From assembly GCA_041650335.1 (NCBI GenBank), contig JBAZLK010000006.1:5788-69787 (forward strand): DNA of 64,000 nt, read 5' to 3'. Shown one piece after another: positions 1 through 64,000 of the stretch. Within the stretch, counting starts at the first letter, position 1, and every line of letters starts with the position of its first letter. The DNA is from Patescibacteria group bacterium (GTDB taxonomy: Bacteria; Patescibacteriota; Patescibacteriia; JAHIZJ01). Both the position numbers and the translations under genes were made by a program. The notes beneath the pieces are model-generated. The model had not been told where the DNA came from, made no database searches, and worked only from the letters and a program-made list of their open reading frames with translations.

Positions 1-366
1 TTTGGGTGTCGGCGGCGGTAAAGGTGAGCATGCTGCCGGGCATGAGCGTATCATTTGTAAACGCTTGGCCGGGCTCCCCGAGCTTCGCGAAATCCGTTGT
101 CACCCGGTTATCAACCATTGCCTCTTCTCGCGTGGCATCGTCCAATTTAGCAAGCTCGTCTTGGGTCACGGTCCGGCTGATCATGATGTCAGTGCCGACG
201 CTTGAGAGCGGATTCAAAACAGTCTTTTGGGCGGCCGAAAGACTCTGTGAGACGGAAATAATCGCGATGATGATGGCACCGGCCACGGCCAGCCCCAGGG
301 AGACCGTGATTGTCTTGCCTGGCCGATGTAAAAGTTCGCCTTTCAAGTAACGAAGAACAAACATGT
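1..366 (-). CDS. ABC transporter permease, FtsX/MacB-like, N-terminal part; gene continues beyond window start
   Basis: Reverse-strand translation from ATG at 366-364 gives MFVLRYLKGELLHRPGKTITVSLGLAVAGAIIIAIISVSQSLSAAQKTVLNPLSSVGTDIMISRTV..., a typical FtsX-family N-terminal TM helix plus periplasmic loop. No stop before position 1. The + strand ORF 6..350 is low-complexity and is treated as a shadow. Confidence 0.45.
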
Positions 367-538
367 GTGTGGTGGTAGTAAATCAGAAATAAATATTTCA
401 ACGTGATAAATGAAGGGTGTCTGTGGATAAGTGTAAACAGCAAAACTGAAACAAAGCTGAAGAAGTGTTCAATAAATATAAAAAACACTCTGTTCGACAA
501 GAGAGTTTATATTGTCGTATTATGAGACGAAACGTGTC

Positions 539-1153
539 TTAGAATCCCAGAACTTCATTCGCCAGAATCAGCTGAAACGATCGACGGGGGGATGTTTCGC
601 GTTCAAATATTAGGATTTTACCAATCGTGCTTCCCGGGAGGCCGTTTTTCTTCATCCGCTGATCTTCAAGCGGCAAACAATAATCACGGATCCGCTTCAA
701 TCCGTCTTCAAGCGTGGGGACGATTTTTTGCGTTCCGGCCACCCAGATGACGTGCGGACTGGAAAAAGCATAGGCCGGTATTTGGCTACCCGTGTTTGAG
801 GCGAAAAGCACCTGCCCGGTTTCCGTTATGGCCTGGACGCTGCCAATGTAATAATCTGCCAACGTTGCCTGTCTCCGCAAAAGCGATTGCTTGACTGGAT
901 CCTTTTCTGCCAGGAGCTTGTCTTTTACATTGTTCCAGGGATGCTGACCATTTTTCAATAACTCAGTAAAACCGATTTGCTCGAGGGTGGTCGAGCCGCC
1001 GGTCATAAGTTCGACGCCCTTGGGAAGAAGTTTCCGTAATTCTTCGAGCGCCTGATCCTTGGTATCGGCCAATTGAACCTGAATGCCACGCGTGGCCAAG
1101 GCTGTCAGTGTGTGCGCAAGCTGTTTTTTGTTCGGTCGAATATTGTATGGCAT
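539..1153 (-). CDS. LUD-domain protein (LutC/YkgG family)
   Basis: 204 aa. Overall similarity to DUF162/LUD lactate-utilisation family proteins (GSTTLEQIG, VIWVAGTQKIVPTLEDGLKRIRDY). Confidence 0.5.
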   Translation of the reverse strand: MPYNIRPNKKQLAHTLTALATRGIQVQLADTKDQALEELRKLLPKGVELMTGGSTTLEQIGFTELLKNGQHPWNNVKDKLLAEKDPVKQSLLRRQATLADYYIGSVQAITETGQVLFASNTGSQIPAYAFSSPHVIWVAGTQKIVPTLEDGLKRIRDYCLPLEDQRMKKNGLPGSTIGKILIFERETSPRRSFQLILANEVLGF

Positions 1154-1245
1154 GGTTCGGCTAAGTAAAGATAATTACGTCAGATCGTTTTTGCTATGTC
1201 ACTATTATATCACGAATGTGTATTCCGCTCGCGGGACGAAGGTAG

Positions 1246-1626
1246 CTAGCCAGTTTGACCGGTTACGCCGCCGACAATGAAGCTAACGAATGCCCAGGCG
1301 AGTAAGACGATGATCAGACCAACGATCGCGCCAGAGATGGTCCGCTTGGCTGAATTGATACGCTCCTCGTCGCCGCCTGAAACCAACCAGAGGAAACCGC
1401 CGAATATAATCATAATTACGGCGACAAGCGCGAGAAAACTGAGGGCATACCGGATAATGTTGACGACAATATCTGGTAAACTCGCGGTCGTGGAAAAACC
1501 AAGCTGGTCACCGTAATTGTTGATAACGAGACTCAAGTGAGCGGGTGGTGTTGTCGTGAGTGAAGTGTTCATATCGCAATGAATAAAAAATGTTTCAAAT
1601 ACGATTTTCAGAAGGCCGATCGACAA
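1246..1626 (-). CDS. TrbC/VirB2-like pilin (CPR-type conjugative/T4SS-like pilin)
   Basis: Pattern ...IIRYALSFLALVAVIMIIFGGFLWLVSGGDEERINSAKRTISGAIVGLIIVLLAWAFV matches the IIxGGxxYxxSxGDxxxxxxAKxxIxxAIIGLxIVL signature of the abundant Patescibacteria TrbC-like pilins. The true start is probably MNTSL at 1572. Confidence 0.5.
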   Translation of the reverse strand: MSIGLLKIVFETFFIHCDMNTSLTTTPPAHLSLVINNYGDQLGFSTTASLPDIVVNIIRYALSFLALVAVIMIIFGGFLWLVSGGDEERINSAKRTISGAIVGLIIVLLAWAFVSFIVGGVTGQTG

Positions 1627-1711
1627 TCATGGTGCTCGGCGATGCGTGAAAAGAAACGAAGTCTCGGTGAGGAGTGTCCGCCGGTGGAACAGAAATATTG
1701 TTGCGGCCGGT

Positions 1712-2737
1712 TCAGGTCCGGCCAGCCGGCAGACGGACAGTCACGATCGTGCCTTTACCGAGTTCGCTCTTCACTTCGATCGTGCCGTGGTGCTGTTCAA
1801 CGATCTGTTTGGCGATCGGGAGTCCGAGGCCAAAGCCCTCGACGCGATGTTTTGAACGTGAGACGTCAGCGCGATAAAAACGGTCGAAAATATGGGGTAA
1901 ATCGGTCGCGCGGATGCCAAGGCCGTGGTCAGCAATCGTGATCGTGGTCCGGCCAGCCTTGGTTTGCGAACTGATTTCCACGTTCGTCTTGTCGGGACTG
2001 TACTTGATTGCATTATCAAGTAAAATAACGAGAAGTTCTACCAGGCTGTGGCTGTCGCCGAGGACGGTGCCGTCGAGCGCCTTTCGTTTGAGTGTAATAC
2101 CTTTCTTCTTAGCTAAACTGGCCACGCGCTGGATCGCTTCGTCGCTGGCAGAAGCTATTGATACAGTCGTGGTTGGTTGGCTGTGTCCGTTATTATCATG
2201 TCGAGCCAGTCGCAAGAGGCCGGTCGTCAAACCCTCAAGTCGCTGAACCTCCTCCAGGTTGCTTCGTAAGATGTCACGAAAATCATGATCATTGGCAGCA
2301 GCGTCGCGCAGCGCCACCTCGATCTCAGTCCGCATAGCCGTGAGCGGTGTCCGAAGCTCATGCGAGGCGTCGGCTGTGAATTGGCGCTGTGTCTCGAGAT
2401 TGTCCTCAATTGGCTTTAAGACGCGCCGGGCCAGGAAATAGCTGATGGCGCCGGCCACAAGAAGAATCGCGCCGTTTAAAATGATTAGGGTTGTGCGAAG
2501 CTGGTTTCGTACCTCGATAATCTGGGCTTGAAGAAATTCTTCCTCGATCGGGTTGAATATCATCGGCGGCGGATAGTCATCGTCGCGGCTGCGAAAAATT
2601 TCGGCTTGATGTCGGAGACCAACGCCAATCTGGCCAGGCGATATTTGATAGATAGCGACACTGAAGGAAATACTGAGGCACATCATGATGAGCGTGTACC
2701 AGCCAGCCAGACGAAGCGTCGGAGCGTTTAATTTCAT
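1712..2737 (-). CDS. Two-component sensor histidine kinase
   Basis: Two N-terminal TM segments, H-box SHELRTPLTAMRTEIEVAL, and a HATPase_c C-terminus (GLGLPIAKQIVEQHHGTIEV). Confidence 0.85.
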   Translation of the reverse strand: MKLNAPTLRLAGWYTLIMMCLSISFSVAIYQISPGQIGVGLRHQAEIFRSRDDDYPPPMIFNPIEEEFLQAQIIEVRNQLRTTLIILNGAILLVAGAISYFLARRVLKPIEDNLETQRQFTADASHELRTPLTAMRTEIEVALRDAAANDHDFRDILRSNLEEVQRLEGLTTGLLRLARHDNNGHSQPTTTVSIASASDEAIQRVASLAKKKGITLKRKALDGTVLGDSHSLVELLVILLDNAIKYSPDKTNVEISSQTKAGRTTITIADHGLGIRATDLPHIFDRFYRADVSRSKHRVEGFGLGLPIAKQIVEQHHGTIEVKSELGKGTIVTVRLPAGRT

Positions 2738-2745
2738 AAAAAAAT

Positions 2746-3438
2746 TTAGGCGGTTAACTGATAGCCAAATCCGCGAACAGTAGTGATCATTGGTTTGCCC
2801 GGGAACGGCTGATCAATCTTCTTTCGGAGCGAAGCAATAAACGCCTCGACCGTGTTTGGTAAAATATCGGAGTCAAAATCCCAGACATGCTGGATGATTT
2901 GATCTTTCGAGATTGTCCGGCCGGCATTCCTCATCAGATAGTCAAGCAGGGCAAACTCTTTTTTTGAAAGAGGAATACGCGTACCGGCACGCTTCACTTC
3001 AAAGGCGCGGGCATCGAGCTCGAGTTCGCCATGGCGCAGCACCGTACCGACGGTCTTGTCCGGCCGGCGAAGAAGCGCCCGGATTCGAGCCAGCAACTCC
3101 TCGAAAGAAAACGGTTTGACGAGATAGTCATCGGCGCCGCCGTCAAGTCCCTCGACGCGATCATTTGTTTTGTCGCGGGCGGTCAGAACGAGAATCGGCT
3201 GGTGCAAGCCCTTGGCCCGCATGGCTTGGCAAATATCCAGGCCGTCGCGGACGCCAGGCAGCATGCGATCGAGGATAAGCAGGTCAAACTGTCCGCGCAA
3301 CGCGCGTGCCATGCCCTGCTCGCCGTCAAAGACTGCGTCGACCGCGAATGACTCCTGTTCAAGGCCGCGCTTCAGCGCCTGAGCGATTTTATGTTCATCT
3401 TCGATAATGAGGATTCTCATGTTTACAGAATAAAACAC
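2746..3438 (-). CDS. OmpR-family response regulator
   Basis: Receiver domain (MRILIIEDEHKIA...DLLILDRMLPG) plus a winged-helix trans_reg_C C-terminus (TVRGFGYQL). Adjacent to the kinase. Confidence 0.9.
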   Translation of the reverse strand: MFYSVNMRILIIEDEHKIAQALKRGLEQESFAVDAVFDGEQGMARALRGQFDLLILDRMLPGVRDGLDICQAMRAKGLHQPILVLTARDKTNDRVEGLDGGADDYLVKPFSFEELLARIRALLRRPDKTVGTVLRHGELELDARAFEVKRAGTRIPLSKKEFALLDYLMRNAGRTISKDQIIQHVWDFDSDILPNTVEAFIASLRKKIDQPFPGKPMITTVRGFGYQLTA

Positions 3439-3566
3439 AATTCTGAATTATTACTGAATATTATACTACCAAGGGAAAAATGTGCCTCATTGAAGCAAAT
3501 AGTAGCGCTAATAATAGCCATTTATATTATTTATCCCTGTTAATAACTCTGTCGCCAAAGTCGTGC

Positions 3567-5588
3567 TTATGCGGTCGTGGGCGCGGCAAATTGGCTATTA
3601 TACAGGGAGGCATAATAGCCATCCCGGGCGAGCAGTTCCTCGTGTTTCCCTTGTTCGACAATGTTGCCGTCGCGGATGACCAGGATAAGGTCGGCGTGAC
3701 GGATGGTTGAGAGTCGGTGGGCGATCACGAAGCTCGTCTTACCGCGCATGAGCCGTTCCATAGCTTGCTGAATCAACACCTCAGTGCGGGTATCAACCGA
3801 GCTTGTGGCTTCGTCAAGGATGAGCATTGGCGTTTTTATGAGCATTGCCCGCGCAATCGTCAGAAGCTGCTTCTCGCCCTGTGAAACATTATCCGCTTCC
3901 TCGCCGAGCATCATGTCATAGCCATGCGGGAGCGAGCGGACAAAATGATCGACATGCGCTGCTTTGGCCGCTTCAACAATCTCCGCCTCAGACGCGTCCG
4001 GCTTGCCGTAGGCAATGTTCTCGCGGATTGTGCCGTTAAAAAGCCAGGTGTCTTGAAGGACCATGCCGAACAACCGGCGGACGCTCGAACGCTTCAACGT
4101 CCGGGTGTCGACGCCGTCAATTTTTATCGAGCCGCTGTTGACGTCGTAGAATCGCATCAGCAGATTAACAAGGGTGGTTTTTCCGGCGCCAGTCGGTCCG
4201 ACAATGGCCACGCGCTGGCCGGGATGGATCTTCGCGGTGAAATCCTTGATGATGGTTTTGCCCGTATCATAGCCGAAGACGACGTGATCAAATTCGACGG
4301 CACCGCTCACCCGGGCCAAGTCTTGGACATCCATCGGCTCGGCTGTTTCTTCGGCCTCAGCCAAAAACTCAAATACCCGCTCAGCCGAGGCCGCGGTCGA
4401 CTGAAAAACATTTGCGATATTGGCCGTCTGAGCAATCGGCTGGGTGAAGAGATTGAGATATTGGATAAACGCCTGAATGTCCCCGATGTTTACACGGCCG
4501 TTGATCGCCAGCCAGCCGCCGAGCACAGAGACGGCGACGAAATTTAAATTGCCGATAAAATTCATGAGCGGAAACATCAAGCCGGAGAGAAACTGAGACT
4601 TCCAGGCGCTTCGGTAGAGATCGTTATTAATGCCGATGAATTTCGCGATGGAGCGTTGCTGGCCGTTGAAAACCTTCATGACGCTGTGGCCGCTATACAT
4701 TTCTTCAATATGGCCGTTGATATGACCGAGCGTGTCTTGCTGCTCTGTAAAATACCGCTGGGAGCGCTTTGTGATCAGCGCGATCACGCCAAAACTGATC
4801 GGCAACGCAATAACAGAAACTAGCGTCAGCTGCCAACTGATCGATAGCATCATGGCCAGAACGCCAATAATCATAGTGGCGGAGGTGACCACTTGGGTCA
4901 GGCTCTGATTCAGCGTCTGGCTGACCGTATCGACATCATTGGTAACGCGGCTTAAGACCTCGCCATGAGTCTGTGTATCGAAATATTTCAGGGGCATCCG
5001 ACCGATTTTTGTAGAGATATCACTTCGAAACCGGTAACTAATCTTCTGTGACACGTTTGTCATAACCCAACCCTGGATATAGCTAAACAGCGCGCTTAAG
5101 CCATATAGAAGCAGCAACTCTTCAGCGATCGTAATGAGCTTGTCGTAGTGAAAGATTGGCTTGGTGGACAAGTCGAGCGACTTGATAGCGTTCAACGCAG
5201 TGGAGGGTATTTTATCGACCACGGTCGGTGGCAAACGCTGAATGAGCTGTTCCCCGGTCGTGCCCGGCGGCAGTTGTTTCGTCAATTCGGTATAGGCGGT
5301 GCGATCGATGAAATCCGTCACGACCTGGTTTGTCATTCGGCCAAGGATCTTCGGGCTGACAATGGCGAAAACAGTGCTGGCGATGGCAAACACGAGGACC
5401 ACGATGATTTGAATCCAAAACGGACGCAAGTACGAAATCAACTGTCGCATGGTTCGTTTGAAATTCTTGGCCTTCGCCCCAGCCACCATCATACCCATGG
5501 GGCCACCGCGACCCATTGGTCCGAATCGGCCGGGTGGTGTCGGCGGAAGATTGCCGGCGGTTGAGGTTGTTCGCGGCTGTTCGCTCAT
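3567..5588 (-). CDS. ABC transporter ATP-binding/permease fusion (exporter, MsbA/MdlB-like)
   Basis: Six-TM domain followed by an NBD with Walker A GPTGAGKTT, signature LSQGEKQLL and Walker B ILDEATSSVD. Gly/Pro/Met-rich N-terminal extension. Confidence 0.9.
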   Translation of the reverse strand: MSEQPRTTSTAGNLPPTPPGRFGPMGRGGPMGMMVAGAKAKNFKRTMRQLISYLRPFWIQIIVVLVFAIASTVFAIVSPKILGRMTNQVVTDFIDRTAYTELTKQLPPGTTGEQLIQRLPPTVVDKIPSTALNAIKSLDLSTKPIFHYDKLITIAEELLLLYGLSALFSYIQGWVMTNVSQKISYRFRSDISTKIGRMPLKYFDTQTHGEVLSRVTNDVDTVSQTLNQSLTQVVTSATMIIGVLAMMLSISWQLTLVSVIALPISFGVIALITKRSQRYFTEQQDTLGHINGHIEEMYSGHSVMKVFNGQQRSIAKFIGINNDLYRSAWKSQFLSGLMFPLMNFIGNLNFVAVSVLGGWLAINGRVNIGDIQAFIQYLNLFTQPIAQTANIANVFQSTAASAERVFEFLAEAEETAEPMDVQDLARVSGAVEFDHVVFGYDTGKTIIKDFTAKIHPGQRVAIVGPTGAGKTTLVNLLMRFYDVNSGSIKIDGVDTRTLKRSSVRRLFGMVLQDTWLFNGTIRENIAYGKPDASEAEIVEAAKAAHVDHFVRSLPHGYDMMLGEEADNVSQGEKQLLTIARAMLIKTPMLILDEATSSVDTRTEVLIQQAMERLMRGKTSFVIAHRLSTIRHADLILVIRDGNIVEQGKHEELLARDGYYASLYNSQFAAPTTA

Positions 5589-7360
5589 AGGGCCTCCGGT
5601 GCGAGATTACCGTTTTTAGAATTCTGGAAGCGTCCGCGAAGTTCTTCTTCCGAGAGTTGCGAGAGCGCAATTTCCCGATAGACGGGGCATGATTTCATTA
5701 GCTCGGCGTGTTTACCCTGGCCGACGATCCGGCCTTCGTCGAGAACAATAATCTTGTCGGCATCCATGATCGTGCTGATTCGTTGGGCCACAATCAGAAC
5801 AGTTTGGCCGCGCGTTTCTGCTTTCAGGGCGTGGCGCAGGCGCGCGTCAGTAGCAAAGTCAAGCGCTGAAAAGCTGTCGTCAAAAATAATGATCTCGGGT
5901 CGGCGGATTAAGGCCCGGGCGATGGACAGACGCTGTTTTTGACCGCCTGATACGTTTGTTCCGCCCTGAGCGATCGGCGACTCATACGCACCAGGGAGGT
6001 TGGCTACGAACTCTTTCGCCTGGGCGACGTCAACCGCGTGTTTAACGTCCTCATCTGTTACGTGGGGTGCACCGTATTTTAGATTTGAAGTCACGCTGCC
6101 GGAAAAGAGGATGCCTTTCTGTGGCACATAGCCGATCTTGGCGTAGAGGTCTTCCTGGCGCATCTGTCGGATGTCGACCCCGTCGACGCGGATAACACCG
6201 TCGGACACGTCGTAAAAACGCGGTATTAAATTGATCAGGGTTGATTTGCCACTGCCGGTACTGCCGACAAAAGCCGTTGTCTGTCCGGACTGAGCGGTAA
6301 AGGTGATATTTTCGAGAACCGCTGTGTCAGCGCCGGGGTATGTAAACGTAACATGGTCGAATTCAACCTGTCCGGTGGCATTCGCTGGCGTTACGGGTTG
6401 GTCAGGGTCGGTGATAGTCGCTTCGGTCTCGAGCACTTCGGCCACGCGCTGGGCCGAAACAGAGGCGCGCGGCACCATGATAAAGATGATCGATATCATC
6501 AGGAAGGAAAAAATCACCTGGCTGGCATAAATCATAAAGGCCATCATGCCGCCGATCTGCAGGCTGCCCGACTCAATGAGGTGTGCGCCCACCCAAACGA
6601 TGCCGACCGCCGTTACGTTCAAAATCAGCATCATGATCGGCTGCATAACCACCATTAAACGATTAACGAACAGGTTGACGCCGGTTAGATCGACGTTGGC
6701 CGCGTCAAACTTTTTTTCTTCATAGGCTTCGCGATTGAATGCACGAATCACGCGCAATCCTGTCAAAATCTCGCGCGTCACGAGGTTCAGCCGGTCAACC
6801 AATTTTTGCAGGCGTCTAAATCGCGGCAGGGCGATGGAAAACAAAACCACAATAATCGTCAGGAGCACGCCGACGGCTAAGCCCATGATCCAGGTCATGG
6901 AGGGAGCGTTTTGGTAGGCCTTTGCGATTGCCCAGATGCCCATAATCGGCGCCATGAGCGCGAGACGGAGAATCATGACGAGAACCATCTGAATCTGCTG
7001 GATATCATTCGTCGAACGGGTGATGAGTGAGGCCGTGGAAAAGGTATTAAACTCGGTCAGAGAAAAGCTCTCAACTTTGGTAAATACCCGTTCGCGGATC
7101 GTCTTGGCGAAGCCAGTGGCGATGCGGGCGGCAAAATAGCCGACCACAATGTTGGCCAAGCCGCCGCCCAGCGCCATGGCCAGCATCAGCGCACCGGTTG
7201 TCCAGACGAGATGTGAATTTTGGCCGACAATGCCATCGTTGATGATTTTGGCCATGTAGTCTGGCAGCGTCAGATTGGCGGCGACCATCAAGAAAACCAT
7301 TGCGATGAGGACGAGCAATTGCCAAACATACGGTTTAAAATATGAGAGAAGTTTTTTCAT
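5585..7360 (-). CDS. ABC transporter ATP-binding/permease fusion (partner half-transporter)
   Basis: TMD plus NBD (GSTGSGKST, LSGGQKQRL, IIFDDSFSALD). Overlaps the upstream gene by 4 nt, as is typical of a heterodimeric exporter pair. Confidence 0.9.
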   Translation of the reverse strand: MKKLLSYFKPYVWQLLVLIAMVFLMVAANLTLPDYMAKIINDGIVGQNSHLVWTTGALMLAMALGGGLANIVVGYFAARIATGFAKTIRERVFTKVESFSLTEFNTFSTASLITRSTNDIQQIQMVLVMILRLALMAPIMGIWAIAKAYQNAPSMTWIMGLAVGVLLTIIVVLFSIALPRFRRLQKLVDRLNLVTREILTGLRVIRAFNREAYEEKKFDAANVDLTGVNLFVNRLMVVMQPIMMLILNVTAVGIVWVGAHLIESGSLQIGGMMAFMIYASQVIFSFLMISIIFIMVPRASVSAQRVAEVLETEATITDPDQPVTPANATGQVEFDHVTFTYPGADTAVLENITFTAQSGQTTAFVGSTGSGKSTLINLIPRFYDVSDGVIRVDGVDIRQMRQEDLYAKIGYVPQKGILFSGSVTSNLKYGAPHVTDEDVKHAVDVAQAKEFVANLPGAYESPIAQGGTNVSGGQKQRLSIARALIRRPEIIIFDDSFSALDFATDARLRHALKAETRGQTVLIVAQRISTIMDADKIIVLDEGRIVGQGKHAELMKSCPVYREIALSQLSEEELRGRFQNSKNGNLAPEAL

Positions 7361-7426
7361 TAAACGGTAATCGATAAGAATTAAGCAAGTCGGCGGTTTC
7401 GGCGCAGACTTTTATTACCCAGCCCG

Positions 7427-7681
7427 TTATTTGCGTCCGGTTTTTTTCAGGATATCCCGGAGTCCGGCTAACTGACTGGACAGGTGGGCGGCGAAACGTT
7501 CGACGTTGGCCATTTTCATGAGTACCACCGTGTTGTGACCCATGCTGAAAACCATGAGACGTTCGCCCTTGGCCAAAGCTAGACTTTGACGTGCATCGGC
7601 TGGGATAACAACTTGGCCTTTTTCGCCCAAGGTGGTGGTGCCATAAAAATGGCAGTGGTGTTGACGTGATTGAGACGTCAT
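7427..7681 (-). CDS. AbrB/MazE/SpoVT-type DNA-binding protein
   Basis: 84 aa. GEKGQVVIPADARQSLALAKGERLMVF matches the looped-hinge-helix (SpoVT_AbrB) fold motif. Confidence 0.5.
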   Translation of the reverse strand: MTSQSRQHHCHFYGTTTLGEKGQVVIPADARQSLALAKGERLMVFSMGHNTVVLMKMANVERFAAHLSSQLAGLRDILKKTGRK

Positions 7682-7876
7682 ATCTTCCTTTTATTAGGAT
7701 TATTTAGTGTCTTGCATATTCCTACAAGTAGGAAACGTAGGAATAGGCACAGTATAGCAGGCGCGGGCGGGGTGTCAAGGGGTAACAAAAAACCACTGGG
7801 AAAGCGGTAGTTTGTTTGAGCGGAAACAGCTCGGTCTTTGTTTTTTTCACAGCGCTAGAGCAGCGGGATGTTTCGT

Positions 7877-8416
7877 TTAATTTCGGTGGAGCAAAGAACG
7901 AAGCGCTGCCGCAAGGCCAGCCAGGAAGATAAGACCCCCGGCTGTCTCGAGCCACGCTTGGAGCGCTCCAGGCTTCGGTGTTATCCAAGCGAACGCAGCC
8001 GAGAGAATGACCGCTAGGTAATAGTCGATTGGAAAACCCAGGAACCAGCGCCGGAACCACCAGACATATTTGGCGCTATAGCGTCGGAGGCCATAAGCCG
8101 GATTCACGACGAACCAGAGAAAGTCCCAGACCGCCACGAGAAGAAGATACGACGCGAGTACCGTTAGTTCTTTTGCCCAAGACCACTCGGTCCAGAGTAC
8201 AGGGTAATGGAAGAATAACAGAAGAAAGGCGGTCAGGGCGAGGTGGTAGCCAGTCACCGGCCGGCCGGCCGAGAAGCGAACAATCCAGCCCTTGGTGACG
8301 CGCCAGGTCGGAAGCTTCGCGGCCCAGCCGTTGTTTCCCTCAATCTGGACCTCCAGGTAGGCGAGGATCAGGGCGAGAAAGAAAAGGTAAATTGTGCTCG
8401 TAATATTTCCCAACAT
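7877..8416 (-). CDS. hypothetical polytopic membrane protein
   Basis: 179 aa with 5-6 predicted TM helices, Trp/Phe-rich. No recognisable family. Confidence 0.4.
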   Translation of the reverse strand: MLGNITSTIYLFFLALILAYLEVQIEGNNGWAAKLPTWRVTKGWIVRFSAGRPVTGYHLALTAFLLLFFHYPVLWTEWSWAKELTVLASYLLLVAVWDFLWFVVNPAYGLRRYSAKYVWWFRRWFLGFPIDYYLAVILSAAFAWITPKPGALQAWLETAGGLIFLAGLAAALRSLLHRN

Positions 8417-8513
8417 ACGATTATTATATCACGACTGGGATACGGAAAAAACCTTGCTAATGCAACTAAAAAAGCCGTTCCAGGTGATTATCGGAGCGGA
8501 TACTTGTTTTGAT

Positions 8514-8589
8514 TGGTGCGCCCAGAGGGATTCGAACCCCCGACCGTTTGCTTAAGAGGCAACTGCTCTACCAGCTGAGCTATGGGCGC
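8514..8589 (-). tRNA. tRNA-Lys (anticodon CUU)
   Basis: The reverse complement folds as a cloverleaf GCGCCCA/TGGGCGC with an anticodon loop CTCTTAA and a T-arm GGGGGTTCGAATCCCTC. CCA is encoded. Confidence 0.85.
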
Positions 8590-8667
8590 GTGAAGCTGAT
8601 TGCTTCGACTAATATAGCTTAATTGCCGATATATTTCAAGGGTAAAAAAACGAGGGCGGGGAAGCCC

Positions 8668-9228
8668 TCAGGCGGACTGAGCAAAGACGGTCGCATCGAT
8701 CGGATAGTGTCGGCGGCGAAGTACCTGCAGCAGATTGTTCAGACAATCAGGCGGTCGGTCGAGAATGGCCGTCACTTGTTCTCCGAGCTCGCTTAGCACG
8801 CGGTGGACGCAAGTCGATCCGTCGCCGTTCGTTCCCTTGGCGGCCAGGTAGGCGCCGCAGAGTGTGTTTGGCCGAACTTGCGGCAAGGCTTCAATGATAG
8901 CCAAGGCGCGACCGAGCGCGAGCGGATCGGCTGGTCCTCCTTCGCCCCAGAACCAGGCGCCGCGAAACCGCTTCGAGTCCGGTTCGAAAGCGGCGAAGCC
9001 GATACCGACGCACTGATGCTCATCGAGACCAATGAATGGTTCAACGAACAATTCTGTTCCGTTAATTCCCTCCTCATACACCCGTTTGATGCCGGCAGAC
9101 CCATAATGGATGATCGGTCGTGAGGCTGTTCTGCGTCGCATAGCCCCCTCCTTATCGGAAGGATGGTGCCCAGAGATGGTGTGCTCGAAGAAGCCTTTTA
9201 TCGTATCACAGCTTCGTTGGTGGTACAA
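8668..9228 (-). CDS. hypothetical protein in GC-rich block
   Basis: 186 aa ORF; the likely start is the internal MRRRTASRP. About 63% GC against about 52% for flanking DNA. Contains a WFWGEGGPADPLALGRAL motif faintly reminiscent of NADAR/YbiA-like WGxGG proteins, unverified. Confidence 0.35.
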   Translation of the reverse strand: MYHQRSCDTIKGFFEHTISGHHPSDKEGAMRRRTASRPIIHYGSAGIKRVYEEGINGTELFVEPFIGLDEHQCVGIGFAAFEPDSKRFRGAWFWGEGGPADPLALGRALAIIEALPQVRPNTLCGAYLAAKGTNGDGSTCVHRVLSELGEQVTAILDRPPDCLNNLLQVLRRRHYPIDATVFAQSA

Positions 9229-9331
9229 ATATTATTTTCTCCATTTTTTTAATTCGGGTCATATTCATAATAAAAAAATTGCCCAGACACACGAAATGTC
9301 GGGCAGGTTGTGCGATAGAACGATGCACGGA

Positions 9332-10075
9332 TCACTTCTGGGAGGTGGTGATCCTGATCCAGTCCTGGTCCGTAGCCTTCGGCTTGATCGCTTGAGAACC
9401 CCGCTCACAGAGCAGGCAGCCATCGGTGCCGGCCGGGTCCCAGTCGCGGACCCGCATTTCCACTACGGGCAGGATCGGGAAAGTGCCGACGTCGTCAATC
9501 GTGATCTCGCTGAGGCCGCCGCGGTTGATGATGACGGGGTCGCAGGGGAAGAAAACAGCCTGATCATGCAGGGAGCGGATGTGGATGACTGCCTCAGTGA
9601 AACCCGTGCCGCGCGTGCAGAAATCCTCCACCAGCAGCAAGACGTCGTTTGCCCGGAGAGCGGAGACGAGCTGGATCCGGCCGTCCACCTTCTGCATCTC
9701 GATCAGGTCGAGACCGAGGATTTCCGCCAGATGCTTACCCAGTATGGTCGCGCCGTCCGGCACGCCAGCCACACAGGTCGGACGAGGATTGGACGCGAAG
9801 GCCTCGATGCGTCGGGCCATCTGGCCGGCGATGATGCGTTGGATGTTCTCGGCCGCCAGCAGGATGCGGGAGACGAAGAACCCATCACTGTGCAGGCCTG
9901 ACTTGAGGAGAGCGTGCAGTCCAGGCCGACCCTCCTCCAGCGCGCCATAGTCGTAGGTCCAGTAGGCGCCCAGTTCCTGGGCGATGTGCACCACTTCCTC
10001 CGGGGTCAGATTGCCGGTGACCTCCTTCGGGTCGAGGGCCAGTAGTCGTTCTCGGTCCAGGTCGAGAATGTTCAT
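9332..10075 (-). CDS. type I phosphoribosyltransferase (PRTase) domain protein
   Basis: PRPP-binding motif DVLLLVEDFCTRGTG and OPRT-like architecture. GC-rich, co-located with the preceding hypothetical. Confidence 0.6.
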   Translation of the reverse strand: MNILDLDRERLLALDPKEVTGNLTPEEVVHIAQELGAYWTYDYGALEEGRPGLHALLKSGLHSDGFFVSRILLAAENIQRIIAGQMARRIEAFASNPRPTCVAGVPDGATILGKHLAEILGLDLIEMQKVDGRIQLVSALRANDVLLLVEDFCTRGTGFTEAVIHIRSLHDQAVFFPCDPVIINRGGLSEITIDDVGTFPILPVVEMRVRDWDPAGTDGCLLCERGSQAIKPKATDQDWIRITTSQK

Positions 10076-10188
10076 AGACTTCCTTTCGGTTCGGGGTTGA
10101 CGGTTGCGCGATCGTTCCGGAGCGACCCCATCTTAACACGATAGAAAACTAAGTCAATAAATTGAGCTATATCAAAAAAATATTAAAA

Positions 10189-10216
10189 TTGACAGTTGTT
10201 GTTCCTCGGTTATAAT
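10189..10216 (+). promoter_or_regulatory. sigma70-like promoter (TTGACA-16 nt-TATAAT)
   Basis: ttgaca at 10189-10194 and tataat at 10211-10216. No annotated + strand gene lies downstream. Confidence 0.4.
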
Positions 10217-10221
10217 AAGAA

Positions 10222-10547
10222 CATTCCAGCCCCTGGCGATTGGCGAAAGCAATGACGCCTTTGTCAGCGGGCCGGAATCTATGCTAAGGGAACGCACATT
10301 CGCTGATCGGTCAACGAAACTGTACGCCGAAAGAGCTTCCCGGCTCAGCATGATGAGAACCGAGCGCGTTGACCGCCGTTCACGACGGACAGGCTGCCTG
10401 ATCATTGACCACGGCGCGTGGTCTTTGTCGAGCCTGCCCGATTTTTTATGCATATCAGTAAATCAGATCGGAATGATAATAAAAAGGCGAGAGTAAGATT
10501 TATTTTTCTTGATGCTTTACAAATGCCGGGTCGGCACCCGGCATTTG
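10222..10547 (+). ncRNA. candidate non-coding RNA (unknown family)
   Basis: Starts just downstream of a consensus promoter. GC-rich and structured, with a GACCACG-GCG-CGTGGTC hairpin and a perfect 12-bp hairpin caaatgccgggt-cggc-acccggcatttg followed by U-rich sequence. No ORF of 60 aa or more on this strand that is not a shadow. Confidence 0.25.
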
Positions 10548-10580
10548 TTATTTCACGAATTTTTGTGCGGCAATAAGAAG

Positions 10581-12032
10581 TTATGGCTGTTCGGGCGGTG
10601 CCTCCTTGGTCGGAAAAACAACCTCGCGATTCATGGTCATCACGGTTTTCGGCCGGTTATGGAAAGCATCGGGTGAAAGTAGGTCCTCCACCAGCGTGCC
10701 CTTGTCGAACGTACCGATGTGGATACCAGCGCCAGCGGCAGCCGCTTGTTGAAGCATTTCTTTTTTATAGACCGCGGCAGCCAATGCGAGCGAAGAACCC
10801 GTATGACCGCGCAAAATCTCCATCACCCTTCCTTTCGGTGGCCATTCGTTGAGAAGATGCATCTCTTCCATCCAACCGCTGAGTGAGCGCAATTCGTCAT
10901 TTGAATACCGGCTGGCCAGTCCAAGTCGTTGTAATACTGCTCCAATCTGTTGCGCGCCGCGGCCGAGATGGAATAGCGGTACAGTCTGAAAGGCGAAACG
11001 GACCTGTTCGCGTTCTGGATTTTGCCGGCTGAGCTCTTTTTCAGCCGTATCGATCGCATAAAGGGCTTCCGGCCGACCCGTTTGAATATAGGTGTGACCA
11101 GTGACGCCAGCCGTATCGAGCGCACCAAGAATATTTCTTATAGCTGCGCTGTTTTCGCTTGATACCTTGAAGTGGAGAAAAAGCTTAAGTCCGCGCCGGG
11201 CGTTCCGTGGAGCGTGCGGATCTGCCGGCAGGAGTTCGCGAATAGTATCAAGCAGGGTGGCCAGGGCCGGCGCCTGCTCCAACGCTTTTTTGCTATGCGC
11301 GTGCGTGACAACCGGCTCGCCGTCTTTATTTAAACGCACATCAAATTCAAATCCACCGATTCCTTGTTGCAAGTTTTCGCCGATTTCTTCAACGCGATAG
11401 GCGGGGTCTTTCAGGACAAATTTCGCGAGCAAACCGAGCGATCCGAGCTGATCAAGTTTCTCAGCGACTTTTTCTGTTGAAGCGCCGAAAAGGCGTTTTC
11501 GTAACGGTTCAAAACTGCCACGGTGGAGGATGACCCGTCGTCGTGGCAGGTATTCCTGGACCATACGTTTCAGAACGGTACGCTGTGTACGTCGGATGAT
11601 AGTCTCGGCGATCGATGAAAAATCCGAAGCGAGATTCGGCAGGGCGTCGGGTAATTCAGTTAATAGATGATTGGCGCGCTCGCCAAGTTTTTCAAAAGAA
11701 AAACCCTGCCTGAGCGTTTCATCCAGCGCCTCGGCGATCGGACGAAGTTCTTCGCCGGTAACGCCATACCGCTCCTTGATATCCGACCACGATAGAAAAA
11801 CTTCTTTTCCTTCGCTATCGTATGTGCCCGAGCCGAAGCGCATATCGGCGCAGTAGGCGTCAGGATCGTTCCGAAGCAATTCAAGCTCTTCGGAGAGTAC
11901 CGCGGTATAGTGATCTTGCTGGTGCTCACGGAACCACGCAGGTAAATGGGGCGTCTCCGGAGAAGGATTGCCGGCTTTTTTTAATACGTCACCCTCTCTT
12001 GGCTGCCAAGATGGTTCGCCGGTTTCTTTCAT
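10581..12032 (-). CDS. glycerophosphodiester phosphodiesterase (GDPD) family protein with N-terminal extra domain
   Basis: GDPD catalytic motif GFEFDVRLNKDGEPVVTHAHS. The start is placed at MKETGEPSW (ATG at 12032). The track ORF extends to 12200 but its first 56 codons are Pro-rich and implausible. Confidence 0.65.
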   Translation of the reverse strand: MKETGEPSWQPREGDVLKKAGNPSPETPHLPAWFREHQQDHYTAVLSEELELLRNDPDAYCADMRFGSGTYDSEGKEVFLSWSDIKERYGVTGEELRPIAEALDETLRQGFSFEKLGERANHLLTELPDALPNLASDFSSIAETIIRRTQRTVLKRMVQEYLPRRRVILHRGSFEPLRKRLFGASTEKVAEKLDQLGSLGLLAKFVLKDPAYRVEEIGENLQQGIGGFEFDVRLNKDGEPVVTHAHSKKALEQAPALATLLDTIRELLPADPHAPRNARRGLKLFLHFKVSSENSAAIRNILGALDTAGVTGHTYIQTGRPEALYAIDTAEKELSRQNPEREQVRFAFQTVPLFHLGRGAQQIGAVLQRLGLASRYSNDELRSLSGWMEEMHLLNEWPPKGRVMEILRGHTGSSLALAAAVYKKEMLQQAAAAGAGIHIGTFDKGTLVEDLLSPDAFHNRPKTVMTMNREVVFPTKEAPPEQP

Positions 12033-12077
12033 AATATGATAATAATGTCGACGCAGCCCAATATTGAATTCATATAC

Positions 12078-12101
12078 TACTGGTGCCCTCGGAGGGAATC
12101 G
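12078..12101. repeat. 24-bp direct repeat identical to the 3' end of tRNA-Arg(TCG) (att-like remnant)
   Basis: tactggtgccctcggagggaatcg at 12078-12101 is identical to 12241-12264, which covers the tRNA 3' acceptor/T-arm. Confidence 0.8.
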
Positions 12102-12243
12102 TGTCCTGGGCAGCGGCGGACTTGCCACCGGCAACTCCGTCGGCGTCTCGCAGCGCCCTTCGGGCGAGCTCACTGCTGCCCGTTCGATTCTTAAACCCAC
12201 TTTTCTTCAATAGCACTTACTATATTTGTGTCATTGCCCTTAC

Positions 12244-12318
12244 TGGTGCCCTCGGAGGGAATCGAACCCCCATCACTGGTTCCGAAGACCAGCGCATTAT
12301 CCATTATGCTACGAGGGC
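12244..12318 (-). tRNA. tRNA-Arg (anticodon UCG)
   Basis: Reverse complement GCCCTCGTAGCATAATGGATAATGCGCTGGTCTTCGGAACCAGTGATGGGGGTTCGATTCCCTCCGAGGGCACCA, with anticodon loop CTTCGGA. Confidence 0.85.
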
Positions 12319-12418
12319 AAAATTCAGCCGCAAAATAAGCAGCAAATCACGCTCACATTTGCCAATACGAGAAAGAATGCCTCCTCCTATTGGATTGAAA
12401 GCTTATGCAAAGGCCGTT

Positions 12419-12784
12419 TTAGGCGGCGGGCGGCGTCGGAGTCGGTTCGGCGGGCGGCGGTGTTGCCGCCGGTGGACTGGCTGGCTCAGTCGCGGCTGGC
12501 GCGCTACCTTGTTTCAAGGCGTCTTTCAGGGCTTTACCGGCCTTAAATTTCGGCACGGTCACAGTCGGGATTTTGATCCGTTCGGACGGATTTTGCGGGT
12601 TGACGCCCATGCGCGCGTGACGTTCTTTGGCCAGAAACGTGCCGAAGCCAGTCAGCGTTACTTCACCGCCGGCCCGGAGCGTTTCATAAGTGATGTCTTC
12701 GAACGCCTGCATCACGTCTTCGGCCTGCTTTTTTGTGACGTGGGCTTTTTCCGCCAATTTTTCCATGAGTTCGGCTTTGTTCAT
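12419..12784 (-). CDS. hup: HU-family nucleoid protein with C-terminal Pro/Ala-rich tail
   Basis: MNKAELMEKLAEKAHVTKKQAEDVMQAF...GFGTF...RHARMGVNPQNPSERIKIPTVTVPKFKAGKALKD, then a PAATEPASPPAATPPPAEPTPTPPAA tail. Confidence 0.9.
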   Translation of the reverse strand: MNKAELMEKLAEKAHVTKKQAEDVMQAFEDITYETLRAGGEVTLTGFGTFLAKERHARMGVNPQNPSERIKIPTVTVPKFKAGKALKDALKQGSAPAATEPASPPAATPPPAEPTPTPPAA

Positions 12785-12822
12785 ATGTGTTGGTCACCTC
12801 CTTTCAAAGGTGTATATATTTA

Positions 12823-13635
12823 TTATACGTCGACTTCTTGATGAATTGATTCGATTGAGAGGGCGTGACTCGTTTTCGGGTCGACTTTTACGACAATTCC
12901 ATTGATGCTGACCAGTCCGTTTTCCGGTATTGTGTGAGTGAAGGGTTGTTGGGTCAGAAATGATTTGATAATTTCATCTTTGTCCTCGCCGAGCACCGAA
13001 TCCTTCAGCCCGATCATTCCGACATCGGTGATATAGGCGGTACCCCGGGGCAGAATTCGTGCGTCGGCCGTGGGAATGTGGGTGTGGGTGCCAAAGACTA
13101 GGGAGGCCCGCCCATCCGCGTACCAGCCGAGCGAGACGGCTTCGGATGTGGCTTCAGAGTGGATGTCAACAATGATCGCATGCGGCTTCTTCGATTCATA
13201 TTCCTTTAGGATCGCGTCGAGCGTCCGAAAGGGATCGTCAAAATTCTCAGTGAAGAAGACGCGGCCGTTCAGATTGATCACGAGGATGTGTTTCGTACCG
13301 ACGGTCAGCAGACGGCTGCCGACGCCCGGCGTACCCGGTGGGTAGTTGGCTGGTCGGAGCAAGACCGGTTCAGGTTTTGTCAGCAGGTCAATCACCTCTT
13401 TTTTCTTGAAGACATGATTGCCAGAGGTGAAGAAATCGACGCCAGCCGCTTGGCACTCGGCGAGCGTTTTTTCAGTCACACCGACACCATGGGCGATGTT
13501 CTCGGCGTTCGCGATGACCAGGTCGGGATCGTATTTTTTTCGAAGCGCTGGAATGACCTGAGCGAGCGCGGCTCGGCCGGGCCGGCCAAAAACGTCGCCG
13601 AAAATCAAGAATGTGAGCGGTCGGCTAGCGGGCAT
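12823..13635 (-). CDS. ymdB: YmdB-like metallophosphoesterase (2',3'-cyclic-nucleotide phosphodiesterase family, TIGR00282)
   Basis: LTFLIFGDVFGRPGR...NAENIAHGVG...GNHVF...GTHTHIPTAD are the YmdB calcineurin-like motifs. Lies directly downstream of rny, as in Firmicutes. Confidence 0.8.
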   Translation of the reverse strand: MPASRPLTFLIFGDVFGRPGRAALAQVIPALRKKYDPDLVIANAENIAHGVGVTEKTLAECQAAGVDFFTSGNHVFKKKEVIDLLTKPEPVLLRPANYPPGTPGVGSRLLTVGTKHILVINLNGRVFFTENFDDPFRTLDAILKEYESKKPHAIIVDIHSEATSEAVSLGWYADGRASLVFGTHTHIPTADARILPRGTAYITDVGMIGLKDSVLGEDKDEIIKSFLTQQPFTHTIPENGLVSINGIVVKVDPKTSHALSIESIHQEVDV

Positions 13636-15151
13636 ATTCGGTCACCCGTTTTTCACGGATCAAGTTGACCTTTATTTCACCGGGGTAACGGAGCTCTTCC
13701 TCGATTCGGTTGGCGATATCGCGAGCGAGCTGTTCAGCCTTCAGGTCGTCGATTTCGTCAGGTTTTACGAAGACGCGGATTTCGCGGCCGGCCTGGATGG
13801 CGTAGGATTTATCGACACCGGGAAAGGTATTGGCCACACCCTCGAGCTCGTTCAAGCGTTGGAGGTAGTTTTCATAGGTATCTTTGCGGGCTCCGAACCG
13901 GGCACCCGAGATGGCATCGGCCACTTTGCAGATAATCCCTTCAAGTGTTTTTGGCGCATCCTCGTGGTGAGCCAGGGCGAGATAGGACACGTCTTCCGGC
14001 AGGTTGAACTTGCGCATGATGTCGTAGCCGATCTGCGGATGACTGCCCTGGACTTCGTGATCGATCGCCTTGCCGATATCGTGGAAGAGACCACCTTTTT
14101 TACAGACTGAAACGTTCGCGCCAAGCTCTGAAGCTAACATGCCGGAGAGTAAGGCGACTTCGATCGAGTGTTTTAAGACATTCTGGCCATAGCTGGTTCG
14201 GTATTTCAACCGGCCGAGCAGCTGGACTAATTTCGGATCAAGTCCGGCCACGCCGACCTCATAAACTGCTTCTTCGCCCGCTTCCTTGATATCCCGGGCC
14301 AGCTCTTTCTTTGCCTGTTCGACTGTTTCTTCGATCCGGGCAGGGTGGATGCGGCCGTCCTGAATGAGTTTTTCCAGAGCGCGCTTCGCCAGGTGGCGCC
14401 GGATCGGATTGAAGCCCGAAACCAGGATTACCTCGGGCGTGTCGTCGACGATAATTTCCACGCCGGTCAACTGCTCGATTACTTTTATGTTTCGGCCTTC
14501 GCGGCCGATGATCCGGCCCTTCATTTCGTCGGAGGGCAATGAGACCGACGTTGTCGTTGTTTCGGCCGCATGCGATGAAGCACAACGCTGGATCACAACG
14601 CTGAGCAGATTGCGGGCCTCGTTCTCGATTTCCTCCTGGCCCTGCTGCTTCACCTTTTTAATGCGCTGGAGAATGTCGTCTTTTATCTCTTGTTCGGTCT
14701 TGTCGAGAAGATGGCGCTTGGCTTCATCAACGGACATACCCGAAACTTTCTGCAATTGTTCAAGTTGGCTAGCCTTGATCTGTTCAATCTCTTTCTTGAT
14801 TGAATCAAGCCGCTGGGCGCGTTCATAAATCTTCTGCTGGCGACTCTCGAGTTCCAGCAGTTTCTGATCGAACATCGCTTCGCGTTTTTCGAGACGATCC
14901 TGGAGGCGGTGTGTTTCCTGGCCGCGCTTCGCTTCCTCGCGCTTCGCTTCGTCGATAATCTTAATCGCCCGATCCTTGGCCTCAAGGAGCAGTTCTTTCT
15001 GTTTGTTTTGCGCTTGCTTAATTAGTTCCTGAGCCTTGACTTCGGCTGAGTCTGCTTTTCGCGAGGCGAGTATTTTTTGGATCAAAAATCCGAGTGCGCC
15101 GCCAACTGCCAAACCAGCCACAATCAAGACACCTAATAGTGTCCCTGACAT
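13625..15151 (-). CDS. rny: ribonuclease Y
   Basis: N-terminal TM helix, coiled coil, KH domain (IIGREGRNIKVIEQLTGV) and HD domain (LFHDIGKAIDHE...HH). Confidence 0.9.
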   Translation of the reverse strand: MSGTLLGVLIVAGLAVGGALGFLIQKILASRKADSAEVKAQELIKQAQNKQKELLLEAKDRAIKIIDEAKREEAKRGQETHRLQDRLEKREAMFDQKLLELESRQQKIYERAQRLDSIKKEIEQIKASQLEQLQKVSGMSVDEAKRHLLDKTEQEIKDDILQRIKKVKQQGQEEIENEARNLLSVVIQRCASSHAAETTTTSVSLPSDEMKGRIIGREGRNIKVIEQLTGVEIIVDDTPEVILVSGFNPIRRHLAKRALEKLIQDGRIHPARIEETVEQAKKELARDIKEAGEEAVYEVGVAGLDPKLVQLLGRLKYRTSYGQNVLKHSIEVALLSGMLASELGANVSVCKKGGLFHDIGKAIDHEVQGSHPQIGYDIMRKFNLPEDVSYLALAHHEDAPKTLEGIICKVADAISGARFGARKDTYENYLQRLNELEGVANTFPGVDKSYAIQAGREIRVFVKPDEIDDLKAEQLARDIANRIEEELRYPGEIKVNLIREKRVTEYAR

Positions 15152-15291
15152 AGTGTTGTTCCGTTGTTAGTGAGTAAATACCGTACATATCGCCATAGTA
15201 TCACAGGGGCTAAGTCTAGGCAAGAAATCAGACCGGTTTATATGAAAACCGCGACGAAACCGCCGCGGCTTTCGGCTCTGTTTTGTCGAGC

Positions 15292-15870
15292 CTATTTTTT
15301 GATGATTTTGTCAACGATGCCGTAGGCGAGCGCTTCCTCGGCAGACATGAAGTAGTCCCGGTCGGTATCGTGTTCAATTTTCTTGAGTGTCTGGCTGGTA
15401 TGTTGGGCGAGGATTTTATTCAGGCGATCCTTTACCTTGATAATATGCCGGGCGCGAATATCAACATCGATCGCCTGACCTTCGGCGCCGCCCATGACCT
15501 GGTGGATGAGCACTTCGGCGTTTGGCAGGATGAAACGCTTGCCTTTCATGCCGGCGGCCAACAAGACGGCGGCCATGCTTGCGGCAATGCCGATGCAGAT
15601 CGTCGAAACCGGCGCCTTCACGTATTGCATCGTGTCGTAGATTGCCAGACCGGCCGTGACCGAACCGCCCGGCGAGTTCAGGTATACCTTGATTTCCTTA
15701 TTCTTATCCTCGCTCTCGAGGAACAGAAGCTGGGCCATGACGGAGTTGGCAACCGTATCGTCAATCGGCGAGCCGATGAAGACGATCCGGTCTTTCAGCA
15801 AGCGGGAGTAAATGTCATACGCTCGTTCGCCGAAATTAGATTTTTCGATAACTGTCGGTATGAGATACAT
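15292..15870 (-). CDS. clpP: ATP-dependent Clp protease proteolytic subunit
   Basis: Full-length ClpP signature: [21 protein letters not shown], catalytic region [14 protein letters not shown]. Confidence 0.95.
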
Positions 15871-16070
15871 AAAGTTTTTTTAAATTCTAATATCGAATTT
15901 CTAATGTCCCAAATTCAAATGTTCAAAATATCATGATGTTTAGAAAGCTTATTTGCATTGCGTTTTGGATTTTGGTCATTTGGATATTCGGATTTGTTTC
16001 GAAATTCGTGCTTCGGATTTCGTGCTTATTCCAAAAGATTGCCCAGTCGTACAGATTATTATAATCCAAA

Positions 16071-17036
16071 CTATCTGACCTGCCAAGTATTTCCTTCCCG
16101 GACGAGCCGGCCGTGGAGCGTGAAGCCGGCCGCTTTCTTATGCCCGCCGCCGCCGAGACGCTCGGCTAGATTTGCGACGTTAATGCCAGGTTGGGTGCTG
16201 CGCAAGCTCCCTTTTATTACACTGTTCGGCTCTTCCTTCAAGACGAGAATCGCTTTTGGTCCGGCGAGATTATTGAGAAAATTCGCGATGCCCTCAGTTG
16301 CTTCTTCGTCCGCTTTTAGATCAATGAGGTCTTTTTGCAGAATGATCGTGGTAGAGAGGCCAAGGCGGGCGTTATGAGTTAAACGCGACAAGGCCAGGCC
16401 CCAGAGCCGCAAGGTCGGAAGCGATTTCGCGGTCGTCTGGCGAGTGATGGTTTTCAGGCGCGCTCCCCGCAAAAGCAGGTTCGATGAAATTTCAACAACC
16501 GAACGGGTCGTGTTCAGGTGGGCGAAACTCCCGGTATCGTAGACAATGCCCATGAGGAGGCAGGTGGCGACATTTTTGTCATAGGGGATGTTTTGCGTTT
16601 CAAAAAAGTGGTACAGGATTTCGGTGGTGGCGGCCGCCTCCGGCACAATGATATTGATCGTACCGAAGCGAAAATTCGTCGCGTGATGATCAATGTTGAT
16701 AAACATTTTTGTCTTTAATTCAGCCAGCAACGGCTCTGAGAAGGCCAGCATTTTCAGGTCGGCGAAATCAACCCCGATGACAAGGTCGTACTCGGCCAGC
16801 CGCAATTGCCCAAAATCAGCGCTGATCTCCGAAAAACCCGGCAAAAAAGCAAGCTGGGGTGATGGCGGCTTAGCCGTAAAGATGCGATAGCGTTTTCCGA
16901 GTGAGCGAAAATAATGTCCCAAGGCCAGACTGGCGCCGATGCTGTCGCCATCAGAATCTTTTGGATTTAAAACGAGGATGGCGCGGGCAGCCGTGATGGT
17001 GCGCTGTACAATATTCCAAAGCGCGGGGTCAACCAT
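16071..17036 (-). CDS. nrnA: DHH/DHHA1 phosphoesterase (NrnA-like nanoRNase/pAp phosphatase)
   Basis: DHH motifs (LNPKDSDGDSIGASLAL, DHHATN) and a DHHA1 C-terminus (GGGHKKAAG). The start is placed at MVDPALW to avoid a 95-nt overlap with rbfA. Confidence 0.7.
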   Translation of the reverse strand: MVDPALWNIVQRTITAARAILVLNPKDSDGDSIGASLALGHYFRSLGKRYRIFTAKPPSPQLAFLPGFSEISADFGQLRLAEYDLVIGVDFADLKMLAFSEPLLAELKTKMFINIDHHATNFRFGTINIIVPEAAATTEILYHFFETQNIPYDKNVATCLLMGIVYDTGSFAHLNTTRSVVEISSNLLLRGARLKTITRQTTAKSLPTLRLWGLALSRLTHNARLGLSTTIILQKDLIDLKADEEATEGIANFLNNLAGPKAILVLKEEPNSVIKGSLRSTQPGINVANLAERLGGGGHKKAAGFTLHGRLVREGNTWQVR

Positions 17037-17376
17037 GGCCTTTTTGAATTTGATCAAGCAGGCGCTCAATCCGGTCAGCGCGGTCTTCGGAGATATCAAG
17101 CTTCCAGGCGATCTTCGGGACAAACCGCATGACCAAGCGGTGATTTAATTGCGACTGGATGTCAGCGATATGGATGATAAGTTTATGGAGCACGGTCTTC
17201 GCTTGTTCGGGCGGATAGACCTTGATCCAGATCTTGGCGTGTTCTAAATCGACCGAGGTGTCCACCTTGCTCACCGTGACAAGACAATTCGCCGGGAATT
17301 CAATTTCCCGGGCCAGGAGAGTGCCGAGCTCAACGCGCAGGAGCTCGTTGACTTGCGCGATGCGTTTACTTGCCAC
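17029..17376 (-). CDS. rbfA: ribosome-binding factor A
   Basis: 115 aa; RIAQVNELLRVELGTLL...VTVSKVDTSVDLEHAKIW is the RbfA KH-like fold signature. Immediately downstream of infB. Confidence 0.85.
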   Translation of the reverse strand: MASKRIAQVNELLRVELGTLLAREIEFPANCLVTVSKVDTSVDLEHAKIWIKVYPPEQAKTVLHKLIIHIADIQSQLNHRLVMRFVPKIAWKLDISEDRADRIERLLDQIQKGHG

Positions 17377-17377
17377 G

Positions 17378-19216
17378 TTACGCGATAATAAGTTTTTTCT
17401 TGCGAATTTCTTCGCGGTATGACTGCAGGATGTCGCCGACGGCCGGCAGGGCTTGGAGCTTGAGCTTCAGTCCGCATTCGCGGCCAGCACCGACGTCTGC
17501 AACATTCTGTTTTTCCAGCTGAACCTGTTCGATCTTGCCGGTGGCGACGAGGGATTGGTTGTGAAGCAGGGCAACGCTGGTACCGGTGGCGATTTTTCCG
17601 CTCGTAACTTTTCCGCCCGCGATGACCAGCGGAAGCTTCTGGCGAAATATTGCCAAAACCTTTAGTTCGCCGAGCGTCTCGCGGATAACCTCTGGTTCGA
17701 GCATCTTCTCAAGTTCGGCGATGACAGTATTGATCAGATCATAAATGACCGTGAAGGTTTGAATCGTAAATTCTTGGCCCTTCGCGACGTCCGCTGCCTG
17801 CGGCGAGACCGCGACATGGAAGCCAAAAAGCATGGCTTGCGAAGCAGTCGCCCGAAGTACGTCAGCTTCGGTAATATTACCCAGGCCCTTCGCGACGACT
17901 TCAACGGAAGCCTCGTCACTCTTTATTTTTTTCAATGATTCGACGATCGCTTCGAGCGAGCCGAGTGTGTCAGCCTTGAGCACTAACGTGAGTTTTTTCA
18001 CCTTTGGCTTGGCCTCGCTCTCGCCCTTGTGTTGCTCGACGTCTTTTTTTGTAATATGGACTGTCGCCGTCGATGGTTTGTATGATTTCTGCTTCTTGAT
18101 TTTTGTCAGCTCTTTTTGATCGATCACGGTCAGGATGTCTCCGACCTTCGAAGCGGTTTTCAGACCGATTATTTCAACCGGCTGGGAGGGAATCGCTTTC
18201 GTTATCGGTTTGCCGAGATAGTCGCGCATGTCTCTGACCTTGCCGCCGATGGTCCCGCCAACGGTTATTAGATCATCGATTTTTAGCGTCCCGGTTTGGA
18301 TGACCACCGTGGCCACTGCGCCCCGGCCCTTGTCGATATGCGATTCGATTACAGTGCCGATTGCATTCCGTTCTGGGTTGGCCATCAGCACCTGCTTATT
18401 CATATCGGCCACCAGCAGAACAACATCGAGCAACTCGGTAATCCCCTGTTTTTGCTTGGCGGAAATTTCGCAGACAGGCACCTGACCGCCCCAGCCTTCG
18501 ACGAGAACGTTGTGGGCGGACAACTCTTGGCGAACCTTCTGCGGATTCGCTCCCGGCACATCCATTTTATTGATCGCCACAATCATCGGGAGCTGGGCTT
18601 CCTGCATGATGGTGATCGCCTCGATGGTTTGCGGCTTCACGCCGTCATCAGCGGCCACCACGAGGATGGCTAGATCCGCCACCCGGGCGCCACGCGAACG
18701 CATCGCGGTAAAGGCTTCATGTCCGGGGGTATCGATAAAAGTGATCCGTCGTCCCCGTTCAACCGCCTGATAGGCGCCGATGTGCTGGGTGATGCCGCCC
18801 GCTTCTTGATCAACAACATTTGTCTGACGGATAGCGTCGAGGAGCTTTGTTTTTCCATGATCAACGTGGCCCATGACAACCACCACGGGCGGTCGCGCCT
18901 GGAGCTGCTCCTGGGCTTCGGTGCCGACGAGAGCCTGCATTTTTTCAGCGTGTTCGTCGGTCTCACCTTTCAGAACAACCTCATAGCCCATATCCTGTCC
19001 GATGATGGCGGCGGTTTCAAAATCAATCCACTCGTTGAGCGACGACATCACGCCGCTTTTCATGAGCTGGGCAATAACATCAGTCACCGGCCGTTTCATT
19101 TTTTCGGCCAGCTCGCGGACGACGATCTTTGACGGTATTTCAATTTTGTTGGAATTCGTTGTTGCCATGGTTTGAAGACTTCCACGTATTCTACAGAGTA
19201 CCACCTTTTTTGTCAA
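17378..19216 (-). CDS. infB: translation initiation factor IF-2 (short form)
   Basis: GTPase domain with GHVDHGKTKLLD, DTPGHEAF and NKMD, plus the C-terminal IF-2 beta-barrel domains. Confidence 0.95.
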   Translation of the reverse strand: MTKKVVLCRIRGSLQTMATTNSNKIEIPSKIVVRELAEKMKRPVTDVIAQLMKSGVMSSLNEWIDFETAAIIGQDMGYEVVLKGETDEHAEKMQALVGTEAQEQLQARPPVVVVMGHVDHGKTKLLDAIRQTNVVDQEAGGITQHIGAYQAVERGRRITFIDTPGHEAFTAMRSRGARVADLAILVVAADDGVKPQTIEAITIMQEAQLPMIVAINKMDVPGANPQKVRQELSAHNVLVEGWGGQVPVCEISAKQKQGITELLDVVLLVADMNKQVLMANPERNAIGTVIESHIDKGRGAVATVVIQTGTLKIDDLITVGGTIGGKVRDMRDYLGKPITKAIPSQPVEIIGLKTASKVGDILTVIDQKELTKIKKQKSYKPSTATVHITKKDVEQHKGESEAKPKVKKLTLVLKADTLGSLEAIVESLKKIKSDEASVEVVAKGLGNITEADVLRATASQAMLFGFHVAVSPQAADVAKGQEFTIQTFTVIYDLINTVIAELEKMLEPEVIRETLGELKVLAIFRQKLPLVIAGGKVTSGKIATGTSVALLHNQSLVATGKIEQVQLEKQNVADVGAGRECGLKLKLQALPAVGDILQSYREEIRKKKLIIA

Positions 19217-19325
19217 TATAAAAGCCCTGCGAGCGAATCGCAGGGGGGTGAGCGGTCGATTGACCGTGGTGCAGTTGACGATCAGGTCTTCGGATTCAGG
19301 CGGTGGGACGCGTCAGGTAGTGCGT

Positions 19326-20501
19326 CTAGACGAGGTTCTCGGGGTTGAGGCCCTCGAGTTCCGGCAGGACGAAGCGACCATCCTGACGGATGAGCGTGTC
19401 GTCGAACCAGATCTTGCCGCCGCCGACTTCGGGAGTCTGACGGTGAACCATGTCCCAGTGGTTCATGGAGACATTGCCGTTCGGGGCGCGGTCGTAGGCT
19501 TTGCCGAGCGCCATGTGGAGCGAGCCGGCGATCTTCTCGTCGAAGAGCGTATCGAGGACCGCCTCGAGGATGTGCGGATTGAAGCCGAGGGCGAATTCGC
19601 CGACGTAGCGCGCGCCCTCATCGCGGTTCAGGAAGGCGTTCAACTTGTCGTTGTCTCCGTCGGTCGTGGTCTCAACCGCCCGCCCGTCGACGAATCTGGC
19701 GCGGACGTTCGGGAAGACGACGCCGTCGAAGAGCGTCGGAGTGTTGAAGAGGATTGTGCCGTTCACGGAGTCCCGGACTGGCGCGGTGAAAAGCTCACCG
19801 TCCGGGATGTTCAGGTGGCCATCGCACTTGATGGCCGGGATGTCCTTGATCGAGAATTCCAGGTCGGTGTCCGGCGCCAAGATCCTGACCCGGTCGGTCT
19901 TCAGCATCAGCGCGAGCAGGGGCTCCATGGCGGCCGACATCCGCCCGTAGTCCAGCATGCAGACCCGGTAGTAGAAGTCCGCGAACGCGTCCTGCGACAT
20001 CTGGGCCTGCTGGGCCATGGCGTTGTTGGGATAGCGGAGCACCACCCAGCGCGTTCTCTTCACTCGGCAGTCAAGATGCACCGGCTCGATGAAAAGCTGG
20101 TTGAACAGCTTCATCCTCTCGGGCGGCACGTCGCTCAGCTCCCGGGTGTTGGACGCGCCCCGGATGCCGATGTAGCACTGCATCTTCTCCATGCGCGGCA
20201 GGGCGAATTCAGCCAGCGCCCTGATCTGGTCCTCGTCGGCGCCGAGGAGCAGCCGCCGAAGCATAGCTTCGTCCCGGAACTCGGTGTGCACCTTGGCGCC
20301 GCGCTCGATGGCGACGGTCACCACTTCCCGGCTGAGAGGCAGCGGGTCTGTCCCGATCGTCTCAACCAGGACGTTGTCGCCCTTCTTCACTCCCATCGAG
20401 TAGTCAACCAGCGTCTCGGCCAGTTGACGGTTTCTCGGGTCCATCTTCCCTCCCTTGGTTTGGGCCTGGACGGTATTGGTGTCCACGCTGCCGGCACCCA
20501 T
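19326..20501 (-). CDS. aminopeptidase, M29 family (AmpS/PepS-like)
   Basis: Thermophilic-metalloprotease family motifs (GEFALGFNP, HMALGKAY). GC-rich, about 62%. The start may be the internal MDPRNRQ at 20444. Confidence 0.75.
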   Translation of the reverse strand: MGAGSVDTNTVQAQTKGGKMDPRNRQLAETLVDYSMGVKKGDNVLVETIGTDPLPLSREVVTVAIERGAKVHTEFRDEAMLRRLLLGADEDQIRALAEFALPRMEKMQCYIGIRGASNTRELSDVPPERMKLFNQLFIEPVHLDCRVKRTRWVVLRYPNNAMAQQAQMSQDAFADFYYRVCMLDYGRMSAAMEPLLALMLKTDRVRILAPDTDLEFSIKDIPAIKCDGHLNIPDGELFTAPVRDSVNGTILFNTPTLFDGVVFPNVRARFVDGRAVETTTDGDNDKLNAFLNRDEGARYVGEFALGFNPHILEAVLDTLFDEKIAGSLHMALGKAYDRAPNGNVSMNHWDMVHRQTPEVGGGKIWFDDTLIRQDGRFVLPELEGLNPENLV

Positions 20502-20559
20502 TGTGCGGCAGCTGCCGCCTTACTCGTTTGGCCAACGAATGTCAACTCGCGTATATATA

Positions 20560-20582
20560 AAAAAACGGCGCTTCTGCCGTCG
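20560..20582 (-). terminator. Rho-independent terminator after lipid-kinase gene
   Basis: Minus-strand hairpin acggcagaagcgccgt followed by a T7 tract. Confidence 0.5.
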
Positions 20583-20606
20583 CATATTTCTCTGTCTAAA
20601 CTCTTA

Positions 20607-21362
20607 TTAAAACTGCCTCGTTTTCCCGACGATGATCCGCAATTTTTTTGAGGCCACCTCAACGGTCGCCGGCAACGTAATAACCGTTTGTCCATCTACC
20701 ACAACCGATTCCATCGTTTGATCACCTTCCAGCACAACGGTTTTTGCTGGAAATATGCTGGCATCAACGGTCCGTTTGCCAAACCACTTGCCCAGGCCGG
20801 CGGCTTTTCCGCCACTCACGACAACTTCCAAAAGCCCGTCGCTTGGATCGCTTTGACGACGACCATCAGACCAACCGAGATTGCATATTAAAACGCGCTG
20901 ATCCGGATCGCGCGGTTTGATCGAGAATTGATTATTGATCCAGGCCGTAATATTCCCCGGCGGCACGTCGAGCTCAGTGAGAAAATACGTCGCATTCGCT
21001 TTGCCGAGATCGAGTCGTTTGATAACTCGGGCCGAAAGCGTATCGCACGCCTTTTCACTCTCAGGAATTCCGAGAAAGACAGCGAGCCGATTCGGTGATT
21101 CAATCGGGATATAGCCAAGCGTGACATTTGTGCCGGCGACGAGCGGCAATATTTTTGTGAGGGTGTGATCGTTCCCGACGGCCACAAGCGTGTCAGCCCC
21201 CTTTTTGATAGCCTCGGAAACGGACTCGTGAATACTGGTCAGGACGGACAGCCGGCAGATTTTTCCGGAGACGCCTAAATCAGTCAGGCGGGTTTCAATG
21301 CGAGCGAGCGCTGACCGGAATTTTGAGTCACCGACAAAGGTGTCGTAAAAATAGACGTACAT
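20607..21362 (-). CDS. diacylglycerol-kinase catalytic domain lipid kinase (YegS/DagK family)
   Basis: DAGK_cat architecture: LVAVGNDHTL at the GGDGT-motif position, followed by a C-terminal beta-sandwich. Confidence 0.6.
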   Translation of the reverse strand: MYVYFYDTFVGDSKFRSALARIETRLTDLGVSGKICRLSVLTSIHESVSEAIKKGADTLVAVGNDHTLTKILPLVAGTNVTLGYIPIESPNRLAVFLGIPESEKACDTLSARVIKRLDLGKANATYFLTELDVPPGNITAWINNQFSIKPRDPDQRVLICNLGWSDGRRQSDPSDGLLEVVVSGGKAAGLGKWFGKRTVDASIFPAKTVVLEGDQTMESVVVDGQTVITLPATVEVASKKLRIIVGKTRQF

Positions 21363-21373
21363 GAAAACTGCGT

Positions 21374-21781
21374 TTAAGCTGTTCCGTTTTTCTTTTTCGG
21401 CAATGGTTCGGTCGACGGTGTGTCGAGCATAGGCTCGGATGACATTTTTACCTTGCCGTTGATGATCGCGCCAGCTTCCATTGAAATAACCGAGGCCGCG
21501 ACGTTGCCGGATAGCTTGGCGGTTTTGGTCAACTCGATTTTTTCTTGGGCGACAATCTTGTTCCCGCGGATCTCGCCGGAAGCGTAAATGTTTTTTGCTT
21601 CCACATCGGCAACTATTTTTGCCTCCGAACCGACACGGAGATCGCCGGTAGTTTTAAAAGTGCCGTTGACGACGCCTTCAACAAAGACATCGCCGGTGCC
21701 GACAAAATTGCCATCGACTTGAACGGACAGGCCAATGACGGTTTCGGTTTGTCCTTTTGATTTTTCATCCTTGGTAAACAT
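21374..21781 (-). CDS. bactofilin (polymer-forming cytoskeletal protein)
   Basis: Repetitive beta-helix pattern VxGxVxGxxxxxGDLxV across about 100 aa, as in DUF583/bactofilin. Confidence 0.75.
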   Translation of the reverse strand: MFTKDEKSKGQTETVIGLSVQVDGNFVGTGDVFVEGVVNGTFKTTGDLRVGSEAKIVADVEAKNIYASGEIRGNKIVAQEKIELTKTAKLSGNVAASVISMEAGAIINGKVKMSSEPMLDTPSTEPLPKKKNGTA

Positions 21782-21903
21782 AGGATATGGTGATTAGTGG
21801 TTACTCGCTACCTCAAGTGTAGGGATGAGAAGGCGTTTTTGTCAAAGAATCCTTGAGTGAAAGAGTAGCTTCCTATACACTGAATAGGAGGCAATAAATA
21901 TTT

Positions 21904-22125
21904 ATGATATACGAGGCTCACATGAACGAACAACCAGCAGATCAAAATGCTACGCCAGAGGTCGATCCAGAAATCATCAAACATAAGACCCTAAAAAAGG
22001 AGTTATTGACAATATTTGCAACATTTGTTGTAATGCTGGTTATTGTGGGAGTACTTGAATATCTAGAAAGAACGTCCGGATTTGTTACAAAGATGTCTGA
22101 ACAAATAGTAAATAAGATTATTTAA
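21904..22125 (+). CDS. small hypothetical membrane protein
   Basis: 73 aa with a single TM helix (LLTIFATFVVMLVIVGVL), in an AT-rich region. Confidence 0.3.
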   Translation: MIYEAHMNEQPADQNATPEVDPEIIKHKTLKKELLTIFATFVVMLVIVGVLEYLERTSGFVTKMSEQIVNKII

Positions 22126-22187
22126 TTTACGACACTTAAAATATACTAATATAAAAGAAAAACAAATACAAATGTATTACACATCTT

Positions 22188-22259
22188 GCCCTTGTAGCTC
22201 AACGGATAGAGCTAACCCGTCCTAAGGGTGAGATGGGGGTTCAATTCCCTCCAAGGGCA
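22188..22259 (+). tRNA. tRNA-Arg (anticodon CCU)
   Basis: GCCCTTG...CAAGGGC acceptor, anticodon loop GTCCTAA, T-arm GGGGGTTCAATTCCCTC. No encoded CCA. Confidence 0.7.
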
Positions 22260-22262
22260 TAT

Positions 22263-22338
22263 GGGCCGTTAGCTCAGCTGGTAGAGCGCTGCATTCGCAT
22301 TGCAGAGGTCGCCGGTTCGATTCCGGCACGGTCCACCA
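22263..22338 (+). tRNA. tRNA-Ala (anticodon CGC)
   Basis: GGGCCGT acceptor with G3:U70, anticodon loop TTCGCAT, encoded CCA. Confidence 0.85.
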
Positions 22339-22374
22339 CGGGTCATCGCGGTCTGCAAGTTGCACATTAAAAAA

Positions 22375-22390
22375 TGTTCCACGTGGAACA
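22375..22390. promoter_or_regulatory. perfect 16-bp palindrome TGTTCCACGTGGAACA (copy 1), putative operator upstream of membrane-protein gene
   Basis: Self-complementary over 16 nt. Sits about 45 bp upstream of the 22436 start. A second identical copy is at 23633-23648. Confidence 0.6.
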
Positions 22391-22435
22391 ATAATATATC
22401 ATTATACATTAGCCAAAAAAGAAAGGGGGTGTTAT

Positions 22436-23152
22436 ATGAACACAATAAGTGACTGGGGAGACGTCTTAGTTTCATCATTACAAGACATTTGGAGAGGGAT
22501 AATCAACTTCCTGCCAAACTTAATTGGCGCAATATTAATACTTGTAATCGGTTGGTATATTGCCCTATTGGTTGAACGGTTAGTTGTACGATTTCTTCAG
22601 ATCGTTTGGATCGACAATGCGTTAAAGCGCCTTGGGATTAAGGACGGCTTTGAAAAAGCTGGTATTAAGCTCAATGTGGCGAAGGCTGGTGGGTTTCTCG
22701 TTAAGTGGTTTTTGTTCATCGTGTTTCTTGTGTCTGCGGCTGAGGTATTAAATCTTCGCCAAGTTACGCAGTTTCTTGATGGCGTGGTCTCATATCTTCC
22801 AAATGTAGTGGTGGCTGTGGTCATTCTTCTTCTCGGTGTTGTCTTTGCAAACTTTGCACAGAACATCGTCAAAAAAGCGGTTACAGCTGCTGATCTCTTG
22901 TCAGCAAACTTTCTTTCGAGTGTCGCGAAGTGGGCAATTCTTATTTTCAGTGTGCTTGCCGCGTTAGTGCAATTAAAGGTTGCGTCAAATCTCTTACAAA
23001 CGCTGTTTACTGGATTTGTGGCCATGATCGCGATTGCCGGCGGCCTGGCATTTGGTTTGGGTGGTAGGGAAAAAGCCAAGGACGTGCTAGAGAAAATGAG
23101 TCGCGATCTGACTGATCGGAAGAATCGGGATTCTGAGCAGCACTTGAACTAG
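22436..23152 (+). CDS. membrane protein with conserved TM-helix repeats (MscS-associated TM_helix-like family)
   Basis: 238 aa and about 5 TM helices, with repeated motif xxLxxFLPNLIGAILILVIGW / VVSYLPNVVVAVVILLLGVVF typical of PF05552-like proteins. Charged C-terminus. Confidence 0.45.
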   Translation: MNTISDWGDVLVSSLQDIWRGIINFLPNLIGAILILVIGWYIALLVERLVVRFLQIVWIDNALKRLGIKDGFEKAGIKLNVAKAGGFLVKWFLFIVFLVSAAEVLNLRQVTQFLDGVVSYLPNVVVAVVILLLGVVFANFAQNIVKKAVTAADLLSANFLSSVAKWAILIFSVLAALVQLKVASNLLQTLFTGFVAMIAIAGGLAFGLGGREKAKDVLEKMSRDLTDRKNRDSEQHLN

Positions 23153-23248
23153 CTCGATAACATAAAAGCGGCCCTACACAAAGGGCCGCTTTTATTTATA
23201 TGAAAAAGCCCGGCGGGAAGCCAGGCCAAGGTGCGCCAGAAACGTGGG

Positions 23249-23551
23249 TCATGAGAACAGAGGGCGAGCCTCTTCGCGAATCATCGATTCGATCCTGCCC
23301 CAGAACGCCCTCACCAGCAACGGCATGTCGCATTCGATCGTGACGGCTCCGGACTGAACCGTGATTGTACCAGTAATAGTGTAGCCGCTTGCGTCGATTG
23401 TGAGGGCGCAAGTGTTGTCCGTCCAGGACTCCTGCGTGACTGTCATCTCGCCCGCATGTTTGGTCCGCAACCGCTCGATCAAGACTTTGGTCTGAGCGAT
23501 TGCGTTGGGCTGATCCAGGTGATGCTGGATCGTCATCTGTTTCTTTGCCAT
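23249..23551 (-). CDS. putative polyhydroxyalkanoic-acid-system protein (PHA_gran_rgn family, TIGR02610-like)
   Basis: About 95 aa. Pattern MTIQHHLDQPNAIAQTKVLIERLRTKHAG...WTDN...GTITVQSGAVTIECDMPLLVRAFWGRIESMIREE matches the conserved layout of this small uncharacterised family. Confidence 0.45.
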   Translation of the reverse strand: MAKKQMTIQHHLDQPNAIAQTKVLIERLRTKHAGEMTVTQESWTDNTCALTIDASGYTITGTITVQSGAVTIECDMPLLVRAFWGRIESMIREEARPLFS

Positions 23552-23632
23552 CAGATCCTCCTTGCCATCAGTGATACTGGTGAACGCTGATTGGCCAGAG
23601 TACCTTACTGCGGATCGGCAAATATGTAAAGA

Positions 23633-23648
23633 TGTTCCACGTGGAACA
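23633..23648. promoter_or_regulatory. perfect 16-bp palindrome TGTTCCACGTGGAACA (copy 2), upstream of PHA_gran_rgn-like gene
   Basis: Identical to copy 1. Sits about 85 bp upstream of the minus-strand start at 23551. Confidence 0.6.
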
Positions 23649-23828
23649 ATGATGAATGGAAAGTTGAGATAACACTATATTTTTCTAATTAAATTATCTT
23701 TGTGACATAATTTTTCTCACGCCCAATTTGCTTCGGGCGATCGAAATAGTTTTGTCAGATTATTGCTCTTCGTATAACCAGATCAATAGGGAATAAAAAT
23801 CTACTGTCTCTTCTTGAAGACGCTGGAT

Positions 23829-23857
23829 AAAAAAAGACCGAAATAACTATGTTCGGT
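23829..23857 (-). terminator. Rho-independent terminator downstream of tRNA-Ala(GGC) and its truncated duplicate
   Basis: Minus-strand hairpin accgaacatagttatttcggtc followed by a T7 tract. Confidence 0.5.
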
Positions 23858-23913
23858 ATTTGTTCGGGTATAAAAAAGTCGTTTAAGAAAATGCTTTGTA
23901 GTTTTAATATGAT

Positions 23914-24048
23914 GGTGGACCCTACCGGGCTCGAACCGGTCCCCGGGGTTCGGCGGTCCAGAGACATCGCCTCACCCGTCTCATCTCCTCGCGGGCACAA
24001 GCAGTTGTGTCCGCTCGTGGACTCGACCCTCTTCCATGCGCATGGAAG
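23914..24048 (-). pseudogene. truncated tRNA-Ala(GGC)-like copy (anticodon arm to CCA) carrying an 86-nt GC-rich insertion in the variable region
   Basis: Shares tggtggaccctaccgggctcgaaccggtc (the 29 nt from T-arm to CCA) and the anticodon arm ctcttccatgc(g)catggaag with the intact gene 48 bp upstream. Lacks the D-arm and 5' acceptor. Has one extra nt in the anticodon loop. Confidence 0.7.
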
Positions 24049-24090
24049 TTTGTATAAATAAAGAGGAGACTCATATTTATTTATCTATTT

Positions 24091-24166
24091 TGGTGGACCC
24101 TACCGGGCTCGAACCGGTCACCTCTTCCATGCCATGGAAGCGCTCTACCAAATGAGCTAAGGGCCC
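24091..24166 (-). tRNA. tRNA-Ala (anticodon GGC)
   Basis: Reverse complement GGGCCCTTAGCTCATTTGGTAGAGCGCTTCCATGGCATGGAAGAGGTGACCGGTTCGAGCCCGGTAGGGTCCACCA, with G3:U70. Confidence 0.85.
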
Positions 24167-24312
24167 ATGTTCTTCACGCCTGATTATAGCGGGTGATGGC
24201 AAAAAAATCAACTCAACCCTCGATGCAACGAACCATGTTGACAGCTGACATTATTATGTTAGGATGGGGCCGAACGCGATTTTCTGTCTGCCGGTCGACA
24301 GAGGGAGGAACC

Positions 24313-24555
24313 ATGGCTGAACAGTCGACGTTCGATCGAGTCAAGAAGGTCACCATTGAACAACTCGGCGTTGCCCCGGAGAAGGTGACGCCGGAAGCCA
24401 GCTTCGAGGAAGATCTCGGCGCCGATTCTCTCGACCGGGTCGAACTGATCATGGGTCTGGAGGAGGAGTTCGAGATCGAGATTCCCGACGACAAGGCCGA
24501 AAAGGTCGTTACGGTCCAGGATGCGGTCAAGATGATCACCGACATTCTGGCCTAG
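24313..24555 (+). CDS. acpP: acyl carrier protein
   Basis: [20 protein letters not shown] contains the phosphopantetheine-attachment serine motif. RBS gagggagg upstream of ATG 24313. The track ORF starts further upstream at 24193. Confidence 0.9.
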
Positions 24556-24707
24556 CAGGTTGATCGTCTAGCACGCACGATTCTCGTGCCCTGCGCCCTC
24601 CTGTGTCTATACAGGATGGCGCTTTTATATTTTCGGCGAATCGGGCTGGACGTATAGCGGTATTTTTACTACAATACAAGAACCATATAATCATTAATTG
24701 GAATAAT

Positions 24708-25034
24708 ATGGCTGAAATTACACTGACTGATCAAAACTTCGAAAAAGAAGTAGTGAAAGAACATACCTTACCCGTGCTGGTTGATTTTTGGGCCACCTGG
24801 TGCGGACCATGCAAAGCGCAGGCGCCTATTCTAGAAGAAGTGGCGCGCGAGTATGATGGCAAAGTGAAAGTTGGCAAACTCGAGGTCGACCAAAATCCCG
24901 GCCGGGCAAGCGAATATAACATTATGAGCATCCCGACGTTAGCCATCTTTGTCAAAGGCCAGCTCGTGAAACAACTCGTTGGTCTGCAGCCAAAGAAAAA
25001 AATAGAAGACGAACTCGCCCAAGTCATCAAATAA
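24708..25034 (+). CDS. trxA: thioredoxin
   Basis: WCGPCK active site and the thioredoxin fold. Start at MAEITLTD. Confidence 0.9.
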   Translation: MAEITLTDQNFEKEVVKEHTLPVLVDFWATWCGPCKAQAPILEEVAREYDGKVKVGKLEVDQNPGRASEYNIMSIPTLAIFVKGQLVKQLVGLQPKKKIEDELAQVIK

Positions 25035-25106
25035 CCAAAGAGAGGAAAATTTCGATCCAGTGAAACACCGTGGGATCGAGGTTTCTCTATTCATCAGACG
25101 TGTACT

Positions 25107-26300
25107 ATGTCTCTTTCCCGACGCGTTTCCCGCATTCCCGAATCACCCTTGCGCCAACTAGCTGACGTGGCTCGATCGACCGAGTCGCGCGGCCGGCAGG
25201 TGTATTATTTAAATCTCGGCGAGCCGGACGAATACCCACCAACTGAGGTAGGCGCTGCGTTGGCGTCGCTGGCCGGAAATAAAATGAAGTACGGCCGTTC
25301 CGAAGGCGAGCTGGATTTGCTGGCGGCGTGGCAGAAATATTTTTCCGACTCAGGGATCACGCTTGCAGATGGAGAAATGATTATTACCTCGGGCGCAAGC
25401 GAAGCCCTAGTTTTTGCGCTGGCCGCCACGACCGATCCGGGCGACGAAGTTCTTGTCTTCGAACCGTTTTATCCCAACTACCTCAGCCTCGCGGCGATGC
25501 TGGGTGTCCAGCTGATCAGCCTGCCGTTTGAACAGACGGAGGCCGGTGCAATCTTGCCGAGCCGCGAACAGATCCTTCAGCGATTGACGCCGCATACTCG
25601 GGCAATTCTCTTTGACAACCCCTCAAACCCAACCGGGCGCGTGTATACGAATGACGAATTAATCCGGCTGGGTGAGCTGGCCCGCGAAAAGAATCTCTGG
25701 CTGATTGCCGACGAAGTCTATCGTGAACTCGTATATTCCGGCGCACCAACCAGCCTGCTTACGTACCCGGATTTTTCTGAGCGGATTGTTGTAGTTGATA
25801 GCGTTTCAAAACGATTTAGTCTATGCGGTTGCCGTATCGGTTGCGTGGTCAGTCGGAACGTTGAGTTTATGGCCGCCATTCGTCGTCTGGCGCAAAGCCG
25901 ATTATCGGCACCCATACCAAGCCAGCGCGTTGCCGCCGCCGCCTTGGCGGTTGGCGAGCCATACGTCAAGATGCAGTTGGAAACGTTTCGTCGCAAGCGA
26001 ACGATTATAGCCGAGGCGCTGTCGACGTGGCCTGAGCTCACCTATCACGAACCGAACGGCTCCTTCTATGTTTTTGCCACCGTGCCAAAGTTGAAAGACA
26101 GTGAAGCCTTCAGCCGCTGGCTGGTCGAAGAATTTTCATTTGATAATGAAACAGTCGTCATTGCGCCAGGGACCGGTTTCTATCTCAACCCCGAGCACGG
26201 CCGGCGGCAATTCCGCCTTGCCTTTGTGCCCGCAGAGCCGGCGCTGACGCGCGCGCTCACCATTTTACATAAGGGAGTGCAAACATATCTAACTCGATAA
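25107..26300 (+). CDS. PLP-dependent aminotransferase class I/II (aspartate/aromatic aminotransferase-like)
   Basis: [10 protein letters not shown] motif and PLP-lysine region [14 protein letters not shown]. Confidence 0.85.
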
Positions 26301-26311
26301 CATCGATTCAT

Positions 26312-27556
26312 ATGCCAACAAACAATCCATTCAAAAACGCCATAAACCAACTCGAACGCACCGCTAAAGTGATTGACTTGAACGAGGATATCCTGAATAT
26401 TCTTCGCGCCCCGGTTCGAGTGCTGCAAGTGTCCATTCCAGTCCGGATGGATGACGGTAAGGTAAAAGTATTTCATGGTTACCGCGTCCAGCACAACGAC
26501 TCGCGCGGGCCAACGAAAGGCGGTATCCGCTATCATCCGGCGGCTGATCTGGCCGAGGTGAAAGCGCTCGCCATGCTCATGACCTGGAAGTGCGCGCTCA
26601 TGGATATCCCTTACGGCGGGGCTAAGGGCGGCATTGTGGTTGACCCGCGGAAACTCAGCCACGGCGAGTTGGAACGGCTAACGCGAGGTTATGTCCGAGG
26701 TTTAAACGGTTTTATCGGACCAAACCGCGATATTCCAGCGCCCGACGTCTACACCAATCCGCAGATCATGGCTTGGATCATGGACGAAGCCAGCCGCATG
26801 ACTGGTTACAACGTTCCCGGAATTGTGACCGGCAAGCCGGTTGAAATTGGCGGCAGTCTCGGCCGGCAGTATGCCACGGCGCAAGGCGGCATTTACGTCT
26901 TGCAGGAAGTCTGCGGACTTGAAGGAGTGAAGTGCGACCGGTCGAGCCGTGTCGTTGTCCAGGGGTTTGGTAATGCCGGTAGCTATGCCGCAAAGATGCT
27001 GCACAAGCTGAACTTCCGTGTCCTGGCGTTGTCTGATTCAAAAGGCGGGATCTATAATCCCAAAGGACTCGACCCTCAAGCAGTCGAACTTTACAAAGAA
27101 AAGACTGGTTCGGTAATAGGTTTTCCGGGCAGCGTGCCAGTGACGAACAAGAAGCTACTTGAGCTGCCGTGTGATATCCTGGTGCCGGCCGCGCTCGATA
27201 ATCAGATAAACAGTCAGAATGCCGGACGAATAAAGGCAAAGATTATCCTCGAGCTCGCCAACGGCGCGGTCACCACCGAAGCGGACGACAAACTCGACAA
27301 GCGGAAGATTATGGTGATCCCCGACATTCTCTCCAATGCCGGTGGCGTGACGGTTTCGTACTTCGAGTGGGTCCAGAACATGCAGCAGTATTATTGGGAG
27401 GAGGAAGAGGTGATGGCGCGGTTGCAAAAAGTCATGCGCCGGGCTTTCCGCCAAACCATGGACACGGCCAAACTGCACAAGGTGAATATCCGGACCGCCG
27501 CTTCTATTCTGGCAGTCAGCCGGGTGGCGGAAGCGATCAAGCTACGGGGGTATTAG
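26312..27556 (+). CDS. gdhA: Glu/Leu/Phe/Val dehydrogenase (glutamate dehydrogenase)
   Basis: [19 protein letters not shown] and the NAD(P) Rossmann motif [10 protein letters not shown]. Confidence 0.9.
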
Positions 27557-27674
27557 AAGAAATTCAAAAAGTAAAATTCAAAATGATTGAAGGCGGCTGG
27601 GGCCGCCTTTCTTGGTGCTATTAAATAAAAAAAGAGTCCGAGGTGGTGGTCCACCCGAACCGTGAGCAATGAGG

Positions 27675-28457
27675 CTACAGCAAACCGTTGTATTCCGGCG
27701 GTAACGCTCGGAAGAAACGAATGTCGGCATCTTTCTCCCACCATTCGGGGTGGGAGCAGTTCGAAAGCCTGATCCGTTCGTGAATGAGGTCTTGCGCCGC
27801 CATCCAGGCGAACAACCCGACGTCCCAGTAAGGACAATCCTCGTCCAGTCCCAGGGCCTGGGCGATGTCGTCGTCCCAGGTGGCGTGAGGCCGGTTGAGG
27901 CCGCAGCCGGCTTGGTCGAAGGAGAGCTCAGTTATGAGCTGGCCCCACCGGCCGTTTGTGGTCTTATTCAGGGCCTCCATCCTTGTCTCTCGCCAGGCGG
28001 CTGACAGAGCCAGCCACTCATCGGAATACGCCTCCGGCAGGTAGTCACCAGCGCGCAACCGACAGAGAATGTGCAATAGACCGATGTTGCGAGCTAGGTC
28101 CGTGTTGATCCTGTCGGAAACATTGACCCTGATGATCCATCTCTGGCCGTCGTGGTCAAGCTTCACCGGCCACCACGATCCCGGCGCTGGTACAATGACG
28201 AACTTCGCAGCGGCATTGAGCGGGACGATGATCCCCTTGTTGTCAGCCGTACCGATTGTGCCGTTGGCGCATAGGTAGGCGTAGAGGTCAGGGGCGTTGT
28301 CCCGAAGGAACGCGGCCATGGCGACGACCTCCGTCTTCTCTTCAGCGCTGAACTGTGTCAGCGCTGACGGCGTGAGGAAGTCGATGGCCCAGACGAGTTG
28401 AGTGGACAGGCACGTGAGAACCGCACACGCAAGTACTGAGCCAAGAATCCGACGCAT
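27675..28457 (-). CDS. secreted hypothetical protein (GC-rich block)
   Basis: Signal peptide MRRILGSVLACAVLTCLSTQLVWA. Trp- and Cys-containing, with no recognisable domain. About 62% GC. Confidence 0.45.
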   Translation of the reverse strand: MRRILGSVLACAVLTCLSTQLVWAIDFLTPSALTQFSAEEKTEVVAMAAFLRDNAPDLYAYLCANGTIGTADNKGIIVPLNAAAKFVIVPAPGSWWPVKLDHDGQRWIIRVNVSDRINTDLARNIGLLHILCRLRAGDYLPEAYSDEWLALSAAWRETRMEALNKTTNGRWGQLITELSFDQAGCGLNRPHATWDDDIAQALGLDEDCPYWDVGLFAWMAAQDLIHERIRLSNCSHPEWWEKDADIRFFRALPPEYNGLL

Positions 28458-28751
28458 CTGACACCTCCATCTGATCTGTTGGACAGTCGCCTCGGGGGCA
28501 GCCGTCCTATGGTTTCAGTTTGAGCGACACACCGTTTCAACAATAACCCCTTCTTATAGCAGAGGATTACATTTGTGTCAATAGCTGGTCTGCGTGGGGC
28601 GCATCATTAAAGCAAACTACGGCCGTATCTAAAAAAAACGGAGCATACTAAATAACATAATCAAGTTAACCTGTCGGGAAGAAGAAAAAAACATGGCGCC
28701 GCCGGGCTGTCTTCTTCCTATGGAGCGCTCTATTGACAGTCGCTATTCATC

Positions 28752-29786
28752 ATGATAAGCAGTCGTCATAGTGCGGTAGCGGTAATGTTGTTGGAGCGTT
28801 TGTTGGATCATCGGTGGCTGTCACGGTCACCGGGAAAGTGGGAGGGTGCCGTGCGTACGATATGGTGTCTGGTTCTTCTGGTGGTTGTTTGTTCCTTGAT
28901 GTGCCCGGCGGTCGTGGGGCAGACTCCCTATGTTCCGGGCGACTATCCGTACTACCCTAGCGACGGCCAAGCCGTCAGCTCGGCTCGGGATTCTTCTCGG
29001 CCAGATTTCGGACAAGCTCATCCGGTCTGGATGAAGCGCCTCGGGGTGACCTACTACCGGGGCTACTACTCCTGGTCTTGGGGCGAGATCCGTTACGGCT
29101 CGCGTTGGCTGCGGTGCGAGCCGGAAGACAACAATAGCTGGTGGTGCCGTGAGAACCCCGATCGCTGCCCGGATAGCCCGTTGATCTACGAATCGCGTAT
29201 CGAAGGGAGCCGCCGGTACTGCCGGTTCCATGAGGCTGACAGCCTCGGTGGATACGTCGAGGCGCAGATGGTTACGTCGGACCCGAGGCTATCGGTTTGG
29301 TGGATGTACTATGCAGCGGAACCGGCCACTTCGTTGTTCGAAGCGGTTGAACGCGGCGCTGGCGCCTACGATCGACCGGACGTCACGGAGGCAATCATCC
29401 GGCACATGATTCAGCGCGGTGCGGTCGCCAAGCAGGACATTTCCAAGCTAACCCCGACGGAAATCCGCGACGCGCTGTGCTGTTATACCAGTGAGGCGCT
29501 CATCGCCAATGCCGAACTGGTGTCTCAGCACGTGTTGCCTTTCAGGTTCAACGGCACGCCGGCCCCCGGCGACACGCTGGTCATCTACTATGATGACGAC
29601 TACGGGCCGGACATGACGGTTGGCGCGGAGCAGACCTATATCGTGATGAAGACCGGGCTATCTTCATTCACGGGCGTACGTTATGTCGAGATGCGCGACT
29701 TGTCGTGCTGTCTCTACGTCAGCCGGCCTCTGGAGGAGCTCGGGAGGATCAATTCGTACGTCGCCGTTTACCCGCTGCGTCAGTAG
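28752..29786 (+). CDS. secreted Cys/Trp/Tyr-rich hypothetical protein (GC-rich block)
   Basis: The probable start is GTG at 28851, preceded by ggaggg, giving signal peptide VRTIWCLVLLVVVCSLMCPAVVG. The mature protein is rich in W/Y/C (YYRGYYSWSWGE, WWCRENPDRCPD). Divergent from the preceding secreted gene. Confidence 0.45.
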   Translation: MISSRHSAVAVMLLERLLDHRWLSRSPGKWEGAVRTIWCLVLLVVVCSLMCPAVVGQTPYVPGDYPYYPSDGQAVSSARDSSRPDFGQAHPVWMKRLGVTYYRGYYSWSWGEIRYGSRWLRCEPEDNNSWWCRENPDRCPDSPLIYESRIEGSRRYCRFHEADSLGGYVEAQMVTSDPRLSVWWMYYAAEPATSLFEAVERGAGAYDRPDVTEAIIRHMIQRGAVAKQDISKLTPTEIRDALCCYTSEALIANAELVSQHVLPFRFNGTPAPGDTLVIYYDDDYGPDMTVGAEQTYIVMKTGLSSFTGVRYVEMRDLSCCLYVSRPLEELGRINSYVAVYPLRQ

Positions 29787-29874
29787 CATTCGGTGTTCGA
29801 GCCCGACCCATGAAAAGGCCGGGCGTTTTATTTTTCCACCTACGGTATTATATAAAAAGGAGTATACTCAAAAT

Positions 29875-30489
29875 ATGATCAAACCAACCTGGCAGGAAGA
29901 AGAAAAATTACAGAAACTCGGCCACCGACGCGTGGCCGGACTTGACGAAGCCGGCCGTGGAGCCTGGGCCGGACCGATCGTGGCCGCCGCGGTTATTTTA
30001 TTTCCCGGTACGAAACTTCCGGGTTTGCGCGATTCGAAATTATTGACGCCGAAGCAACGCGAGAAAATATTTCTCCAGCTGGTGAAAAAAGCAGTCGCCT
30101 GGAGCGTCGGTATTATCAGCCAGACCGAAATTGACAAACATGGTGTCGGTCGGGCCAACGAACAGGCGATGCATAAGGCCGTCGAACGTCTCCGAACCTA
30201 TTGCCCGGATTTTCTTCTCATTGATGCCTTGAAAATTCAGCATACCCTGCCACGAAAAGCGATCGTGAAAGGCGACCAGAAAGTCATGTCTATCGCGGCC
30301 GCGTCGATCATCGCTAAAGTGACACGTGACTATATTATGGATGAGGCACACAAGCAATACCCTAACTATGGATTTCATCTCCACAAGGGGTATGGTACGG
30401 CCCATCACCAGGCAATGCTTCGAAAGCACGGGGTGAGCAAATTGCATCGGAAGAGTTACAAACCGATAAAAAAAATTATTGCAGGATAA
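29875..30489 (+). CDS. rnhB: ribonuclease HII
   Basis: GLDEAGRGAWAGPIVAAAV active site and the DSK motif. RBS aaaagga before ATG 29875. Confidence 0.9.
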   Translation: MIKPTWQEEEKLQKLGHRRVAGLDEAGRGAWAGPIVAAAVILFPGTKLPGLRDSKLLTPKQREKIFLQLVKKAVAWSVGIISQTEIDKHGVGRANEQAMHKAVERLRTYCPDFLLIDALKIQHTLPRKAIVKGDQKVMSIAAASIIAKVTRDYIMDEAHKQYPNYGFHLHKGYGTAHHQAMLRKHGVSKLHRKSYKPIKKIIAG

Positions 30490-30516
30490 TCAACTTTCTG
30501 GTATAATACAGAGGCT

Positions 30517-31089
30517 ATGGCGGAACGTATTGCTGGCGGCAACGAACTTCTCGATGCCACAAAAATTATCCAAAAGGCGAGCATTTCCTACAGCATGAAG
30601 GTCGGCGATTTTGGTTGCGGCGGCACGGGAATTTTCGCCCTCCAGGCGGCGAAGGCGGTCGGGGACAAAGGCACGGTCTACGCGGTGGATATATTAAAAT
30701 CCGTACTTGCAAGCGTGGTCAGCAAGGCACACATGCAGACAATCAACAATATAAAACCGGTCTGGTCAAATCTCGAAATATATGGAGCAACAAAAATACC
30801 GAACGGCACCTGTGATCGCGGCCTGTTGATCAACATTCTCTTTGAATCAAAAAAGCAAAAAGAAATACTCCGGGAAGTAAAACGGATGATGAAACGAGAG
30901 GGCTTGCTGCTCATCGTTGACTGGAAACCGTATGGCGCGCCGTTCGGACCACTGGAAAAAGACCGAGTCTCGCCCGAAAAAGTGGAAACGATGGCGCGTG
31001 AACTCGGATTTCAACTGCTCGAATCGTTTGAAGCGGGACCGTTCCATTACGGTTTATTGTTTATTAATCCAAGCCCGGAAATAACCTAA
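30517..31089 (+). CDS. class I SAM-dependent methyltransferase
   Basis: Motif I VGDFGCGGTGIFAL, followed by post-I/II/III motifs. Confidence 0.7.
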   Translation: MAERIAGGNELLDATKIIQKASISYSMKVGDFGCGGTGIFALQAAKAVGDKGTVYAVDILKSVLASVVSKAHMQTINNIKPVWSNLEIYGATKIPNGTCDRGLLINILFESKKQKEILREVKRMMKREGLLLIVDWKPYGAPFGPLEKDRVSPEKVETMARELGFQLLESFEAGPFHYGLLFINPSPEIT

Positions 31090-31114
31090 TAATATAGGCG
31101 AGAAAAGACGGCTT

Positions 31115-31531
31115 TTGTTGGGAGACAAAGGTTTTATTTTGTCTAATATAAAGCAAAATTTAGGTAATTGGGGTGAGAACGCCGTTAGTCGAATTTTCAC
31201 TTCTTTTGGGTATGCGACCGAATGCCGGAACTACCGTCAGTGCGACGGTGAAATTGACCTTATATGTCGCGATCGAAATGAACTTGTCTTTATTGAGGTG
31301 AAAACTAGAAAAACGCGGGCTTTTGGCAGCGGTGAGGAGTCAATTACCGAGCAAAAAGAGCTAAGATTAGCCGCAGTCGCCAGCCGCTATTTGCAGGACC
31401 GTGATTTAATGTCGTGGCCGTACCGGATTGACCTGGTTGTTCTCGAAGAATGCGCGCCCGGCTTTTTCCATTTACGGCACCATCGTGGAGCCATCGGGGA
31501 TGTGCATGAAAACGTGCTTGACGCACCCTGA
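31115..31531 (+). CDS. yraN: YraN-family (UPF0102) endonuclease
   Basis: GENAVSRIF...CDGEIDLICRDRNELVFIEVKTR, the PD-(D/E)xK-like YraN signature. Confidence 0.8.
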   Translation: MLGDKGFILSNIKQNLGNWGENAVSRIFTSFGYATECRNYRQCDGEIDLICRDRNELVFIEVKTRKTRAFGSGEESITEQKELRLAAVASRYLQDRDLMSWPYRIDLVVLEECAPGFFHLRHHRGAIGDVHENVLDAP

Positions 31532-31581
31532 GCTCACCGTGTAAGATAGGAAACTGTCTCTTTAATTTATTCACACATTCC

Positions 31582-32700
31582 ATGTACACATTTTGTCTTG
31601 TTTCTTCGCCTCGACCGACCACGCGTCGTCGCCTGACCAGAACGCTGATTATGCCACTGGTCGTTTTTATTACCCTGGCGAGTCTGGTGGTAAATCCGGC
31701 CGTAGTCTTAGCCAAAGAAGTTCCGTTGGAATTGCCCTATCCGGCGCCGACCTTGTTATCCCCAGCCAGCGGGAGCGCCACTTTGCAAACGAAACCGTTA
31801 ATCACCGGTCTGGCTAAAAACGATTCCTTGATCAAGGTCTTTATTGACGGGAAACTCAATGGTCAATTTGAAGTGGAAAACCACGCTTCGGGCACGGCAA
31901 ACTTTGCCTATACGCCGTTTTTGCATCTCAAGCCAGGTGCCCACGAGGTGTTTGCGACAGCCACCGATACAAAAGGAAAACAAAGCCCACATTCCAATAC
32001 CCTGCGCTTCATGGTCGAGTACCCCATGCCTGCCCCAACCCTTGTTGAGACAGTGACCAACACAGCGACAACTGCGAGTCGACCCTGGATCGTGGGCTTT
32101 AGTAAAAACAACACAGCGGTTCGAATATACATCGATGGTCGGGATGATGGCGAGTTCATGGTTCAAAACAGTCTGACTGGCACGGCGGACTTCGCCTACC
32201 GCACGCTCTATGATCTTAAGCCCGGTCGTCACACCGTCTATGCCGTGGCCATTGATCGAAAAGGCAAGGAGAGTCATTACTCGGACGTCATTGAATTTAC
32301 TGTCCCAAAGCCCGCGCCGGTGCAGAATTCATCGGATCAGACAAGGCCAGAGGTTAAGGGAGACGAAACTCAACCAACCGATCAGACGAACGCGAATACG
32401 AATGCAAATACTAACAGCAACGCTAACGACAACACAAACGCGACCGGTACGACCAACACGAATAGCTCAACCGGTGCAAACACCGAAGAAAACGGCAATT
32501 GGCCGGTCGTTGTCGGCTTGCTGATCCTGGCTGTCGTACTTATTATCGTGATTGACAGCCTCATCCGTAAAAGACGGAAGACGGATACCGGAACCTCAGA
32601 GACGCTGTTCGGACCAACGGCACCACCAGGCTCGGACAAGGAAAAGAATAAACCGACGACCAGCCAGCTTTTTCCGCCACCGCCACCTGACATCAAGTAG
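31582..32700 (+). CDS. membrane-anchored surface protein with two tandem Ig-like domains and Asn/Thr-rich low-complexity linker
   Basis: N-terminal TM/signal. Two roughly 95-aa repeats, PAPTLLSPASG...TANFAYTPFLHLKPGAHEVFATATDTKGKQS and PAPTLVETVTN...TADFAYRTLYDLKPGRHTVYAVAIDRKGKES. A NANTNANTNSNANDNTNATGTTNTNSSTG stretch, a C-terminal TM helix and a charged tail. Confidence 0.5.
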   Translation: MYTFCLVSSPRPTTRRRLTRTLIMPLVVFITLASLVVNPAVVLAKEVPLELPYPAPTLLSPASGSATLQTKPLITGLAKNDSLIKVFIDGKLNGQFEVENHASGTANFAYTPFLHLKPGAHEVFATATDTKGKQSPHSNTLRFMVEYPMPAPTLVETVTNTATTASRPWIVGFSKNNTAVRIYIDGRDDGEFMVQNSLTGTADFAYRTLYDLKPGRHTVYAVAIDRKGKESHYSDVIEFTVPKPAPVQNSSDQTRPEVKGDETQPTDQTNANTNANTNSNANDNTNATGTTNTNSSTGANTEENGNWPVVVGLLILAVVLIIVIDSLIRKRRKTDTGTSETLFGPTAPPGSDKEKNKPTTSQLFPPPPPDIK

Positions 32701-32829
32701 TTGATACCCCGGAGCCGCGCGAATGCGCGGCTTCTTCGTTTCGTCCACGGAGGCGACTTGCGAAATTATGTACGTTCTGTATAATGAAGGTAGACTAGTT
32801 CTTTAGTAACTGGTCTGTTTTTATAAGAT

Positions 32830-32930
32830 AATTCAAAATTGATAATTAAAAATTCAAAATGAATGAGTCCTGATGTAACATCGGAATAACAATAATTTTA
32901 CATTTTGAATTTTGAATTATTAATTGCTTT
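32830..32930. promoter_or_regulatory. large AT-rich imperfect inverted repeat upstream of nusA
   Basis: aattcaaaattgataattaaaaattcaaaatg ... cattttgaattttgaattattaatt. The arms are about 85% complementary with a 35-nt spacer. Confidence 0.4.
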
Positions 32931-34363
32931 ACCCCATGAGTTCACCCATTCTCCAGGCCATGAAACAAATCTGCGACGAGAAAAACATCTCGATGGAATC
33001 TGTTATCGAAACGATTGAGGCGGCGCTCGCTGTTGCCTATCGAAAGGATTTTGGCGAGAAGAACCAAAATATCAAAGTCGAGTTTAACGCTGAAACCGGC
33101 GCCAGCCGAGTATTTGACGTGAAAACGGTCGTTGAGGTGACGGCCGAGCAAATTGCCGAAGAAGAGCGAGTGCGCGAGGAGCGGAAAAAGGCCAAAGCGG
33201 AAGCGGCCGAGGCGGCTGTCAAGGGTGAGGCCGAAAAACCGGTTGCGCCAGAAGAAAAAGAAGAGGTGGCTGAAGCTGAGCCGGAAACCGATGAAGAAAA
33301 AAAGCCAATCTTTGATCCAAAGACAATGATCCCGTTGTTTGAGGCGATAACAAAGGAAAAAGATGCGAAGGTCGGCGATGAGATCCGGACTGAATTATTT
33401 CCGCCGAACGCCTATGGCCGGATGGCCGCGCAAACAGCAAAACAGGTAATCATTCAGCGGCTGCGCGAAGCTGAGCGTGAGACGGTCTTTACGAAGTACA
33501 AGGATCGCGAGGGTCAGGTCATCAACGGCACGATCCAGCGGGTCGAAGGGCGAGTTGTGTTTGTCGATCTGGGCGATGCGGCCGCTATTATGCCGCCGTC
33601 AGAGCGCGTCGATACCGAAAATTACCAGCCGGGCATGCGCGTGAAATTTTACCTGGTCAGCATCAATCAAGCGCCGAAAGGGCCAGAAATTATTGTGTCG
33701 AGATCGCATCCTGAGTTAGTCAAAAAATTGTTTGAATTCGAAGTACCGGAAATTGCTTCAGGTGCCGTTGAGATCAAGTCGGTCGCGCGTGAAGCCGGCT
33801 CGCGGACAAAAGTCGCAGTTCTGTCGAAAGAGCCGAATATTGATCCGGTCGGTTCTTGCGTTGGTCAGCGCGGTACCCGCGTTCAAACCGTAATTTCTGA
33901 ATTAGGGGGCGAAAAAATAGACATTGTCGAATATGAAGACGATCCGGTAAAATTCATCATCAACGCCTTAGCGCCGGCGAAAATTCTCAGCGTCAAAATC
34001 AATGAACCGGAAAAAACAGCCTTGGCCGAAGTGAAGGAAGACCAATTATCGCTGGCGATCGGCCGCGGCGGTCAAAATGTCCGTTTAGCTGCCCGCCTCA
34101 CCGGTTGGAAGATTGATATCATCAAGGAAGGTGAAACGGGCCAAGCGGCGAAAGAGAAGCCGGCGGAAAAGGAGCCGGCGAAAGAAGAGTCGGCTGAAAA
34201 AGTAACAAGCGAGCCAGTTGAAGCGGTCACCGCCGAAACAGTCGTGCCGCCAGTTGAAGAAAAACCCGTTGACGAACCAACGGCCAAAAAAACAAAACGA
34301 AAAAAAAGCGAGTCGACCGAAGAATCCACTGATTCAGCGGACGCCGCCACAAATAACGAATAA
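32924..34363 (+). CDS. nusA: transcription termination/antitermination factor NusA with extended acidic/Lys-rich insertions
   Basis: NusA N-terminal domain, S1 domain (GQVINGTIQRVEGRVVFVDLG) and two KH domains (GSRTKVAV...GQRGTRVQ; LAIGRGGQNVRLA). E/K/A-rich insertion and C-terminal tail. Confidence 0.9.
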   Translation: MLYPMSSPILQAMKQICDEKNISMESVIETIEAALAVAYRKDFGEKNQNIKVEFNAETGASRVFDVKTVVEVTAEQIAEEERVREERKKAKAEAAEAAVKGEAEKPVAPEEKEEVAEAEPETDEEKKPIFDPKTMIPLFEAITKEKDAKVGDEIRTELFPPNAYGRMAAQTAKQVIIQRLREAERETVFTKYKDREGQVINGTIQRVEGRVVFVDLGDAAAIMPPSERVDTENYQPGMRVKFYLVSINQAPKGPEIIVSRSHPELVKKLFEFEVPEIASGAVEIKSVAREAGSRTKVAVLSKEPNIDPVGSCVGQRGTRVQTVISELGGEKIDIVEYEDDPVKFIINALAPAKILSVKINEPEKTALAEVKEDQLSLAIGRGGQNVRLAARLTGWKIDIIKEGETGQAAKEKPAEKEPAKEESAEKVTSEPVEAVTAETVVPPVEEKPVDEPTAKKTKRKKSESTEESTDSADAATNNE

Positions 34364-34383
34364 ATTTTTAACGACGTTTTCTT

Positions 34384-36381
34384 ATGTCTAGCGCACTTCT
34401 TTTTGCCTTATTGGCCAGCGCGGTCGCGATCGTGTATGGCTACATCCTTATCCGATTAGTCCTCCGGCTGCCAGAAGGCGATGACCGGATGAAAAAAATC
34501 GCCCGGGCGATCCAACGCGGAGCGAGCGCCTACCTTTCTCGCCAGTACCGGACGGTGGCGATTATCGCCGTGATCATCTTCGCGTTGCTCTGGGCGTTCC
34601 TCAATTTTAAAACAGCCATCGGCTTCGTCGTCGGCGCGGTTTTTTCGGCGGCCGCCGGATTTATCGGCATGAACATCTCCGTCCGGGCGAATGTCCGCAC
34701 GACCGAACAGGCGAAGAAAGGTTTACGTGAGGCGCTCGCGGTAGCGTTCCGCGGCGGTTCAGTCACCGGCTTGCTCGTGGTTGGCTTGGCGTTGCTTGGG
34801 GTGGCCGGTTTTTACGCCCTGACGCATGATTTCAAGGCGCTGGTCGGCCTCGGTTTTGGCGGCAGTTTGATTTCCGTTTTTGCCCGGCTGGGTGGCGGTA
34901 TCTATACAAAGGCGGCTGATGTTGGCGCCGACCTGGTTGGTAAGATCGAAGCCGGTATTCCTGAGGACGATCCGCGCAATCCGGCGGTCATCGCCGATAA
35001 TGTCGGCGATAACGTTGGCGACTGTGCCGGCATGGCGGCGGATTTATTTGAAACCTATGCCGTGACGGTCGTTGCCACAATGTTGTTAAGCTCGCTGCTT
35101 TTTGTCGGGTTTGAAAACGGCGTTCTCTATCCGCTCGTGATCGGCGGAGTATCTATTATCGCGTCGATCATCGGTACGCTGTTTGTCCGGTTAGGGAAGA
35201 AGAGCACGAATATCATGGGTGCGCTCTACCGCGGTTTAATCGTCAGCGGGGTGTTAGCGGCCGCGGCTTTTTATCCGATCACGCGCTGGCTGATGAAAGA
35301 TTTAACCGAATACTCAACGTTAAAAATATACGGCGCGTCACTCGTCGGCCTGGTTGTCACCGCGGCGCTCGTTCTCATCACGGAGTATTACACCGCGACG
35401 AAATATCCGCCGGTCCGAGGCATTGCCAAATCATCAGAGACCGGTCATGGCACGAATATTATCAGCGGATTGGCGCTGTCACTGAAATCCACCGCCCTGC
35501 CGGTACTCGTCATCGTAGCCGGTATCCTCGTTGCCCATGGGCTGGCTGGGGTGTATGGGATCGCCCTCGCGGCCGTATCCATGCTCTCGCTGACCGGTAT
35601 TATTGTCGCGATCGACGCCTACGGTCCGATTACCGACAATGCCGGCGGCATTGCTGAGATGGCCGAGCTGCCGAAAGAAGTTCGAAACGTAACTGATCCG
35701 CTCGATGCTGTCGGAAACACGACCAAGGCTGTCACCAAGGGGTATGCGATCGGCTCAGCCGGACTCGCCGCGCTCGTTCTCTTTTCCTCGTATATCCAAG
35801 AACTGGAACACTCCGACAAAGTCTTCACTTTTATTCTCTCTGATCCGAAGGTGATTGTCGGATTGTTTATCGGCGGTCTCTTACCGTATATTTTCGGCGC
35901 TCTATCCATGGAAGCGGTTGGTCGAGCGGCCGGTGGAGTCGTCAAAGAAGTGCGGCGACAGTTTAAAGAAATTGCCGGGCTGATGGAAGGAAAGGCCGAA
36001 GCCGATTACAGCCAAGCCGTCGATATCGTGACTCGAGCAGCGATCAAAGAAATGATCATCCCGGCGCTTATCCCGGTTGTTGTGCCGATCGCGGTTGGCT
36101 TTCTGCTTGGTCCGGTTGCGCTCGGCGGTTTGCTCGTCGGGAGCATTATCACCGGTTTGTTCGTCGCGATTTCGATGACGACTGGCGGTGCCGCCTGGGA
36201 TAATGCAAAAAAATATATTGAAGAAGGCCATCATGGTGGCAAAGGCTCGCTGGCGCATCAAGCCGCCGTGACCGGTGATACGGTCGGCGATCCGTACAAA
36301 GATACGGCTGGCCCCGCTATTAATCCAATGATTAAAATCCTCAATATTGTCGCACTCCTGATTGTCAGTTTACTGATCTAG
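34384..36381 (+). CDS. hppA: membrane-bound proton-translocating pyrophosphatase (H+-PPase)
   Basis: 665 aa with about 16 TM helices. Conserved [29 protein letters not shown] and [12 protein letters not shown] motifs. Confidence 0.9.
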
Positions 36382-36383
36382 CA

Positions 36384-37040
36384 ATGGTATATTGGCTCGT
36401 CTCATGGCTGATCATGCCGTTCCTGCGCCGGCGCGTCCGGCGCGTGCTCGGCCGGGAACATATCCCCGAAAACGAACCGCTGGTCATTGTAGCAAATCAC
36501 AACAGCTGGATTGATCCGGCGCTTATTATCAGCACGCTCTACCCAGTGGTGAAGCGGAAAATCTGGTTTATTGCCGCCTCGAAAAAATATCGGGCCCTGG
36601 GCGGCCTACCGATTGATTGGGCGAATAAAGGACGGGTAATTGATGATGCAACTGCCATCCTTCAAGAAGGTGGTGTAATCGGTATCTTCCCGGAAGGAAA
36701 CGCCAACGGGACCGGCGAACTGCATCACGGACGAACGGGCGCGGCTCGGCTAGCCCTTCGCACAGGCGCCGCCGTCCTACCGATCGGCGTCCGAAATACG
36801 ACCGGCACGAATCCGCTCGCCGCCATGTATACGGCGTGTACGGCCAAAAGCATTGCTCTTGAAATCGGTTCGCCACTGCTGTATCCAAAAACACTACCGG
36901 AAGAGATAACCTACGCACGGCTGCAAGACGTGACGGCAGATATCCTCAACCATTTAGCCATATTGTCAGGTAAACACAACAACCATGGCCTATCCAATCC
37001 TTCGTCAGACTCTCTTTCCCCTGATTCGCCGACGCTTTGA
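36384..37040 (+). CDS. 1-acyl-sn-glycerol-3-phosphate acyltransferase family (PlsC-like) paralog 1
   Basis: HX4D motif VANHNSWIDPALI and the FPEGNANGTG block. Confidence 0.75.
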   Translation: MVYWLVSWLIMPFLRRRVRRVLGREHIPENEPLVIVANHNSWIDPALIISTLYPVVKRKIWFIAASKKYRALGGLPIDWANKGRVIDDATAILQEGGVIGIFPEGNANGTGELHHGRTGAARLALRTGAAVLPIGVRNTTGTNPLAAMYTACTAKSIALEIGSPLLYPKTLPEEITYARLQDVTADILNHLAILSGKHNNHGLSNPSSDSLSPDSPTL

Positions 37041-37620
37041 AGTAAAAGGCGAAGAGAATATTCCGGCGCAGGGACCCTATCTGATTGCCGCCAACCACGC
37101 GAGCTATCTTGATGGGATTATGTTGGGCGTAACACTGGCCCTGGTCAGAAATCAGCGTGCCTATTATCTTGCTCACGACAAGTATGCAAAAATGTTCACG
37201 CGGTATCTCTCGGAACGTTGGTTGGGCATGATTCCGGTACCGCTCCATGACAAGGCGAGAGTATTGGATCGGGCCAAGGTAAAGCTCCGGGCCGGAAAAA
37301 TCATCGTAATATTTCCTGAAGGCACCCGAAATCCGCAGCCCAACCAGCTCCTCCGCGGGAAAACGGGATTAGCGAGATTAGCCTTAGCGACCGGTCTGCC
37401 GGTATTGCCAGTCGGCGTCATTGCTCCGCCGACGGTCACGTTCGGTGAAGCCTTCCGCGTCTATGCGGACAGCACCTTGACGCTTGGCCTCATTTTCGGA
37501 CAGCCGATCCGGTTTCCTGATCAAGCGCCGGAGACATTCACCCACGAACAACTTGATCAAGTAACCCGCCAGATAATGACAACCGTCGGCGTTTTGTGCC
37601 ATAAAGTCTATCAATACTAA
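36985..37620 (+). CDS. PlsC-like acyltransferase paralog 2
   Basis: AANHASYLDGIML and FPEGTRNPQ. Overlaps paralog 1 by 56 nt. Confidence 0.75.
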   Translation: MAYPILRQTLFPLIRRRFEVKGEENIPAQGPYLIAANHASYLDGIMLGVTLALVRNQRAYYLAHDKYAKMFTRYLSERWLGMIPVPLHDKARVLDRAKVKLRAGKIIVIFPEGTRNPQPNQLLRGKTGLARLALATGLPVLPVGVIAPPTVTFGEAFRVYADSTLTLGLIFGQPIRFPDQAPETFTHEQLDQVTRQIMTTVGVLCHKVYQY

Positions 37621-37621
37621 T

Positions 37622-38239
37622 ATGGCGCCATACGCCACCCTTCGATTTTTCCTGATTCACTGGGTGAAGCGTCACCTGGCCAATATCGAAGGACTCGAAC
37701 ACGTGCCGACTGACCAGCCGTTTATCGTGGCCGCGAACCACATTGATTTTCTTGATCCCATCTACTTCCTTTTTCAGCTGACGGAAAAGACCGGGCGCGG
37801 CGTAACGATAATTTCAAAGACAAAAAACTATTACTGGCTCCGCTCGCTGACGCTGGCCATTGATCCGGTCGAGCGGCCGAAGGTACTTGAGCGAGCGCGC
37901 CAATATCTTCAGCAAGGGCGGATTATTTGCATCTTTCCGGAAGGCGAGCGCAATCCGACAGGCACGTTACTGCAGGGCAAAACCGGCGTCGCTCGGCTGG
38001 CGCTTTTTACGCGTATGCCGGTTGTGCCGCTGGGACTTCGAGGCCCGGCCGGCCGATCTTTCCTGGATTCGGTAAAATTGCTATTGTATAACCGCCAGCC
38101 GGTAACGGTCCGAATCGGCCGGCCAATGATGTTTCCCGAGTCATATGATCGGGAAATTACAGCTCAGCTTCTCACCGAGGTGACGAAAAAAGTCATGGTT
38201 GAAATCGGAAAACTTTCTGATAAGACATATAATTTTTAA
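37622..38239 (+). CDS. PlsC-like acyltransferase paralog 3
   Basis: AANHIDFLDPIYF and FPEGERNPTG. Confidence 0.75.
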   Translation: MAPYATLRFFLIHWVKRHLANIEGLEHVPTDQPFIVAANHIDFLDPIYFLFQLTEKTGRGVTIISKTKNYYWLRSLTLAIDPVERPKVLERARQYLQQGRIICIFPEGERNPTGTLLQGKTGVARLALFTRMPVVPLGLRGPAGRSFLDSVKLLLYNRQPVTVRIGRPMMFPESYDREITAQLLTEVTKKVMVEIGKLSDKTYNF

Positions 38240-38252
38240 ATACCCACCGCCC

Positions 38253-39707
38253 ATGCCATACAATTGGGCCAAGCTATCCCACCTTTCTCGCGAACAGATC
38301 GAAGCGCTGCAAAATAAAAGGCTACGGCATTTTTTTAAACACCTGGCGCCCTACAGCCCGTATTATCGCGACCTTCTGCAGAAAAACAAGCTGTCGTTTG
38401 ACGAATTTCGGACCACCACCGATTTGTTGAAGCTTCCCTTTACGTCAAAAGCCGATCTGGCACCGACCGAAACGGACCCGGCTAAGCCGCGCCAGTTTAT
38501 TCTCCAGCCAGACGAGCACATGATTAAAAAATACGCTCCGAAAAGCCAGCTCATAAAAATGGTTTGGGGCAAGCTTATTCGACAAGACGTTAAACGCGAG
38601 TTGGAACGCGAATTTAAGCCGATCCATATGCACTTCACGACCGGCCGCACCGCCCTGCCGACGCCTTTTACGTATTCCGAATACGATATTAATCAGATGC
38701 GCGAAAGCAGCGTTCGGATGCTCGACGTCATTCAGGTCGATCGGGGCCAGGTTGGAATAAACGGCTTCCCTTACTCGCCGCATCTGGCGTTTTGGTTGGC
38801 CTACAACGCGCTCACCACGCTCGGCCTGACCAGTTTGCAGACTGGCGGTGGCAAGGTTATGGGCACGCAGAAGATCATTGACGCCATCGAACGGCTGAAG
38901 GGCGGCCTGTTGCTCTTCATCCCGGGGTACGCTTACCACATGCTGCGGGAAGCAGTCCGGCAGAAACGCGATTTTTCTTCTGTTAAATATGTCGTTTTCG
39001 GCGGCGAGCGGGTCAGCCAGGGCCTGCGAGACAAAACACGCGAATTATTGACCGAACTTGGTGCGCACGATCCGAAGATATTCGCCACCTATGCAATGAC
39101 CGAAGGAAAGACCGCCTGGATCCAGTGCGCCGAGGATTCCGGTTACCACCTCTATCCGGACATGGAATATTTTGAAGTCATCGACAAGGATGGTAACCGG
39201 GTGAAGGACGGCGAGCCGGGCGAGCTGGTCTACACGGCGCTCGATTGGCGTGGCTCGGTAGTCCTGCGCTACCGGACCGGCGACATGTGCCCGGGCATCG
39301 ACTATGCGCCTTGCCCGCATTGCGGCCGAACCGTGCCGAGAATCAAGCCGGATATCCAGCGAAATTGCGATGTCAAGGAATTTCATCTCACGAAAATCAA
39401 AGGCGAGCTCGTCAACCTGAACACCTTCTATCCCTTACTCTCCGGGATAAAGGAAATCGAAGAGTGGCAAGTGACGATTCAAAAAAAGAATAACGACCCG
39501 TATGAGGTAGACGAAATCGTCGTTGAAGTAGCCTTAAAAGCGGGCGTGAATTTTGAGCAATACAAGCCGCTATTACACAAGGTAATTTATAGCGAGGTCG
39601 GCGTCGGTACGACGATACGTACGTGCGATATGTCCGTTCTGCTCCAGAAAATCGGGATGGAGACAGAGTTGAAGGATAAGCGGATAATCGACGCCCGGCC
39701 GAAATAG
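38253..39707 (+). CDS. adenylate-forming enzyme, phenylacetate-CoA ligase/coenzyme F390 synthetase (PaaK/CapK)-like
   Basis: Family-wide architecture and motifs (YAMTEG, GELVYT..L, YRTGD). Start at MPYNWAKL (ATG 38253). Confidence 0.65.
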   Translation: MPYNWAKLSHLSREQIEALQNKRLRHFFKHLAPYSPYYRDLLQKNKLSFDEFRTTTDLLKLPFTSKADLAPTETDPAKPRQFILQPDEHMIKKYAPKSQLIKMVWGKLIRQDVKRELEREFKPIHMHFTTGRTALPTPFTYSEYDINQMRESSVRMLDVIQVDRGQVGINGFPYSPHLAFWLAYNALTTLGLTSLQTGGGKVMGTQKIIDAIERLKGGLLLFIPGYAYHMLREAVRQKRDFSSVKYVVFGGERVSQGLRDKTRELLTELGAHDPKIFATYAMTEGKTAWIQCAEDSGYHLYPDMEYFEVIDKDGNRVKDGEPGELVYTALDWRGSVVLRYRTGDMCPGIDYAPCPHCGRTVPRIKPDIQRNCDVKEFHLTKIKGELVNLNTFYPLLSGIKEIEEWQVTIQKKNNDPYEVDEIVVEVALKAGVNFEQYKPLLHKVIYSEVGVGTTIRTCDMSVLLQKIGMETELKDKRIIDARPK

Positions 39708-39727
39708 ATTTTTTGCAACGACTACAT

Positions 39728-39760
39728 AAACAAGCGGTGCTCTGGCCGCTTGTTTTGTTC
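39728..39760 (+). terminator. Rho-independent terminator after acyltransferase/ligase cluster
   Basis: aaacaagcgg-tgctctgg-ccgcttgttttgttc. Confidence 0.6.
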
Positions 39761-39865
39761 TTGATAACATTAATCAAGCAATGACCACGTCTTATCTGGT
39801 CGTCTGACGCACGGGTATCAGTGGCTAGGCGTTTTTAATAAACGCTCATTCATACAATATCATGC

Positions 39866-39894
39866 TTGACTTTTGTCAATAAAAAGGCTACAGT
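39866..39894 (+). promoter_or_regulatory. sigma70-like promoter (TTGACT-17-TACAGT) for DUF47-PiT operon
   Basis: ttgact at 39866-39871 and tacagt at 39889-39894. Confidence 0.4.
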
Positions 39895-39915
39895 CGTAGG
39901 CTCTTTATAAAAAAA

Positions 39916-39969
39916 GAGGGAAGCCCCGTGTTCGTACGCAGTACGATGTGCGACTACGGGGCTTCCCTC
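39916..39969 (+). promoter_or_regulatory. 5'-UTR hairpin (14-bp perfect stem gagggaagccccgt / acggggcttccctc, 26-nt loop)
   Basis: Perfect inverted repeat between the promoter and the RBS of the DUF47 gene. A possible attenuator or leader structure. Confidence 0.45.
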
Positions 39970-40032
39970 GTTCATGATCGAGGGAAAGGAAATGTGGTCA
40001 CGGATGAAACGAACAGTCAAAGGGGGTTGACG

Positions 40033-40827
40033 ATGCGCAAACCGTCCTGGCTATCGGGGCTGAGCTTGCTGCCGATGCGCGACGAGGAGTTTTACCGGCT
40101 CTTCGGACAAATGACCAGCCTGCTCGTATCGGCCAGTGACTTGGTCGTGGAACTGCTGAACGCGGGCGATCGCGATCGCGCTCACCGGTTGGCCGAACGC
40201 CTGAAGCAGTATGAAACGGACTGTGACAGCATAGTTCGGCAAACCGTCACCCGTCTCGAAGTCGCGGCCCAGCCGCCATTCGAGCGCGAAGACATCACCA
40301 CGCTCATCAAAACGTTGGATGACGTGATTGATTGGATGGAACGATTTGCGAACCGTTATGTCACCTATTACGACTCCATCGACGCACGCGGGATCGAACA
40401 GCTCCGAGAACTGGCCGCGGTCGTTCAAGGGTCGTGCAAGACCCTTCACGAAGCCGTGGCGTGCCTGCAAAAGCGCCGCGGCGAGGTGGACGGATATTGC
40501 GTGAAGATCCACGACCTGGAGTCACAGGCGGATGACATCCACCATCACGCCATCGAAGTGGGCAACAACGGTGTACTGCAATTACTGGGAGAGGTTGAGC
40601 CGAGGATCGATGAATTGGTTCGTCGGATCGACGGTACGAACGGCCCGGTTGACACGACCGAGCTGACGCAGCGCAACACGCGCGCTATTTCAGACGTGCT
40701 GAGGGTTCAGCGCGACATGTTCCAGTTTTCGAACCTCAGGGTGTTGCTCGAAGCGCTGGAGCGCGCCAGTGACGCGAGCGATCGGGTAGCCACCGCCATG
40801 AAGAAGATGGTGGTGAACAATGTCTGA
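40033..40827 (+). CDS. DUF47 (PhoU-like, PiT accessory) protein
   Basis: FYRLFGQMTSLLVSASDLVVELL...FEREDITTLIKTLDDVIDWMERFANR matches the TIGR00153/DUF47 helical-bundle family. Start at MRKPSW after the RBS aggggg. Confidence 0.65.
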   Translation: MRKPSWLSGLSLLPMRDEEFYRLFGQMTSLLVSASDLVVELLNAGDRDRAHRLAERLKQYETDCDSIVRQTVTRLEVAAQPPFEREDITTLIKTLDDVIDWMERFANRYVTYYDSIDARGIEQLRELAAVVQGSCKTLHEAVACLQKRRGEVDGYCVKIHDLESQADDIHHHAIEVGNNGVLQLLGEVEPRIDELVRRIDGTNGPVDTTELTQRNTRAISDVLRVQRDMFQFSNLRVLLEALERASDASDRVATAMKKMVVNNV

Positions 40828-41818
40828 CGGACTGCTCCTCTTTCTCGTCATCGGCGGTGCGCTCTGGTTTGACTTCGTCAATGGTTTTCATGACGCAGCC
40901 AACGCCATTGCGACCGTCGTTTCAACGCGCGCATTATCAGCCCGTCAGGCTATCCTCTTGGCCAGAACGCTGAACTTCGTTGGAGCGCTCGCTCACACGG
41001 CGGTTGCCTATACTATCGGCAAGGGGGTTGTCGACAGTGGTGCCGTGACACTGCCCATTCTGCTGGCGGCAGTTATGGGTGCCATCGGTTGGGGCTACCT
41101 GACCTGGTATTTTGGATTGCCGTCGAGCTCGACTCACGCCCTCGTCGGCGGCCTCATCGGTGTGGCGCTGTTCACCCACCACTTTGACTTTTCGATTCTC
41201 ATCGGCTCCGGCATACAGAAGATTCTGATTGCCATGGTTCTGTCGCCGATCGCTGGAATCGTTGGGTCAATGCTGGTTCTGACGGCGCTCAGCTGGGCAT
41301 CCTGGAAAACGCCCTATCGATCGTCAGCCAAGTTCTTCAAGCGTCTTCAGGTACTCAGTGCCTCGATGGTTTCCTTCTCACATGGCATGACCGACGCCCA
41401 GAACGGCATGGGTATCATCGCTGTCGCCCTTCTCGCGCATGGTCTGACCAAAGACTTCCACATTCCGATGTGGGTGCGTCTGGCCAGTGCAACAGCTATT
41501 GGGCTTGGCACCTCGGTCGGCGGCTGGCGCATTATCAGGACCATGGGAACCAAGATGGTCAAGCTTCACGAGCCGATTGCCGGGTGCTCAGCCGAGCTAA
41601 CCGGCGGTCTGGTCATCGCCACGGCCGCGTTTTCGGGGGCGCCGATCTCAACCACGCACGTGATCGCGACCGCGATCATGGGCACCGGAGCGGCACGCAA
41701 ACTCGGGAACATCAAGTGGAGAATTGTCCGACAGATCGTTCTCGCCTGGTTGATCACCTTCCCTGGCGCGGCGCTGGTTGGCATGATGTCGTACCTTTTC
41801 CTTCGTCTCTTTCTGTAA
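40820..41818 (+). CDS. pit: inorganic phosphate transporter, PiT family
   Basis: Duplicated PHO4 motifs GFHDAANAIATVVSTRAL and SHGMTDAQNGMGII, with about 10 TM helices. Confidence 0.9.
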   Translation: MSDGLLLFLVIGGALWFDFVNGFHDAANAIATVVSTRALSARQAILLARTLNFVGALAHTAVAYTIGKGVVDSGAVTLPILLAAVMGAIGWGYLTWYFGLPSSSTHALVGGLIGVALFTHHFDFSILIGSGIQKILIAMVLSPIAGIVGSMLVLTALSWASWKTPYRSSAKFFKRLQVLSASMVSFSHGMTDAQNGMGIIAVALLAHGLTKDFHIPMWVRLASATAIGLGTSVGGWRIIRTMGTKMVKLHEPIAGCSAELTGGLVIATAAFSGAPISTTHVIATAIMGTGAARKLGNIKWRIVRQIVLAWLITFPGAALVGMMSYLFLRLFL

Positions 41819-41919
41819 GACTCTGCAGATTCTGCGGGGTCCTTTTCTTTTTTCTGGGAGAGGAACACTCCCTTTGAGTGTTGGGTTTTTCCATAAAAAA
41901 AGGGGAAGCCGAAGCTTCC

Positions 41920-42648
41920 CTAGCAGATCGTGGAGCGGTAATGAGCAGGCCGATCCTGGAACGAAGCAATGCCGTCGCTCACCGACAGCGGCCAGAGCAT
42001 GCAGAGGTTGCCGTCTTCCGGATCGTCCGGATGTTCGAGCAGTGCGATTGCCTGCACGAGTCCGGCGCCGATTTCGAAGTACTCGGGCAGTAAGGCCGGA
42101 TTCTCGTGATTGTTCGGCGCGAAGCTGAAGACGGCCACATGCTTGCCCCACCAAGGCTGGGAACGCATGGTGGTTCCTCGCGTCACGCCGCGGAGATGGG
42201 CGGTGGCATGTATGGTCGGGGTCAGACGGCTCTTCCGGACCTGGAGTCGTCCGTCCCTCAGACCGCGAGAACAGGCGTCAACGACAGCCGCGTCGAGCTG
42301 CTGCAGGCCGTTACAGTAGATGTACGGCTGATCGGTGCGGATCGTGGTATCCGCGTTGATGAAGCGGAGACGAACGCGCCGCGAGTCGTTCGGGAAGTCG
42401 GGCTGATCGCAAAACAGCCGGCCGACGATGTGGACATCCTCGATCCGCTGGCCGTCCGGCAACATCGGAGTCGCGACGGTCCGTCGTCCGTACACGGCCA
42501 CGTGGCGGGTTTCATCCCTTACCGGAATTTCGACCACCCGTTCGAGGTGCAGGGCGATCTTCATCGACGTTGATTCGAGCGTAGCATCTTCGCCGGGTTG
42601 GCTGAACGCTTGCTCGATAGCACCAAACAGTGGACAGGTCAGTACCAT
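41920..42648 (-). CDS. hypothetical protein (GC-rich)
   Basis: 242 aa with no recognisable motifs. Divergent from tig. About 62% GC. Confidence 0.35.
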   Translation of the reverse strand: MVLTCPLFGAIEQAFSQPGEDATLESTSMKIALHLERVVEIPVRDETRHVAVYGRRTVATPMLPDGQRIEDVHIVGRLFCDQPDFPNDSRRVRLRFINADTTIRTDQPYIYCNGLQQLDAAVVDACSRGLRDGRLQVRKSRLTPTIHATAHLRGVTRGTTMRSQPWWGKHVAVFSFAPNNHENPALLPEYFEIGAGLVQAIALLEHPDDPEDGNLCMLWPLSVSDGIASFQDRPAHYRSTIC

Positions 42649-42937
42649 GACTTCTCCTCCTCATGTCGAGCCGACGACAACTGAAGAAGAGATAGTTATG
42701 TCCCGTGGTTCGATGGCTCTCACCACAGGCTCTGGTTTTGGCACCTTCTTCCAGCCGGTTTGGCCGGAAGGGTTGCCGAGCGGTCAATGGGCCAGCACCC
42801 TCGCGCTACTCGGCATAACTTCTCGACGGCGAGGACAGTGTAGGAAAGAACGCTTCGTCTGTCAAATTACGACTGACGAAGGTTTACAAAAGGCCGATAA
42901 TAGGCTACCATACAAAAACGTAACACCTATTTTTTAA

Positions 42938-44242
42938 ATGAAACATGCGATGAATGTTACCATCGAACAATTGCCGAAGAGCCTGACTAAATTGACGGTT
43001 GAGCTCGCTCCCGAAGAACTCCAGCCGTATTTGCAAGCCGCCGCAGGCCGCTTGTCGACCCGCGTAGATTTTCCTGGTTTTCGTCCAGGTAAAGCACCCT
43101 ACGAGTTGGTTAAACAGCGTCTGGGCGAGGTTGCTATTTATGAAGAAGCGACCGAGGAGATTGTAAAAAAATCGTACGTCAAGGCAGTAATCGAAAAAAA
43201 CATTGAAGCGATCGGCCGACCGGAAATAAAGGTTCAAAAAATGGCGCCAGGCAATCCGTTCGTCTTTACGGCGGAAGTGGCGGTCGTTCCGGCCGTCACA
43301 CTCGGTGATTATAAGAAACTGAAGGCTCGGAAGAAAGAAACGAAGATCGATCCGGACGGAGTCAAGAAAACGCTGGACGAGCTCCGTCGTTTGCGGGCGA
43401 AGGAAGCGCTGGTCGATCGGCCGGCTAAAATGGGCGATAAAGTTGAGCTTGATGTCAGCCTTTATCTTGACGGTATTCCGGTCGACGGCGGACAGGGTAA
43501 GAAACAGCAGATTGTCATCGGCGAAAAAATGTTTATACCCGGCTTTGAAGAAAAACTTATCGACGCCAAGGCCGGCGAGACAAAAGAATTTCAGCTGCCC
43601 TATCCGAAGGAGTATCATCAGAAGAATTTGGCCGGCCGGAACGTTGACTTCAAAGTATCGGTCAAAGCCGTTTACCAGATTGACCTGCCGGAATTAAATG
43701 ACGAATTCGCCCAGTCGCTCGGCAAGTTTAAGAATCAGTCTGAGGTGGAAGACCAGATCAAGCGAAACCTGCTCGAGGAATCGACCCTGAAAGAACAGCA
43801 GCGCTTCGAGCTCGACATGCTCAATGAAATCATTGAGCAATCAACGTTTGGTGAATTGCCCGAAGTATTAATAACTGCCGAATTGAACCGGATGATTGAA
43901 GAAATCCGTCACGACCTCGAACACCAGGGCGCCAACCTCGAGGATTACTTGTCACATATTAAGAAAACCCCGGAAGAGTTTCGCGCGGGACTTCAAAACC
44001 AAGCCGAGCGTAGGATCAAGAGCGCCCTCGTGCTCCGCGCGATTCGTGAACAGGAAAAGCTCAATGTCGACCCCGCCCTGATTGAAGCCGAGCTTGGGAA
44101 ACGCAAGGGAATGTACAAAGACGACACAGAAACGTATAATAAAATTGATTCACCCGAATATCGGGATCAGCTCGAGGAAATGTTGCTCAATCGGAAAGTG
44201 CTTGAATTTCTCGAGTCACATATTTACCCAGCCAAGGCATGA
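42938..44242 (+). CDS. tig: trigger factor
   Basis: Ribosome-binding N-domain (GFRPGKAPYELV), a PPIase-like middle domain and a C-terminal domain. Confidence 0.9.
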   Translation: MKHAMNVTIEQLPKSLTKLTVELAPEELQPYLQAAAGRLSTRVDFPGFRPGKAPYELVKQRLGEVAIYEEATEEIVKKSYVKAVIEKNIEAIGRPEIKVQKMAPGNPFVFTAEVAVVPAVTLGDYKKLKARKKETKIDPDGVKKTLDELRRLRAKEALVDRPAKMGDKVELDVSLYLDGIPVDGGQGKKQQIVIGEKMFIPGFEEKLIDAKAGETKEFQLPYPKEYHQKNLAGRNVDFKVSVKAVYQIDLPELNDEFAQSLGKFKNQSEVEDQIKRNLLEESTLKEQQRFELDMLNEIIEQSTFGELPEVLITAELNRMIEEIRHDLEHQGANLEDYLSHIKKTPEEFRAGLQNQAERRIKSALVLRAIREQEKLNVDPALIEAELGKRKGMYKDDTETYNKIDSPEYRDQLEEMLLNRKVLEFLESHIYPAKA

Positions 44243-45075
44243 AGATTGGCGCTCACGTTTCCAGCGCGGGCAACATCAGCGAAACGCCACAACGCGCGGC
44301 CGAGATCGGCGGTGAGTGTTTTCAGATGTTCAGCCGTTCCCCGCGCGGCGGGCCGGCGCCAGCGATAACACCAGCGACGGCTGCGTCATTTCAAAGCAAT
44401 CTGAAAAAATTTCAGCAAACGGCGAGTTATATTCACACGCCGTACTATATCAATCTGGCTTCGTCGAACAACCGCATCCGTTACGGCTCGATCCAAGTGA
44501 TTCGCGAGGAACTGGAGCGTGGCAGTCTGCTCGGCATCACCGCGGTGATGACGCATCTGGGGTCGGCCAAAGATTTAGGCGAAGCAAAAGCGCGGCAGCA
44601 GGTGGCCGAGGGAATAAAGCGTTTGCTCGATAGGTATGATGGGAGAACTGAGTTTCTGATCGAAATGTCAGCCGGAGCCGGTTTGATCATTGGCGACACC
44701 TTCGAAGAAATTGCCGAGCTGATCGAGGCGAGCGGCCAACGTGACATCGGTGTTTGTTTCGATACTGCCCATGCGTTTGCGTCAGGATATGATCTTCGGA
44801 CGGCTGAAGCGGTCAAAGAAACGTTTGCCCAATTTGACCACGTACTCGGTCTGAAGCGCTTGAAACTTATTCACGCGAACGACTCAAAGGCGGAATTCAA
44901 TTCCCATCGCGATCGGCACGACCATATTGGCCAAGGGAAAATCGGTTTGGCCGGCTTTCGCGCCCTGCTTCATCACCCGGCGTTACGCACAATCAACCTC
45001 GTTCTTGAAACGCCGTCAGACGGAGCCCGGATAGACGACGTAGAAATATTGAAAAAAATACGCGCTGAAAAATAA
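44239..45075 (+). CDS. nfo: deoxyribonuclease IV (endonuclease IV)
   Basis: KIGAHVS, AYIHTPYYINLAS, HLGS, CFDTAH and HANDSK are the AP-endonuclease family 2 metal-binding motifs. Confidence 0.9.
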   Translation: MKIGAHVSSAGNISETPQRAAEIGGECFQMFSRSPRGGPAPAITPATAASFQSNLKKFQQTASYIHTPYYINLASSNNRIRYGSIQVIREELERGSLLGITAVMTHLGSAKDLGEAKARQQVAEGIKRLLDRYDGRTEFLIEMSAGAGLIIGDTFEEIAELIEASGQRDIGVCFDTAHAFASGYDLRTAEAVKETFAQFDHVLGLKRLKLIHANDSKAEFNSHRDRHDHIGQGKIGLAGFRALLHHPALRTINLVLETPSDGARIDDVEILKKIRAEK

Positions 45076-45081
45076 TCGAAC

Positions 45082-46404
45082 GTGAAATACGCCGAGCTCG
45101 ATCACTACGTTGAATACCTACGAAAATTTCCGCGGTTTAGTAGCCGCGATTATTTGCAATTGCACCGGATACGCGCCCTGCTGCGAGAGCTGGGACATCC
45201 CGAGCGGCGGCTGCGCGGTTTTCAGGTGGCTGGCACGAATGGCAAGGGCTCAACCGTGGCCATGCTGGATTCTGTTTTACGGGCGGCCGGCTATCGGGTA
45301 GGCGCATTCTATTCCCCCCATCTGGTTTCGTATACCGAACGGTTCCAGATAAACGGTCGGCCGATCAGCCGGAAACGCTTAAGCCAAATAATTACCAGAC
45401 TTCAGCCAGCCGTTGAGCGGGTCAGCCAAAAAGTCGGTGACCGGCCGACCTGGTTCGAAGTTATAACCGCCGCGGGCGCGGTGTATTTTGCCGAATCAAA
45501 GATCGACTGGGTGGTTTTTGAAGTCGGCTTGGGCGGTCGGTTGGATGCGACGACGGCCTTGGGCTTGAAGTACAAGTGTATTACGGAGATTGGATATGAC
45601 CATATGCATATCCTTGGAACAACAATCCGCCGCATCGCCCGAGAAAAAGCCGGGATTATCACCGGGCGGAATACGGTTATCACGTCAAATACTGGCGAAG
45701 CACTTCAGGTGATTCAGAACCGCTGTCGGAAAACGCATTCACGATTATATGAAAGTCCGGCCATAAAGAATCAACAGTTGAGCGTTACCGGCACCGTCTT
45801 TTCGTTTATTGAGGCCGGCGAGTCCTATCGGGCGGCGATCAGATTCGTGGGTGAGCGTCAGGCGATAAATGCCGCCATGGTTTTTCGGCTGATGAGGGAG
45901 AGGCTGGCGCTTCCATCAAAGACAATATTGCTCGGGCTGAAAAATGCGACGCTGGCTGGCCGGTTTCAAATAATCAAAAAAAAGCCAATCATCATTATCG
46001 ACGGCGCTCATAATGTCCCGGCAATACAGTATCTTTTACGGACGCTCACCCGGCTCGGCATCGAGCGTAATCGCCTCATAACCGTATTCGGAGCAAAAAC
46101 CAGAAAAAATTATCGCGCCATGGCCAGATTACTCGCTCGGCGTTCAAAAACAATTATCTTTCCGAAGACCGGCCTGCCGAACATGGCCGCCCCGCAGAAT
46201 TTGAAACGGCTATTGCCGGCCAGCCGAGTTGTCCCCAGCCTGCGCTCGGCCCTTCGGCTGGCACAGACAAAAGCCAATAAAAATGATATGATTTTAATAA
46301 CTGGCTCTTTTTATCTGATCGGCGAAGTACTGCGCGAACGTGGCTACCGGCGAACAGCCTCAGTCGACCGGATTGACGACAATCAAATTGAGCAAAAACC
46401 ATGA
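45082..46404 (+). CDS. folC: Mur-ligase-family folylpolyglutamate synthase/dihydrofolate synthase
   Basis: VAGTNGKGST P-loop and the FolC middle and C-terminal domains. Confidence 0.8.
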   Translation: MKYAELDHYVEYLRKFPRFSSRDYLQLHRIRALLRELGHPERRLRGFQVAGTNGKGSTVAMLDSVLRAAGYRVGAFYSPHLVSYTERFQINGRPISRKRLSQIITRLQPAVERVSQKVGDRPTWFEVITAAGAVYFAESKIDWVVFEVGLGGRLDATTALGLKYKCITEIGYDHMHILGTTIRRIAREKAGIITGRNTVITSNTGEALQVIQNRCRKTHSRLYESPAIKNQQLSVTGTVFSFIEAGESYRAAIRFVGERQAINAAMVFRLMRERLALPSKTILLGLKNATLAGRFQIIKKKPIIIIDGAHNVPAIQYLLRTLTRLGIERNRLITVFGAKTRKNYRAMARLLARRSKTIIFPKTGLPNMAAPQNLKRLLPASRVVPSLRSALRLAQTKANKNDMILITGSFYLIGEVLRERGYRRTASVDRIDDNQIEQKP

Positions 46405-46462
46405 CGCATTAGGCTAAAAACCAACCGTCCTATTTTATCCTTGAAGTTCGAAAGGACTGTCT

Positions 46463-47131
46463 ATGGTTTTTAGCAAATGGTATTTTCCCTCGCGGCGCGA
46501 TGTGATAATGGTCGGATTTGTTACGACCTACCTCATGGCCAATATCGTGTCCGTGAAGTTCGTCAAACTGTTCTGGCTGAATCTGCCGGCCGGCACGCTG
46601 CTCATCCCGCTGACGTTTCTCTTTGCCGATGCCTTCAGTGAACTCTACGGCCGCCGCGAAGCTCAACGCCTGATCTGGCTCGGTTTCTATGCCAACCTCC
46701 TGGTCGTTATTATCAGCAAAATTACTGTTTGGGTGGCGCCGGCGGATTTTTGGGTCGGACATGCCGAGGCGTACAATTATGTCATCAGCTCGGCGCCGAA
46801 AATAATCATCGCCAGCATTGCCGCCTATCTCATATCTCAGTCCTACGACGTCTGGCTTTTTCACCTGCTCCGCCGGCTAACGCGCGATCGCTGGTTCTGG
46901 CTGCGGAAAAACGCGTCGACCCTCACGAGCCAGTTTATTGATACGGCCGCACTCATTGGCATACTGGTACTGTTTGGGGTCGTGCCAGCGGTTGTGGCCT
47001 GGTCGGTCATCGGGTCAAATTATCTCGTGAAATCCGTCTTCGGGCTTATCGACACGCCGCTCTGCTATCTCTTGATCTGGCGCCGCCGGTCCGTGAAAGA
47101 AAAGATAAACGCACCGGAACAAATCCAGTGA
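46463..47131 (+). CDS. yhhQ: queuosine-precursor transporter YhhQ (DUF165)
   Basis: Six TM helices. LIPLTFLFADAFSELYG and QFIDTAALIG are DUF165 hallmarks. Confidence 0.8.
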   Translation: MVFSKWYFPSRRDVIMVGFVTTYLMANIVSVKFVKLFWLNLPAGTLLIPLTFLFADAFSELYGRREAQRLIWLGFYANLLVVIISKITVWVAPADFWVGHAEAYNYVISSAPKIIIASIAAYLISQSYDVWLFHLLRRLTRDRWFWLRKNASTLTSQFIDTAALIGILVLFGVVPAVVAWSVIGSNYLVKSVFGLIDTPLCYLLIWRRRSVKEKINAPEQIQ

Positions 47132-47535
47132 CAAAAACCGCCGTGAACATTATTAAAGGCCGCGTTATCCGGGGCGAAGGGCGTGGTCGCCAACAGGGCT
47201 ATCCGACGGCGAACCTCGACCGCCGGTATTTTCGGACGCATCCGATTGCAAACGGAGTGTATGCCGGACTGGTTGAAATGCGCAAGAAACAACGCCGGTG
47301 CCTGGTCATAGTCGGAGCGCCGTATGCCGCTGGCCGGAAAAAAATAAAAAAAATTGAGGTCCATATTCTCAACTTCCGCGGCAACATCAGGCGTGTCAGA
47401 CTCGAGGTTCGGCTGATCAAAAAAATCCGGCCGATGAAAACATTCACCGATCAGAAGTCACTCCTCAGGCAGATCCGGAGCGATATTCGACGGGCGAAAA
47501 ATATATTTCATTACTATTCGAAAAAACATGTTTAG
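47128..47535 (+). CDS. riboflavin kinase (flavokinase domain only)
   Basis: GRVIRGEGRGRQQGYPTANL is the flavokinase motif. No FAD-synthetase N-domain. Confidence 0.7.
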   Translation: MTKTAVNIIKGRVIRGEGRGRQQGYPTANLDRRYFRTHPIANGVYAGLVEMRKKQRRCLVIVGAPYAAGRKKIKKIEVHILNFRGNIRRVRLEVRLIKKIRPMKTFTDQKSLLRQIRSDIRRAKNIFHYYSKKHV

Positions 47536-48118
47536 CGGCATGGTCTACGACATCGGCACAATCAAGGAAATAAAAAAACGCCAAAAGGCCTGGGCACTTC
47601 ATATCCAGGCCAAACGGATTCTTGGGCGTCTCAAGGTCAGTAGCAGCGTGTCGGTCAACGGCGCCTGCCTGACGGTCGTAAAGAAAGTACCCGGCGGTTT
47701 CTGGGTCGAGGCGGTGGCTGAAACACTACGACGAACCGCGCTTGGCAAGTACCGGGTTGGCACCAGGGTAAATCTTGAGCCGGCCGTTCGGCCATTTGAC
47801 GAACTGGGCGGGCATTTGGTCCAGGGGCACATCGACTGTGTCGGAAAAATAACGGACATATTTGATACCAAGCATGACTTGATTTACACGATCGAGCTGC
47901 CGAAAAAGCTCATGCGCTACGTGGCCAACAAGGGCTTTATTGCAGTCGACGGCGTTAGCCTGACTGGTTTCAATCCTGACACGATCGCCTTTCAGGTCGC
48001 CATCATTCCGTATACGAACAAACACACCGTCTTCCAATATAAAAAGGAGGGCGACCCGGTTAACATTGAAGTCGACATGATGGCAAAATATCTTGAGCGC
48101 TTACTGCCGAAAAAATGA
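47528..48118 (+). CDS. ribE: riboflavin synthase alpha subunit
   Basis: MFSGMVYDIGTI... with the duplicated lumazine-binding motifs SVNGACLTV and AVDGVSLT. Confidence 0.9.
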   Translation: MFSGMVYDIGTIKEIKKRQKAWALHIQAKRILGRLKVSSSVSVNGACLTVVKKVPGGFWVEAVAETLRRTALGKYRVGTRVNLEPAVRPFDELGGHLVQGHIDCVGKITDIFDTKHDLIYTIELPKKLMRYVANKGFIAVDGVSLTGFNPDTIAFQVAIIPYTNKHTVFQYKKEGDPVNIEVDMMAKYLERLLPKK

Positions 48119-48600
48119 AGCACGCGACCCTGAAAAAATCAACCGGCGCAAATTTCCGTTTCGCCGTCATCACTGCCCGCTTCAATCCAAAAATCACCGC
48201 TGGCCTGCTGAAGGGCTGTTGTCAGGCGCTGGAAGAATCGGGCATAAAACAATCACACATAACCCAACTCGAAGTGCCGGGCGCGTTTGAGCTGCCTTGG
48301 GCGGCGCAAGAAGCGGCGTTGAGCCGGAAGTTCGACGCCGTTATCTGCCTGGGAGCGATTATTCGGGGCGAAACCGACCATTACCAATACGTCGCTGCCG
48401 AGGCAGCGCGCGGCATTCGTGAAGCCGGCATGCGGACGAGGGTGCCGGTGATTTTTGGCGTCCTGACCTGCAATAATCTCACGCAGGCGGTGGCCCGTTC
48501 AACCGGCAAACACAATAAAGGCTATGAAGCCGGCTGGGCGGCAATCGAAATGGCTCGGCATGCAAAACGGCATCAGCAACTGGGTTTAAAAAAACATTAA
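48115..48600 (+). CDS. ribH: 6,7-dimethyl-8-ribityllumazine synthase
   Basis: FAVITARFN...VPGAFELP...GAIIRGETDHYQYV. Confidence 0.9.
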   Translation: MKHATLKKSTGANFRFAVITARFNPKITAGLLKGCCQALEESGIKQSHITQLEVPGAFELPWAAQEAALSRKFDAVICLGAIIRGETDHYQYVAAEAARGIREAGMRTRVPVIFGVLTCNNLTQAVARSTGKHNKGYEAGWAAIEMARHAKRHQQLGLKKH

Positions 48601-48641
48601 TAAAGGTACGGAACTGTTTGCTACCAGAGTAGTATGTATAT

Positions 48642-49490
48642 ATGAATTATCGAAATAACAATCTATTCGGCGTGCTCGGGAGTCCGGATTTTTGGCGTTT
48701 TGTTCGGTCGTCGATTAGTCGGCGAGTAATCTGGCTGCTTGTTATCGTACTTGTCGTTTTAACCATGGTCGGTCTTCGCGGTTATGCCGTCGGTAATTTT
48801 TGGATCATTTCCCAGTACCTGCAACTCTTTCCCTATCTTATTGTCGCACTCGTGGCTTATGTTTTTTTCAAACTTGCCGCCTATCAGAAATTCTTTTGGC
48901 AGGGCTATGCTCGTAAAATGGGTTGGTCATACGTAGAGAAAGGTCTTGAAACGGACGAACACGGTCTCATGTTCCGACAAGGCCACGGTCGGAATATTAC
49001 CAGCGTCCTGACTGGTACGCTGGATAACCGGCCGCTACGTCTCCGAACATACAGGTTTCGGATTGGCAGTGGAAGATCCAGCACGATCTATGCCTACACG
49101 GTATATTCGCTTCGCTTCCAGGGGCGGTTTCCTCATCTCTATCTTGATCACCGCCAGGATGGTTTTGGCACGCAAGCGGGAGTGCGGTTGCCCGTGCCGC
49201 GTGAATTTGAGGAATATTTTCACCTGTATGCTCCCGAAGAGTATGAGATTGAGGCCTTAGCAATTTTTACGCCTGAAGTTTTTGCCGGTTTGCTCGATCG
49301 TAAACTGTACTACGATCTTGAATTTGTTGACCAGGAGCTGCATGTTTACATTGATCAGCTTGCGTATGACGAACAAACCGTCGAAAAGCATCTCGCGATT
49401 GTCCGCCAAACGGTTCAATTATTTACAGAGGCGCTTGACGCCGCACGCTACGAAGAAATACCTCGGCACTCATCCACCCTACGCGGGTAA
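48642..49490 (+). CDS. hypothetical membrane protein
   Basis: 282 aa with two N-terminal TM helices followed by a soluble domain. No family assigned. Confidence 0.4.
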   Translation: MNYRNNNLFGVLGSPDFWRFVRSSISRRVIWLLVIVLVVLTMVGLRGYAVGNFWIISQYLQLFPYLIVALVAYVFFKLAAYQKFFWQGYARKMGWSYVEKGLETDEHGLMFRQGHGRNITSVLTGTLDNRPLRLRTYRFRIGSGRSSTIYAYTVYSLRFQGRFPHLYLDHRQDGFGTQAGVRLPVPREFEEYFHLYAPEEYEIEALAIFTPEVFAGLLDRKLYYDLEFVDQELHVYIDQLAYDEQTVEKHLAIVRQTVQLFTEALDAARYEEIPRHSSTLRG

Positions 49491-49491
49491 T

Positions 49492-50112
49492 ATGATATCA
49501 ATGGCTGAAAAAAACGAATTACTAGAAAAAATATCTGACGAGGTTAAAACCTGCCAGCGTTGTCCGTTGCACAAAGGCTCCATCCAGGCGGTGCCGGGCG
49601 AGGGGAATCCGCGGGCTGACGTGATGTTCATCGGCGAGGGGCCGGGCGCGGAAGAAGACAAACAAGGTCGACCATTCGTCGGTGCGGCCGGGAAATTCCT
49701 CGAGGAGATGCTGGGACTGATCGGCTGGAAGCGCGAAGACGTTTTCATCGGCAATGTTGTGAAGCACCGACCGCCGAACAACCGCGATCCCTTACCCGAA
49801 GAAATAGACGCCTGCTTCCCTTTTCTCAACGCGCAGATTGAGGCGATTCAGCCGAAGGTAATCGTCTTGCTTGGCCGACATTCGATGTACCGGTTTCTGC
49901 CGTCAAATTTTAAAATATCCCTCGAACACGGCAAGGTCTTCCGGCGCCACGGCCGATATTACGTGCCATTTTATCATCCGGCCGCGGCGCTCTATCAAGC
50001 TAGCCTGAAAAACATTCTTATCAAGGATTTTAGAAAGCTGCCTCGGATTTTGGAAAAAATATCGCTCGCTGGCGCCGAGAAAAAATCTGATAACATAGTC
50101 GAAACGCCATAA
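49492..50112 (+). CDS. uracil-DNA glycosylase, family 4
   Basis: CQRCPL 4Fe-4S ligand motif, GEGPGAEED and HPAAAL. Confidence 0.85.
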   Translation: MISMAEKNELLEKISDEVKTCQRCPLHKGSIQAVPGEGNPRADVMFIGEGPGAEEDKQGRPFVGAAGKFLEEMLGLIGWKREDVFIGNVVKHRPPNNRDPLPEEIDACFPFLNAQIEAIQPKVIVLLGRHSMYRFLPSNFKISLEHGKVFRRHGRYYVPFYHPAAALYQASLKNILIKDFRKLPRILEKISLAGAEKKSDNIVETP

Positions 50113-50153
50113 GTTTGGTATACTTAATTCCTAAGCCGATAACATTACCGTCC

Positions 50154-51071
50154 ATGATTGATACGAAAATTCTCGAAAAGATACCCGTCTTGGCAGGCCT
50201 AAGCACACCCGAGCTGGCCGCGCTGTCAAAAATTATCACGGTGAAGAAATACAAGAAAGGCGAAGTTTTGTTTGAACGAGGCGATGTCCGAAAATCATTT
50301 TTCATTGTTTTAAGCGGACAGGTTCATGTCTACCGGATGTTCAACGATGAGGTTCAGACCCTGGCCATCCTCGGTAAGAACAATTTCGCCGTCGAAAGCG
50401 CGCTGACCAATCCACGACTCAAACATGACCATAGCAGCGAAGTCACTGAGGCCGGCGACATGATCGAAATTCTCGGCAAGGATTTTCTCCGGTTAGCCGA
50501 TGACTATCCGCAAATCGCCAACAAGGTCTATGGCAACATCATCGCCAATTTAGCCGAGCGTCTCCATCATGCGAATAACAAACTGGTCACGATCTACTCG
50601 ACCGGCAAAATCGCCTCGACCTATACCGATCTCGATAATCTGACCGAACTGATTACGACGACGATCCTGAAAATCATCAAGGCAAACCGCGCACTCTTTG
50701 CCTTTTATCGGCCGAAGGAAGGGACGGTCTCGATCATCCAGGCGCGCGGGTATCCGAGCGACCAACGGATAAAAAATCTAAAAATAGATCTCTTCAAAGA
50801 TCCGCTCCTCGGACTGATGTATAAGACGCGGCGTGAAATTATCGTCACGCGCGAGATGTACCGGAAAAAAGCGGCGTTGCGTGTCGCCTATTCCAGCCCG
50901 GGCATGATGGGCGTGCCATTGCAGATCGGCGACCGGGTGGTCGGCGCCATCCTTCTGGGTGATAAAGTTGATATGCAGGACTTCAACTACAACAATCAAA
51001 TACTCCTCAATATTATTGCCCGACAGATTGTCCTGCCGATTGCGATGGCGGAGTCAGCTGAAACTGTCTAG
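50154..51071 (+). CDS. cyclic-nucleotide-binding domain plus GAF domain protein
   Basis: N-terminal cNMP-binding beta-roll (FERGDVRKSFFIVLSGQV) and a C-terminal GAF-like domain. Confidence 0.55.
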   Translation: MIDTKILEKIPVLAGLSTPELAALSKIITVKKYKKGEVLFERGDVRKSFFIVLSGQVHVYRMFNDEVQTLAILGKNNFAVESALTNPRLKHDHSSEVTEAGDMIEILGKDFLRLADDYPQIANKVYGNIIANLAERLHHANNKLVTIYSTGKIASTYTDLDNLTELITTTILKIIKANRALFAFYRPKEGTVSIIQARGYPSDQRIKNLKIDLFKDPLLGLMYKTRREIIVTREMYRKKAALRVAYSSPGMMGVPLQIGDRVVGAILLGDKVDMQDFNYNNQILLNIIARQIVLPIAMAESAETV

Positions 51072-51129
51072 CCTCATTCAATATACTAAAAAACACTTGT
51101 CCGTAATGGCCGAGTGTTTTTTTTATTGA

Positions 51130-51218
51130 TGGTGCCGCGGGAGAGCCCCGAACCATGCAAGATTCGGGGGAACTCTCATGGGGTTGCCCCGGACCCATCG
51201 CGGTTCGGGGTAAGTGTC
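51130..51218 (-). pseudogene. degenerate 3' fragment of tRNA-Leu(UAA) (variable arm, T-arm, acceptor, CCA) interrupted by two GC hairpins
   Basis: Reverse complement ...GGGGCAACCCCATGAGAGTTC[CCCCGAATCTTGCATGGTTCGGGG]CTCTCCCGCGGCACCA matches the 3' third of the intact tRNA-Leu. A 24-nt hairpin is inserted in the T-loop, and a second hairpin replaces the anticodon-stem 3' strand. Confidence 0.65.
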
Positions 51219-51478
51219 GTTGGCAAGCTGTCTCTAAACATCAGTTTCAACGTAGATCTGCCTTTTGATGTTTTAAAGTAACGCTCGCGTCGGACAGCAT
51301 CAAGTTTTGATAAAAAAGCTTCGTAGCCAATTATTGCCGGCCTGCCCATATGCGCAGTTGTCCAGCATTTACCATTGTTATGCTCGGTAATTCTACGCCT
51401 CAAGTTATTTGTTCTACCAATATACATTCGTCTCTGTGTCGGAGAAAAGAGGAAATACACATAATGCATAAAACTCAT
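51176..51478 (-). CDS. GIY-YIG nuclease family protein (small stand-alone GIY-YIG, UPF0213-like)
   Basis: HYVYFLFSPTQRRMYIGRTNNLRRRITEHNNG matches the GIY-(10-11)-YIG...R...E...N catalytic motif. The last 11 codons overlap the tRNA-Leu 3' fragment. Confidence 0.75.
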   Translation of the reverse strand: MSFMHYVYFLFSPTQRRMYIGRTNNLRRRITEHNNGKCWTTAHMGRPAIIGYEAFLSKLDAVRRERYFKTSKGRSTLKLMFRDSLPTTLTPNRDGSGATP

Positions 51479-51511
51479 CGTGTGTCTCCCTGTCGTTTAT
51501 TTCATTCCTGT

Positions 51512-51598
51512 TGGTGCCGCGGGAGAGAATCGAACTCTCATGGGGTTGCCCCCACAGGATTTTAAGTCCTGCGTGTATACCAGTTCCACCACCGCGGC
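51512..51598 (-). tRNA. tRNA-Leu (anticodon UAA), type II with long variable arm
   Basis: Reverse complement GCCGCGGTGGTGGAACTGGTATACACGCAGGACTTAAAATCCTGTGGGGGCAACCCCATGAGAGTTCGATTCTCTCCCGCGGCACCA. Confidence 0.85.
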
Positions 51599-51640
51599 AC
51601 CAACAAGATTGAAAAGTTTTTTAATTTGATTTTATCCGGC

Positions 51641-51720
51641 ACCACGCCAGGTGCCGGATATCCCGAACCCATCGTGGTTCGGGATAAGTCCTGCGTGTAT
51701 ACCAGTTCCACCACCGCGGC
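51641..51720 (-). pseudogene. 5' fragment of tRNA-Leu(UAA) (acceptor 5' strand through anticodon position 35) fused to GC hairpin
   Basis: The 36 nt GCCGCGGTGGTGGAACTGGTATACACGCAGGACTTA are identical to the intact gene, then sequence diverges into TCCCGAACCACGATGGGTTCGGGA. Confidence 0.65.
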
Positions 51721-51727
51721 AGATACA

Positions 51728-52195
51728 TTATCGAATAAGTTGGAAGAGAACAATCCCGGTGGCCACGGCGACGTTCAGAGATTCTTTCTGGCCGCGCATC
51801 GGAATTTCCACCACGCGGTCGGCCAGCGACAATATTTTCGACGGCAAGCCTTTTACTTCATTGCCGACCACGAGCGCGAAAGGCGCGCGTACCCGACAAG
51901 TGTTATATTGAACGCTTTTGCGGGATTGTTCAAGGGCGACAATCGTATACCCGTCATTCTTCAGACGCTTGATGAGCCGGACGGTCTGGGCGTGGTGTTC
52001 CCAGGGCAAATACTTTTCTGCGCCAAGGGCAACTTTGGCAATTTTGTGATGGGGTGGCCGAGGCGTAATGCCGCCAAGGAAAAGTTTTGTAACACCAGCT
52101 GCATCGGCTGTTCGGAACATGGCGCCGACATTGAACCGGCTCCGGATGTTATAGAGGACGAGGATAGCGTCATGGTTTTTCTTCACGACAGGCAT
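51728..52195 (-). CDS. SpoU/TrmH-family RNA 2'-O-methyltransferase
   Basis: SPOUT motifs VVGNEVKGL and IPMRGQKESLNVAVATGIVLF. Confidence 0.8.
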   Translation of the reverse strand: MPVVKKNHDAILVLYNIRSRFNVGAMFRTADAAGVTKLFLGGITPRPPHHKIAKVALGAEKYLPWEHHAQTVRLIKRLKNDGYTIVALEQSRKSVQYNTCRVRAPFALVVGNEVKGLPSKILSLADRVVEIPMRGQKESLNVAVATGIVLFQLIR

Positions 52196-52617
52196 TGCTG
52201 GACAAAGCCATCAACTACTTTTTGATACGCCCCGAAACTACATTCAGTATAGTTTTCTTTCGTCAGCCAGCGATAGCCCTTTGATTCCTCGTTGATAACA
52301 ATCTCGCCTTCGAGAAAACGGCAGCAATAAAAAACTAAGAACAGATTCATATTCGGATGTCTAACATTCGTCGGTGCGACGCGAAACTTAAAAACGTCAA
52401 AGAGATTATTAATCACAAAGCGTATATTTAAGCCGAGTTCCTCCAACAATTCACGGCGCAAGCATTCCGATACTGGCTGATCGATTTCCGACGCTTCAAT
52501 CCGGCCGCCGGGGACGTCCCAATATTCGCTATAAGCATCTTTCAACGCTAAGAAGCGCGAACCGTTCTGGAGAAAGGCTTTTATTCCTACCTGAAAATTT
52601 TTTCCTGCCATTGCCAT
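52183..52617 (-). CDS. NUDIX hydrolase
   Basis: Nudix box GGRIEASEIDQPVSECLRRELLEELGL. Confidence 0.8.
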   Translation of the reverse strand: MAMAGKNFQVGIKAFLQNGSRFLALKDAYSEYWDVPGGRIEASEIDQPVSECLRRELLEELGLNIRFVINNLFDVFKFRVAPTNVRHPNMNLFLVFYCCRFLEGEIVINEESKGYRWLTKENYTECSFGAYQKVVDGFVQQCLS

Positions 52618-52769
52618 GGTTTTATTCGTTCAATTATGTAAATTTACCATGAGGGACAGCAGGTGAACAAGCGCTTGTTCACCTGTGGTAGAGATTATCA
52701 AAAATGCCAATAAAATTGTATGAATAATTATTATAACTCTAATATTAGCCAAATATATTAAATAAGGTC

Positions 52770-52798
52770 TTGACAACAAGCAAAAAGTACGCTATTAT
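52770..52798 (+). promoter_or_regulatory. consensus sigma70 promoter TTGACA-17-TATTAT
   Basis: ttgaca at 52770-52775 and tattat at 52793-52798, at the start of an 800-bp gene-free region. Confidence 0.55.
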
Positions 52799-52804
52799 GC
52801 CTTG

Positions 52805-52993
52805 TTACACGATTGATTAGCGAACTTTATACGATCAAACGAGGAGAGAGTTTCCGCTAATACTAGCGGAATCGCCGCCCTGAGAAAGCGGCAAAAAAGC
52901 AACATTAGCCATATTCCTAGTTTAGGGTGGTGGTTTGTTGCGGCGTTCTCTCTTCTGATTGAACATCGCAGCAAAGCGCCACCCTTTTTTTTC
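52805..52993 (+). ncRNA. candidate small RNA (~190 nt) ending in a long Rho-independent terminator
   Basis: The transcript contains hairpins ccgcta-atac-tagcgg and gccgc-cctgagaaa-gcggc, and ends in an 18-bp imperfect stem GGGTGGTGGTTTGTTGCGGCG...CGCAGCAAAGCGCCACCC plus a T8 tract. No ORF. Confidence 0.35.
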
Positions 52994-53114
52994 TGCCGAA
53001 GCTCAACGTGTAGGCAGGTTGTTTGTCCGAATATCGGGGCTGATAGAGGTCACACATATTACATGGGCCTGAACTATCGCCCCGGGATTCGGGGAAATAA
53101 ACCAGAGGGGACGG

Positions 53115-53240
53115 ACATGGAGGGGAGTAGAGAACGGTTTGGATAGCTGATTCATTCGGGCTAACCCTCGAGGCTTCAGTGAAACAAACCGGTCCGCCGA
53201 GCTTCGGCTCAAAGACGGACACCTCGCCTCCAGCTTCGTC
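53115..53240 (+). ncRNA. structured RNA-like element, tandem copy 1
   Basis: Conserved blocks ACATGGAGGGGAGTAGAGAACGG, TGATTC, CGGGCTAACCCTCG, GGCTTCAG, GAGCTTCGGCTCAAA (a UUCG-capped hairpin) and CTCGCCTCCAG. The flanks of the UUCG hairpin are self-complementary (GTCCGCC / GACGGAC). Confidence 0.4.
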
Positions 53241-53332
53241 CCTTTGGGCTTCCGCCAGAGCGTACCGCGGCTATTGTCGATGGTATGCTCCGGCGGGAAA
53301 AGGCACCTTACAATAAATATCCCCCCGCACCG

Positions 53333-53456
53333 ACATGGAGGGGAGTAGAGAACGGTCCGCTGACCTGATTCTCCCGGGCTAACCCTCGCGGCTTCAGGAA
53401 AGCGCACTGGGCATGTGAGCTTCGGCTCAAAACATGTCAGTCTCGCCTCCAGTTCG
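53333..53456 (+). ncRNA. structured RNA-like element, tandem copy 2
   Basis: Same conserved blocks as copy 1. The variable segments differ but stay self-complementary (CATGT / ACATG flanking the UUCG hairpin; CTGAC / GTCAG), i.e. compensatory changes. Confidence 0.4.
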
Positions 53457-53503
53457 GTGCTGAGTATGCCTCGAACGTTGACAATTTATCCTCCGCCTGA
53501 CTT

Positions 53504-53512
53504 TGGTATAAT
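53504..53512 (+). promoter_or_regulatory. extended -10 promoter (TGgTATAAT) for island gene A, embedded in 12-bp inverted repeat atttatcctccg/cgggaggataaat
   Basis: tttggtataat at 53501-53512, with an inverted repeat at 53484-53495 and 53551-53562. Confidence 0.4.
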
Positions 53513-53617
53513 ACGAAAGTTAGACGGAGCCTCCTGACAATAGTTGTTGGGAGGATAAATTCAGGGTACGAGACACGGGGGTACGACACGGCAGAAATGC
53601 CAAGGAGGATCGAGATC

Positions 53618-54448
53618 ATGAAGAAGTTCTTCGTCGGCATGGGTGGCATCGCGGTCACGGCCATCATCTTGACCATCATCTTTGCCTTCTGGGGCCACAA
53701 TCTCAGTGAGCGCAAGGGCGAGCTGAACACCTGGAGCGGGGAACTGGCGAGCAAGGAGGCCGTGCTGAACCAGAAGGCTGAGGCACTCAACAACGCTCAG
53801 GCCGCGCTCAACCAGGCAAAGAACACGTTCGATGAACGCGTTCAGCGCGCCGAGTACATGCGGCAGCTCTTCACCGGCTTTCTGGCTCCGAGCTGGGAGC
53901 AGCAGGTGAAGATGGCGCGGGATTCCTACGGGGTCCTCGACCAGCGCTTCGATCAGTATCGCACGGTCGCCGAGGCGATGGCCAATCTCGGCAACTACAA
54001 CCTCACCTGGGAAGACGTCGGCATCAACGGCAACGAAGTGCGTTCGGCGCACGACCGGCTCGGACGCACCCTGGCGACCGAGCTGATCCAGTGCCTGGAC
54101 CAGCCGATCGAGTCACGGCGCGGACATTTCATCGGTCAGGGCGAAGGCTCGATCTCACTCGACGACCCCTGGGACGTCGGTCGCGAAATCGTCCAGCTGG
54201 TGAACGCCAGCGGGACGACCATCAAGGACTACGGCCTGAGCCCGGAACAATTCAGGGCCAAGCTGGTCCAAGACGCCCGCGAGCTCCTCGGCTATGCCCG
54301 GACCCTCAAGGGGACGGAGCAGTACCGCTGGGCCATGCAGTCGCTCGGTTCGTCCATCAACGAGTACAACATCGCCGGGCGCGAGCTCGGCCTCACCCAG
54401 AAGGAGAGGGATTTCCTCTGGGGGGAGTGCCGCTGCTACGTTCGGTGA
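53618..54448 (+). CDS. island gene A: hypothetical membrane-anchored coiled-coil protein
   Basis: RBS aaggagga; MKKFFVGMGGIAVTAIILTIIFAFWG TM helix, then a coiled coil and a C-terminal globular region. 63% GC. Confidence 0.45.
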   Translation: MKKFFVGMGGIAVTAIILTIIFAFWGHNLSERKGELNTWSGELASKEAVLNQKAEALNNAQAALNQAKNTFDERVQRAEYMRQLFTGFLAPSWEQQVKMARDSYGVLDQRFDQYRTVAEAMANLGNYNLTWEDVGINGNEVRSAHDRLGRTLATELIQCLDQPIESRRGHFIGQGEGSISLDDPWDVGREIVQLVNASGTTIKDYGLSPEQFRAKLVQDARELLGYARTLKGTEQYRWAMQSLGSSINEYNIAGRELGLTQKERDFLWGECRCYVR

Positions 54449-54517
54449 GCCCGACTCTCGCGTTGTTCTTCGGAACAAGGCAGGCGCGAGAATTCCAATG
54501 CACATCGCATATCTTCG

Positions 54518-54546
54518 GAGACGTCCTGCCCGTCTCCACCTTTTCT
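54518..54546 (+). terminator. Rho-independent terminator after island gene A
   Basis: ggagacg-tcctgcc-cgtctcc followed by accttttct. Confidence 0.55.
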
Positions 54547-54660
54547 GAGTCCGTAAACATGTTTTGTGAGCTCAGAGATAGGTAAGAAAACAATTCAAAA
54601 TAGTGAATTTATAAGGAAGAATAAAGAAAATCCCGCATGGCGGGATACAATAATTATTAA

Positions 54661-54691
54661 TTCTGAATTTTGAATTGTGAATTATTCTCCC
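54661..54691 (+). promoter_or_regulatory. conserved 31-nt intergenic element (TTCTGAATT...ATTATTCTCCC), copy 1
   Basis: ttctgaattttgaattgtgaattattctccc. The second copy at 57219-57249 is identical over its first 9 and last 11 nt. Confidence 0.45.
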
Positions 54692-54832
54692 TTGTGGCCG
54701 GCGATATCGAGGCTCCGAACTCTCTCCCGGAGTTTCGATATCTCTGGTCATATCACGACAGAGATCGGTTCTGAAACGCTCGTACCAGAGTGGTGCGAGT
54801 CATGCCTGAGCCGTTTCGTGGAGGATTGATCA

Positions 54833-55459
54833 ATGCGTACGGCGTTGCTCGTGGTGTTGTTGCTCGCGGTTCTGACCGGTGTGGCGCTGGCTGACCAGTG
54901 CCGCGATACCGGGGTCCAGCTCCAAGTCGTGGCGATCGGCGACAAACCGCTCGCTGCGAGCGGTACGAAGGCGATCTTCATCGGTGAATACCTGAAGATC
55001 CCGAGTGCTAGTACGGGTGGCGAGATCTACTTCGCTACCGTCGGGGTCAAGCAGCCCCTGCCGCACGATTGCTGGGTCCAGCCGGCCGCGAGTTACCTCG
55101 GCGGCTGGTACGCGAAACACGATGCCTCATCGTTGGCTCTTACCGCTGGGGCCAAGGCTGGGCCGGTGTACCTGACCCTGGATTTCAAGCGCTTTTCGGC
55201 GGTCGGCAATCACCGGACCAAGTTCTGGTACCACACGGTCGACTGGAAGTTCAACGGTCCGGCCGATCAAAAAGCGAAGGACAGAACCGGCGAGTACACC
55301 GTCGGGATCCACTTCAACAAGGTGGATCAGTCCGAACGCTGGGGGCTTCATCTGGCCAACCAGCTGAAACCCCATATCAGGCTAGAGGCCCGGTACTACC
55401 GGGTTCTCTACGGCGACGACCCGGTTCAGTACTTCCGGGCGCAACTGGCTATCTCTTGA
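54833..55459 (+). CDS. island gene B: secreted hypothetical protein
   Basis: Signal peptide MRTALLVVLLLAVLTGVALA. 208 aa with two Cys and no known domain. Confidence 0.45.
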   Translation: MRTALLVVLLLAVLTGVALADQCRDTGVQLQVVAIGDKPLAASGTKAIFIGEYLKIPSASTGGEIYFATVGVKQPLPHDCWVQPAASYLGGWYAKHDASSLALTAGAKAGPVYLTLDFKRFSAVGNHRTKFWYHTVDWKFNGPADQKAKDRTGEYTVGIHFNKVDQSERWGLHLANQLKPHIRLEARYYRVLYGDDPVQYFRAQLAIS

Positions 55460-55799
55460 CAGAACACCTCCGTGGCCGGGGCAATGGCCACAACCGGAGA
55501 GGCGCGCGCATTCCATGCTCAGCCCGCGCCTCTCCACCTCTTCCGAATCCTTGAGGCCATACCTCGATGGTTCAGATGAGTGACGCGGCATAAATTCACG
55601 TGGTTCGTGGGAGCTGACCGGAGTGCACATATGTGGGTTTCATATGTGTTCACTGCGGTCCGTTCTAGGACTTCGGTGGCAGGCTAGCCGCATGGTTTGT
55701 CTGACATCGATGGTAGTATAAGACGCGCCCGTGGCGTCTTTCGCGCCGGTCCCATAAAGCCGGCATCACTCAAGGGGGTTCCTGTTTCTGAGAGGAGTA

Positions 55800-57131
55800 T
55801 TGGGAATGCGCAAGCTCATCCTGATCCTTGTCCTGATCCCGCTGGCATCCTTCGGGTTGGCCAGCCTGGCCTCGGCCCACGGTCCGATCGGTCCGCATTC
55901 GCACTATGCGCTGCGCGACCCTGACGACTGGGGGTTGTGGGGTATGTCGGGCGGCGACGAACGCGTCTGGGTCCTGCTCATGAAGGCAAACCCGGACATC
56001 CCGAACGACCGGCGCATGCTGCCTGGGTATGCGGTCAACATCCCGGAAGGCGTGGTCATGACTGAAGACGGTCGCGCGGTGCTCGCTGAGACGACGCCTG
56101 TGACCGAACCGACGATTCCTGCGCTCAGGCATGACAGCGGAGACTCTCTGCGGGCGGCCGTCACGAGGATGGTCGGGGCGCAGGAAAACCAAAGCCGCGC
56201 GCTGAACTTCCTCGTCTGGGCGCTCGTCGTCGTGTTGGCCATACTCCTCATCACCGCGTTGGTCGCGATGAGCCGGGGTAACACCATCAGGGCGCGCAAC
56301 GACGAACTCGCCAGGCTGCGGCAGCGGCACGACGAGGAGATCGAGAGCGCGACCCGGGAGGCGGTCGAGGAGGAACGACGCCGGCGGCGCGAGCGTATCC
56401 AGCAGGATCCGTACGCGGGTCCGCCGGTCGTGGCTGCGGGGCTGCCGACAGGCAACCTGGCCGCTGACTTCATGGTGAACCTCTACCGGCGGCGCTTCCC
56501 CGATCCGCAAGGTGCGGAACGTGGCACGCGCCTGCTTCGCGTCGAGCCGATCTGGGTCGAGGGCTACGACATCAACGTCGGTTACGGCGATGACCGTCAG
56601 CGCCGTCGCAACCTTATGGACCAGCAGCCGGCCTGGCGCGGCGTCTTCTCCTCCGGCGTGGTGATGGACCTGCTTCAAAGGTGCGCGAACGGCCTGTTCT
56701 CCGAGATCGGCCAACAGCTTCGCGACGACCAGGTGAGTCCGCGACTGGGTATTCCGGCGCTGGACGTTAACCGGCTGGTCTGGCCCGAGCTGGCCACCGT
56801 GACCGCGTCCGTTCCCGTGCCGACGGCTCCGGTCGCTACCACCGATGCTTCGGTCGCGCCTGCGACACCGGGAACGACCCCGTCGGCCGTTCCTCCGGGA
56901 CCGCGGATGTTCGTCATCATGGATGATACCGCCATCTACCGCCACCCGGGCGACACCGCCTTCCGCATGCTGTCCATCATCGGCCTCGACATCCAGTCCA
57001 GCGAGCGGGGCATCACGCTCCGGCGGGACGGGAACGAGATCGTTCTGGGAACGGATGCGGCGGGTGACGACCGGCAGGCGGCGAAGATCGGCGAGATCGT
57101 CGCGCGCGCCGGCACGGGCAGCGCCAGCTAG
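55800..57131 (+). CDS. island gene C: membrane protein with N-terminal signal, LysM-like segment, TM helix, Arg-rich coiled coil and Pro/Thr/Ala-rich linker
   Basis: MRKLILILVLIPLASFGLASLASA; VWVLLMKANPDIPNDRRMLPGYAVNIP is a LysM-like C-terminal motif; TM helix ALNFLVWALVVVLAILLITALVAM; then EERRRRRERIQQ. Confidence 0.45.
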   Translation: MGMRKLILILVLIPLASFGLASLASAHGPIGPHSHYALRDPDDWGLWGMSGGDERVWVLLMKANPDIPNDRRMLPGYAVNIPEGVVMTEDGRAVLAETTPVTEPTIPALRHDSGDSLRAAVTRMVGAQENQSRALNFLVWALVVVLAILLITALVAMSRGNTIRARNDELARLRQRHDEEIESATREAVEEERRRRRERIQQDPYAGPPVVAAGLPTGNLAADFMVNLYRRRFPDPQGAERGTRLLRVEPIWVEGYDINVGYGDDRQRRRNLMDQQPAWRGVFSSGVVMDLLQRCANGLFSEIGQQLRDDQVSPRLGIPALDVNRLVWPELATVTASVPVPTAPVATTDASVAPATPGTTPSAVPPGPRMFVIMDDTAIYRHPGDTAFRMLSIIGLDIQSSERGITLRRDGNEIVLGTDAAGDDRQAAKIGEIVARAGTGSAS

Positions 57132-57218
57132 CACAACCTGAACGGCATCGCGCCGTTCAACAACCAGGAGGGGGCTGTCACCTGACGGCTCCCTCCAAAC
57201 TTCTTTCATCAATCATCC

Positions 57219-57249
57219 TTCTGAATTCAGAATTATCCATTATTCTCCC
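57219..57249 (+). promoter_or_regulatory. conserved 31-nt intergenic element, copy 2 (contains perfect palindrome TTCTGAATTCAGAA)
   Basis: ttctgaattcagaattatccattattctccc. Confidence 0.45.
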
Positions 57250-57260
57250 CACCGAATTGA

Positions 57261-57620
57261 TTGTTTCATGGAAAACAGTCAGCTCGGTGCGGATGGAAGT
57301 CAATATCCGCCGGGAGGATGAACGTGACCGGTTATTTCATTGCCGCTCTGACGGGGATTGTTACCATGATCGTCGTCATCGTGGCCTACGAGCTCAGTAA
57401 GAGAATCCGTCGGGTTGCAGTCGCAAACGCCGTCATTATTGTACTCATTGTCGTGGCGGTTTCTGCAGGCATCTTCGGCTTATGCCAAGACGACAAAGTA
57501 AGCGACATCCCGACGGCCCGTGTGTTCGTCTGGCTTGTCTCCTACTCCGTAGGTGCCCTGGCGGGATGGCTCTTGAGGATCCAAGATCGTATCAACCGCT
57601 GGTTGCCGGAGCGCGATTGA
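57261..57620 (+). CDS. island gene D: small membrane protein (3 TM)
   Basis: 119 aa ORF. The start may instead be at MNVTGYF. Confidence 0.35.
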   Translation: MFHGKQSARCGWKSISAGRMNVTGYFIAALTGIVTMIVVIVAYELSKRIRRVAVANAVIIVLIVVAVSAGIFGLCQDDKVSDIPTARVFVWLVSYSVGALAGWLLRIQDRINRWLPERD

Positions 57621-57773
57621 GGCTGACCGCGATCTGAATACTTCTCGTAGTCTACTGCATGGCAGTCGTTGAAACAACGCGGCGCGACAGCCGCACGGTG
57701 TACGAGTGGCTCGATCAGTTTGGCCGGACCGGACGGTTATCGCCGTCGGACCCCACAAACACGGAGGCGACCC

Positions 57774-58187
57774 ATGTTCCAGATCGAACTATCCCACACC
57801 TTCAACGTCGCTGAGTGGCGCTGTCCGGTTACTCGCATCGTTGACCTCGACTTCGTCGAGCGGGCGATTCGTCGCGGCAGTCTCGTGACGTTCACCTGCG
57901 CCATCGTCGGCTGCCACCACGAGGGGCGAGCGGTCGAGATGCGGAATCTGGACCGTGCGAAGAACGACGGCGTCATCGTGATCCTCTGTCAGGGCCATGC
58001 CTGTCAGATGGAGGATCAGGGACATCGTACGTACTGGCTCGACCAGACCCTAAGCCACGCTGTCCGGGGATTCCAGCAGCACTTCGACGAGGTGGTTGTC
58101 CGGACTGCGGACAGCCGGCCGCACACGCACCTTGGCCTGGTTCTCCAGGCGGCCTGCCGCCAGCAGCTCAGCCGTCAGGTCGCCTGA
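57774..58187 (+). CDS. island gene E: Cys/His-rich hypothetical protein (possible zinc-binding)
   Basis: RBS acggagg. C..C....CHHEG....ILCQGHAC..EDQGH residues are candidate metal ligands. Confidence 0.4.
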   Translation: MFQIELSHTFNVAEWRCPVTRIVDLDFVERAIRRGSLVTFTCAIVGCHHEGRAVEMRNLDRAKNDGVIVILCQGHACQMEDQGHRTYWLDQTLSHAVRGFQQHFDEVVVRTADSRPHTHLGLVLQAACRQQLSRQVA

Positions 58188-58463
58188 CCATCTGCACACC
58201 GCTCGTTACGAACGAGCCTACTTCTTACCTCGCTGGCACAGTCTTTCATGGCTGCGTCAGCGGGGTGCCTCTTGAAGCGCGTGATGGTTTATGCCATCAT
58301 GCATTTCAAACGGGTATGAGTATCACGCGTTCTCAAGGAACACGTCTTTGGCTAGCGGTGGCATCCCTGAGAGGAAACGGCGGAATGCCAAGTTCCCTTT
58401 TGGGACTTTCATCACCGCAGGCTACTTGTGAACGTAGCGCTATCTATGAAGGAGGTGGGTTCA

Positions 58464-58763
58464 ATGGGTTCGTGGAGCAGGGCATTGCTTATCGCGGTGA
58501 ACGTCGTGCTCTTACTTCCCAGTGTCGCCGGATTCGTCATCTGCATCCGCCTGATGTGGTTACGGCCGCGACCCGGAGACGTGACCTACCAGCACTTACG
58601 GAAGCGGATGACGTTTGCGGTGCTGTTGTTGGGAGCGCTCGAAGCCCTGTTGGTTAGCCAGCTGGGTCTCGGGGTAGCCGGGTTGATCACGAAACAAGCG
58701 CTGTATTTCGCGATCGCCTTTCAGGCGGTTCCGCGCTGCAGCCGGCTGGTCAGAAGTCCCTAG
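58464..58763 (+). CDS. island gene F: small membrane protein (2-3 TM)
   Basis: RBS gaaggaggtg precedes ATG 58464. The track ORF begins at the GTG at 58428. Confidence 0.4.
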   Translation: MGSWSRALLIAVNVVLLLPSVAGFVICIRLMWLRPRPGDVTYQHLRKRMTFAVLLLGALEALLVSQLGLGVAGLITKQALYFAIAFQAVPRCSRLVRSP

Positions 58764-58779
58764 ACAAGGAGGTCGAGTC

Positions 58780-59454
58780 ATGCAGGTCAAGAGTTTGATG
58801 TACCGGTTGGCCACTTTCCATGTCACCATGAGGGGCGGCCGCATCCCGTCCTTGGTTCTCATCACGGCGCTCTTGCCCGTCGTTCTCGGCGCGCTTGTCT
58901 GTGCTCCGCCGAACCCGATAGAACACCTGGTCACCCGTGAACAAGCGACCTTTGTACTCCAGGCGGTTGCCCAGGCGCAGAATGATCAGCTCGAGTCGGT
59001 ACCGCTCTATCCCGCACCGGGCATCACCGGACTGGTTCCGGTGTGTCCGACGAAGGGTGCGGAAGTCTGGACGGTCTTTGACGGCGGAGTCAGGAACGAA
59101 CAAACGATGCGTCGGATGGTCTGGACGCGGTTTCCTTCCACGGGCCGCCGAGCCAGCCCATTCTCTGATCCGTCAGCGTTCCAGCCGATGGACGACATCG
59201 GCAATCAACCCGCGTCCAAGACCTGTCCGGGCATCGCGGAAAATGTTCGCTACGTCTGGTATAATGTCGATCTGGCGCCGTCCGTCGAGCGACATTTCCG
59301 GATCTGGGGCGACCATTGGTACCTCGAGGTCCAGGGCGCGTCGTCGGGTCAGTACCGACTGTCGATTGCTCATGACCGTCAGGGGCGACGTAAGGCCGAG
59401 GACGTTTCCAGTTTGATCGAGAGGGCGCTCGCGTTCTGCCAGGCGAGACGTTAG
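58780..59454 (+). CDS. island gene G: hypothetical protein with N-terminal TM/signal anchor
   Basis: RBS caaggagg. 224 aa, no known domain. Confidence 0.4.
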   Translation: MQVKSLMYRLATFHVTMRGGRIPSLVLITALLPVVLGALVCAPPNPIEHLVTREQATFVLQAVAQAQNDQLESVPLYPAPGITGLVPVCPTKGAEVWTVFDGGVRNEQTMRRMVWTRFPSTGRRASPFSDPSAFQPMDDIGNQPASKTCPGIAENVRYVWYNVDLAPSVERHFRIWGDHWYLEVQGASSGQYRLSIAHDRQGRRKAEDVSSLIERALAFCQARR

Positions 59455-59552
59455 CCGCCAGCACATTACATCAGGCTTATTGAGGAGACGCCTTAACCCC
59501 ACACCAGTCGTCATGTACCAGACGGTTCATGACTTCCGGTGCGGGGACTCCT

Positions 59553-59593
59553 CACTTTTTCCGAATTCAGAAGCATCAGTTTCTGAATTCAGA
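59553..59593 (+). promoter_or_regulatory. inverted repeat GAATTCAGAA-N8-TTCTGAATTC upstream of island gene H
   Basis: Same half-sites as the palindrome at 57219, separated here by 8 nt. Confidence 0.45.
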
Positions 59594-59630
59594 GGAAGTG
59601 GTCTGACAACTGTATGAAGGAGGTGTTTTT

Positions 59631-59918
59631 ATGACCCATACATTGTCTACCGCATGGTTCCCGTTCCTGATCGGGTTTGCGGGTATTGTCACGATAGCGG
59701 CAATCTTCAGTCGGCTACCGGTATTTTACCCGCGTCCCAAACTGCTCCTCTTCGGCATCACCGGCATCATCGTACTCACAACCTCGTGGCTTCTCCGTTT
59801 CCGCGGGAATGAGCCGATCGTGTACGCCGGCACCTGGGTCGGGATGATGGCCGGACTGGCATATCCAATCGCGCTGCAGCGGTTGAAACGCCAGATCCGG
59901 AGAATGCTTGTCCGATGA
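59631..59918 (+). CDS. island gene H: small membrane protein (3 TM)
   Basis: RBS gaaggaggtg. 95 aa. Confidence 0.4.
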   Translation: MTHTLSTAWFPFLIGFAGIVTIAAIFSRLPVFYPRPKLLLFGITGIIVLTTSWLLRFRGNEPIVYAGTWVGMMAGLAYPIALQRLKRQIRRMLVR

Positions 59919-60202
59919 CCCACTTCTCTTTCAAAGGGTAGGCACGACCGATGCCGTCATGTCTACCCCTCTTCTCTAAATTTGTTAGAATAAAGCTAGC
60001 AGGTTTGGAGAAGGGCCCACCTTCGCCTCTTTCTCGACCGGCGGACCTCTGGATCGACTGTCCGGTGTGAGCGTTCGAAAAAATCTCTCTCCTCGGGCGT
60101 TTGTATCACAGTTGGTTTCACCGCTGCCGTTACCCCTGGCTATTTCCGGGGCTATGGCAATCGGCCACCGGTTTCGCCGGTCTAGAAAAAGGCAATCCCG
60201 CA

Positions 60203-60228
60203 AAAACCGCCTCACCTGGCGGTTTTTG
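60203..60228 (+). terminator. strong bidirectional Rho-independent terminator
   Basis: aaaaaccgcc-tcacct-ggcggttttt. Confidence 0.65.
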
Positions 60229-60276
60229 TATTTACGCAATAGCCGATCTGCGCTATGATAGATGGGTAGGAAAACT

Positions 60277-61023
60277 ATGCCGAACCAACTAACGCAAATC
60301 CAAAAGCCGGCTACTCCGCCAGCCAAACCGAAAAGGTGGCACTGGTACCGAACCTGGTGGGGGATTTTGTTTATCGTCTGTGGTGTTGCCTTGTTCGGCA
60401 CGCTGACATTTTTTGCCTGGCGCTTACTCGTGATTTTTCAGAAAAACATCGTCGCCGCTTCAAACAACAATGCGGACGTCGTCCAGGCTGGCCCCTCGGG
60501 CGTAACCGAGGATGACCCGCGATTTGGCAATGCTCAGGCCACGATACAGATTGTTGAATTCGGTGATTTTCAATGTCCGTATTGCAAGGAGGCATCAACG
60601 ATTGTTCGATCAATCATGAACGAATATGCGGATGACATCTTGTTTGTCTATCGCGATTTTCCGGTGGCTGACCTCCATCCTGATGCCGAGAAAGCGGCCG
60701 AGGCGGGCGAGTGCGCGCACGACCAGGGTAAATTTTGGGCGATGCATGATAAACTTTTTGAAAATCAGAATGCGCTCTCAGTGGCTGATTTAAAGAACTA
60801 CGCGGTTCAAGTTGGCCTCAATACCGATACGTTTAACTCCTGCCTCGACTCGGGTATAAACGCCATCGAGGTTGCCAAAGATTTGCAGGACGGCGTCGAG
60901 CTGGCAAAAAATCTGACGACGATTGGCACGCCGTTGTTTATTGTCAATGGATATCCGATCCCCGGCGTCATCACCGATGAAAAATGGCACGAGCTGTTAG
61001 ACGGATTACTTTCGGTTAAATAA
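60277..61023 (+). CDS. DsbA-family thiol:disulfide oxidoreductase, membrane-anchored
   Basis: N-terminal TM helix and CPYC active site (FGDFQCPYCKEA). Confidence 0.8.
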   Translation: MPNQLTQIQKPATPPAKPKRWHWYRTWWGILFIVCGVALFGTLTFFAWRLLVIFQKNIVAASNNNADVVQAGPSGVTEDDPRFGNAQATIQIVEFGDFQCPYCKEASTIVRSIMNEYADDILFVYRDFPVADLHPDAEKAAEAGECAHDQGKFWAMHDKLFENQNALSVADLKNYAVQVGLNTDTFNSCLDSGINAIEVAKDLQDGVELAKNLTTIGTPLFIVNGYPIPGVITDEKWHELLDGLLSVK

Positions 61024-61085
61024 ATAGTCGAAAAACGAGTCATCAGCTGTTGTGAACTCGGTTTTTTTATGGTATAATCACCGCA

Positions 61086-62117
61086 ATGAATCCGACATTA
61101 AAAAAACTTTTTTCACATATCCAGCGCGAGTATGTCCTCATTGCTCCGACTCAGAAGAGCCGGGGGCTTTTTTTGTCCACGGTTACCGATCTGAAAAAAA
61201 TCGTCTTTTCGGCTCAACTTACCCACAATACCTTCAAAGATTTTCTTTTCCCGCAGCATCAAACGTTGTATCGATTTGAGGGTGAGACGATAACGGAACC
61301 AGACCACCGTGAATATCCGAAACAGGCGCTTTTCGGCATTCAAATCGTCGATCTCCGGGCGCTGGGACTGTACAATCAAGTTTTCCGACATGATGCCGTC
61401 TATCAAGCGATCAAGCAGCGCACGCTCGTCATCGGGTACCTGAAGGGGCCGGTTTCCGAGAAGAGTCTTGGCATTTTCAAGGAGCGGCTCGAGGAAAATA
61501 CGCTCGAGCACCTCGAATTTGATATATTTGTGCTCGAAACCGGAGCCGACAGCTACCTCTACGCCGGTAGTAAAACCGGCCGGGCGGTTATCACTGAGGC
61601 TGGTTTAACAGAGTACGAGAACTCAGTCTACGTCGGCCCGATCAAGGAGTCCGGCCTGGATCCGGTGATGGTGGCGAATTATCGCAAGGTAAAAAATTCA
61701 TTCGAACGTCACCGCGCGGTCTGGGAGGAGCTTGGCAAACGCTGCCTTGCCTGTGGAAAATGTTCCTTAGTGTGTCCGACCTGTTTCTGCTTCACGACTA
61801 ACCATGAATTCGGTCAAAAGAAAAAGTCCGGCCAGCGTCAACGGCACTGGGAAACATGTTTTTATTCCGATTTTTCAAAGGTCGCGGGCGGCCATATTTT
61901 TCTCAATACGATCGCGAAACGGATCTATTTCTGGTATGAACATAAATTCGTTCGCATCCCGGATGAATATTCGGTTCCCGGCTGTGTCGGTTGCGGCCGC
62001 TGCATCGCGGTCTGTCCGGTCGGTATTGATTTACGGAAAACACTGGCCGCGTTGACGCCCGCGCCGGCCGGCGGGAAGGTCCAGCCATCATTCAAAAAAA
62101 ATCCTTCGAAGCCATGA
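61086..62117 (+). CDS. 4Fe-4S dicluster protein, anaerobic sulfite reductase subunit A (AsrA) / sulfhydrogenase beta (HydB)-like
   Basis: CLACGKCSLVCPTC and CVGCGRCIAVCPVG ferredoxin-type cluster motifs. Size and layout resemble AsrA/HydB. Confidence 0.6.
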   Translation: MNPTLKKLFSHIQREYVLIAPTQKSRGLFLSTVTDLKKIVFSAQLTHNTFKDFLFPQHQTLYRFEGETITEPDHREYPKQALFGIQIVDLRALGLYNQVFRHDAVYQAIKQRTLVIGYLKGPVSEKSLGIFKERLEENTLEHLEFDIFVLETGADSYLYAGSKTGRAVITEAGLTEYENSVYVGPIKESGLDPVMVANYRKVKNSFERHRAVWEELGKRCLACGKCSLVCPTCFCFTTNHEFGQKKKSGQRQRHWETCFYSDFSKVAGGHIFLNTIAKRIYFWYEHKFVRIPDEYSVPGCVGCGRCIAVCPVGIDLRKTLAALTPAPAGGKVQPSFKKNPSKP

Positions 62118-62932
62118 AAAACTATTATCTGCCAGCCCGGGCAAAAATAATCAAGATCCGAAAAGAATCGTCGCGGACGAATTTATATACTCTTCAATTC
62201 GTTGATGAAAAACTTCGGACAGCCTTCCGGTTTACGCCTGGCCAATTTGTCTTTGCCGGTTTACTCGGATACGGCGAAGGACCGTTCGACATCTGCTCGA
62301 GTTCGCTCGAGCGCGGTTGGTTTGAGATTGCCGTGCGCCGAGTCGGCTCGGTGACGGAAAAAATCCATGAATTAACAGTCGGTCAAACAATAATGATTCG
62401 GGGTCCTTTTGGTAACGGTTTCCCCATGGCCACTTTTGCCGGAAAAAATCTTCTCTTGCTCGGCGGCGGCTGCGGCTTTGTAACCATGCGAACCATTATT
62501 CTTGATTACATAAAACAGAAACCTGCCGACCAGAAAATTCAGCTTTTTCTCGGCGTGGGCACGCCCGACGACCTTCTTTTCCGGAGCGAATATCCGATCT
62601 GGAAGAAACACCTCGATCTTCAATTGATCGTCTCCGAGCCAACACCGGAATGGAAGGGACGAACTGGCTTGATCACCAACCTGTTCGACATGGTGCCGTT
62701 GCTTGATAATATCGCCGTCCTGGTCTGCGGTCCGCCGATCATGTATCACTTCTGTCTTGAGAAATTGAAACAGCGCAACATCCCGGACGAGCTGATGTAT
62801 TTTTCCTTCGAACGCCGGATGGATTGTGGTGTTGGCGTCTGCCAGCATTGCGCCCTCGGTTCGAAATATGTCTGCAAGGACGGCCCGGTTTTTTCATATC
62901 AAACGATAAAAGATATTCCTGGCGCAATCTAA
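62114..62932 (+). CDS. FAD/NAD(P)-binding oxidoreductase with C-terminal 2Fe-2S (AsrB / HydG / PyrK-like)
   Basis: FNR-like fold (RFTPGQF, LLLGGGCGF) and the PyrK-type cluster motif CGVGVCQHC...C. Confidence 0.65.
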   Translation: MKNYYLPARAKIIKIRKESSRTNLYTLQFVDEKLRTAFRFTPGQFVFAGLLGYGEGPFDICSSSLERGWFEIAVRRVGSVTEKIHELTVGQTIMIRGPFGNGFPMATFAGKNLLLLGGGCGFVTMRTIILDYIKQKPADQKIQLFLGVGTPDDLLFRSEYPIWKKHLDLQLIVSEPTPEWKGRTGLITNLFDMVPLLDNIAVLVCGPPIMYHFCLEKLKQRNIPDELMYFSFERRMDCGVGVCQHCALGSKYVCKDGPVFSYQTIKDIPGAI

Positions 62933-62934
62933 CG

Positions 62935-63129
62935 ATGTGTCTAACGATTCCAAAAAAAATACTCTCGGTTGACGGCGTCACCGCCCGCGTGAAAAGCGGA
63001 ACCATTAACGTCTCGCTCATTCCGCGAGTCAAGGCCGGCGATTGGGTGCTGGTGAATGCGGATTTGGCCGTTCGAAAAGTACCGGCCGCCGAAGCAAAAA
63101 AAATATTAACACTCCTCAGCCATGTCTAA
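62935..63129 (+). CDS. hypC: hydrogenase maturation factor HypC/HupF
   Basis: Starts MCLTIP, the canonical Cys2 N-terminus, and has the fold-typical GDWVLVNADLAV. Confidence 0.7.
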   Translation: MCLTIPKKILSVDGVTARVKSGTINVSLIPRVKAGDWVLVNADLAVRKVPAAEAKKILTLLSHV

Positions 63130-64000
63130 AGGTCATCTCTATATATTTCTGACGGCACTGATCTCGGGCGCCTCAGTCTATCTCAATAAATTCAGCGTCA
63201 GCGTGATTAATCCGTATATTTTCACCGGCGTAAAAAATGCTGCCGTGGTGGTCCTGCTTGGTCTGGTGATTCTCGGTGCCGGCCGCTGGAAAGAATTACG
63301 ACGCCTTTCCCGTCGACAATGGTACAGGCTTATAGTAGTCGGGTTTGTCGGCGGTGGCGTGCCATTCCTGCTTTTTTTCAAAGGCTTGAGTCTCACCTCG
63401 GCCAGCCAGGGCGCCCTGATCCATAAATCGATGTTTCTCTGGGCCGGTCTGCTGGCGGCGCTGCTCTTAAAAGAACGTTTCAACCGGTGGTCGTTGGTGG
63501 GGCTGGCGAGCATCGGCGCCGGGATTTGGCTCATGAGCCAGGGGAAACTCCAGCCGCTCGGCCTGGGCGATGGGTTGGTGCTGATCGCGACATTACTCTG
63601 GGCAGTCGAGGCTATTCTGGCGAAACGCGCGCTGGCCGATATCTCATCACTGGTCGTGGCCTGGGGCCGGATGTTTTTTGGCCTGCTGGTGATTGTCGGG
63701 TTCTGGGCGGTGAGCGGGCAACTACCAGCGCTCGGGAAAATTACCGCTTCACAGCTGAGCTGGATTGGTTTAACGTCAGCGCTGTTATTTGGGTACGTTA
63801 TGACGTGGTACGCGGGTCTTCGTCGTCTCCCGGTTACCGTGGCGACAGCAATTTTGACGCTCGGGTTCCCGATCACGAGCATATTGGCGGTTTTATTTGA
63901 CGGAAAGTCGTTCACCGCTGATCAGCTGGTCGGTTTCGCGCTGATGACGCTGGGCGCAGTTCCACTCCTCCTGCTTCAGCGCAACGCCTCACGATTAATT
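63125..64000 (+). CDS. EamA/DMT-family transporter (partial, runs off window end)
   Basis: Translation from ATG 63125 gives MSKGHLYIFLTALISGASVYLNKF... with 10 TM helices and two EamA repeats. No stop before 64000. The minus ORF 63178..63915 is treated as a shadow. Confidence 0.6.

Follow-up and report, generated by a model that had tools for sequence, protein, structure and literature searches.

Gene content and composition of the island

The window analyzed here, a 64,000-nt stretch of a Patescibacteria genome, includes eight same-strand open reading frames (A to H; 53618-59918), each with an AGGAGG-type ribosome-binding site. The protein collection lists all eight under a Patescibacteria MAG, each annotated as "hypothetical protein," and none has a significant match in Pfam, PHROGs, NCBIfam, PADLOC, or the PDB sequences. 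Judged by these searches, A to H are ORFan genes. GC content is 60.1% in the island versus 52.5% in the remainder of the window (55%-67% for individual genes), and GC3 is 0.67-0.86 versus 0.49-0.73 in 14 reference genes. A preliminary description of this DNA, which reported eight consecutive genes with strong ribosome-binding sites, a GC excess over a genome at ~52%, several intrinsic terminators between genes (we find terminator-like hairpins 3′ of A, B, C, E, and G), and no recognizable families, is borne out on these points. The topologies that it predicted agree with hydropathy analysis, which places a signal peptide or transmembrane (TM) helix in nearly all products: A and G are anchored at the N terminus; two to three TM helices occur in each of D, F, and H; and E has none. 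Its "LysM-like" label for C did not hold up (no LysM match at E ≤ 1).

Gene A (53618-54448, + strand; 276 aa) combines an N-terminal TM anchor, a coiled-coil segment, and a globular domain with a conserved GQGEG..LDD motif. Its product is 68% identical to that of a distant relative (L012), yet only 27% identical to that of the sibling genome L007. Gene C (55806-57131, + strand; 441 aa) starts with a signal peptide and an external ~110-aa domain, which are followed by a single TM helix (residues 135-153), an Arg/Glu-rich helix, a QRCANGLFSEIGQQ domain, a Pro/Thr linker, and a C-terminal domain; the QRCANGLFSEIGQQ domain, which is strongly conserved, is probably on the cytoplasmic side. C is absent from siblings. 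The B-C adjacency is retained in L030 and, with a 48-aa ORF in between, in L027; viral contigs contain no relatives of C.

The small membrane proteins are encoded, all on the + strand, by D (57324-57620; 98 aa), F (58464-58763; 99 aa), and H (59631-59918; 95 aa). An 84-aa gene in L007, distinct from D, has a leader that matches the 34 nt ahead of the D start codon at 100% identity. F follows a conserved 236-nt leader (58228-58463), and both F and H are core-like (97% and 95% identity in the sibling). Gene E (57774-58187, + strand; 137 aa, with 6 Cys and 9 His) was found in this genome only and has a terminator-like hairpin behind it (58201-58217). The N-terminally anchored product of G (58780-59454, + strand; 224 aa, 4 Cys) is 53% identical to its sibling counterpart and 25% identical to an L012 protein with a lipoprotein-type signal (LIFGC). 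With a cytosolic E, and with F and H conserved to the same degree as core genes, the locus is neither uniformly variable nor uniformly surface-exposed.

A predicted beta-barrel encoded by gene B

Gene B (54833-55459, + strand; 208 aa) encodes a signal peptide and a predicted 11- to 12-stranded transmembrane-type beta-barrel, with mostly amphipathic strands. The family is small, with 12 matches among 1.84 billion representatives. Structure prediction and Foldseek comparison, both proposed in the preliminary description, gave a confidently modeled, porin-like barrel for B (AlphaFold2 with a 12-sequence alignment; pLDDT 84.5, pTM 0.77). Against the PDB, the model matched the EspP barrel (E = 4e-4) and the KdgM porin (TM-scores 0.54/0.64), then OmpF, VDAC, and TamA; matches in BFVD were likewise porins. 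We thus predict that B is a porin-like beta-barrel. This is one AlphaFold model from 12 sequences, and its TM-scores are moderate (0.52-0.64).

The best fold matches, KdgM/NanC-type 12-stranded outer-membrane porins and the autotransporter beta-domain (PDB 4pr7, 8qn4), share with B a signal peptide, ~180 mature residues, 11-12 antiparallel amphipathic strands, and short turns. B differs from them in having no sequence similarity (10%-12% identity), no C-terminal aromatic residue (it ends in ...LAIS, whereas distant family members end in F), and a host phylum regarded as monoderm. We know of no BAM machinery in the Patescibacteria. The phylum is described as monoderm (PMC11665869, PMC8871954), and therefore neither an outer membrane nor BAM machinery would be expected, which makes a porin-like barrel a surprise here. 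The toga arrays of Thermotogae set a precedent for a surface layer of barrel proteins outside classical LPS outer membranes (bioRxiv 10.1101/2022.09.22.508938). The likeness to B is one of pure analogy.

A leader and a tandem structured RNA upstream of the island

The non-coding region preceding the island is headed by a sigma-70-type promoter-like site, TTGACA-17-TATTAT (52770-52798, + strand; 11 of 12 consensus matches). At the equivalent relative position in L012 and L038, TTGACA-17-TATACT can be read. Within the island, a promoter scan placed no promoter with confidence for B to H. Directly downstream of the promoter-like site is a leader RNA (52800-52992, + strand), read from the sequence, that is conserved in L007 and L012 and readable in L038. 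It consists of GAGGAGAGAG, then a long hairpin, GGGUGGUGG...CGCCACCC (52925-52984), and then a U8 tract. It has no Rfam match at E ≤ 10 and could be either an attenuator or a small RNA.

Between this leader and gene A are two tandem copies of a three-way-junction RNA of ~150 nt, detected on the + strand with covariance model R1. Copy 1 (53100-53249) scores 143.7 bits, versus 10.5 bits on the - strand, and has a fold z-score of -5.5; copy 2 (53318-53468) scores 160.2 versus 22.4 bits. Across 10 copies from five sources, 95.7% of cells are paired (slid controls, 34%-45%), and both sides have changed in 29 of the 47 pairs. Most copies sit 64-250 nt upstream of exported-protein genes, on the gene strand. 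There is no Rfam family for this RNA and no copy in viral contigs. On this comparative evidence, the tandem element is a new structured RNA with strong covariation.

The closest known arrangement is that of tandem riboswitches and other cis-regulatory leaders (e.g., tandem glycine aptamers), which likewise comprise two to three adjacent covarying copies on the coding strand upstream of genes. Unlike those, the island RNA is without an Rfam family, known ligand, or clear expression platform, and the genes 3′ of it are envelope ORFans, not metabolic or transport genes. It may just as well be a gene for a small RNA.

Terminators, hairpins, and palindromes between the genes

Several cassettes end, on the + strand, in a terminator and a second hairpin (hairpin 2). 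After A, these are at 54517-54537 and 54538-54583, with the pyrimidine tail CCUUUUCUGAG forming the 5′ arm of hairpin 2. After B, they are at 55496-55535 and ~55536-55584; homology to the sibling stops at this point, which marks the C cassette's left edge. The right edge (57167-57249) follows C and includes a strong terminator (57167-57196), the perfect palindrome TTCTGAATTCAGAA (57219-57232), which we read as a putative collapsed hairpin-2 unit, and the junction ATTATTCTCCCCACCGAATTG. After G (59497-59601; inverted repeat I15), a hairpin (59497-59546) precedes a hairpin 2 (59552-59601) composed of the palindromes TTCCGAATTCAGAA and TTCTGAATTCAGAG and conserved in L007. This module folds at -27.6 kcal/mol on the + strand versus -23.0 kcal/mol on the - strand. 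GAATTC palindromes recur in the island.

An AT-rich palindromic element of ~100 nt (54587-54690; inverted repeat I6) has AATTCAAAAT-type arms flanking a short GC hairpin (54630-54646). It aligns with window positions 32812-32932 and with L001 17275-17395 (reverse complement), and its central hairpin varies between copies with pairing preserved. It is not specific to the island, as it also occurs upstream of nusA in the window and after a hydrogenase gene in a sibling. The 31-nt repeat noted in the preliminary description is present within this element (54661-54691) and at 57219-57249 (84% identity).

The terminator-linked hairpin module is represented by 15 copies in four lineages; within the window, four are in the 7.6-kb island region and one is in the other 56 kb. 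The arms are 0-26 nt apart, the inner stems differ among copies yet still pair, and in 13 of the 15 the better fold is that of the coding (+) strand, all of which points to an element acting at the RNA level. Compared copy by copy, the palindromes are of two classes, the terminator-linked RNA hairpin module and the AT-rich palindromic element. Like REP elements and intercistronic or bidirectional terminator stem-loops, the island hairpins are short imperfect palindromes at gene 3′ ends, with a conserved stem base and a variable top, and both probably act on RNA 3′ ends or stability. REP elements are genome-wide, whereas these hairpins are mainly located in the island; moreover, no RAYT transposase was seen in the sequence examined, and the 5′ arm here is the terminator's own pyrimidine tail.

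The preliminary description attributed the repeated palindromes to co-regulation by one dimeric DNA-binding factor. That such a protein, recognizing TTCTGAATTCAGAA, switches the genes as a regulon or operon now seems unlikely. The palindrome does recur as described: TTCYGAATTCAGAR has four matches at three sites, all within the island, versus 0.02 expected in a window scan, and B, D, and H have it 50-170 nt ahead of them. The palindrome's 10-mer core with one mismatch occurs nine times versus 5.5 expected window-wide, which is not significant. The preliminary description named absence of the palindromes from orthologous promoters as a refutation of its proposal; they are present at orthologous sites in the sibling. 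The surrounding linkers there are 90%-98% identical anyway, so this conservation, which does not exceed that of the linkers, says little. The islands of L012, L027, and L035 have no exact copy of the palindrome, and the copy preceding B belongs to the dispersed AT-rich element. Half-sites spaced anywhere from 0 to 26 nt, with differing but pairing inner sequences, resemble hairpins more than binding sites for one dimer, and no DNA-binding protein is encoded in the island or seen in the annotated flanks.

A fixed slot with exchanged cassettes

A synteny search, also proposed at the outset, located the island slot between a NUDIX gene and a DsbA-like gene in four lineages of related Patescibacteria, which are ultrasmall (CPR) bacteria: that of the window, L001/L007, L012, and L027/L038. 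The shared left flank comprises cNMP/GAF, (GIY-YIG), tRNA-Leu, SpoU, and NUDIX. The conserved right boundary in all four is the DsbA-like gene (60262-61023, + strand), which encodes a thioredoxin-fold protein with an N-terminal TM helix (Pfam Thioredoxin_4/DSBA on orthologues). The gene sets differ, with eight ORFan genes in the window, eight in L001/L007, 11 in L012, and at least 22 in L027/L038. GC is elevated by 6-8 points in all four islands.

Core proteins of the window and its sibling L007 are 91%-99% identical. Identities of island proteins to L007 are 27% (A), 42% (D), 53% (G), 81% (B), 95% (H), and 97% (F); C and E are missing from L007, which has two extra genes (84 aa and 151 aa). 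The intergenic linkers are 90%-100% identical, even around differing genes, and therefore coding cassettes have been exchanged between conserved linkers. For example, the L007 spacer from B to the 84-aa gene equals two pieces of window sequence fused together, the beginning of the B-C spacer and the end of the C-D spacer. Relative to the sibling, the replacement of A has its breakpoints at the start codon and the terminator, not at repeats, and the C insertion has repeat copies at both edges.

Same-strand genes with a 3′ inverted repeat, conserved repeat arms separated by a variable spacer, and repeat copies on both sides of C recall an integron-like cassette array without its integrase, with the inverted repeats as attC-like recombination sites. 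Integron cassettes and attC sites do share with the island a same-strand ORF array and an imperfect inverted repeat with a variable center after each gene. We consider this reading quite unlikely, however. The attC R″/R′ boxes are RYYYAAC ... GTTRRRY, and the arms here (TTCCGAG ... CTCAGAA) do not match them. The cassettes are neither promoterless nor leaderless but come with long leaders and with ribosome-binding sites and terminators of their own; no annotated neighborhood has a tyrosine recombinase; the breakpoints of A avoid the repeats; and the strand asymmetry in fold energy also suits a plain RNA hairpin.

Recent acquisition of the block as a foreign genomic island or mobile element inserted beside tRNA-Leu, as the preliminary description suggested, is improbable. 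Atypical GC and GC3, the ORFan status of every gene, and a tRNA-Leu at a distance of 2 kb, where a 37-nt fragment is duplicated and a GIY-YIG ORF absent from the sibling is present, all speak for it. However, the same site is occupied in four lineages, between which core proteins have diverged by up to 30%-57%, and this synteny largely refutes the idea. The tRNA is near, but two core genes (SpoU and NUDIX) lie between it and the island. The annotated neighborhoods showed no integrase (as first noted), transposase, conjugation, or phage gene, the repeat scan showed no flanking direct repeats, and viral contigs have neither a C relative nor a copy of the RNA motif. That the genes are remnants of a prophage or a lysis module, with small membrane proteins akin to spanins or holins, is hardly credible: there are many small TM proteins and weak PHROG matches of A and C to Rz-like spanins (E 0.02-0.07), but these are not significant and span the TM helix plus coiled coil only, capsid, tail, terminase, integrase, and endolysin genes are lacking, and viral contigs contain nothing related.

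The comparison thus identifies an old hypervariable site with cassette turnover rather than a recent import, because the same GC-enriched slot is present in four lineages, two core genes separate it from tRNA-Leu, and neither an integrase nor flanking direct repeats were seen in the annotated or scanned neighborhoods.

A proposed diversifying envelope locus

We favor, with a probability of roughly 60%, the reading of this region as a hypervariable "envelope island" of long standing that belongs to a single small Patescibacteria clade, in a fixed slot between NUDIX and a membrane-anchored DsbA-like oxidoreductase. By lineage, the slot holds differing sets of short, mostly monocistronic cassettes, the coding parts of which are replaced, inserted, or deleted between conserved linkers. 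It is headed by the promoter-like site, the terminator-containing leader, and the tandem RNA, and its cassettes are closed by a terminator and then a second RNA hairpin.

From these features we infer a diversifying cell-envelope locus. An envelope or host-interaction role, as first suggested for this exported/membrane ORFan block, is plausible without its acquisition as a block or control by one factor. A to H would supply variable cell-surface parts (a channel, anchored coiled coils, lipoprotein-like and small membrane proteins), and their external cysteines may be oxidized by the DsbA-like protein, to which position is the sole link. Variation could arise by homologous recombination within the conserved linkers and be kept through diversifying selection by hosts or phages; the raised GC3 might result from selection for high expression or from GC-biased conversion under frequent recombination. 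The tandem RNA may be a cis-acting sensor or leader gating transcription or translation into the island, and the terminator-plus-hairpin modules may set the transcript ends or stability of each cassette.

Replacement-type flexible genomic islands (e.g., the cell-wall-associated island of Haloquadratum walsbyi, PMC4535781; O-antigen and capsule loci) similarly occupy a fixed position between core genes, differ or diverge highly in gene content between close relatives, encode exported or surface products, and have no mobility genes. The envelope island differs in its tiny monocistronic ORFan cassettes, conserved structured linkers, and reduced CPR genome, and it encodes proteins of unknown family instead of glycosyltransferases or S-layer genes.

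Against the favored reading, a similar island in L035 ends at MurJ, not DsbA, and GC there is not raised. In its favor, B-family genes of L034 and L035 are in such ORFan islands, adjoining type IV pilin-like genes.

The eight genes and their products

Genes A (53618-54448), B (54833-55459), C (55806-57131), D (57324-57620), E (57774-58187), F (58464-58763), G (58780-59454) and H (59631-59918) all lie on the + strand. Each is preceded by an AGGAGG-type ribosome-binding site and matches a deposited protein exactly, and the preliminary description of eight GC-rich genes on one strand, each with a ribosome-binding site, is confirmed (60.1% GC in the island vs. 52.5% in the rest of the window). Gene by gene, GC ranges from 55% to 67% and GC3 from 0.67 to 0.86, compared with a GC3 of 0.49-0.73 for 14 reference genes. 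All eight deposited products are named “hypothetical protein,” and the MAG is named “Patescibacteria group bacterium.” Searches of Pfam, PHROGs, NCBIfam, PADLOC, and PDB sequences returned no significant match for any of the eight, as anticipated when they were first described as belonging to no recognized family; the label “LysM-like” then offered for C found no hit. Neither single proteins nor the family profiles of A, B, and C retrieved anything but noise from PDB sequences, and a word-indexed homologue search found only one to three relatives each for these proteins (three for B).

Hydropathy assigns a signal peptide or transmembrane (TM) helices to seven of the eight products: an N-terminal anchor in A and G, a signal peptide in B, a signal peptide plus a single internal TM helix in C, and two strongly hydrophobic helices with a weaker third in each of D, F, and H. 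Protein E has no TM helix and contains six Cys and nine His residues. A TM anchor, a stretch of coiled coil, and the conserved core GQGEG..LDD are common to the alleles of A. Homologues of C share a near-invariant segment of ∼150 residues (including QRCANGLFSEIGQQ), located beyond the TM helix and a stretch rich in Arg. The positive-inside rule predicts a cytoplasmic position for this segment, which would make C a bitopic protein joining an outer domain of ∼110 aa to an inner domain.

The locus is real, clade specific, and hypervariable, and from the protein sequences we infer that it is an envelope locus with a role at the cell surface. The general kind is already known; what is new is that ORFan cassettes are combined with conserved structured linkers, along with a tandem three-way-junction RNA and, for a phylum regarded as monoderm, a predicted porin-like family. 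As a hot spot of envelope-protein turnover between near-identical genomes, the locus is a candidate determinant of host or phage specificity. To our knowledge, little has been learned of the ways in which CPR/Patescibacteria attach to their hosts and feed on them, and their surface proteins are mostly ORFans.

A fixed slot filled in four lineages

The contigs compared were those with relatives of F or H at ≥90% identity, plus those carrying the few A, B, and C homologues. In four lineages (the window, its siblings L001 and L007, the distant relative L012 [GCA_028714495], and a further lineage, L027/L038, represented by a 697-kb contig) the left flank carries a cNMP/GAF protein, tRNA-Leu, a SpoU methylase, and NUDIX; some lineages also have a small GIY-YIG ORF there. 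After NUDIX there is a long non-coding stretch and then a run of same-strand genes without Pfam match, which ends at a membrane-anchored DsbA-like thioredoxin protein on the right flank. The run comprises eight genes in the window, eight in the siblings, 11 in L012, and at least 22 (∼17 kb) in L027/L038. A fifth, more distant island of like style (L035) contains a pilin-like gene and two B-family genes; it extends to murJ and shows no rise in GC.

The content of this slot differs between the closest relatives far more than its surroundings do. Compared with L007, six flanking core proteins are 91%-99% identical, and the island proteins range from 97% (F) and 95% (H) through 81% (B), 53% (G), and 42% (D) down to 27% (A). 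Genes C and E are absent from L007, and two L007 genes, one of 151 aa and one for an 84-aa membrane protein, are missing from the window. This is the pattern of a replacement-type flexible genomic island encoding surface components, which the locus resembles in its fixed context, divergent and gained or lost content, and lack of mobility genes.

A different explanation, put forward in the preliminary description, is horizontal acquisition of the whole island. Classical acquired islands carry mobility genes and flanking repeats, and are absent from relatives. The atypical GC and GC3 would fit such an origin, but they are common to the islands of four syntenic lineages (L001/L007 and L012 and L027/L038 also have the slot filled), each 6-8 GC points above its own flanks. 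Because every syntenic island is GC-richer than its flanks, we regard the raised GC as a clade-wide property of the locus rather than a mark of recent import. Frequent recombination (through GC-biased conversion) and selection for high expression would be the two obvious explanations for the high GC3, and we mention them as proposals only. The annotated neighborhoods of all lineages contain no integrase (as had been noted for the window), transposase, or phage gene, and no match to Phage_integrase; a repeat scan detected no flanking direct repeats. The island had also been placed beside a tRNA-Leu/GIY-YIG locus. A tRNA-Leu is indeed nearby; however, it is 2 kb off, on the far side of SpoU and NUDIX, so the island is not directly at the tRNA.

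The locus also fails to match other known systems. Integrons have an integrase and attC sites whose consensus includes R''/R' core boxes, and the integrase is not required for a CALIN; here, the palindrome arms TTCCGAG/CTCAGAA are unlike attC core boxes, and the annotated neighborhoods are without integrase. A prophage would be expected to include structural genes or, failing that, to show relatives in viral contigs; the viral contigs contained neither a relative of C nor a true copy of the RNA motif found upstream of A. A target of a diversity-generating retroelement can be dismissed, given that no reverse transcriptase and no template/variable repeat pair were seen, and that divergence extends over whole genes.

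Two side observations concern the tRNA-Leu region and the naming of a related genome. Relative to the sibling L001, the window has an extra 100-aa GIY-YIG ORF (51176-51478, - strand) adjoining tRNA-Leu (51512-51598), and an exact 37-nt duplicate of the 5' half of the tRNA-Leu (51685-51721); a GIY-YIG gene also occurs in L012 and L038. The stretch 51176-51721 resembles the trace left by a small insertion in the tRNA gene. A species representative of the sibling lineage (L014, CAYJKP010000002.1) is titled “uncultured Gammaproteobacteria bacterium,” probably a mislabel, because the MAGs that match its locus carry the name Patescibacteria at NCBI, and RNase Y is encoded in the window.

Exchange of cassettes between conserved linkers

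The linkers between genes are 90%-100% identical to those of the sibling, even beside genes that differ. In an alignment, the L007 spacer between its B allele and the 84-aa gene corresponds to parts of two window spacers put together, the initial 87 nt of B-C and the final portion of C-D. The 34 nt before the D start codon recur without change as the leader of that unrelated 84-aa gene. As judged from these alignments, coding cassettes are swapped, inserted, or deleted between conserved linkers, and homologous recombination within the linkers would be the mechanism of exchange. Which allele is the newcomer can be suggested for A: it is 68% identical in L012, whose core proteins are 43%-73% identical to those of the window, and the window allele thus looks vertically inherited, with that of the sibling apparently the replaced one.

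The 236 nt before F (58228-58463) are 90% conserved with the sibling despite a different upstream gene (E here, a D allele there), and gene callers disagree about them, either extending F or placing small ORFs. This stretch may be another structured leader.

Palindromes, terminator hairpins, and an AT-rich element

The 31-nt repeat and the palindromes reported in the preliminary description are present where it had placed them. The sequence TTCYGAATTCAGAR has four matches at three sites, all within the island, compared with 0.02 expected. A broader search (TTCYGAR...YTCAGAR, with 0-32 nt between the arms) found four copies in the window's island, three in L007, five in L012, and four in L027. 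Outside the islands, the window's remaining 56 kb had a single copy, probably fortuitous, and the other flanks had none. One more copy, at 55538-55582, was added by eye.

These palindromes had been attributed to a single dimeric DNA-binding regulator. The half-sites are separated by anything from 0 to 26 nt rather than by a fixed distance, the exact palindrome is lost in the more distant islands, and the linkers are 90%-98% identical throughout, so that conservation of the palindromes does not exceed the background. Every copy lies directly 3' of a GC-rich terminator-like hairpin, and takes part in a second hairpin of 17-22 bp, the 5' arm of which is the terminator's own pyrimidine tail (CYYTTCCGAG) and the 3' arm of which is purine-rich and Shine-Dalgarno-like (CTCAGAAGRRG). 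The inner stem of this second hairpin varies between copies with pairing retained. Folding favors the + strand in 13 of 15 copies (summed energies, -330 vs. -263 kcal/mol for the - strand). Taken together, the variable spacing and the G-U asymmetry speak for an RNA hairpin and against an operator, whose half-sites would be fixed. In the perfect palindrome before D, the unit appears to have collapsed and to lack a loop, and the two palindromes before H pair into one 22-bp hairpin.

The element before B is of a different type. It belongs to a palindrome of ∼100 nt (54587-54690) that is AT-rich, its AATTCAAAAT-type arms enclosing a short GC hairpin. With two element types present, one terminator-linked and one AT-rich, the single dimeric regulator is not supported. 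Other copies of the AT-rich element occur in the window at 32812-32932 (upstream of nusA, in its 5' region) and in L001 at 17275-17395, where it is inverted and 3' of a hydrogenase large-subunit gene; the central GC hairpin varies between copies and still pairs. Related AATTCAAAATTAAGAATTC repeats are frequent in the L027/L038 island, where they flank the RNA copies. The AT-rich element may be a bidirectional terminator or a MITE/REP-like repeat. A sigma-70 promoter within the 31-nt element was considered and rejected, given only three of six and four of six hexamer matches by eye. Palindromic elements of these kinds could form or stabilize transcript 3' ends, uncouple cassettes from one another, and supply homology for recombination.

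The non-coding head and its tandem RNA

The island is headed by a conserved non-coding stretch (52618-53617), the first element of which is a near-consensus promoter on the + strand starting at 52770. The associated leader of ∼190 nt (+ strand, in the region 52770-52992, promoter first) ends in a long hairpin and a U8 tract (52925-52992). It is conserved in L007 and L012, and a matching leader is readable in L038. Near its 5' end, GAGGAGAGAG is complementary to CUCUCUUCU in the top of the hairpin, and the leader could be an attenuator or a small RNA.

Downstream, on the same strand, are two tandem copies of a 150-nt element (53100-53249 and 53318-53468) that fold to the same three-way junction. 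A covariance model built from six copies recovered ten from five sources: two each in the window, L007, and L027, three in L012, and one in a metagenome fragment (L023). All ten are on the gene strand with scores of 53-161 bits, compared with at most 25 bits on the opposite strand. In the alignment, paired cells make up 95.7%, and both sides have changed in 29 of 47 pairs; when partner columns were slid as a control, pairing fell to 34%-45%. In one copy, a 21-nt hairpin is inserted into a terminal loop. An ORF called inside an L012 copy can be discounted, as its frame is not kept in the window copies, where stops occur after nine and 15 codons. The 150-nt element is a genuine structured RNA that was previously undescribed. 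Rfam 15 gave no match in 52600-53600 even at E≤10, and we found no described family for either this RNA or the terminator-hairpin module. An exact-pattern scan of species-representative genomes located the motif in only two species, and a scan of metagenome contigs yielded 11 loci, with the true copy only in L023; the single hit in viral sequences is a chance match.

Most copies lie 64-250 nt upstream of the start codons of genes for exported proteins. One in L027 is >800 nt from the next long gene, and one in L012 sits between A and the gene for a secreted 269-aa protein. We identified no terminator or Shine-Dalgarno-sequestering helix shared among the copies that could serve as an expression platform, and the motif may be either a riboswitch-like leader or a small RNA gene. 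Together with the repeated terminator-hairpin module, it could reveal how surface genes are regulated and shuffled in a minimal genome. Elsewhere in the window, and unrelated to the island, there is a SAM riboswitch (RF00162, 49.7 bits) at 42693-42821 (- strand), adjoining same-strand ORFs at 41920-42648.

A predicted beta-barrel family

A profile of four B-family sequences was searched against 1.84 billion cluster representatives and matched 12 proteins (E≤0.001), mostly of 170-208 aa with a signal peptide (two of the weakest are much longer). Each match that was looked up is a cluster of one, and those with names derive from Patescibacteria MAGs or an unclassified “bacterium.” With the four-sequence alignment, AlphaFold gave no usable model of B (pLDDT 36.7), and with the 12-sequence alignment it reached a pLDDT of 84.5 and a pTM of 0.77. 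The model has a signal helix and eleven long antiparallel strands (assigned by DSSP) with short turns. When compared with the PDB using Foldseek, transmembrane barrels rank highest and the top matches are 12-strand barrels, with the EspP beta-domain at E 4e-4 and TM 0.52, and KdgM, a 12-stranded porin, at TM 0.54/0.64 and rmsd 4.1 Å. Further matches include OmpC/OmpF, TamA, BrkA, PcoB, and VDAC, and the viral structure library also gives porins.

Outer-membrane porins are characterized by a Sec signal peptide, a closed, even-stranded, amphipathic antiparallel barrel, and a beta-signal ending in an aromatic residue, and belong to organisms with an outer membrane and a BamA/Omp85 insertase. The sequence covered here was 64 kb of this genome together with the loci retrieved from other contigs. 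By prediction only (one model), B fits the signal peptide and the amphipathic antiparallel barrel, most of its strands having one hydrophobic face alternating with a polar or charged face. Its C terminus is ...LAIS (...LAIS or ...LKIS in close relatives), with no aromatic end residue; a C-terminal Phe is found in four distant members of the family. Given this model, B is quite probably a membrane-type beta-barrel, and the predicted likeness to KdgM/NanC-type porins is one of fold only. Patescibacteria have been described as monoderm (PMC11665869; PMC8871954), which makes the barrel prediction the most surprising element. The predicted family is relevant to how the CPR cell envelope is modeled and to the debate about diderm/monoderm relationships. 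If the barrel prediction or the surface location is wrong, what remains is an ordinary lineage-specific variable island. A bolder reading, which we consider rather unlikely, is that the clade makes its own porin-type barrels, either for an unrecognized outer layer or for insertion into the host membrane to tap nutrients, and that expression of the fast-evolving surface locus is gated by the tandem riboswitch-like RNA.

In the window and in L030 the gene after B is C, and L027 has a B paralogue, a 48-aa ORF, and a C homologue in that order. In L034 and L035, B-family genes occur among type IV pilin-like genes with N_methyl-type N termini (L034 88-483, 539-928, and 2732-3088; L035 6539-6979). 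Another such pilin-like gene is in the related ORFan island of L012 (16542-16961), and none is in the window's island. The B-family profile showed no homology to the secreted island proteins of L027 (196 aa) and L012 (269 aa). Directly 3' of RNA-motif copies, L012 11253-12090 and L027 447-1037 encode signal-peptide proteins, without detectable homology to the B family, that appear beta-rich from their sequences and end in ...SFSYSF and ...IKLDY, respectively; these may be further barrel-like proteins.
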